Source of the DNA: Sulfurimonas sp.
GTDB lineage: Bacteria > Campylobacterota > Campylobacteria > Campylobacterales > Sulfurimonadaceae
DNA: 32,280 nt
NCBI GenBank assembly: GCA_003978475.1
Contig: QNZR01000099.1
Location: 1-32,280, forward strand
Direction: 5' to 3'
Part shown: positions 1-32,280 of the stretch, piece after piece
Layout: each line of letters opens with the position of its first letter
Position numbering within the stretch: position 1 is the stretch's first letter
Position numbers and translations under genes: made by a program
The notes under the pieces: model-generated
What the model was told of the DNA's origin: nothing
What the model saw: only the letters and a program-made list of their open reading frames with translations
Databases searched by the model: none

Positions 1-966
1 AAGGATATCTTTTTCATGACCCTCGGCATCAAACGTCGCACTGTATTCCGTCTCCATAAGTCCCTGATACGAGACCCCGATACGCTTACCGCGATTATGA
101 CAGGTAGAACAGGTCTCTACCGGCACACCGGAATACTCCGTATCGTGAACTTTGACTTTGACTTTTCGTGATGACTGTATGGCATGAACCAGCATATGCC
201 CCGGCTCTTTGGAAATACTCTGGTCACCGCCTTCATAGATTCCCTCGTTAGAGTACGGCACATGGCATGATGCACAGCCGATACCCCGATAGTCTCCCCG
301 TTTTTTACGCCCTTTTGAACCGGTATGACATCGTAAACACTCCTGACGCAAATAGGTATAGACCGCTAAGGAAGGATCTTTTTCTATAGCCTCAGCCGTC
401 GGTGCCGGCGGCAACGGCGTCATCTCGTGGGGAAAAGCCTGCGGTTCCATGCGTGTCAGTTGTTTCATGTAGGCTTGATACTGTTTCGTTCCCAAACGCC
501 GGTGGGGGTCATCGGGATTTTTTGTAGCGTAATTACCGACATTGTGGTTATAACCTTCTTTGGCACCAAATCCCCACAAAGCACCTTGGATTTTTCCCTG
601 CTCACTCATCATTAGCGAGTTCATTTGCACCGCCACCTGCTCTTTATGGCACATCCCGCACGTGTTGTGGTTAATCCAGCTACTCCCGGGTGCCGGATAG
701 AACTCCTTGGGACCTTCATGGGTTTGAAAATAGGCTACGGTACCGCTGTGTGCCGCTTCTTTTGCCGCTTCTTGCGGATTCCCGCCGTGACAGACAATAC
801 AGTCATTGCCTTCATGCCCGGCTTTCAGCGCCAGAGCTTTAATCTGCTTCATCATTTCAGAGCTGTTTGCCCGAATCGGCTCAATACCCTCATGACATTC
901 CAGACAGCTGTTTTTGCCATGCAATACCGCAACAAACAGTAAAATTATCAACGTTACATAGGGCAT
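1..966 (-). CDS. Multihaem cytochrome c, N-terminal part (gene runs off window start); N-terminal hydrophobic anchor or signal
   Basis: Absent from the ORF track because it has no stop inside the window. Manual minus-strand translation from ATG (comp. 964-966) gives MPYVTLIILLFVAVLHGKNSCLECHEGIEPIR... Six CxxCH haem-c motifs (CLECH, CIVCH, CGMCH, CLRCH, CASCH, CSTCH) fall within ~320 aa and the frame stays open to position 1. The start lies 9 bp downstream of the nusB stop. Confidence 0.7.
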   Translation of the reverse strand, partial: MPYVTLIILLFVAVLHGKNSCLECHEGIEPIRANSSEMMKQIKALALKAGHEGNDCIVCHGGNPQEAAKEAAHSGTVAYFQTHEGPKEFYPAPGSSWINHNTCGMCHKEQVAVQMNSLMMSEQGKIQGALWGFGAKEGYNHNVGNYATKNPDDPHRRLGTKQYQAYMKQLTRMEPQAFPHEMTPLPPAPTAEAIEKDPSLAVYTYLRQECLRCHTGSKGRKKRGDYRGIGCASCHVPYSNEGIYEGGDQSISKEPGHMLVHAIQSSRKVKVKVHDTEYSGVPVETCSTCHNRGKRIGVSYQGLMETEYSATFDAEGHEKDIL

Positions 967-975
967 GAATATTAC

Positions 976-1374
976 CTACTTGTCTTTGGCAATGGCGTCT
1001 AATACACCGTTAATGAATTTCGGGGACTGTTCCGTTCCAAATGATTTTGCCACTTCAATGGCTTCGTTAATAATAACGGCAGAGTCCAGATCGGTATTTA
1101 AAATTTCATAGGCTCCCAACCGTAATGTGGCACGTTCAATCGAACCCAAACGCTCAAAATCCCACTCTTTTAGATGCGCCACAATAGCATGGTCAATGGG
1201 GTCAAGTTGTGCCATGACACCGCCAAAAAGTTCCAAAGCAAACTCCCGCTGCTTGTTACGAATTTTCTTCTCTTCTAAAATCTCTTCACTGTACTCCGCA
1301 ATGGAGCGGTTTCCCAAATCGTAAGCATAGAGCAGACTCACTACTGCCATGCGGGCATGATGTCGTGTCGCCAT
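976..1374 (-). CDS. nusB: Transcription antitermination factor NusB
   Basis: 132-aa ORF with a typical NusB sequence (LLYAYDLG..., ...FINGVLD). ATG at comp. 1372-1374 overlaps the ribH stop (translational coupling). Confidence 0.9.
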   Translation of the reverse strand: MATRHHARMAVVSLLYAYDLGNRSIAEYSEEILEEKKIRNKQREFALELFGGVMAQLDPIDHAIVAHLKEWDFERLGSIERATLRLGAYEILNTDLDSAVIINEAIEVAKSFGTEQSPKFINGVLDAIAKDK

Positions 1375-1838
1375 TAAAGGTTCTCGTACAGATCAAGCAT
1401 CTCAATCACCGTGGTCATTGCTTCAAAACCCTTGTTCCCCGACTTCGTTCCGGCGCGTTCTATGGCCTGTTCAATCGTATCGGTCGTTAAGAGTCCGAAT
1501 GCGACCGGTTTTTGATGCTTCAAACTCATGGTGGCAATCCCTTTGGTCGCTTCGGCCGAGACATAATCAAAATGCGGGGTGGCTCCGCGAATGACCGCAC
1601 CCAGCGCGCAGATGGCATCATACTTGCCGCTGCTCAAAAGTTGATCGACAATCATCGGAAGCTCAAAAGCTCCCGGCACCAGCACATGGGTAAGATCGTT
1701 CTCGTGACCGCCGTGACGGTCAAACGCATCTTTGGCTCCTTCAACCAGTCTATCGACAATAAAATGGTTCCAACGGGTACTGACAATCGCAATATTTTTG
1801 CCGTTGATTACTTTGAGTTTTCCTTCAATAAGTGTCAT
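1374..1838 (-). CDS. ribH: 6,7-dimethyl-8-ribityllumazine synthase
   Basis: 154 aa with the lumazine synthase signature ([26 protein letters not shown]). ATG at comp. 1836-1838 is preceded by an AAGGAA RBS. Confidence 0.9.
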
Positions 1839-1848
1839 ATTCTATTCC

Positions 1849-2643
1849 TTAATCTATTTCTTGAATTTGTATGAGTGTCTGCGTCAATTGCTGCAGTGTT
1901 TCGAGCGTAATCATGTTGGGACCGTCACTCAATGCCTGAGACGGATCAAAATGGGTCTCAAAGAAAAACCCGTCCACACCGACTGCCGCAGCTGCTTTAC
2001 TTAAATAGGGCACCATCGAACTGTCTCCGCCGGTACTGCCGCCGCCGGATCCGGGCATCTGCACCGAATGGGTCGCATCAAAAAGTACCGGAGCCGCACG
2101 GCGCATAATCACCAAAGAGCGCATATCGACTACCATATTGCCATAACCGAATGAAGAGCCGCGTTCCGTCAGTAGCACTCCATGCGCTTTGGCATGCTCG
2201 TATCCCGCTGTCTCGCAACCGCGGGTTTTTAATACTTTTAAGACAGAATACTGCATGTCACCGGGATTCATAAACTGCCCTTTTTTAATGTTGACCATTG
2301 CATCGGTTCGCGCCGCAGCAACCAGTAGATCGGTCTGGCGGCATAAAAAAGCGGGAATTTGCAGCATATCGACCACTTCGGCCGTCGGAGCGACCTGATA
2401 ACTTTCATGCACATCCGTGACAATCTTGTAGCCAAAGGTCTCTTTGACTTTTTGCAGTAAACGCAGCCCCTCTTCAAGCCCCGGGCCACGGAAACTCTCC
2501 AGTGACGTACGATTGGCTTTGTCAAAACTGGCTTTAAAATAAAAATCGAACTGCGCATCCTCGTGATACGGCTGTAACGCTTCGGCAATTCTAAAAAGGC
2601 TCGCCTCACTCTCAATGACGCACGGACCTGACAATAGTATCAT
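1849..2643 (-). CDS. kdsA: 2-dehydro-3-deoxyphosphooctonate aldolase (KDO-8-P synthase)
   Basis: Strong KdsA similarity ([20 protein letters not shown], motifs around DVTHS). The track ORF begins at a TTG (2673). The in-frame ATG at comp. 2641-2643 gives the canonical N-terminus [12 protein letters not shown] and has a GAGGAA RBS 8 nt upstream. The stop is 10 bp from the ribH start (operon kdsA-ribH-nusB). Confidence 0.9.
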
Positions 2644-2682
2644 TTGTGTATTCCTCATGCAGTTGAAAAGCAAGATTATACC

Positions 2683-3573
2683 CTATTTTCCCTTGGCGGC
2701 CATTATGCCCGCAATGATAATGAGTACAATGCCGCATGATGTCAGAACATCGGGAAGGGCATCACCAAGCATGAGCCCCAAAATAACGGAAAATACAATG
2801 CTGCTGTAACTCACCGCTCCGACAATACCCGCCTTGGAGACGCCGTACGCCCTGGTCATATAATATTGTGCCAAAGTGGCAAAGATTCCCATGCCGACAA
2901 TATAGAGCCATACCACACCCTCAGGCATAACAAATTCTCCCAGCATAAAATCCAAAGCATTTACATGTAAAAATTCAGAAAGCAGTAGCAACACCAAAGG
3001 TCCCAGCGTGCCGACGACCATAAACGAAAGCACAATAGCGCGGGTATCGTAGTAGGAACGCAATTCTCGTACCGAAGTGTATGCCAGTGCTGCCCCCACA
3101 CCGCTGAAGATACCTAAAATATCGGTCTTGCTAAAACTCAATCCCGTCGGCTGGGTAATGAAGACAATACCGATAAAACCGATACATATGCCCAGCCATC
3201 CCAGTGGGGAAAGCTGCTCGTTTAAGAGCATGTAAGCAAAGAGTGCGGTAAAAATAGGAGCGGTTTTAGAAAAGGTCATGGCATCACCCAGAGGAATATG
3301 TGCAATATTGTAAAAAAATGCCAATAAGGCAATAAACCCCATGAACCCGCGAAAAAAGAGCAGCAGCGGTCTACCGCCCTGCTGTACCAGAGGGCTTCTC
3401 ATCAGAGTCATTCCTACCAGTACCACTCCAAACAAATTTCTAAAAAAAACCACCTCCAACGAACTCATATGCTCACTGCAGAGTTTGGCAAACGCACCCA
3501 TCACGCCAAAAAGCAGTGAAGAGAGCAGCATGTATTTAATACCGGTGTCAAGATTTGTAAAAGTCTGTTTCAT
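2683..3573 (-). CDS. EamA/DMT-superfamily permease (RarD/EamA-like, about 10 TM)
   Basis: 296-aa polytopic membrane protein with two EamA-like halves, starting at ATG. It contains an in-CDS copy of the TTACATGTAA palindrome at ~2961-2970. Confidence 0.75.
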   Translation of the reverse strand: MKQTFTNLDTGIKYMLLSSLLFGVMGAFAKLCSEHMSSLEVVFFRNLFGVVLVGMTLMRSPLVQQGGRPLLLFFRGFMGFIALLAFFYNIAHIPLGDAMTFSKTAPIFTALFAYMLLNEQLSPLGWLGICIGFIGIVFITQPTGLSFSKTDILGIFSGVGAALAYTSVRELRSYYDTRAIVLSFMVVGTLGPLVLLLLSEFLHVNALDFMLGEFVMPEGVVWLYIVGMGIFATLAQYYMTRAYGVSKAGIVGAVSYSSIVFSVILGLMLGDALPDVLTSCGIVLIIIAGIMAAKGK

Positions 3574-3647
3574 GAGCGCTATTTTAACTTTTTTACTTTA
3601 TACTTAGGTATTGGGTTCTTTGATGAACCTTTCAAAAAGGATTCTGT

Positions 3648-4403
3648 TTGGGTAATATTATTATTTTTCTTGTCGTGGCGTATGTATTGTACCGTGTTGT
3701 TAAAAGCTATAAACGTTTTGAAAAAATATATTACCGTGAACAGTTTAAAAATTTTACCCTGACCAAAGAACATTTGGAACAGAGCGAACTGGGGCTTTTT
3801 GTTGCCCTCACTGCCAAAGTTGCCAAGGCTGACGGACGGGTTGATGAACTCGAAGCCGAACTTATCGGCAACATGTTTAACGACATTAGTAAAATTTTTC
3901 CCGATCCCGAGCATGCCAAAACGCTGTTAAAAGCAATTTTCCAACACGAAAAAGAGCTGGCTTTTAATCTCGAGCAAAAAGCACAGGAACTCTACCGTGC
4001 CCTAAAAGGTGATGCACGAAAAACGCACGATATGCTCGGATTTTGGATGAATCTCGCCTTTGTTGACGGTGAACTCTCCCACAATGAAGAGCAGATGCTC
4101 CGTAGCCTTTCAAAACTGCTACATGTCGATGAGACACGCTTTCAAAGCATGTTGGAACAGTTTAAAAGCGTCTATAAGAACACCCGCGTACAAAGCTCTA
4201 TTGACGATGCCTATGCACTCTTGGGCATGAGCCGGGAGAACTCCATGGATGAGATTAAAAAAGCATACCGCAAGCTCGTGCGCCAATACCACCCCGACAT
4301 CATCAAAGCTCAAGGTGCCGATGAGGTCTACATGAAAGAAGCCACCGAAAAAGTACAGGCCATTAATGCCGCGTATGAACAGATTAAAAAAGCAATCGAT
4401 TAG
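3648..4403 (+). CDS. djlA: DjlA-type membrane-anchored J-domain co-chaperone (TM + TerB-like domain + C-terminal DnaJ domain)
   Basis: An N-terminal hydrophobic helix is followed by a TerB-like region ([18 protein letters not shown]...). The C-terminal J domain has HPD ([32 protein letters not shown]). The start is TTG with an AAAGGA RBS 7 nt upstream. Confidence 0.7.
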
Positions 4404-4482
4404 AATGACTTTAAGGATCGTTCTTTGTAACAAAGCAACGCTATAATCAATCATAGATTTCTAACACCCTTAAGGAGAAATC

Positions 4483-5672
4483 ATGACAACCGTACTGATT
4501 ATCGGGGGAGGGTATGGCGGTATCCGTGCCCTTGAAACCCTTGCTGCACAAGCCGAGGGCACCTTGCAAATTACCCTTGTTGATCAACATACCTACCATT
4601 ACCTGCAAACTGAGAGCTACAACCTTTTGGTCTCCAACCGTTCCCTTGAGCAGACCTTTGTCTATCTTCCGGCTCTGGTTGCCAGCTTGGGTGATCATAC
4701 CCATTTTGTCTGTGACGAGGCGCTGCATATTGAGAAACAGACACTCATTTGCCAAAACTCCCGTTTGGATTTTGATTATGCCATCATTGCCACCGGAAGT
4801 GTCACACGGTTTTCACAAGATTTTCATGCCAAAGGCGCTTATGTTCTCGGTGTCAAAAGCCTCAGAGCCACCCTGCATGCCAAACATTTTTTTGAAGACG
4901 AACTGTTTGAGCGTCTCGAAGGGTGCCACCATCAAAAACCTTTACTATCGTCGTCATTGGCGCCGGATTAAGCGGCGTAGAAGTTGCTGCACAGATGCAG
5001 GAGTATTTTAACCGCTATACCAAAGAGAACGTCCTGCGCTGCGGCCGTATTCACATTAAACTGATTGCCAAACATATTTTAAAAACGCAAAGCAGCAAGG
5101 TCATCGCCAAAGTAACAAGACGTCTTAAGCATCTGGGTGTCGAACTTCTCGCACATCATGTAAGCAGTATTGAAGAGCAACATGTCGTTCTGGACACCGG
5201 TGATACCATCAATTTTGACTTTACCATTGTGACCGGGGGCATTGCCCCCTCCCCATTTATTGAGCAGCTCGCCTACAAGAAAAACACCCACGGTTTCCTA
5301 GCCGTCGATGCCTACTTGCGTCTGTCACCTACACTGTTTGCTATTGGAGATGCTGCCGCCTTGCACAATCGTGCCGGAGAAGCCGTCGCTCCTACCGCAC
5401 AAAGTGCTGAAGCCAGCGGCACCATTGCCGCCAACAATATTATGGCTTCCATTAACGAACAACCGTTGCAGCGCGCCCACATTCAACTTCGTGGAATGGC
5501 CATTGCCCTGGGCGGCAGATATGCGCTGGTCGTGACCCCGTTTGGTTTGTGCATTGGCGGTGTCGCAGGATGGCTCATTAAACAGGCAATCGAGAAATAT
5601 TACAAAGTCAGACTCAAACGTCAGGCCGCTCGCGTCCATAACATACACGATGTCTGCCCTCAGCCGGGGTAA
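4483..5672 (+). pseudogene. Type II NADH dehydrogenase (NDH-2)-like FAD/NAD(P) oxidoreductase, split by a -1 frameshift near an A5 run (~4930-4940)
   Basis: ORF 4483..4971 encodes the first Rossmann fold (VLIIGGGYGGIRALE). ORF 4923..5672, in another frame, encodes the second (TIVVIGAGLSGVEVAAQ) and the C-terminal FAIGDAA motif. Together they make one ~396-aa NDH-2-like protein. An AAGGAG RBS sits 6 nt before the ATG at 4483. Confidence 0.6.
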
Positions 5673-5771
5673 TATCCTGCGACACATTATGAAACACAAA
5701 GAACATTAAACTACATTCAAGTTATTAGTAGTTAGAATTCAGTTGTTAACATAACTTAAGGAGTCGTAACA

Positions 5772-6203
5772 ATGTTAGAAGAGTTTAAAAAGTTTCTAAT
5801 TAAAGGAAACATGGTCGACATGGCAGTCGGTTTTATTTTTGGTGGCGCCTTTGCAACCGTCATTAAATCTATGGTTGACAATGTCGTTATGCCGCCGGTA
5901 GGTATGCTCTTGGGCAAAGTTGATTTTTCACAACTTTTTATTGCGCTTGACGGTAATGACTATGCGTCTATGGAAGCATTGGATAAAGCCGGTGCCCCTG
6001 CCATCAAATACGGTATGTTTGTCAACGATGTTATCTCATTTGTCATTTTAGGTTTTATTATCTTTATGTTTATTCGATCGTACAACAAACTTAAAGAACC
6101 TGAGGAGGCACCGGCACCAACAACCAAAGTCTGTGGTGAATGTGCTATGGAAATTCCTCTTGATGCCAAGAAATGTGGTTACTGCGGTAACACTAACGTC
6201 TAA
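5772..6203 (+). CDS. mscL: Large-conductance mechanosensitive channel MscL with an atypical C-terminal CxxC-X12-CxxC tail
   Basis: The N-terminal 100 aa match MscL (GNMVDMAVGFIFGGAFATVIKSMVDNVVMPP). An AAGGAG RBS lies upstream. The C-terminus reads KVCGECAMEIPLDAKKCGYCGNTNV. Confidence 0.85.
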   Translation: MLEEFKKFLIKGNMVDMAVGFIFGGAFATVIKSMVDNVVMPPVGMLLGKVDFSQLFIALDGNDYASMEALDKAGAPAIKYGMFVNDVISFVILGFIIFMFIRSYNKLKEPEEAPAPTTKVCGECAMEIPLDAKKCGYCGNTNV

Positions 6204-6221
6204 CATCCTCTTTGGGATGCC

Positions 6222-7172
6222 TCATGACACGGCTTTAAGCAGATGTTGCAAATCGCTTGCTTGCATCTTGCGCCCCGCATGCTTGTGACGGTTGGCCAGA
6301 TCTATTTGTGTCATTAGTCCACTGGTGCCGTCTTCGTTAAGATAGAGCCCGTTGGAGCGGATGCGTCCGAGCACCTCGTTATGGTCGTTTTTTAGATCAA
6401 AATCATTTTTGGTGTATCCCAGATACAGTGCACCGATACCCAGCTCTGCTAAAGGAATGAGGCGACGTTCTCCGCTGCTGCTGCTCCAGATACGCAATTC
6501 GTTAAAAATCGCATCATTGGCATCAATCCATCGGTTGTTATCACTGTCGTAACGGCTTAAATCAACAAAACCATTGCCGTTAGTGGCACCAAAAAGCTCA
6601 CTGCCGTCATCAATTGTGCCGTTACGGTTCTTATCGAGCGCCAAAAATCCACTGCCTTCTTGAAGCGGCGCAACCGCCTCACCGACTCCGTCACAATCCA
6701 GATCAAAGGTAAAGGTCTCGTTTTGCAATTGCGGCAATGTTCCATCAAAATTAATCACTAACGGATCGTAAAACTGTGAGCGCTCTACCTCATACCGTGC
6801 CACAAAACTGCTTGAAAATGCCACATCCAGCGAAAGTGTAATCTCTTGTGTCGGAGTACGCACAATACCCTTCATACTCACCTCTAACGATTCGTATTCG
6901 CGACGTTCTTTATTATACGTGCCGTTTTTCTGCGCAAACTGCCCGGCATCATAGGTTTCGCACGCATATGAGCCTGATTGCAAGCTTGCCAAAAGCTGAC
7001 GAATCAATTCATATTCCAACACTTTGTCTAATGACATTTGGGCATTTGCTGCTTCAAGTTCTTGCGTGCGTTTGGCATTTTCAGCCTCTAGTTCACTGAG
7101 AAAGCCTGTAGCGACAGATGTTGTTTTCGTATGCTCAGAATGCATCTCCAGCGCAAAGCTCTCGATGGTCAT
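6222..7172 (-). CDS. Hypothetical cytoplasmic protein: N-terminal coiled-coil plus C-terminal EF-hand/FG-GAP-like Asp-rich Ca-binding loops
   Basis: 316 aa with no signal peptide. Loops DLDCDGVGE, DKNRNGTIDDGSE, DSDNNRWIDANDA. ATG at comp. 7170-7172 follows an AAAGGAG RBS. Upstream in minus-strand order are an extended -10 TGTTAAAAT (comp. 7201-7209), then the palindrome TTACATGTAA (7191-7200), then the RBS. Confidence 0.55.
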   Translation of the reverse strand: MTIESFALEMHSEHTKTTSVATGFLSELEAENAKRTQELEAANAQMSLDKVLEYELIRQLLASLQSGSYACETYDAGQFAQKNGTYNKERREYESLEVSMKGIVRTPTQEITLSLDVAFSSSFVARYEVERSQFYDPLVINFDGTLPQLQNETFTFDLDCDGVGEAVAPLQEGSGFLALDKNRNGTIDDGSELFGATNGNGFVDLSRYDSDNNRWIDANDAIFNELRIWSSSSGERRLIPLAELGIGALYLGYTKNDFDLKNDHNEVLGRIRSNGLYLNEDGTSGLMTQIDLANRHKHAGRKMQASDLQHLLKAVS

Positions 7173-7249
7173 AGTAACTCCTTTTAATATTTACATGTAA
7201 ATTTTAACAAGCAATTACTGTTCCCTCCCCGTGAAAGCGGCATTCAGGC

Positions 7250-8197
7250 TTAGCGGTGCTGTGTAATATATCGGGCAATGGCATAGCCGTGGTTCAGTCC
7301 CAATACAATGGAGCCGCCAGACTCCTGGGTAATATCACCGGCGACAAAAAGTCCTTTGACCTGTGTCTCGTAGTGCTCGTTATGAACCGGCTTGCCATCT
7401 TCAATACCGATATGACTGCTTTGTAAAAAGGCACTGGGTGTAGTGCCGCCAATAGCGTAAATAAGACGATCAAACGTTTCGCTGCTGCCGTCACCGAAAT
7501 TGACATGTACTTTTCCCTGATCGGCTTCTAACGATTCAATGGTCTGATGCAATAGCGGACGGACGGCGCCACGCTCTATGGCCGCCATAATATCCTGTTC
7601 GTTGGTCGGGTTGGCACGGCGGAAGGTTCCGCGACGGTAACAGATGCTCACTTCATTCTTGTCGGCAAGTTCTACCGCGTACTCAATCGCAGAATCTCCA
7701 CCGCCGACCACCATGATTTTTTCTCCCTGAGAGCAGTGCTCCAAGGTATAGTTGACCTGCTGCTTGATTGAGGGCGGAATAGGATAACTCGGTTTATTGG
7801 GCTTACCCATCCGTCCGATGGTGACCACAACATAACGTGCCCTAACCACACCACCGGTCATAAAAATTTCAAAACTGCCGTCAGAATGTTTGCTGATTTT
7901 TTGTACTTCGGTATGGGTTTTGAGCTCTAGGGCATGCTGATCAAGCAGATCATCAAAAAAGTCCAGAGTACTCTCTTTGGTGCCATCAACAAAGTAAATA
8001 TTACCGTCACACTCAACCTGCTGCCCTTTCCAGTCCTTATCGACCCGTTTCTTGTCTTTGTAAAACTTCCGAATGGTCGCGTTATGATTCTCATCTTTTT
8101 CCAGAAGCACGATATTACGAATCCCCAAAGCATAGCTCTCAATTGCCGTAGCAATACCTGCGGGACCAGCACCAATAATTGCCAAATCATACACCAT
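7250..8197 (-). CDS. FAD-dependent pyridine nucleotide-disulfide oxidoreductase family protein (TrxB/YpdA-like, no CxxC redox motif)
   Basis: The N-terminus is MVYDLAIIGAGPAGIATA, with a second dinucleotide-binding motif (KIMVVGGGDSAIE) and a C-terminal GLFVAGD. The real ATG is at comp. 8195-8197 with an AAGGAG RBS. The track ORF extends a further 110 aa upstream without support. Confidence 0.7.
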   Translation of the reverse strand: MVYDLAIIGAGPAGIATAIESYALGIRNIVLLEKDENHNATIRKFYKDKKRVDKDWKGQQVECDGNIYFVDGTKESTLDFFDDLLDQHALELKTHTEVQKISKHSDGSFEIFMTGGVVRARYVVVTIGRMGKPNKPSYPIPPSIKQQVNYTLEHCSQGEKIMVVGGGDSAIEYAVELADKNEVSICYRRGTFRRANPTNEQDIMAAIERGAVRPLLHQTIESLEADQGKVHVNFGDGSSETFDRLIYAIGGTTPSAFLQSSHIGIEDGKPVHNEHYETQVKGLFVAGDITQESGGSIVLGLNHGYAIARYITQHR

Positions 8198-8264
8198 AAT
8201 GTGCTCCTTATTCTCAACATTGTGCAACAGTGTAATATAATTACGTTTAATTTTCAATGGATTA

Positions 8265-9839
8265 ATGCTATACTTTAGCATGATCAATATTTCAACCAAT
8301 AAACAACTGGGTATCATGCTTCCTAACACCAATAAGGCTTTGGCAGAAGTTCTTAAAACAGCAACACCCCAGCAGCTACAAACCCTTTCTGAGGGTAAAG
8401 ATATCAAATCTATTTTACATGCCCTTCTACAGGAGCGGACCCAACACTCCAAATCTGATGCCGTGTTGCTGGATCTTTTAAAGAACAATCCGACACTCAA
8501 AAGTCTGGGAAAGGTCAGTGATACCATTCACGACCTTCTAAAGACACTAAAATCCGACGCCACTCCCCTGCCCATTGAAAAGGTACTGAAACATTTTCTC
8601 ATTGACATCAAACACATTAGCGAGCCGGTACTCAAAGAAAAGCTTGAAAATTCAGGCATCTTTTTAGAGTCAAGACTCAAAAATGCCGACAATCCGAAAC
8701 TCACCCTCAAAACAGCACTCGACTCTCTGTTGCCCCTGCTTGAAAAGAGTCACATTCCCGCCGTAAAAGCTCTCGCTAAAGAGCTTAATGCCCTCCGTCT
8801 CGATCCTGTCATCAGCCACGCCTCCAATAAAGAACTGCTCGCTGCGACCAAACAAAATACCCATGCCCTCGAAGCCGTTCTCAAACGTCTGGAGCCTTTG
8901 CTGGCTTCCCTGCAGAATCATCGTAACCATGCCGACCCCCTCTACTCAAAAACATTCTCTTCACTGCTTAAGCAAACCACTCAGCTGCTCAATGCATTTC
9001 AAATGAAACAGAGCTCTCCGGCCGTGCTGCATGAGACCCTAAATACGCTCTTGCCGATGTTACAAAACAGTAATGTGCCGGAATCCAAAACCCTCTCATC
9101 CCTTCTGAACAACATCATCAAAACGCTCGATACGATTATGGCGGCACCGCAACCACAGCACCGACTGCATGAGCGTCATCTCCCACAGCAGATTGAGCGT
9201 TTTTTAGAACAGGTATCCTCGGCACTGCAAAAATCTGACGCTGTGTATTCTAAAGAGCTGGGCACTGTGCTACAGACCCTGAAGCATCTTAATACACCCC
9301 AAAAGCTCGACACCCATCACCAAATCAAAGAGATTGTCGCCCAGGATCTTAAAGCCGTACTGCTGCAGGCCTCGGATGATATTGCCAAATCTACCCATCC
9401 CAACCAGAGCGAACTTCTCAAACAGATGGACAAACTTGCCTTGCAAATTGACTACTATCAGCTCATGTCGCATCTGTGCAATGCCTCGTCTGTGTACTTA
9501 CCGCTTTCATGGGAGCAGCTTGAAGAGGGAAACATCACCCTGAATCACCATGATGAAGAGACCTTTTACTGTGACATTGACCTGAAGCTCAAAACCTACG
9601 GTGAACTCAAACTCCGATTGATTCTCTATGACAACAATCAGCTAAACCTGCATCTGTTTTCCGAAAGCAGCGACTTGAAGCAGCTTCTTAAAGAACATAT
9701 TCCGTTATTGCGCTCTGCTCTGATTGACGCAGATATTACCCCACGTGAAATACGAATTGTCGAAGCAGCCCGCAGCACTGCCGCAACATCTTACCAAACA
9801 CCGTCTCACCTGAAAATGGGATTTGAAGTGAAAGTATGA
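8265..9839 (+). CDS. fliK: Flagellar hook-length control protein FliK-like
   Basis: 524-aa Gln/Leu/Lys-rich protein. Its C-terminal ~90 aa resemble the FliK C-terminal (Flg_hook) domain (ITLNHHDEETFYCDIDLKLKTYGELKLRLILYDNNQLNLHLF...). It is followed by an overlapping FlhB-C-like gene. The start is either ATG 8265 or ATG 8280; I cannot choose between them. Confidence 0.55.
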   Translation: MLYFSMINISTNKQLGIMLPNTNKALAEVLKTATPQQLQTLSEGKDIKSILHALLQERTQHSKSDAVLLDLLKNNPTLKSLGKVSDTIHDLLKTLKSDATPLPIEKVLKHFLIDIKHISEPVLKEKLENSGIFLESRLKNADNPKLTLKTALDSLLPLLEKSHIPAVKALAKELNALRLDPVISHASNKELLAATKQNTHALEAVLKRLEPLLASLQNHRNHADPLYSKTFSSLLKQTTQLLNAFQMKQSSPAVLHETLNTLLPMLQNSNVPESKTLSSLLNNIIKTLDTIMAAPQPQHRLHERHLPQQIERFLEQVSSALQKSDAVYSKELGTVLQTLKHLNTPQKLDTHHQIKEIVAQDLKAVLLQASDDIAKSTHPNQSELLKQMDKLALQIDYYQLMSHLCNASSVYLPLSWEQLEEGNITLNHHDEETFYCDIDLKLKTYGELKLRLILYDNNQLNLHLFSESSDLKQLLKEHIPLLRSALIDADITPREIRIVEAARSTAATSYQTPSHLKMGFEVKV

Positions 9840-10087
9840 AAAAAGCTGCCGCACTCAAATATGACCGCAGCAAAGATGCGGCTCCCAAAGTTGTCGCCAA
9901 AGGCAAAGGGCAAAGCGCCGAAAATATCATTAAAATTGCCCAACTGCACCATCTTCCCATCAAAGAAGATGCGGATCTCATTGAACTGCTCTCCAAAGTA
10001 GAGCTCAATAAAGAAGTTCCCGAAGCACTCTACAAAGCCGTTGCCGAGGTTTTTAGCTTCATATACAAAGTAACAAATAAACATTAA
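9836..10087 (+). CDS. FlhB C-terminal-domain-like small protein (FhlB/YlqH family; EscU/YscU/FlhB C-domain homologue without the NPTH autocleavage site)
   Basis: The 83-aa sequence APKVVAKGKGQSAENIIKIAQLHHLPIKEDADLIELLSKVELNKEVPEALYKAVAEVFSFIYK matches the conserved FlhB C-terminal core (PxVVAKG...IP...LY.AVAEV). Its ATG overlaps the fliK stop (ATGA). Confidence 0.75.
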   Translation: MKKAAALKYDRSKDAAPKVVAKGKGQSAENIIKIAQLHHLPIKEDADLIELLSKVELNKEVPEALYKAVAEVFSFIYKVTNKH

Positions 10088-10154
10088 TTCTTAGAAAAAA
10101 AACGGAAGATTTAATTATTTATGTTTTTTTTTATCACTTTATTTTACATTTTTT

Positions 10155-10163
10155 CTGATATAA
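10155..10163 (+). promoter_or_regulatory. Extended -10 promoter element TGaTATAAT for the giant gene, in an AT-rich upstream region carrying A8 and T9 tracts
   Basis: tgatataat lies 64 bp upstream of the ATG at 10227. Upstream are A8 (~10097-10104) and T9 (~10124-10132) homopolymers. Confidence 0.4.
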
Positions 10164-10180
10164 TGCAACAAGATGTATTT

Positions 10181-10190
10181 TTACATGTAA
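10181..10190. promoter_or_regulatory. Perfect palindrome TTACATGTAA (TTTTTACATGTAAAT) between the -10 and the RBS of the giant gene
   Basis: The motif is self-complementary and is one of at least six exact copies in the window. It lies ~18 nt after the extended -10 and 23 nt before the GAGGAGA RBS. Confidence 0.5.
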
Positions 10191-10226
10191 ATCTACCGTA
10201 ACACGTACGTATTGAGGAGAATGTTC

Positions 10227-13200
10227 ATGCCTTTGAAGCAATTACGCTACTTTTTGGCTATTGTTATGCTGCTGCCCACGCTAGCATTGGCCGAAACCGT
10301 TTATCTGTATAAGAGTAACGACGCCACCAGTCCTTTAGAATCGGGAAAAACCTTTTTCTATACCATTAAATACTCGTGTGAAAGCACGACGCTCAACTGT
10401 TCTGATGTCGATATTGATGATCTGCTTTCGGATGATTTGAAGCTCATTAAAGTCTTTTCTCCCTCCGATGCCACCTTTAGCAGCAGCGGTAGTGACTATA
10501 ATGCCAAAGCGCTCAAGTGGCATTTTCCGCAAATTGCCGCCGGAACAACCGGAGAGATTCGCTATAAGGTTGAAGTACGTCCCGGCACCGTAGCAGACGG
10601 CTCAAGCATTACCAATTTTGCCGTACCGACCCGTAATGTCAGCACCACTCCCGTCGTCGACCCCAACAGCAATACCGATACTTTGGCTATTGCTGCAACG
10701 CCGCAGTGGCATGTCACCAAAACACCGCAGGCGTATGATCAGTTTCACAGTGGTTTTTACCTTGATACCGATATTACCTACACACTCCAACTCTGTCCCG
10801 ATACGACCATTGGGAACGTGAATCTCACCGATATCAATATCACCGATACCTACCCTGCCGGTGCCACCGTAGTCAACAACGGCGGCGGCAGCGTCGATGC
10901 AACAACACATACCATAACCTGGAGTGGACTGAGTGCCGATGTCAGCAGCGGTTGTATCAACAAAAATATTGTTCTTAATTTTCCCACCCCGACATTCAGC
11001 ACGGCTCAAACGGTAGATAATCGTGTCGATGTTACCGGAACGCCCATCGGCGGCACCAATGGACCTGTCGGCAGTGCGACGGTCAGTAACACCCTGGAAC
11101 CTTTTGTCTTTAACCCGACGCCGCAAATAAGTATTGCTAAAACGGCCGTCGTTCCGACCAATAACAATCTCGACTGGATTCGTGACGATGATCTGGGAAC
11201 GAATCATACGATCACGTACACACTCTCACCACAAAGTACGGGAAATGTGCCGCTTACGAACATGTATATGAGTGATACGTTCCCCACCAATGAGATCGCA
11301 GTCCTGCAGATCACCACCGGTGTCTACAGCAGTGCGGGTGATGTTAATATTTCCTACCAAACCAGTGCCAACCCGACATGGACCCTTAAAGGAACCTACA
11401 GCCGCAGCAGTTCGGTGACACTGAACCATACCGACTTTGGTACCGTCACAACAGGAGGTGAGTACCTCACAGCCATTCGATTCGATTTCGGTGATGTACC
11501 TCTGGATTTTCAAGCCACCACACCACCGACCGTCAGTGCCTCGGTCTTTCATACGTTTCGTGACGGTACCACCCCCAATGAGGGCGATATTAACACCCTC
11601 ATTCACAACTGTGCACAACTCAACGCTGACGACAATGCCACCACCCCGCAGCCGCTTACTCAGGTAGCATCATGCAAAGATGTCGAAATACGTGACAACT
11701 ATGCCGTACCCAAAGCCCTTAAGTCAGCATCATCAGACGAGTTGAGTCTCAATGAAGAGTTTACCTATACCATTGACGTAACCAACTCCAATGACGGTAC
11801 GGGAAGTTTAACCGACCCGATTGTATTTGACCTGCTGCCCCGCGGCATTGAATATATCTCAACCACCTACAATGACAATGGTCATACCGGTGTCACTCAA
11901 GTACTCTCCGTTGAAAACGGCAGCGGTGCCGATACCGATCGTACCCTGCTGCGCTGGAATTTTACCGGTACCCTGCAGCGCGGTGAAGCAGTCACACTCG
12001 AAGTGACGGTAAAAGTTCTCAATACCGCAGGAAACGGTACGTTGACCAACAAAGCGTACATCACCACACAAGATACAACCGTACCCTTTTCCTGTCATGT
12101 CCTCAACGGAGAGCAGGACAGTGCTCAAGACATTACCGATCCCACACTTCTCTCCTACACCAACACGTCACCCACGGTGGCCAAGGTGTGTGAGCAGTCC
12201 AACAGTGTCAATATTATCAATGTTGCCAAAATTGTCTCGCAGAAGTGGGTCAAAGGAGCATACGATACCGCATGGAGCCGTTTCCCCGCTTCGGGAAAAA
12301 CCTATGCCGGAGGTTCGGCAGACTATAACCTTACCATACAAAACGGCGGTAATGTCGCCGTCAGTAATATTGAGATTATTGATATTTTACCATTCGTTGG
12401 CGATACCGGTGTCAAAGACACGTCGGCACGCCACAGTGAGTGGCGTACCAATCTTGCCAAGCCTATTGTCACCTCTTTAGGAGATGTCTACTACTCCCTT
12501 GCGGGTAATCCGTGTCGTGCTCCTGATTATCTGGCAAGTGACACCCTCACATGTCAGGCACCCAACTGGTCTTTGACGCCTCCGGGTGACATTACCCAGG
12601 TGCGTTCCATTAAAATTGTCTTTGATCCCGCTATTGTGATTCAGCCCAATGAAAGTCGAAGCCTCATCTGGAATATGCAGGCCCCGACAGATACGCCGCC
12701 TGCCGCAATTGCGTGGAACTCCTTTGCCTTTAAAGGTGACCGTTCAGACGGCAGTGCTTTACTCGCCGCTGAGCCGCTTAAGGTTGGTATTGAGGTAAAT
12801 CCCGATCAACAAAACAGCTACGGTGACACCGTCTGGCTTGACATTAACCAAGACGGCATTCAAGATCCCGCAGAACCGGGAATTAACGGTGTCAAAGTAG
12901 AACTTTATGATGCCAGTAACGATACTCTGATCGATACCACCTATACCGCCACCGACATTAACGGCAATTTGGGAAAATATCGTTTTAGCGATGTGCCTGA
13001 CGGCAGCTACTATGCCGTTTTTACCCTCATTGACGGCTTTATCGTCTCTCCTGCCAACAGTGGCGGTGATGATACGCTTGACAGTGACGCCGAGACCTCT
13101 TTGGGCGCATCACGCTACCAAACTGCCACAACGGTTTTGGGTTCGCCTGAAAATGACATGAGCTGGGATATGGGGATCTACCCCGATGCCACCCATGCCG

Positions 13201-16200
13201 CTGTCGGTGATTATGTCTGGTACGATCAAATCGCTTATGACGGAGTACAAGATGCCAATCCGGTTGCCGACATGGTTGTTGAACTTCATACTGCTGATGG
13301 TACCCTTGTCGATGCTACCGCTACCTCTGTTGCCGGAAAGTACCTCTTTTATACCAATGTCTCTCCTACTACCGAGTACTATATTGCATTCATTACCCCA
13401 TACGGTTCGGGTATGACCTACCACAATCAAGGTGGTGACGATACGCTTGACAGTGATGCCGACTACACCAAACGCACACCGCTTTTTACCATCTCTGCCA
13501 ATTCTCAGGCTCCGGGAGAAGATCCCGATTTTGACGGCAATACCATCAACAATGTCAACCTGAGCGTTGACGGCGGTATTGTCGCCTCGGCATCATTGGG
13601 AGACACCGTCTGGCTGGAACGATACCCCAACGGTATTCAAGATGACGATGAAAACGGTATTGCGGGGGTCACCGTCACGCTTATTAATGAAACCACCGGT
13701 AACACTGTTGCCGGCATCACCACCACGGATGCCAACGGCAGTTATCTTTTTGAAGATCTCACACCCGGAGACTATCATGTCGAATTTGACTGGTCCGGCA
13801 TTGATTTTGCCACGCATCCTTACATCATTACCCCATCCATGCAGGGGTCGGACAGTACCAAAGACAGTGACGGCAACAGCGTTAGCGGCAATAGCCAACA
13901 AGCAATTACCAATACCATCACCCTGTCTGAGGGTACTAACGACCTTGATTGGGATCTGGGATTGTTTCGTCATGTCTCTTTGGGAGATCTCGTCTGGCTC
14001 GATGCCAACGGCAACGGTATTCAGGAGAGTGAAGCGGGTGTACCCAATATCGAGGTGCAGCTGTTTCAAGGAGGCGTCCGGGTGCTTCAGGATGATCTGG
14101 GCAATGCGTTTGGTACCGTCATTACCGATGCCAACGGAAACTACCTTTTTGACAACCTGCGTCCCGATACTTACCAAGTCAAATTTGTTTTGCCCGTCGG
14201 CAGCGGCTATGTCTTTACCCGACCGCGCTACGGCGGTAATCTTCGAACCGATGACAGCGATGCCAATGCCTATGCCAATGACGGCATGTCCTCTATAGTC
14301 TCTGTAAGCACCGTTTATGCCAACGGTTACCCCTATCTGGATGCCGGAGTTTTCATTCCGGCATCTATCGGTGATTTTCTCTGGCACGATATCAACGCCA
14401 ACGGCATTCAAGACGGTGGTGAACCGACCATTAGCGGAGCAGAGATCAGTATTAATAATATCAATTTTAGCAATACCGATGTCGATGGTTTGTCATTAGA
14501 CCCATTGTTTAGTGATGCGAACGGGAATTATCTGTTCGATCGGCTGTATCCGGGAACTTACGAACTCACTTTTACCCTGCCAAGCGGCTATATGTGGACC
14601 TACGCTTTAGCAGGAACCGACCCCGCACTTGACAGCAATGCCCCGGCAACCGTCACTGAGACGCTTGTATCTGATGAAGACAACCTCACTGTTGATGCCG
14701 GTGTTCTTCTGCCCGCATCCCTCTCGAACTATGTCTGGCTTGATGTCAATCATAACGGAATTCAGGATGTCGGTGAAAACGGCATTGCCAATGTCAGTCT
14801 CTCCCTGCTTGATGCAAACGGTACTACTATTGCCACACAAACCACCAATGCAGCAGGTGAATACCGCTTTGACAATCTCTTTCCCGGAACCTACAGCATC
14901 AGTATGACACTGCCCAATGGGTACTACGTCACACTTCAAGATGCCGGCGGAGACGACACGCTTGACAGCGATCTTGATCCGACGACATTACGCACAACAC
15001 CTACCTCCCTCACCGAAGGAGAAGCTGATACTTCGTGGGATATCGGGTTATTTGAGGTCGCTTCCATCGGTGATCGTGTCTGGCTCGATACCGATGCCAA
15101 CGGTGTTCAAGACGGAGGAGAAAACGGTATTGCCGGCATTAGTGTCTCTCTTGTAGACAGTAGCGGTAACAGCGTCACCGATGCTTCGGGTACGCCCGTC
15201 GCGGCACAGAGTACAGCAGCTGATGGCAGTTACCTGTTCGATCTGCTTCTTCCGGGAGACTACAAAGTCTGCTTTGATACTACCGGATATGAGATTAGCG
15301 ACCAAGACAGCAGCAGTACTGACGACACCCTTGACAGTGACGTCAATGCCACCACCAAATGTACCGACATCGAAACCCTTGATCCGCAGGAGTCCAATCG
15401 GGATTACGATCTGGGTCTGTATCATAATGCCGCCGCACTCGGAGATACCGTCTGGATCGATACGAATCAAAACGGCATACAAGACAGTGGCGAAAACGGT
15501 GTTGCCGGTATTACCGTCAACCTGCTCGATGATCTGGGCAATCTTCTTGCTACCACCACTACCGATAGCAGCGGTAACTATACGTTTCAAAATGTAAAAC
15601 CCGATTTTTATGAGGTAGAGTTCAATCTCTCCACACTGCCAACAGGCTATGTCGTCACCTCAGCCAACAGTGGCAATGATGATGCCGTTGACAGTGATGC
15701 CGACACGCAAAGCGGCAAAACCGGAACCTTTCAACTCTTCAGTGCCGACAATATTCTCACCTATGATATGGGGATTTTTGAGACCGGAAGCATTGGTGAT
15801 ACCGTCTGGTATGATACGAATCGTGACGGAGTTCGCGATGCCAATGAGAGCGGGATTGTCGGTATTACCGTACATCTTTTAGATAGCAACGGCAATCCGG
15901 TGCTTGATGCCAATGGTTCAGCAATGATGACAACAACCGATGCTTCCGGACATTATCTCTTTGAGCATCTTTACGCCGGCGATTATATTGTTGAGGTCAC
16001 GGCACCTTTTGGTTATACCATCAGTCCGCAACACAGTGGCGGCGATACAACAACCGATAGTGATATCGACCCTATCAGCAAGCGAACCCCGATAATTACC
16101 ATTGGCAGCGGTACGCACAATATGGACAATGATGCGGGGCTCTACATTCCCTATGCTTCGCTGGGAGATCGTGTCTGGCATGATCTGAACCGCAACGGCA

Positions 16201-19200
16201 TTCAAGACAGCGGTGAACCGGGTGTTGGCAACGTCCGTGTTGAACTCTATGCCAACAGTTACGTTGCCGGCGACGACAACACCTCGAGCAGTTTTTTAAG
16301 CAGTACACTCACCAGCAGTGACGGACACTACCACTTTGCCGATCTTATTCCCGACAGCTATGTCCTGAAGTTCATTCCGCCTGCGGGTTACCAACGCTCT
16401 GCACAAGATCAAGGTACGGACGATGCGGCCGACAGCGATAGTGATGCTACAGGTATGGTGACCGTAGCGGCACTTACGGCAGATGAGGATGATACCGGTT
16501 GGGACATGGGAATTTACATGTACGCAGAAATTGGAAATTACGTCTGGGTCGATACTAACGGTAACGGGGTACAAGATAGTGGCGAAAATGGGCTTGACGG
16601 TGTGGACGTTACCTTAACGCGACAATCCGATAACGCTACCTTCACGACCACAACCGCCAACTCGGGTGCCTATCGGTTTGAGAATCTTGAACCCGACAAC
16701 TATATGCTGAGTTTTGCACTGCCTCTTGGATATGAGGTCACGGTAGCCAATGCCGGCACGGATGATACCCGCGACAGTGATGCCGATGCCACGCTGACGA
16801 CAACACTCACCTCGCTTGATTCTAACGAGAGTGATATGAGCTGGGATCTCGGGGTCATTGAACGCGCTGCTATTGGCGATACCGTCTGGCGTGATGACAA
16901 TCGTGACGGCAGAGATGACGGTAGTGAACCGCGTGTTGCGGGCATCATCGTCAATCTTCTGGGGAGTAACGAAAATCTTATTGCTACGACAACAACCGAC
17001 ACTAACGGGCACTATGCCTTTACCAATTTGTTACCCAATGACTATATTGTCGAATTTAACCTGAGTTCACTGCCACCACACTTTGTTCCAACCTTGCACA
17101 ATCAAGGAGGTGATGATACCGCAGACAGTGATGCCAATCCGTCCACCGGTCGTACTAATATTATTGCGCTCCCAAGTGGCGAAAACAATACGAGTATCGA
17201 TATGGGAATCTTTATTCCACAAACCGCTCTTGGTGATCGGGTCTGGGACGATCTTAACGTCAACGGCATACAAGACAGTAACGAGCTGGGTGTTTCAGGT
17301 GTTTTAGTCCAGCTTCTCGATAACAGCGGCAACAGTGTTATCGATGCTACCGGAACAGCAGTCGATCCGGTCTATACCAACAGCAGCGGAAACTATTATT
17401 TCAGCAATTTGGTTCCGGGTGAGTACATGGTGGCATTTACACTGCCCTCAGGTTATGGTCTCACGGTAGCCAATAACGGCAATGACGATGAAGACAGCGA
17501 CGTCAACCCGATAACCATGCGCACTCCGGTGACCACACTAACTGCCCAGGAACAAGACACCACACTTGATATGGGTATTTACCGCTTTGCCTCGTTAGGG
17601 GATGTTGTTTGGGATGACCGCAACCGCAACGGCATACAAGACAGTGGCGAAAACGGTGTTGCCAATGTCAGTGTTCATCTGCTTGATCGTAACGGCAGCC
17701 TTTTACAGAGTACCACCACCGATACGTCGGGAATGTACCGTTTCGAGAATCTGGAACCCTCAGAGTATCGGGTTGAATTTGATCTGACTACGTTGCCGGC
17801 CTACTATGTTGTCACACCTCAAAACATCGGTAGCCATAACGATGCTAACGACAGTGATGCGGATCCGGTTACGGGAATCTCTCATCTCATTCGTCTTGAT
17901 GGCGGCGAACATGACGGCAGTATTGACATGGGTATTCATCTGCCGCCGACAAGTTTAGGCGATTTGGTCTGGAACGACACCAATGGCGACGGCATTCAAG
18001 ATACCAATGAAAGCGGTGTCGCCAATGTTACGGTAGAGCTGCTTGATGATGCCGGCACCGTCATAGCAACGCTCACAACTGACAGCAGTGGACACTATGA
18101 GTTTAGCGACCTCTACCCGGGCACCTATTCGGTGCACTTTGTTTTGCCTGCAGGCTATGTACTTTCACCGGCACACCAGGGAGATAATACCCGCGACAGT
18201 GACGTTGAGGCAGCCACCATGACAACGCCGACGGTAACGCTGGACGCCGGCATGCATAATACCGATCTGGATATGGGCATCTATCCGCTAAGCACTCTTG
18301 GCGATACCGTCTGGCACGATGACAATGCCGACGGCACCGTAGACACCACAGAAGCACGTTTTAGCAATGTTACCGTTATCTTGTCTGATATCTTCGGCAA
18401 CACCGTTGCAACCACCACGACCGACAGTGAGGGTACCTATCTCTTTGAAAATCTTGTACCGGGTAATTATCAGGTTCAAGTCGACGAGAGTACCCTTCCT
18501 TCGGGCAGTTGGGCCAGTACCACCATGAATGTTCCGATGCCGGTACTGCTGCCACCGGCATCAGATTTTTTAGATGCCGATTTTGGGTATGACCATGACA
18601 GTGACGGGGACGGCATTGCCGATACCGTTGAAGCACCGCCGTATGTCGACCCCGATACGGGTCTGACAGTCACGCCGCCAAGTGTCGTCGTTGATGCCAA
18701 CCATGACGGTCGTGATGATGCCACCGGTATTCCAACCCAGCTCATCGACCTGGATCATGACGGTATTCCCAATTATTTAGATACCGACAGTGACGGTGAC
18801 GGCATTCCCGACGCTGACGAACTTGGCGATCATGACGGTGACGGCATTCCCGACTATCTTGATTATGATCCGCAGGGGTATTTTTATGATGTCGATGATG
18901 GCACGATTGTCTCGGGAGGCTCTATTGAAATTACCTGTGACAATGCACAGACACCGGTCATTGTCAAAGATGGCAGTGACGGTGAGTACCAGTGGTACAT
19001 TCCGGGTCTTTCGACAACGACAACATGTACCATGCACTTTAGCATTCCGCCTCGCTACGATCTTGATACCGACTGTAGTGAACAAGCAGGAGCACTCGAT
19101 CCGAGCGGACAACCCAACCCGTACTACATCGGCAGTTCGCAAAACGGTCTCAGCGGCAAACTGGTTGATTTTAGCTGCAGCGCCAACCCGTGGTACAGCA

Positions 19201-19373
19201 CCTTCATTCTGGAGCCGGGTGATCCGGAGGTTATGACAAACAACGTACCGATTAAAAAACAGCCCGTAACCGTGCCGACACTGGGTGAATGGGGACGCAT
19301 CTTCATGATACTTGGTATGTTCCTTGTCGCCTGTCTTGGGCTGCAACGCAGACAACAACGCCCAAGCGCGTAA
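10227..19373 (+). CDS. Giant (~3,048 aa) secreted repeat protein: Sec signal peptide, DUF11-like N-terminal domains, 16 SdrD-B/Cna-B-type domains, TSP3-like Asp repeats, IPTL-CTERM sorting signal
   Basis: The track ORF starts at TTG 10212. The ATG at 10227 has a GAGGAGA RBS 6 nt upstream and gives [25 protein letters not shown], a signal peptide with an AxA cleavage site. The frame is uninterrupted for 9.1 kb. Domain-level evidence is listed under the separate features. Confidence 0.9.
   Translation: [3048 protein letters not shown]
10300..12818 (+). other. N-terminal region with DUF11/'conserved repeat domain'-like motifs in the giant protein
   Basis: Recurring motifs [47 protein letters not shown] and [15 protein letters not shown] resemble the xTDxLPxGxxYV core of DUF11 (TIGR01451-like) beta-sandwich repeats. 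Confidence 0.45.
12819..18510 (+). repeat. Array of 16 protein-level tandem repeats (~118 aa each) of SdrD-B/Cna-B-type Ca-binding domains. The DNA copies are diverged, not identical.
   Basis: Each unit opens with (L/I)GDxVWxDxNxNGIQDxGExG(I/V)xGVxVxLxD, e.g. [48 protein letters not shown] ... [16 protein letters not shown]. Each also carries an ...TTTDxxGxYxFxNLxPGxYxVxF core and a [10 protein letters not shown]-type acidic loop. Confidence 0.8.
18589..18870 (+). other. Thrombospondin type-3-like Asp-rich Ca-binding repeats (DxDxDGxxD)
   Basis: [14 protein letters not shown] ... [12 protein letters not shown] ... [41 protein letters not shown]. Confidence 0.6.
19272..19370 (+). other. IPTL-CTERM-type C-terminal sorting signal (PTLxEWG motif, TM helix, Arg-rich tail)
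   Basis: The C-terminus [33 protein letters not shown] matches the tripartite IPTL-CTERM architecture (TIGR04174-type). Confidence 0.7.
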
Positions 19374-19390
19374 GTATGTCTGCTACAATT

Positions 19391-19400
19391 TACATGTAAT
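19391..19400. promoter_or_regulatory. Palindrome TTACATGTAA (AATTTACATGTAATATT) 17 bp downstream of the giant-gene stop, in the convergent giant-gene/bcp spacer
   Basis: Exact decamer copy. There is no downstream gene in an orientation it could promote, so it may mark a looping partner or a boundary site. Confidence 0.4.
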
Positions 19401-19412
19401 ATTGAGGGTTCG

Positions 19413-19883
19413 TTACGCCTGAAGTTCCTTCAGGCGCTCTTTAACTTTGGCAACATGCTCTTTGACCCGTACCTTCTCCCACACCGCTGCCACCTTCCCC
19501 TCAGGGTCAATAATGAGTGTGGTACGGACAATGCCCATATATTCCCGTCCATAATTTTTCTTCAGTTGCCATACGCCGTATTCCTGCATCATCTGCGTGC
19601 TCTCATCACTTAAGAGTGTAATGCCCAAAGCCTTCTTCTCAATAAAATTTCGGTGCTTTTGCGTACTGTCGGCACTCACACCCAAAATCACAGCATCCAT
19701 ATTACTAAACTCCGGCTCTGCCTCGGTAAACTCACACGCTTCGGTGGTGCATCCGGGGGTATTGTCTTTGGGGTAAAAATAGAGCACGACCCACTTGCCT
19801 CGCAAATCTCGCAGACAGATCTCGACATCGTCTTGATTGGGAAGACAAAAATCAGGTGCCTGGTTTCCTACTGGTATCATCAT
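19413..19883 (-). CDS. bcp: Thiol peroxidase Bcp (peroxiredoxin Q/BCP family)
   Basis: 156 aa: APDFCLPNQDD...VVLYFYPKDNTPGCTTEACEF, with the peroxidatic Cys in a TPGCT context. Confidence 0.9.
   Translation of the reverse strand: MMIPVGNQAPDFCLPNQDDVEICLRDLRGKWVVLYFYPKDNTPGCTTEACEFTEAEPEFSNMDAVILGVSADSTQKHRNFIEKKALGITLLSDESTQMMQEYGVWQLKKNYGREYMGIVRTTLIIDPEGKVAAVWEKVRVKEHVAKVKERLKELQA
19418..19436. terminator. Candidate bidirectional stem-loop (GCCTGAAG-ttc-CTTCAGGC) inside the last codons of bcp, a possible terminator for the convergent giant gene
   Basis: A perfect 8-bp stem lies 45 bp after the giant-gene stop and is followed on the + strand by gcTCTTTaac, a weak U-tract. On the minus strand it encodes ...ERLKELQA*. 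Confidence 0.3.
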
Positions 19884-19930
19884 TATTCCTATTAGTTATT
19901 TGTTACACCCTGCTACTATAGCATCAAAAT

Positions 19931-20362
19931 TTAAACCGCAGTTTCATCGATAATATCGATCTTCGTATAGTGTGCCAACAGCATTTCAGCCGCAACACCA
20001 TTGCCATAGCGCACGCATATTTTATCGGCATTCAAGATAGGTGTGGTACCAATACCGCAGCTTGGAGATTTAGATTTTAAAATGATGGCATCAAGGTCAC
20101 GATGGGTTTCTATGAACTGTTGCGTCTGTGCCTGCAACAATACCGTGACATCACGTCCGCTATCATCACCCACAACACGCAACACCGCATCTTCGGCAAT
20201 CACCGAAATACGCTCACGCGGCGTACCCAGAACCGGTGCTTCAGGGCAAAAGAGTACCACCTCACACCCCTCGAACCGCTTTTTTACATGTAAATTTTCC
20301 TGAGACGCTCCGTCGTATCGGCAAACCTCTCCCCACAAACATGCCGAGACGGCAACTTTCAT
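19931..20362 (-). CDS. DUF523 family protein (TudS-like putative 4Fe-4S thiouracil desulfidase family)
   Basis: MKVAVSACLWGEVCRYDGAS... is the DUF523 N-terminal signature. The start overlaps the upstream ALDH stop. An in-CDS copy of TTACATGTAA lies at ~20283-20292. Confidence 0.65.
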   Translation of the reverse strand: MKVAVSACLWGEVCRYDGASQENLHVKKRFEGCEVVLFCPEAPVLGTPRERISVIAEDAVLRVVGDDSGRDVTVLLQAQTQQFIETHRDLDAIILKSKSPSCGIGTTPILNADKICVRYGNGVAAEMLLAHYTKIDIIDETAV

Positions 20363-21774
20363 ACCATAACCACCGACTTAATCTCGGTCATCTCCTCAAT
20401 GGCAAAACGTGGTCCTTCCCGTCCGACACCGCTGAGCTTGACACCGCCGTACGGCTGAATGTCAAAGCGCAGAGTCGGCATATCGTTAATCACAATACCG
20501 CCGGCATCAAGCTCATCAATCGCACGTTGCATGAGGGCCAGATTGTTGGTAAAGACCGAAAACTGCAAACCGTACGGCGAGTGATTCATCCGGGGCAGAG
20601 CATCGTCAAAATTCTCAACTTTAACCAGACTGACAATAGGGGCAAATACCTCTTCACAAACAATGGTCATATCGTCGGTCACATCCGCCATAACGCACGG
20701 GTAGAACATACGCCCCTCACAACGGGGTTCAAGTAGCGGTCGTGCTCCTTCGTCTATAGCTCTTTGCACCCACGAAAACGCACGAAGAGCGGCATCATCA
20801 TCAATCAGCGGTCCCATAAACGTTGCCTCATCATAAGGCGAACCGACAATAAGTTGACGCGTCTCTTCTGCCATTAACATGGCAAATTCATCATAAATTG
20901 CCGCATCAACATAAATACGCTGCAACGAAATGCAAACCTGACCCGAGTTGACAAAAGCGCCCAATGCACATCGCTGTGCCGCATAGGAGAGGTCGGCACT
21001 ACGCTCAACAAAGGTCGCCGCATTGCCGCCCAACTCCAGACTGACCTTTTTGATGCCGGCATTCTTAGCAATAATCTCGCCCACAGGTACCGAACCCGTA
21101 AAACTGATGACGCGCGCAATGTCGCTGCCAATGAGCGCCGAACCCACTTCGGCATCGCCATACACCACACTCAGTGCATTGGGTACGGCATACCTGCTCT
21201 CAATAAAAAGTCTGGCAAATTTGTAGGCTGTCAGCGGTGCTTCAGGGGTAGGCTTGAGCACCACGGCATTACCGGCGACCAAAGCGGGAGCAAGTTTGTG
21301 TGCTACTAAATTAAGCGGAAAATTAAACGGGGTAATGGCCACTACGACACCGACAGGCTCCCGACGAAAAAATGCCATACTCTTGCGCCCGCTGGGCATG
21401 GCATCCGTATTGATGGTCTCACCGTGCATGGTACGCATGGTCTCGGCAGAAAGCCGCACCGTCTCAATACAGCGGTCTACCTCAATGCGTGCAAAGGCAA
21501 TGGGCTTGCCCACTTCATCGGTAATGGTGCGTGCCATCTCCTCACGACATTCCTGAAGCCGGTGTGCTACATCAAGCAGCCATTCACAACGCTGCGCCAG
21601 TGTTGCGCGCTTACAATCTGAGGCGGCGTTTTGTGCCGTACGTAACGCGTTGAGCGCATCCTCCACACTACAGACCGGAGCACGACTGACAACCTCACCG
21701 CTATAAGGACTACGACGTTCACTCCACGTCTGGCGCACTGCCTCGGTTGAACCCAATATGATTTTTGCATCCAT
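20359..21774 (-). CDS. NAD(P)-dependent aldehyde dehydrogenase family protein
   Basis: ALDH hallmarks are present: ELGGNA, the catalytic Cys context NSGQVCISLQR, and the FTGSVPVG Rossmann segment. The track ORF starts at GTG 21777; the ATG at comp. 21772-21774 has an AAAGGAG RBS 5 nt upstream. Confidence 0.85.
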   Translation of the reverse strand: MDAKIILGSTEAVRQTWSERRSPYSGEVVSRAPVCSVEDALNALRTAQNAASDCKRATLAQRCEWLLDVAHRLQECREEMARTITDEVGKPIAFARIEVDRCIETVRLSAETMRTMHGETINTDAMPSGRKSMAFFRREPVGVVVAITPFNFPLNLVAHKLAPALVAGNAVVLKPTPEAPLTAYKFARLFIESRYAVPNALSVVYGDAEVGSALIGSDIARVISFTGSVPVGEIIAKNAGIKKVSLELGGNAATFVERSADLSYAAQRCALGAFVNSGQVCISLQRIYVDAAIYDEFAMLMAEETRQLIVGSPYDEATFMGPLIDDDAALRAFSWVQRAIDEGARPLLEPRCEGRMFYPCVMADVTDDMTIVCEEVFAPIVSLVKVENFDDALPRMNHSPYGLQFSVFTNNLALMQRAIDELDAGGIVINDMPTLRFDIQPYGGVKLSGVGREGPRFAIEEMTEIKSVVMV

Positions 21775-21894
21775 CACTGCTCCTTTGTACCGTTATTTTA
21801 GCGCATTTTAAACAATCAGTTGTATCCACGACAGCGGTCATACGAGGTGCCGCACCGATAACACCGAATTTTTCATCATCATTGACAGCTCCTG

Positions 21895-23124
21895 TCAACT
21901 TCGGATCATATGAATCACCTGCACGAACATCAGCACGCCGCCCACCACCAACAAAGAGACACCCATATCAAAGAGTAGCGGGTTGGCAACCAGCAGTGCC
22001 AAAGTGCTCAGAAACAGACCGCTGCTACTAAAAAAGAACTGGGCACTCGCCAGACGCCGGTTCACCAGTTCGTGCAGCATGGGAACCGCCTGCTCCTCTA
22101 CCAGCGGAGCGTACCGCTGAAACCAGACCAGAAACGGAAGAATCTTGTAAAAATTTCCCAAAATCATAAAACCTGTAAAGCCGACCAAAAGTAGCCACAG
22201 ACCTGGTCGCAGCAGTTCGGAAATACCGAAAAAATGGAGTGCCACAAAGAGCCATGACAGCGCCAGTGATACCGCGGCAACATACATGGAGCGTGCCCAG
22301 ATATCATGCTCTACCCGTGCACGTGATGTCAACATTTGAAACAGTCGGTACCCGAAAAAAGCGACCGAGAACATCACCCATATCATCCCCATCTTCTGAA
22401 GTCCCTCATGAACGAACAGGGCACCGGCAACGGCCAGTATGACACCGGTCAGCATGCTGATAAAACTCATGCCAAAGTCATTGTCGCTAACACGTTTTGA
22501 AGAGCCGAACATGGGCACCAAAATGGTGGCAATACCCATAATGAGCATCATAACAAAACCACCCAGGAGTGCAAAAACATGACTGTTGAACCACGGTGCA
22601 AGCGCCACGGGTGCACCGTTGTAAATAAACGCCATGACCAGACCGCTTAACACACCAAAAAGCAAAAATACATTACTCGCTTTCATGGAACGTGTCACAC
22701 TGGTGTGACGCCCGCCATGTTGCAGTGTCCACCAAAAATCAACAACAAACAGGAGCATGCCCGTCAATACCAGCATACCGCCAAACGGTAAGAACGATGC
22801 CGACAGGTAAAAACCTGAAAGTATCACTATCAATCCCACGACAAGAAACACCCAGATAAGATGAAAAAAACTCAAAAAACGGTGGTTCGCCTCAACAATA
22901 ACCGGTCCCAGCTGTGCCATAGCGGCAATAATACTCATCATGACAAAACCGATCATGTACAAATGCACCCACCCCAGCAGCTGCGCCTGATGCCAGGAAG
23001 CACCGATGTCCAGAAAAAACAGCAACACCATTGCCATCACATATGACAGGCTTGCAACCATGAAATAGGGCGCCATAATGCGCATTGGCGGTGAAAAATC
23101 GGGAGAAACATTCACGTGATGCAA
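21895..23124 (-). CDS. Polytopic integral membrane protein (~12 TM, His-rich), possibly NnrS family. Family call is tentative.
   Basis: 409-aa hydrophobic ORF with many conserved-looking His/Trp in TM segments (NHRFLSFFHL, LPFLVWFQRY). It is divergent from a truncated-haemoglobin gene. The start codon is uncertain: the track uses TTG at 23124, and an in-frame ATG lies at ~23085. Confidence 0.5.
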   Translation of the reverse strand: MHHVNVSPDFSPPMRIMAPYFMVASLSYVMAMVLLFFLDIGASWHQAQLLGWVHLYMIGFVMMSIIAAMAQLGPVIVEANHRFLSFFHLIWVFLVVGLIVILSGFYLSASFLPFGGMLVLTGMLLFVVDFWWTLQHGGRHTSVTRSMKASNVFLLFGVLSGLVMAFIYNGAPVALAPWFNSHVFALLGGFVMMLIMGIATILVPMFGSSKRVSDNDFGMSFISMLTGVILAVAGALFVHEGLQKMGMIWVMFSVAFFGYRLFQMLTSRARVEHDIWARSMYVAAVSLALSWLFVALHFFGISELLRPGLWLLLVGFTGFMILGNFYKILPFLVWFQRYAPLVEEQAVPMLHELVNRRLASAQFFFSSSGLFLSTLALLVANPLLFDMGVSLLVVGGVLMFVQVIHMIRS

Positions 23125-23213
23125 CCTTTTTGTTTTTATTGTATAGCGTTTTGGCTTAAACCACTTTTTATCTTCATCACCCTAGAATAATGAAAAACAA
23201 AATGAGGTGTTGC

Positions 23214-23666
23214 ATGAATTTAGCCATTACTCCCGGAACGCTTGGCGTACGCCCGCCCGTCACCAAGCCGCATCCCGGTTTTTTTTATGAAGTCGGAGAA
23301 GTACGGTTTCGTAAACTTGTCGATGATCACTACGACCTGATTCGTCCCAGTGATATCGGTTTTCTCTTCCCCATTCATGACGATGACGACTTTGATGCCG
23401 CCAAACAGCATGCTGCCGATTTTCTCATTCAGATCTGCGGCGGTCCGGACTACTTTAATCAGACGCGCGGTGAACCGCGTATGGTCGGTCGTCATGCCCC
23501 GTTTCGTATTGACGAAGAGAGCCGCAGACGCTGGCTGGAGTTTTATGCCCAACTGCTGCCCGACCTGATCGACGAGGGAATAACCCCGGAGTACATTCAA
23601 TCTTTTTGGGACTATTTGGACATCTTTTCCATCTGGCTCATTAACACTCCCGGTCACCAAAAGTAG
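23214..23666 (+). CDS. glbO: Group II truncated haemoglobin (HbO/GlbO-like)
   Basis: FLIQICGGPDYFNQTRGEPRMVGRHAPFRIDEESRRRWLEFY closely matches the trHbO signature (GGP..Y...G.PR...RHAPFRI...W). The ATG at 23214 has a GAGGTG RBS 4 nt upstream. The track ORF starts 8 codons earlier. Confidence 0.8.
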   Translation: MNLAITPGTLGVRPPVTKPHPGFFYEVGEVRFRKLVDDHYDLIRPSDIGFLFPIHDDDDFDAAKQHAADFLIQICGGPDYFNQTRGEPRMVGRHAPFRIDEESRRRWLEFYAQLLPDLIDEGITPEYIQSFWDYLDIFSIWLINTPGHQK

Positions 23667-23689
23667 CTTCTTGCAAATACATGTTACAA

Positions 23690-23703
23690 AAATACATGTA
23701 TTT
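23690..23703. promoter_or_regulatory. 14-bp palindrome AAATACATGTATTT (core TACATGTA) upstream of the ilvE operon
   Basis: It is self-complementary. A degenerate half copy ATACATGTTA lies ~12 bp upstream (~23677-23686). A full TTACATGTAA site lies 63 bp downstream (centre to centre). Confidence 0.4.
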
Positions 23704-23754
23704 TGTATTTCCTAATCATTTTTAAACCCCATCTGCGATAGAATATCTCACTTT

Positions 23755-23764
23755 TTTACATGTA
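23755..23764. promoter_or_regulatory. Palindrome TTACATGTAA (TTTTTTACATGTAAAAAAAA) 21 bp upstream of the ilvE ATG, ~11 nt after a TAGAAT -10-like hexamer (~23739-23744)
   Basis: Exact decamer copy flanked by T6/A8 tracts. The TGGAG RBS follows 9 nt later. Confidence 0.45.
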
Positions 23765-23784
23765 AAAAAAATTTGGAGTACTGA

Positions 23785-24711
23785 ATGAATGAAGCCAAAT
23801 ATATTTGGATGAATGGTGCCATGAAGCCGTGGGCTGAAGCGCAAACACATGTTCTCTCACACACCCTGCACTACGGTAACGGTGTTATTGAGGGAACCAA
23901 AGCCTACAAAACAGCCAAAGGGTATGCCATTTTTCGCCTTAATGACCATACCTCACGGCTCATTGAATCGGCAAAGATGACGCTCATTTCCATTCCCTAC
24001 TCGGTTGAAGAGCTCAATGCGGCACAAATAGAGCTCATTGCAAAAAACAATTTTACCGGAGACAACGTCTATCTGCGCCCTTTTGCCTTTTTGGGCTACG
24101 GTGCTATGGGCGTGTACCACAAAGATGCTCCGGTTGAGACAGCCATTGCCGCATGGGAGTGGGGAGCCTATCTGGGTGATGAAGGTATGGAAAAAGGCAT
24201 CAAGCTTAAAATTGCTTCCATGAGCCGACCTGCCAACACCTCCAATATGGGAAAAGCCAAAGCTGCTGCCAATTACCTCAATTCACAAATGGCAAAATAC
24301 GAGGCCATAGACTGTGGGTATGACGAAGCACTGCTTCTGGACGATCAGGGCTATGTTGCCGAAGCAAGCGGTGCCTGCTTTTTTATGATCAAAGACGGAG
24401 TAATCATCTCGCCCCCCAATGACAACTCACTTGCTTCAATTACGCAAAAAACGGTTATTGAGATGGCACAGAATATGGGTTATGAGGTGGTTCGCCGCCG
24501 TATTACCCGAGAAGAGATCTATGTTGCCGATGAGGCCTTTTTAACCGGAACCGCCGCCGAGATTACCCCGATTCGTCTTATTGATGCACGGGAGATCGGA
24601 AACGGCAGTCGCGGTCTGATAACCCAAGAAATTCAGCGTGCTTATTTTGACATCGTTTTTGGAAGAGATCCCAACTATGAGCACTACTTAACTTACATAA
24701 CAGGAACATAA
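23785..24711 (+). CDS. ilvE: Branched-chain amino acid aminotransferase
   Basis: 308 aa with clear IlvE similarity (HTLHYGNGVIEG, the EGMEKGIKLKIASMSRPANTSNMGKAKAAANY segment, the GTAAE motif). Confidence 0.9.
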   Translation: MNEAKYIWMNGAMKPWAEAQTHVLSHTLHYGNGVIEGTKAYKTAKGYAIFRLNDHTSRLIESAKMTLISIPYSVEELNAAQIELIAKNNFTGDNVYLRPFAFLGYGAMGVYHKDAPVETAIAAWEWGAYLGDEGMEKGIKLKIASMSRPANTSNMGKAKAAANYLNSQMAKYEAIDCGYDEALLLDDQGYVAEASGACFFMIKDGVIISPPNDNSLASITQKTVIEMAQNMGYEVVRRRITREEIYVADEAFLTGTAAEITPIRLIDAREIGNGSRGLITQEIQRAYFDIVFGRDPNYEHYLTYITGT

Positions 24712-24712
24712 C

Positions 24713-25816
24713 ATGGCAACAGATATGAATGACTACTTCAACAAAAAGAAAAAGGAGTCTAGCGGCGGTTCAGGCGGTAATGGCAACAACGGAGGTGGTG
24801 GGGGTGGCTTTAAACCCAAAGCACCGCGTCCTCCCAAAATTGATCTGAACTTTGGCGGCGGTAAAGCCGGTATTGTCTATTTTATCGGAGCTATTATTCT
24901 CTTTTTGGTTCTGGCAAAACCGTTTGAGATTATTAACGAGGGGGAGCGCGGTATTCTCTCTACCAATGGTAAATATGAGCAGCAGGCGCTGCTTCCGGGA
25001 CTGCATTTTATTGTTCCTATTATTCAAAAAGTGTATGTTGTCGATACCAAAGTGCGCATTATTAACTATGCCGACAAAATCGATCGCAGCAGTGTTTTGG
25101 GTGAAGGTATTAAAGTCAAACCCGCTATTACCGTTTTGGACAAGCGCGGACTTCCCGTTGCGATTGAGCTGACCGTCCAGTACCGTCTTAATGCCCAGTA
25201 TGCAGCACAAACCATCTCCAACTGGGGCTTCTCCTGGGAAGAGAAAATTATTAACCCGGTGGTACGTGATGTCGTACGAAATGTCGTCGGACGTTACGAT
25301 GCCGAATCCCTCCCCACCAAACGAAATGCTATTGCCAGTGAGATTGAGCAGGGTATTTCCAAAAGCGTTACCGGTCTGAAAAATTCTCCGGCAGATTTAC
25401 AATCGGTACAACTTCGTGAAATTGTTCTTCCGGCAAAGGTAAAAGAGCAGATTGAGCGGGTTCAAGTTGCCAAACAGGAAGTACAACGTGCCGAGCAAGA
25501 GGTACAGCGCGCCAAACAAGAAGCGCTCAAACGCGCTGCTGAAGCTCAGGGTAAAGCCGAAGCCGTTAAAATTGCAGCAAAGGGTAAGGCAACCGCTATT
25601 GAAATCGAGGCTGAGGCGACGGCCATTGCCAATAAAGTCATTAGTCAATCATTGACCACGCAACTTTTAGAGCTGGAGCACATTAAGGTTCAAGGGAAAT
25701 TCAATGAAGCGCTTCGCGTCAACAAAGATGCTAAAATCTTCCTGACTCCGGGGGGTTCTACTCCTAATATCTGGGTCGATACCAAAGATGCTCAAAAACG
25801 CGTCTCGGCACAATAG
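24713..25816 (+). CDS. SPFH/band-7 (prohibitin/HflK-C-like) membrane protein with an N-terminal Gly-rich linker and a C-terminal coiled-coil
   Basis: It starts 2 bp after the ilvE stop. Order: Gly-rich stretch (SGGSGGNGNNGGGGGGF), TM helix, SPFH core (ILSTNGKYEQQALLPGLHFIVPIIQKVYVVDT), then a repeated VQRAEQEVQRAKQEALKRAAEAQGKAEA coiled-coil. Confidence 0.75.
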   Translation: MATDMNDYFNKKKKESSGGSGGNGNNGGGGGGFKPKAPRPPKIDLNFGGGKAGIVYFIGAIILFLVLAKPFEIINEGERGILSTNGKYEQQALLPGLHFIVPIIQKVYVVDTKVRIINYADKIDRSSVLGEGIKVKPAITVLDKRGLPVAIELTVQYRLNAQYAAQTISNWGFSWEEKIINPVVRDVVRNVVGRYDAESLPTKRNAIASEIEQGISKSVTGLKNSPADLQSVQLREIVLPAKVKEQIERVQVAKQEVQRAEQEVQRAKQEALKRAAEAQGKAEAVKIAAKGKATAIEIEAEATAIANKVISQSLTTQLLELEHIKVQGKFNEALRVNKDAKIFLTPGGSTPNIWVDTKDAQKRVSAQ

Positions 25817-25834
25817 CGCCAGGGAGACTGCGCT

Positions 25835-26515
25835 ATGGTTCATGAAGCACTAGATCGTGTTGACTGGGAGAAGTCCGAACTTCTCCCTGTCATTGTCCAA
25901 GAGATTAACAGCCGTGAAGTTCTTATGCTGGCATACATGAACCGTGAGGCACTGCGCCTCTCTTTGGAGACTAAAATAGCGCACTATTTTTCACGCTCCA
26001 AACAGCGTATTTGGAAAAAAGGAGAACGTAGCGGGCATATTCAAAAAATTCATCATTTTGCCCTGGACTGCGACCAGGATACATTACTCATTCATGTCGA
26101 ACAAGAAGGAGTCGCCTGTCACACCGGACGACCTTCATGTTTTTTTACCGAACTTCAAAGCGGTGAAGCGCAACAAAATGTTGCCGTTGACGCTCAGGCA
26201 ATGTACGGCGTGATCGATACCCTCTATCACACGATTTTAGAACGTAAACATGCCGATGCCGCGTCATCATGGACGGCAAAACTGTTACAGCAGGGTGATA
26301 ACGCCATTTTAAAAAAGGTGGTTGAAGAGGCGGGTGAGTTTGCTTTTGCCTGCAAAGACAATGATGAACATGAGATTATTTATGAATGTGCCGATCTGAC
26401 CTACCACGTGCTTGTGGCACTGGGTTCTAAAAATATTGCTCCCGATCGCATCAAACAGGAGCTGGCACGGCGCAGCGGTATCAGCGGTATTGAAGAGAAA
26501 AATTCCCGCCACTAA
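25835..26515 (+). CDS. hisIE: Bifunctional phosphoribosyl-AMP cyclohydrolase / phosphoribosyl-ATP pyrophosphatase
   Basis: The N-terminal half is HisI (LLPVIVQE...KGERSGH...DCDQDTLLIHVEQEGVACHTGRPSCFF) and the C-terminal half is HisE (LYHTILERK...EEAGEFAFA...DLTYHVLV). An AGGGAG RBS is present. Its stop overlaps the next ATG (TAATG). Confidence 0.9.
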   Translation: MVHEALDRVDWEKSELLPVIVQEINSREVLMLAYMNREALRLSLETKIAHYFSRSKQRIWKKGERSGHIQKIHHFALDCDQDTLLIHVEQEGVACHTGRPSCFFTELQSGEAQQNVAVDAQAMYGVIDTLYHTILERKHADAASSWTAKLLQQGDNAILKKVVEEAGEFAFACKDNDEHEIIYECADLTYHVLVALGSKNIAPDRIKQELARRSGISGIEEKNSRH

Positions 26516-27030
26516 TGAAAGAGAAGCTCACCGCCTTTATTCAGCAACTTACCCTGTATGACTATGTACTCTTTGCAATGGTCATACTGCTGGTCATTCT
26601 ACTGCTGTCTTTGGCTATTATCGTACGAAAAAAAGTGGCACTTAGCATGACGCTGTTTATTTTTGCTGTACTACTTTTAGTCACCGGGCCGACGATTGGC
26701 TACATGAAACTGCGCCAGTTCCTCTATAAAACGACCACAAGCATCACCGAAGTTAAGACACTGGAATTTTCTCAGGCACTGGTACTCAAAGGGGTACTCT
26801 ACAATGCTTCCAAACGGCACCTTTCTACATGTAATATTACGGCCAAGATATTCAAAGTCTCGGGTCATCCGTATCTCGATATGCTCTATCCGCTCAACCC
26901 ATTCAAAAAAATGTCGATACTAAAAGAGGTAAACCTCTCTGTAGGAGAGCATTACGAATTTAAAATGATTGTTGAACCTTTTACCTATACAAAGGAGTAC
27001 AATCTCTCGATTGGAGCAACGTGCCGATGA
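26515..27030 (+). CDS. Hypothetical 2-TM membrane protein (paralogue 1 of a tandem pair)
   Basis: 171 aa: two hydrophobic helices separated by RKK, then a ~110-aa soluble domain. Translationally coupled to hisIE upstream and to its paralogue downstream. Confidence 0.5.
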   Translation: MKEKLTAFIQQLTLYDYVLFAMVILLVILLLSLAIIVRKKVALSMTLFIFAVLLLVTGPTIGYMKLRQFLYKTTTSITEVKTLEFSQALVLKGVLYNASKRHLSTCNITAKIFKVSGHPYLDMLYPLNPFKKMSILKEVNLSVGEHYEFKMIVEPFTYTKEYNLSIGATCR

Positions 27031-27578
27031 TGACCTATCTTACCGTATGGCACTACCTGGTGATACTTATTGTCTTACTGCTTTTTATATTGGTCGTCAT
27101 CATTGCCTTGCAAAATGCCAATAAAAAACTGCGCTTTTCCATGATTTTTTCTGCGTTTATTTCATTGGTACTTGTAGGCGCCTTTGCCATGATGGCATTA
27201 GATAAGTACACCAAAAAAGTCAAGGTCACCTCGCTCAAAAACAAGCGTATTCTCTCCCTTGAAAAGATTCAATACAGTGGTATCGTCAAAAATATCGGTA
27301 AGTACACCGTCGGCAGGGTCGAACTGGAAATTAAACTGGTTAACAAAGGACATGTCACCGGTAATGTCAAAGGCGGTAATTTTTACAATCCCAGCGGCTT
27401 TGGCGACTTTTTTGCTACAGCGACACAAAAGAAAAAAAGCAAACCCCAAACCCTGCTAATGACCTTTGTCATTGCCAAAAATCTGAAAGCCGGACAGGCC
27501 AAAAGCTTTAAGGTCACCATGCCCTACCCCGGATATTTCCGCTCAACAGCAGATTTTACACGGGTGTTTGCACACTAG
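27021..27578 (+). CDS. Hypothetical 2-TM membrane protein (paralogue 2), Lys-rich soluble domain
   Basis: 185 aa with the same architecture and alignable segments (KKVALSMTLFIFAVLLLVTGP vs KKLRFSMIFSAFISLVLVGAF). It overlaps the previous gene by 10 nt. Confidence 0.5.
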   Translation: MPMMTYLTVWHYLVILIVLLLFILVVIIALQNANKKLRFSMIFSAFISLVLVGAFAMMALDKYTKKVKVTSLKNKRILSLEKIQYSGIVKNIGKYTVGRVELEIKLVNKGHVTGNVKGGNFYNPSGFGDFFATATQKKKSKPQTLLMTFVIAKNLKAGQAKSFKVTMPYPGYFRSTADFTRVFAH

Positions 27579-28374
27579 CAATATCATTAAGAACGCTCTG
27601 TAAAAGCTCCTGATCCAGATCAAACGTTTTGGCAACATAGAGTGCTTTAATAGTTGACATATCAGTCACATTTCCATGGTAATCCACACTCTGTCGTACC
27701 GCTTTTAGCAGAGCGCTCAATACTTTGATGTCATGATCGGCGGTATGTGGTGCGTCACTGTAGCGGATAATACGGATGAAATCCGTTTCAAATCCCCAAT
27801 GATCAAAAATTTCGGCACTCACCTGAGCCGTCGTCATACCGCATAATTCACGCTCAGCTTCATGCTCCTCCACACCACTGCCAAGCAGTGCTTCAAAGGC
27901 TTCTTGCCGATGACCTCGCTGCAACTCCTGCGATAACAATATTTTTCCGATATTGACCAAAAAAGCGGCAGGTTCCAAAAGCAGCAGTTTCGACGGATGG
28001 CGCTTGCGAACCCACTGCAACATCACAGCAGAACAGCTCAGGGCAACCTGCTCAAAATCTCTCTCACTCATACCATAAGCACGCATATCAAAGGGAAAAC
28101 TCTTTTTGACAATAGAGCCCACTACAAACGAGCGCACAGTACCCATACCAAAGAGAGCAATCGCTTGCTGTAACGACGTAATCTCCCGGCGAAACCCGTA
28201 AATCGGTGCATTGACATTCCGTAAAATATCGGCAGTCATCACCGGGTCTTTCTCTATAATTTTTTGGTAGTCCGCAAAGCTCTTTGTGGGGTCGTGAATA
28301 ATCTGCTCCATTGCCTCAACATTCTGTGGCAATGGCGGTATGGCTTCAATCCTCTCCAAAATCGCATGGTTCAT
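27556..28374 (-). CDS. HDOD-domain signalling protein
   Basis: 272 aa. The N-terminal LPPLPQNVEAMEQIIHDPTKSFADYQKIIEKDPVMTADILRNVNAPIYGFRREITSLQQAIALFGMGTVRSFV is a typical HDOD core. Confidence 0.7.
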   Translation of the reverse strand: MNHAILERIEAIPPLPQNVEAMEQIIHDPTKSFADYQKIIEKDPVMTADILRNVNAPIYGFRREITSLQQAIALFGMGTVRSFVVGSIVKKSFPFDMRAYGMSERDFEQVALSCSAVMLQWVRKRHPSKLLLLEPAAFLVNIGKILLSQELQRGHRQEAFEALLGSGVEEHEAERELCGMTTAQVSAEIFDHWGFETDFIRIIRYSDAPHTADHDIKVLSALLKAVRQSVDYHGNVTDMSTIKALYVAKTFDLDQELLQSVLNDIASVQTPV

Positions 28375-28388
28375 GGTATCCCCTTGTC

Positions 28389-29354
28389 TTAATACTTTAG
28401 ACCCACGGTTTTTAATCGCTCGTTAATATGTTTTAGCTGTAGATTTTTATCGCGACACCACGACGGTGCAATAAGCGAGCCATCGGAAATGCCTGCCGTA
28501 ATACGCTGCACGCTGACATGTTCAGGTTTCATTGTGAGCGCACTCACGAGCACATCAATATAATCGGCTTCACAAATGGGCGTGAACTCGCCTCGGGCAA
28601 ACTCATTGGCAAGCGCCGTGCGTTTGACTACATACAACGGGTGATATTTAACCGAATCAATCCCCCACTCATATGCCGCTTTGCAGGAGTCAAGCATCAT
28701 CATCGGTGTCTCATTGGGAAGCCCGAAAATCAGGTGTCCGCAAACATTAAGCCCTTGCACTTTGGCTTTTTTTATCCAAATTTCAACATTTTTGGCACTG
28801 TGCCCCCGATTAATGCGCTCAAGCGTCTCATCGTAAATAGATTGAATGCCAAATTCAATCCAGATCTCCTTGTGGCGGGAGAGCTCTGCCAAATACAACA
28901 GGGTCTCATCACTCACACTGTCACTTCGGGTTCCAATGCTTAAACCTACGACATCATCAAAACCCAATGCCTCTTCATAAAGCGCTTTAAGTGTCGATAG
29001 CGGTGCATAGGTATTGGTAAAAGACTGAAAATAGACCAAAAATTTAGCCGCACCGTAATCGCGCCGAAGTCGCGCACTCATAGACTCAAACTGAAGACGT
29101 AACTGCTGAAGCTGTTTTTCTAAAAAAGGGTTCTCTTTCGAGGTGAGGTTCAGATGAAACCCCTTTAACGGTTTCACTTTGTCCAAACTGGGACTAAACG
29201 AGTCATTCTCGCAAAAAGTACACCCTCCTACCGCAACACTGCCGTCAATATTGGGGCAGGTAAACCCGGAAATGGAGATGGGCACTTTGTACACTTTGGT
29301 ACCGAATTTCTCCTTGAGATAGTGCCCGTAGGTATGAATCTGCCGGAGTTTCAA
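28389..29354 (-). CDS. Radical SAM protein, TIGR01212 (YhcC-like) family
   Basis: 321 aa with the family cysteine signature ...CPNIDGSVAVGGCTFCEND... It starts at TTG. Confidence 0.65.
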   Translation of the reverse strand: MKLRQIHTYGHYLKEKFGTKVYKVPISISGFTCPNIDGSVAVGGCTFCENDSFSPSLDKVKPLKGFHLNLTSKENPFLEKQLQQLRLQFESMSARLRRDYGAAKFLVYFQSFTNTYAPLSTLKALYEEALGFDDVVGLSIGTRSDSVSDETLLYLAELSRHKEIWIEFGIQSIYDETLERINRGHSAKNVEIWIKKAKVQGLNVCGHLIFGLPNETPMMMLDSCKAAYEWGIDSVKYHPLYVVKRTALANEFARGEFTPICEADYIDVLVSALTMKPEHVSVQRITAGISDGSLIAPSWCRDKNLQLKHINERLKTVGLKY

Positions 29355-29363
29355 CAGAAGCTT

Positions 29364-30716
29364 CTATACAATATACTCACCCGTAAAACAGGCGGTACAA
29401 TAATTGGATTTCGTCGCATCTACGCTACGAAGCAGCGCATCATTACTCAAGTAGGCCAACGAGTCGGCTTCAATATATTTACAGATCTCGTCACTGCTCA
29501 TATTTGCGGCAATTAGCTTATCTTTATCCGGCGTATCGACACCGTAGTAACACGGGTCGGTAGTCGGTGGACTGGAAATACGCATATGTACCTCGGTAGC
29601 ACCGGCATCTTTGAGCATACGAATAATACGGCGGCTCGTGGTTCCACGGACAATAGAGTCATCAATGACGACCACCCGTTTACCCCGAATCATGGAAACA
29701 ATAGGAGAGAGCTTCATCTTCACTTTAAGATCCCGCATCTCCTGTGTAGGCTCAATAAACGTACGTCCTATATAATGATTGCGCATAATCGCCATTTCAA
29801 AAGGAATACCACTCTCTTGGGAATACCCGATTGCCGCAGGAATGCCGCCATCGGGAACCGGTACAATCAGATCGGCTTCAACCGGCTTCTCCTTCGCCAG
29901 AGCAACACCCATATTTTTACGCATTAAATAGACATTTTGACCAAAAATATCAGAGTCTGGCCGTGCAAAATAGACATACTCGAAAATACAGTGTTTGGGG
30001 GTCGGCTCAAACACTTTAATAGATTGCGGCGCCTTCGATTTTTCAAATACCAACAATTCTCCCGGCTCAACATCACGAACAAATTCCGCACCGATAAGAT
30101 CAAAAGCACAGGTCTCCGATGCCACAACATAACCGTCACCCACACGTCCGAGACTCAAAGGTCGAAACCCGTAAGGATCACGCATGGCAAACATCTTGCT
30201 GCGACTTAAAAAAACCAGTGAATATGCACCGTCAATTTTTTGCACCGCATCAATAATACGATCGAGCAGTTTCTCTTCATCACTTTTGGCAATCAGGTGA
30301 ATCAGATTTTCCGTATCCATAAAAGTCTGAAAAATCGCCCCTTTGGCAATCAATGCATCGCGAACTTCCCGAGCATTGGTCAAATTACCGTTATGTACAA
30401 TAGACATCTCTCCCAGATCATATCGGGCAAAGACCGGTTGCGCATCTAAAATGGAGTCATCACCGGCCGTCGAGTAGCGGGTGTGCCCAATGGCGGCACG
30501 CCCCTGAAGGGTTGCGAGTTTCTGCTCATCAAAAACCCGCGTCACCAGTCCCCGGTCTTTGATGGTATAGAGCTTTTTACCGTCACCGCTGCTGATACCG
30601 GCGGCTTCTTGCCCGCGATGCTGCAAGGCATGAAGGCAGAAATAGGCAAGCTTGGAGGCTTCCTCATGATCAAAAACACCCACAACCGCACATTTTTCAT
30701 TAAGTGAACGCTCCAC
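29364..30716 (-). CDS. purF: Amidophosphoribosyltransferase
   Basis: 450 aa. The GTG start has an AAGGAGG RBS 5 nt upstream. A short propeptide MERSLNEK precedes the catalytic Cys (CAVVGVF), then a type-I PRTase domain (VVVIDDSIVRGTT). Confidence 0.9.
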   Translation of the reverse strand: MERSLNEKCAVVGVFDHEEASKLAYFCLHALQHRGQEAAGISSGDGKKLYTIKDRGLVTRVFDEQKLATLQGRAAIGHTRYSTAGDDSILDAQPVFARYDLGEMSIVHNGNLTNAREVRDALIAKGAIFQTFMDTENLIHLIAKSDEEKLLDRIIDAVQKIDGAYSLVFLSRSKMFAMRDPYGFRPLSLGRVGDGYVVASETCAFDLIGAEFVRDVEPGELLVFEKSKAPQSIKVFEPTPKHCIFEYVYFARPDSDIFGQNVYLMRKNMGVALAKEKPVEADLIVPVPDGGIPAAIGYSQESGIPFEMAIMRNHYIGRTFIEPTQEMRDLKVKMKLSPIVSMIRGKRVVVIDDSIVRGTTSRRIIRMLKDAGATEVHMRISSPPTTDPCYYGVDTPDKDKLIAANMSSDEICKYIEADSLAYLSNDALLRSVDATKSNYCTACFTGEYIV

Positions 30717-30725
30717 GCCCCCTCC

Positions 30726-31496
30726 TTATTTGAGCTCTAAACAATCAGTGATTGAATAGAGACCGTTGGGCTGGGTACAAAGCCATTTTGCCGCACGAAT
30801 TGCACCTTTGGAAAAGGTGTTGCGACTGGTTGCCGTATGGTTGAGTTCAATAAACTCACCGTCATTATAAAAGCCTACGGTATGACGTCCGACAATATCA
30901 CCGCCACGCAGTGCCATGACGGCAATTTCGTCACGACTTCGCTCCCCGATAATACCGTTACGACCACTCACGCGTACCTTATCCAACGTCAGATTCCGCG
31001 CCGATGCCGCCGATTCTGCCAACGTCAGTGCCGTACCGCTGGGCGCATCTTTTTTATGCCGGTGGTGCTGCTCGACAATTTCAATATCAAAGCCTTGCAA
31101 TGTTGCCGCCGCCGTATGTACCAGCCGGTTCAAAAGTGCCACGCCCAGCGACATATTGGTCGCATACAAAATCGGCATCTTCTCACTTGCTTCTTTAAGC
31201 AAATTCATCTGGTGAACATTAAATCCGGTCGTACCGATGACCAGAGGCGTCGGTTGCTCCAGTGCCAATTCCAGAAGTTGCTGTGTCGCTTCGGGTGTTG
31301 AAAAGTCAATCACCAGTTCAGAATCTTTGAGAAAGGTTGTCATATCATTCGTAGCCAATACTGAAGGCTCCAAAGAGAAATCCAATCGGTCATAAACATG
31401 AACACATGCCAATGCAATCTCGTCGTCCGTTTTTATATCTTCAATTAATAGTCGTCCTACTCTTCCTGTTGCACCGAACAGCCCTACTTTTAGCAT
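30726..31496 (-). CDS. dapB: 4-hydroxy-tetrahydrodipicolinate reductase
   Basis: [17 protein letters not shown]... is the DapB N-terminal Rossmann motif, plus the central [13 protein letters not shown] motif. ATG at comp. 31494-31496 has an AAAGGA RBS; the track ORF begins one codon earlier at TTG. Confidence 0.9.
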
Positions 31497-31508
31497 CAAT
31501 GTCCTTTA

Positions 31509-32280
31509 TTATGAATGTAGTTTCTCATCAACATACGCAATAGCCTGTAGTGCCGCCACTGCGCCGTCGCCGGCAGCTGAGACCACCTGTTTTGGCGCTT
31601 CAATACGCATATCTCCGGCCGCATACAGACCCGGTACCGATGTTGCCATACTCAATGTGACCATCACTTCTCCATGGGTATTCATCTCACACAAAAAAGT
31701 ATCGTCATCCTGCTTCAAAACCCCGTTATTAACATCATTTCCGACAAACGTAAAAACTCCGGGTACCTCAATATCACGCACCGAACCGTCTTTCAAAGCA
31801 ACGCTAATACCCGTAACCCCCATCTGGTCGCCATACACTTCCTGCGGGGATGCGTTTAGGACCAATTCAATATTCTCGGTGGCTTCAATACGCTTGACCG
31901 TATTGGGAGCTGCACGAAACGTGTCCCGTCGATGCACCAAATAGATTTTGGAACAGATTTTTGCCAGATGCAGCGCCTCTTCAAGCGCAGTATCACCGCC
32001 GCCGATCACGACGACCTCTTTGCCTTTGTAGAAAAATCCGTCACAAGTAGCACAGGTGCTGACACCGCGTCCAAAAAACTCCTCTTCACCGGAAAATCCG
32101 GCGCGGCGCGGTGTAGAACCGGTACAGACAATCACACTGAGTGCTTCTTGGGTCGTACCGTCTCCCAGTGAGATCGTAAAGCTTCCCTCACGGTTTCGGC
32201 TCACCTGGGTAACTTCAACCATCTCATGTTTCAGACCGAATTTCTGACACTGTTCGGGCCAGGGCATCATCAGATCCATA
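31509..32280 (-). CDS. trxB: Thioredoxin reductase, C-terminal ~256 aa (the N-terminus lies beyond the window end)
   Basis: Contains the redox-active CATC motif (GVSTCATCDGFFYKGKEVVVIGGGDTALEEA) and a C-terminal AAGD. The Met at 32279 is internal, and the frame is open to the window edge. Confidence 0.85.
   Translation of the reverse strand, partial: MDLMMPWPEQCQKFGLKHEMVEVTQVSRNREGSFTISLGDGTTQEALSVIVCTGSTPRRAGFSGEEEFFGRGVSTCATCDGFFYKGKEVVVIGGGDTALEEALHLAKICSKIYLVHRRDTFRAAPNTVKRIEATENIELVLNASPQEVYGDQMGVTGISVALKDGSVRDIEVPGVFTFVGNDVNNGVLKQDDDTFLCEMNTHGEVMVTLSMATSVPGLYAAGDMRIEAPKQVVSAAGDGAVAALQAIAYVDEKLHS

What the first reader, a model, noticed from the sequence alone, without database searches (positions are those of the whole stretch)
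10227..19373. Giant 3,048-aa secreted Ca-binding repeat protein with an unusual domain combination (DUF11 + 16x SdrD-B/Cna-B + TSP3 repeats + IPTL-CTERM)
A single uninterrupted 9.1-kb ORF with a good RBS encodes a classical Sec signal peptide (MPLKQLRYFLAIVMLLPTLALA|E). An ~860-aa region with DUF11-like beta-sandwich motifs follows, then sixteen ~118-aa domains that all open with the SdrD-B-type motif GDxVWxDxNxNGIQDxGE. After these comes a run of thrombospondin-type-3-like DxDxDGxxD repeats and then a C-terminal sorting signal. The repeats are diverged at nucleotide level, so no long identical DNA repeats are visible. That argues for an old, stable array rather than a slippage-prone one. The architecture suggests a Ca2+-rigidified fibrillar adhesin or surface-layer component. 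SdrD-B domains plus TSP3 plus IPTL-CTERM in an epsilonproteobacterial-type context is not a combination I recognise as described. The gene lies directly after the flagellar fliK/flhB-like pair and is bracketed by TTACATGTAA palindromes.
Basis: partly seen in the sequence, partly recalled or inferred. Interest (0 to 1): 0.62.

Follow-up and report, generated by a model that had tools for sequence, protein, structure and literature searches.

The report
Giant calcium-binding surface fibre protein
This is an intact 3,048-residue secreted protein of a Sulfurimonas-type vent bacterium, built like a long calcium-stiffened surface fibre (a fibrillar adhesin); it is a large but fairly ordinary member of a widespread class that has not been studied experimentally.

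Summary
One uninterrupted ORF (10227-19373, +) encodes 3,048 aa with a Sec signal peptide. Pfam finds 16 SdrD_B domains (1,503 bits). The N-terminal ~840 aa carries DUF11/CLIPPER-type domains.

The TSP3 and IPTL-CTERM calls are only partly supported. Both fall below the curated cut-offs. The DxDxDGxxD motifs and a VPTLGEWG + helix + RRQQR tail are present, and one orthologue's tail passes TIGR04174.

New here:
- The "unknown" C-terminal 130 aa is a divergent CnaB-like domain (pLDDT 96). It belongs to a family of at least 485 clusters that is absent from Pfam and NCBIfam. In about 30% of the occurrences examined it lies at the C-terminus, usually followed by an IPTL-type signal.
- Six orthologue clusters (73-81% identity) are collinear, with no change in repeat number.

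The domain combination is not unusual: DUF11 + SdrD_B giants occur in many phyla, some with IPTL-like tails. The TTACATGTAA "brackets" are a lineage-wide over-represented motif. No sorting enzyme could be checked.

Verdict: new member of a known kind; modest interest.

The parts
10156..10164 (+). Probable extended -10 promoter element, TGATATAAT
   Evidence: Read directly from the sequence. It is conserved as TGGTATACT and CGATATAAT in the orthologous loci L001 and L002. The sigma-70 scanner, which requires a -35 element, found nothing. The promoter is therefore inferred, not shown.
10181..10190 (.). TTACATGTAA palindrome between the -10 element and the RBS
   Evidence: It has 1 mismatch in L001 and is degenerate in L002. 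It is one copy of a lineage-wide motif.
10214..10219 (+). Ribosome-binding site GAGGAG, 7 nt before the ATG
   Evidence: AGGAGA is conserved in L001 and L002.
10227..19373 (+). Whole coding sequence: 3,048 aa plus stop
   Evidence: It is identical to P0001 and equals NCBI RUM64885.1, 'hypothetical protein [Sulfurimonas sp.]'.
10227..10292 (+). Sec-type signal peptide, aa 1-22, predicted cleavage ALA|E
   Evidence: Sequence features, conserved in orthologues. No predictor was run.
10293..10700 (+). Head domain D1 (aa ~23-158), DUF11/DUF7927-type beta-sandwich with the invariant pair Cys51-Cys58
   Evidence: Pfam DUF11 32 bits and DUF7927 29-36 bits. The AF2 model is all-beta. The Cys pair is invariant; Lys29 is conserved only in the closer relatives.
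10701..11117 (+). Head domain D2 (aa ~159-297), CnaA-like, with triad Lys165/Asp207/Asn265 and Cys190-Cys243
   Evidence: The triad columns are invariant in 10 homologues of 26-88% identity. pLDDT is about 90.
11118..11696 (+). Head domain D3 (aa ~298-490), a longer CnaA-like domain with Lys305/Asp350/Asn461 and Cys462-Cys483
   Evidence: Lys305 and Asp350 are invariant in A2. Asn461 is invariant in A3 and present in 8 of 10 sequences in A2. DUF7507 and DUF11 hits are weak.
11697..12098 (+). Head domain D4 (aa ~491-624), canonical CLIPPER/DUF11, with Lys499/Asp535/Asn608
   Evidence: DUF11 44.8 bits and TIGR04226 33 bits against a cut-off of 30. The triad is invariant. A profile of D4 hits 9IFR at E 1.7e-4 and SpaA 3HR6 at E 5.8e-4, with Lys/Asp and Asp/Asn aligned respectively.
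12099..12212 (+). Low-confidence linker (aa ~625-662) closed by the invariant pair Cys623-Cys655
   Evidence: pLDDT is about 40. The Cys pair is invariant.
12213..12809 (+). Head domain D5 (aa ~663-861), CnaA-like with an insertion; Lys673/Asp719/Asn831 and Cys763-Cys776
   Evidence: The triad and the Cys pair are invariant. DUF7507 gives 20-25 bits.
12810..18584 (+). Stalk: 16 SdrD_B (CnaB-fold) Ca2+-binding domains, aa 862-2786
   Evidence: Pfam SdrD_B 1,502.9 bits in 16 stretches. Two units align to the S. aureus SdrD B1-B2 structure 10ps at E 1.3e-31 with the acidic motifs conserved.
18585..18869 (+). TSP3-like Ca2+-binding linker (aa 2787-2881) with 4-5 DxDxDGxxD motifs
   Evidence: Motifs. 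Pfam TSP_3 20.0 bits and TSP3_bac 19.5 bits, both below the cut-off of 25.
18870..19262 (+). Base domain (aa 2882-3012): divergent CnaB/transthyretin-like beta-sandwich ending in NNVPI; family not in Pfam or NCBIfam
19272..19370 (+). C-terminal tripartite sorting signal (aa 3016-3048): VPTLGEWG, a hydrophobic helix, then RRQQR
   Evidence: Sequence; helix in the AF2 model. TIGR04174 and PF18203 are sub-threshold here. The orthologue P0006 scores 22.9, P0087 21.2 and P0009 36.2 against a cut-off of 20.5. There are weak hits to 'midcut-by-XrtH'.
19390..19399 (.). TTACATGTAA palindrome between the convergent giant gene and bcp
   Evidence: A copy is conserved at the same place in L002.

Best explanation
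The gene encodes a giant, highly acidic cell-surface fibre protein of the fibrillar-adhesin type. The mature protein is about 318 kDa with a calculated pI near 4.

Shown:
- An intact ORF with a signal peptide.
- A distal N-terminal 'head' of five CnaA/CLIPPER-like beta-sandwich domains. Three carry invariant Lys/Asp/Asn triads of the kind that form intramolecular isopeptide bonds, and there are conserved Cys pairs.
- A stalk of 16 SdrD-B-type domains that keep the acidic Ca2+-binding motifs of S. aureus SdrD.
- A TSP3-like acidic linker.
- A divergent CnaB-like base domain.
- A C-terminal motif-helix-basic tail of the IPTL-CTERM type.

Inferred mechanism:
1. The protein is exported by Sec and held at the inner membrane by the C-terminal helix.
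2. The domains fold in the periplasm. Disulfides and spontaneous isopeptide bonds lock the head.
3. An exosortase-type enzyme (XrtH-like, by analogy) cleaves at or near VPTLGEWG. It hands the protein on to the outer surface or the exopolysaccharide matrix by a route nobody has defined.
4. Ca2+ binding to the roughly 16 x 3 stalk sites and the TSP3 sites stiffens the chain into a rod on the order of 100 nm.
5. The rod presents the head for attachment to mineral surfaces, other cells or matrix. The ligand is unknown.
For: - ORF and signals.
- SdrD_B x16 and DUF11.
- Ca2+-motif conservation against the SdrD structures. Motif counts, pI and charge.
- Triads invariant across homologues of 26-88% identity. 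Profile alignment to 9IFR and SpaA.
- CLIPPER, DUF7507 and DUF7927 are described as isopeptide domains of fibrillar-adhesin stalks in PMC12617251.
- Base domain.
- Tail.
- An IPTL-CTERM protein is an outermost-layer protein in a diderm bacterium (PMC8671808).
- Purifying conservation, collinearity and synteny in six orthologue clusters.
Against: - No recognised ligand-binding (adhesive) domain was found; the head consists only of stalk-type folds.
- The window protein's tail is below both curated IPTL-CTERM thresholds.
- No exosortase gene appears in the window or in any fetched locus. The rest of the genome could not be inspected.
- How a 3,000-aa protein would cross the outer membrane is unknown.
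- Ca2+ binding, isopeptide bonds and surface exposure are all inferred from homology.
Confidence: 0.6

Rival explanations
1. It is a released structural or matrix protein, or a component of an S-layer-like coat, rather than a cell-anchored adhesin. After exosortase-type cleavage it is shed into the exopolysaccharide layer, possibly glycosylated, and acts as a Ca2+-cross-linked scaffold.
For: [quoted passage not shown]
- The only IPTL-CTERM protein found in the literature search is an S-layer protein.
- There are 18 D/E-X-N-X-S/T sequons against 5.2 +/- 2.3 in shuffles.
- A small protein made only of the same base cassette lies beside an STT3-type oligosaccharyltransferase and glycosyltransferases (L007).
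- P0009 lies next to polysaccharide export and synthesis genes.
Against: - The architecture (long stalk, conserved distal head, anchor-type tail) is that of fibrillar adhesins.
- There are no polysaccharide genes next to this gene or its orthologues.
- The sequon excess partly reflects the repeated D-x-N-G-S/T loop motifs of the B domains, so the shuffle control overstates it.
Confidence: 0.22
2. The C-terminal helix is a plain inner-membrane stop-transfer anchor that is never processed, so the protein stays tethered to the inner membrane.
For: The window protein's tail does not reach the IPTL-CTERM cut-offs. No exosortase was seen in any locus.
Against: - The [IV]PT[LI]xxWG motif is strictly conserved in the orthologues and recurs after the same base domain in unrelated proteins, which a simple anchor would not need.
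- Homologous tails do pass TIGR04174.
- A chain of about 23 beta-sandwich domains is far longer than a periplasm is wide (inference).
Confidence: 0.1
3. It is functionally tied to the flagellum, for example a sheath or filament-associated protein co-expressed with fliK and the flhB-like gene.
For: It lies immediately downstream of fliK and an 83-aa FlhB C-terminal-like gene on the same strand. This order is conserved in L001 and L002.
Against: - A 139-nt AT-rich spacer with a conserved extended -10 element and its own RBS precedes the gene.
- It has a Sec signal peptide rather than a flagellar type III export signal.
- The more distant homologues P0007 and P0087 sit in unrelated contexts.
Confidence: 0.04
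4. The long ORF is an assembly artefact or a decaying pseudogene.
For: The source is a metagenome-assembled contig, and repeat-rich genes are prone to mis-assembly.
Against: - There are six independent orthologue clusters from different assemblies, each 3,042-3,051 aa, uninterrupted and collinear.
- The repeats are only 60-76% identical at the DNA level, so they do not confuse assemblers.
Confidence: 0.01

Closest known systems
S. aureus SdrD (MSCRAMM), B-repeat region (PDB 4JDZ, 10PS)
   Same: The 16 stalk units are the same Pfam family (PF17210). They align to B1-B2 at E 1.3e-31 with the GDxVWxDxNxNGxQD, TDxxGxYxF and DSD acidic motifs conserved. Ca2+-dependent rigidity of B repeats is established for SdrD (my own knowledge: Josefsson 1998; Wang 2013).
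   Different: There is no N2-N3 ligand-binding A region, no Ser-Asp repeat and no LPXTG signal. NF012181 scores 1,024 bits against a cut-off of 2,500. The host is a diderm, there are 16 units rather than 5, and the head and anchor are different.
CLIPPER (DUF11) fibrillar adhesin B9T28_05395 of Acinetobacter silvestris (PDB 9IFR; PMC12617251)
   Different: Here the CLIPPER-type domains form a fixed five-domain N-terminal head rather than a tandem mid-protein stalk. The 9IFR entry is deposited under the name 'OmpA-like domain-containing protein', which suggests a different anchoring domain in that adhesin; its anchor was not examined here. That survey was limited to AlphaFold-database proteins of 1,280 aa or less, so giants like this one were not covered.
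IPTL-CTERM / exosortase-type sorting substrates (TIGR04174, PF18203), e.g. the Methylomirabilis lanthanidiphila S-layer protein mela_00855 (PMC8671808)
   Same: Both have an N-terminal signal peptide and a C-terminal motif + helix + basic cluster. The motif here is VPTLGEWG against the consensus IPTLxEWG. Homologous tails pass the model.
   Different: This protein's own tail is sub-threshold. The cognate enzyme was not found or checked. The cargo is ten times larger than the S-layer protein.
Giant 'TIGR01451 / SdrD B-like / isopeptide-forming fimbrial' repeat proteins of Chloroflexi, Verrucomicrobiota and others (e.g. P0008, P0010, P0017)
   Same: They carry DUF11 plus many SdrD_B domains. The same 840-aa head is present at the N-terminus at 26-30% identity over its full length.
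   Different: Their C-terminal ends differ: LPXTG-like, T9SS-type or unknown. Repeat numbers differ. None has been characterised experimentally.
RTX biofilm adhesins of Gram-negative bacteria (LapA, MpIBP)
   Same: They work alike: very long, acidic, Ca2+-rigidified strings of beta-sandwich domains that project a distal binding region (my own knowledge; Vance 2020 is cited in PMC12617251).
   Different: They are unrelated in sequence, secretion and anchoring: type I secretion with an N-terminal retention module, against Sec plus a C-terminal sorting signal here.

Membership tests
SdrD_B domain (Pfam PF17210) | Profile score at or above the gathering threshold | tested here: met
   1,502.9 bits against 29.7, in 16 separate stretches.
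SdrD_B domain (Pfam PF17210) | Acidic Ca2+-binding loop motifs of the SdrD B domains are conserved | tested here: met
   Alignment to 10ps and 4jdz. DxNxNGxxD is present in 14 of 16 units, DDxxDSD in 13 and TDxxGxYxF in about 13. Actual Ca2+ binding was not tested.
MSCRAMM adhesin SdrD/SdrC (NCBIfam NF012181, NF000535) | Full-length score at or above the curated cut-off (A region + B repeats + SD repeats + LPXTG) | tested here: not met
   1,023.9 against 2,500, and 792 against 1,700; only the B-repeat part of the models matches.
CLIPPER / DUF11 (Pfam PF01345), isopeptide-forming CnaA-like domain | Profile score at or above the gathering threshold | tested here: met
   59.6 bits for the whole protein and 74.6 bits for the head alone, against 24.6. 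TIGR01451 gives 64 against 24, and TIGR04226 gives 33 against 30.
CLIPPER / DUF11 (Pfam PF01345), isopeptide-forming CnaA-like domain | CnaA-like beta-sandwich fold | tested here: met
CLIPPER / DUF11 (Pfam PF01345), isopeptide-forming CnaA-like domain | Lys (first strand), catalytic Asp and Asn (last strand) triad | tested here: met
   K165/D207/N265, K499/D535/N608 and K673/D719/N831 are invariant in 10 diverse homologues. D4 aligns Lys and Asp with 9IFR, and Asp and Asn with the SpaA middle domain. The triad is less complete in D1 and D3.
CLIPPER / DUF11 (Pfam PF01345), isopeptide-forming CnaA-like domain | A covalent Lys-Asn bond is actually formed | not testable with these tools
   This needs mass spectrometry or a crystal structure.
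Thrombospondin type 3 repeat (PF02412, PF18884) | Profile score at or above the gathering threshold | tested here: not met
   20.0 and 19.5 bits against 25; E-values 5e-4 and 9e-4.
Thrombospondin type 3 repeat (PF02412, PF18884) | Repeated DxDxDGxxDxxD/E calcium-binding motif | tested here: met
   Four exact DxDxDGxx[DN] motifs plus DANHDGRDD within aa 2791-2876.
IPTL-CTERM sorting signal (TIGR04174, PF18203) | Profile score at or above the curated cut-off | tested here: not met
   The window tail scores 10.1-10.3 against 20.5, and 16.5 against 20.8. Orthologue tails score 15.1-22.9; only P0006 passes.
IPTL-CTERM sorting signal (TIGR04174, PF18203) | Tripartite layout at the extreme C-terminus: IPTLxxWG-like motif, hydrophobic helix, basic cluster | tested here: met
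   VPTLGEWG (3016-3023), IFMILGMFLVACLGL, then RRQQR. The helix appears in the AF2 model. The motif is conserved in the orthologues.
IPTL-CTERM sorting signal (TIGR04174, PF18203) | A cognate exosortase (XrtH) is encoded in the same genome | not testable with these tools
   None was found in the 32-kb window or in loci L001-L009. The XrtH link rests on my own knowledge of NCBIfam naming and on weak 'midcut-by-XrtH' hits.
Fibrillar adhesin-like protein (criteria of Monzon et al. 2021, PMC8286594) | Extracellular, with a stalk of repeated domains and a surface-anchoring motif | tested here: met
   Signal peptide, 16 SdrD_B plus CLIPPER-type domains, and a C-terminal sorting-type tail. The criteria are quoted.
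Fibrillar adhesin-like protein (criteria of Monzon et al. 2021, PMC8286594) | An adhesive region at the terminus distal to the anchor | tested here: inconclusive
   No known adhesive domain was detected. However, the 840-aa head is conserved as one unit at the N-terminus of giants from several phyla, which fits a functional tip.

The most novel reading that the evidence does not exclude
Two pieces of this protein may be undescribed functional modules rather than generic stalk.

(a) The cassette 'TSP3-like acidic linker + ~130-aa divergent CnaB-like domain ending in NN[IV]P + IPTL-type tail'. The ~130-aa domain recurs in at least 485 protein clusters and is in no domain library. It could be the recognition or attachment module through which an exosortase-H-like system fixes very different cargos to the cell envelope or matrix. 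This would happen in Campylobacterota, where no such sorting system has been described.

(b) The five-domain, isopeptide-locked 840-aa head, conserved from Campylobacterota to Chloroflexi. It could be a cross-phylum adhesive tip with a common, unknown ligand.

In addition, the protein may be a major N-glycoprotein. It has 18 PglB-type sequons, about ten of them conserved, and Sulfurimonas encodes a PglB homologue.
Probability: 0.25. Interest if true: 0.55.

Novelty: new member of a known kind. Interest (0 to 1): 0.3.

Why it matters
Sulfurimonas and its relatives dominate sulfidic vents and sediments, where attachment to minerals and mats matters ecologically. No adhesin of theirs has been characterised.

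This gene is a concrete, conserved candidate for such attachment: single-copy and syntenic in at least six related lineages.

It also gives a well-defined example of three features that have mostly been studied in Gram-positive bacteria, here in a diderm:
- SdrD-type Ca2+ stalks.
- Isopeptide-locked CnaA-like domains.
- A sortase-like C-terminal signal.

It further flags a widespread anchor-proximal domain that is missing from Pfam and NCBIfam.

None of this overturns current ideas. The value is mainly for annotation and for choosing targets for experiments.

Tried and rejected
- Exact look-ups of the protein (both starts) and of the neighbouring bcp product found nothing. The identity came instead from the homology search and cluster listing.
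- The single genome-contig scan, run with the head, returned one weak Campylobacterales hit. The orthologue MAGs are evidently not species representatives, so no taxonomic survey was possible.
- A profile search of the word-indexed protein database with the base-domain alignment returned one hit only. The exhaustive representative search had already shown the family is large.
- phmmer of the head against PDB sequences gave nothing. The base-domain profile gave only chance-level L,D-transpeptidase hits at E about 0.2. Fold comparison was needed in both cases.
- The afdb50 fold library was unavailable.
- The search for an exosortase next to this gene, its orthologues, more distant homologues and small cassette-only proteins found none.
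- The Haft 2012 exosortase paper is not held. Literature searches for XrtH/IPTLxxWG and for exosortase plus Sulfurimonas gave nothing useful.
- Rfam and tRNA scans of the window were empty.
- Isopeptide-type SdrD_B (a Lys/Glu/Asn triad, Table 1 of PMC12617251) was considered and rejected. From inspection of the unit alignment, the B units open with GDxVW and show no Lys at the first-strand position, so they look like the Ca2+ type; this was not tested systematically.
- Horizontal acquisition was considered. GC is about 0.50 in the gene against about 0.47 in the flanks, and synteny is conserved, so there is no support.
Full report
**Observation**

The window is a complete 32,280-bp metagenomic contig. 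The giant protein is identical to JGI protein P0001. With the ATG two codons upstream, it equals NCBI RUM64885.1, 'MAG: hypothetical protein DSZ03_03670 [Sulfurimonas sp.]'.

The ORF from the ATG at 10227 to the stop at 19373 has 3,048 codons and no internal stop. GAGGAG lies 7 nt upstream.

The flanks are ordinary chromosomal genes of a campylobacterotal type. Upstream lie kdsA, an EamA transporter, mscL, a flavin oxidoreductase, fliK and an 83-aa FlhB C-terminal-like protein. Downstream lie bcp, an aldehyde dehydrogenase, a globin, ilvE, hisIE, two DUF2393 genes, purF and dapB. Base composition shows no island signature.

- SdrD_B is overwhelmingly supported: 1,502.9 bits in 16 stretches.
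- DUF11 is supported at 59.6-74.6 bits against a cut-off of 24.6. DUF7507 and DUF7927 also match in the first 860 aa.
- TSP_3 and TSP3_bac give 20.0 and 19.5 bits, below the cut-off of 25. Four to five DxDxDGxxD motifs are nevertheless present.
- IPTL-CTERM is below threshold in both libraries for this protein: 16.5 against 20.8, and about 10 against 20.5.
- The tail still has the full tripartite layout: VPTLGEWG, a 15-residue hydrophobic stretch, then RRQQR.
- The motif is conserved in all orthologues. The tails of orthologue P0006 (22.9 bits), P0087 (21.2) and P0009 (36.2) pass TIGR04174.
- I therefore call it a divergent IPTL-type signal, not a certified member.

**The repeat array**

The 16 units are 114-131 aa long and average 41% pairwise identity, range 29-54%. 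At the DNA level the copies are 60-76% identical, and Tandem Repeats Finder sees no array.

Two units align to the crystal structure of S. aureus SdrD B1-B2 at E 1.3e-31, with the acidic loop motifs retained. From inspection of the unit alignment, the units show no Lys at the first-strand position that the isopeptide subtype of SdrD_B would need (Table 1 of PMC12617251), so they look like the Ca2+-binding kind; this was not tested systematically. The mature protein is very acidic, with 433 D+E against 105 K+R and a calculated pI of about 4.

**Orthologues**

Five further 90%-identity clusters (P0002-P0006) are 73-81% identical over 100% of the length and 3,042-3,051 aa long. A global alignment shows only 1-5-residue indels and no gain or loss of a unit.

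Units are much closer to their positional orthologues (about 75%) than to their neighbours (about 41%). The array therefore predates these lineages and is not being homogenised.

The gene order fliK - flhB' - giant - bcp is conserved in two orthologous loci. More distant homologues with the same head and tail but fewer units (P0007, 2,060 aa; P0087, 1,440 aa) sit in unrelated neighbourhoods. An extended -10 element (TGATATAAT), the RBS and the start codon are conserved upstream of the gene. I see no evidence for a functional link to the flagellum.

**The N-terminal head**

The 843 residues after the signal peptide are homologous over their full length to the N-termini of other giants. Identity is 38-40% to P0161 and P0007, 31% to P0235, and 25-30% to P0010, P0008 (Chloroflexi), P0236 and P0029.

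In a ten-sequence alignment the invariant columns are three Lys/Asp/Asn triads and three Cys pairs, with a fourth Cys pair (C190-C243) nearly invariant (invariant in the eight-sequence alignment A3):
- Triads: K165/D207/N265, K499/D535/N608 and K673/D719/N831.
- Cys pairs: C51-C58, C623-C655 and C763-C776 (invariant); C190-C243 (nearly invariant).
- K305 and D350 are also invariant.

A profile of domain 4 hits 9IFR (E 1.7e-4) and SpaA (E 5.8e-4). The conserved Lys and Asp align to those of 9IFR. The Asp and Asn align to positions that, by my recollection of the SpaA numbering (D241, N321), are its isopeptide residues.

PMC12617251 describes DUF11/CLIPPER, DUF7507 and DUF7927 as intramolecular-isopeptide domains of fibrillar adhesins in Gram-negative bacteria and archaea. 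Its survey was limited to proteins of 1,280 aa or less.

The head is thus five CnaA-like domains, at least three of them very probably isopeptide-locked. No classical adhesive domain was detected.

**The C-terminal 'unknown' domain**

An exhaustive HMMER search with residues 2882-3048 found 485 representative clusters at E<=1e-3, and 296 at E<=1e-10. Neither Pfam nor NCBIfam covers the domain in this protein. A few members weakly touch SdrD_B, CarboxypepD_reg or SpaA_4.

In 53 of 180 occurrences examined, the domain lies within 60 residues of the C-terminus. It ends in NN[IV]P, and about 10-15 residues later comes a sorting-type tail, most often [IV]PT[LI]xEWG. Eight to ten of 42 such tails pass the IPTL-CTERM models.

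Carriers include Acidobacteriota MAG proteins and many unnamed metagenomic proteins. The TSP3-like linker, this domain and the tail therefore form a recurrent anchor-proximal cassette.

**How unusual is the combination?**

It is not unusual. Most of the 67 proteins recovered with the full-length query carry both PF01345 and PF17210. They are labelled, when labelled at all, as TIGR01451-family repeat proteins, SdrD B-like domain proteins or isopeptide-forming fimbrial proteins, from several phyla. Their C-termini vary: LPXTG-like, IPTL-like or other.

What is specific here is the host lineage and the lack of any experimental work on such proteins.

**Mechanism**

My best account is as follows:
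1. The protein is exported by Sec.
2. It folds in the periplasm, with disulfides and isopeptide bonds forming.
3. An exosortase-type enzyme recognises the C-terminal signal.
4. The protein is displayed on, or released into, the cell envelope or matrix.
5. Ca2+ binding to the B domains and the TSP3-like linker stiffens it into a long rod that presents the head.

Only the sequence and fold features are shown. Processing, outer-membrane passage, Ca2+ binding, cross-links and ligand are inferred. No exosortase was seen in any of the nine loci inspected, and the genomes themselves could not be searched. This is the main gap.

**Side observations**

- TTACATGTAA, read by the first stage as a bracket, occurs 6 times in the window against 0.02 expected.
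- It also occurs 2-6 times in each Campylobacterales-type locus fetched, and not at all in a non-campylobacterotal locus. It is a lineage-wide over-represented palindrome of unknown role.
- The protein has 18 D/E-X-N-X-S/T sequons against 5.2 +/- 2.3 in shuffles, and about ten are conserved in all orthologues.
- Sulfurimonas denitrificans encodes a PglB homologue (PMC4894442).
- One cassette-only protein sits next to an STT3-type oligosaccharyltransferase.
- N-glycosylation is therefore a reasonable but untested possibility. Part of the sequon excess comes from repeated loop motifs.

**Verdict**

This is a real, intact and conserved gene. It is a new, uncharacterised member of the known class of DUF11/SdrD_B fibrillar-adhesin-like giants, carrying a divergent IPTL-type tail. 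The claim of an unusual architecture and the significance of the palindromes were not borne out.

Noticed in passing
window 2961, 7191, 10181, 19390, 20284, 23756; also L001, L002, L003, L004, L006: The 10-bp palindrome TTACATGTAA, usually flanked by a T-run and an A-run, occurs 6 times in 32 kb against 0.02 expected. It occurs 2-6 times in every Campylobacterales-type locus fetched, partly at conserved intergenic positions, and not at all in the non-campylobacterotal locus L005. It could be a global operator, an uptake-type sequence or a methylation-related site. No literature match was found.
   Followed up: partly
window 10227-19373 (aa 202-2596 of the giant protein): There are 18 bacterial N-glycosylation sequons (D/E-X-N-X-S/T) against 5.2 +/- 2.3 in composition-matched shuffles (maximum 13 in 1,000). 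About ten are conserved in all six orthologues. The excess is partly explained by repeated D-x-N-G-S/T loop motifs. Sulfurimonas denitrificans has a PglB homologue (PMC4894442).
   Followed up: partly
L007 10001-10879 and neighbours (L007 2760-15033): A 292-aa protein has a Cys-rich N-terminal part followed by the base domain and an IPTL-like tail. It sits directly beside an 890-aa STT3/PglB-type oligosaccharyltransferase and a block of glycosyltransferases. This hints that cassette-bearing proteins may be glycoprotein substrates. It is a single example.
   Followed up: no
window 8265-9839 and 9836-10087 (+): A fliK homologue (Flg_hook domain) is followed, with overlapping stop and start, by an 83-aa protein that matches only the C-terminal 74 residues of FlhB/YscU. 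This is a stand-alone FlhB C-terminal domain gene, conserved in L001 and L002.
   Followed up: partly
window 7250-8527 (-): The 425-aa ORF of the flavin oxidoreductase overlaps the fliK start by about 260 nt. Its Pfam match begins at residue 113. The orthologous genes in L001 and L002 encode 314-315 aa, so the true start is probably internal, near 8195.
   Followed up: no
window 6222-7172 (-) and 21895-23124 (-): Two conserved neighbours have no Pfam or NCBIfam hit in my scans. One is a 316-aa protein, whose orthologues carry a precomputed PF26745 'SPM' hit. The other is a 409-aa protein, with a 406-aa orthologue in L002 and no family on record.
   Followed up: no
window 26515-27030 and 27021-27578 (+): A tandem pair of DUF2393 genes lies downstream of hisIE and is conserved in L002.
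   Followed up: no
window 1-32280: No tRNA genes and no Rfam family reach threshold anywhere in the window.
   Followed up: yes
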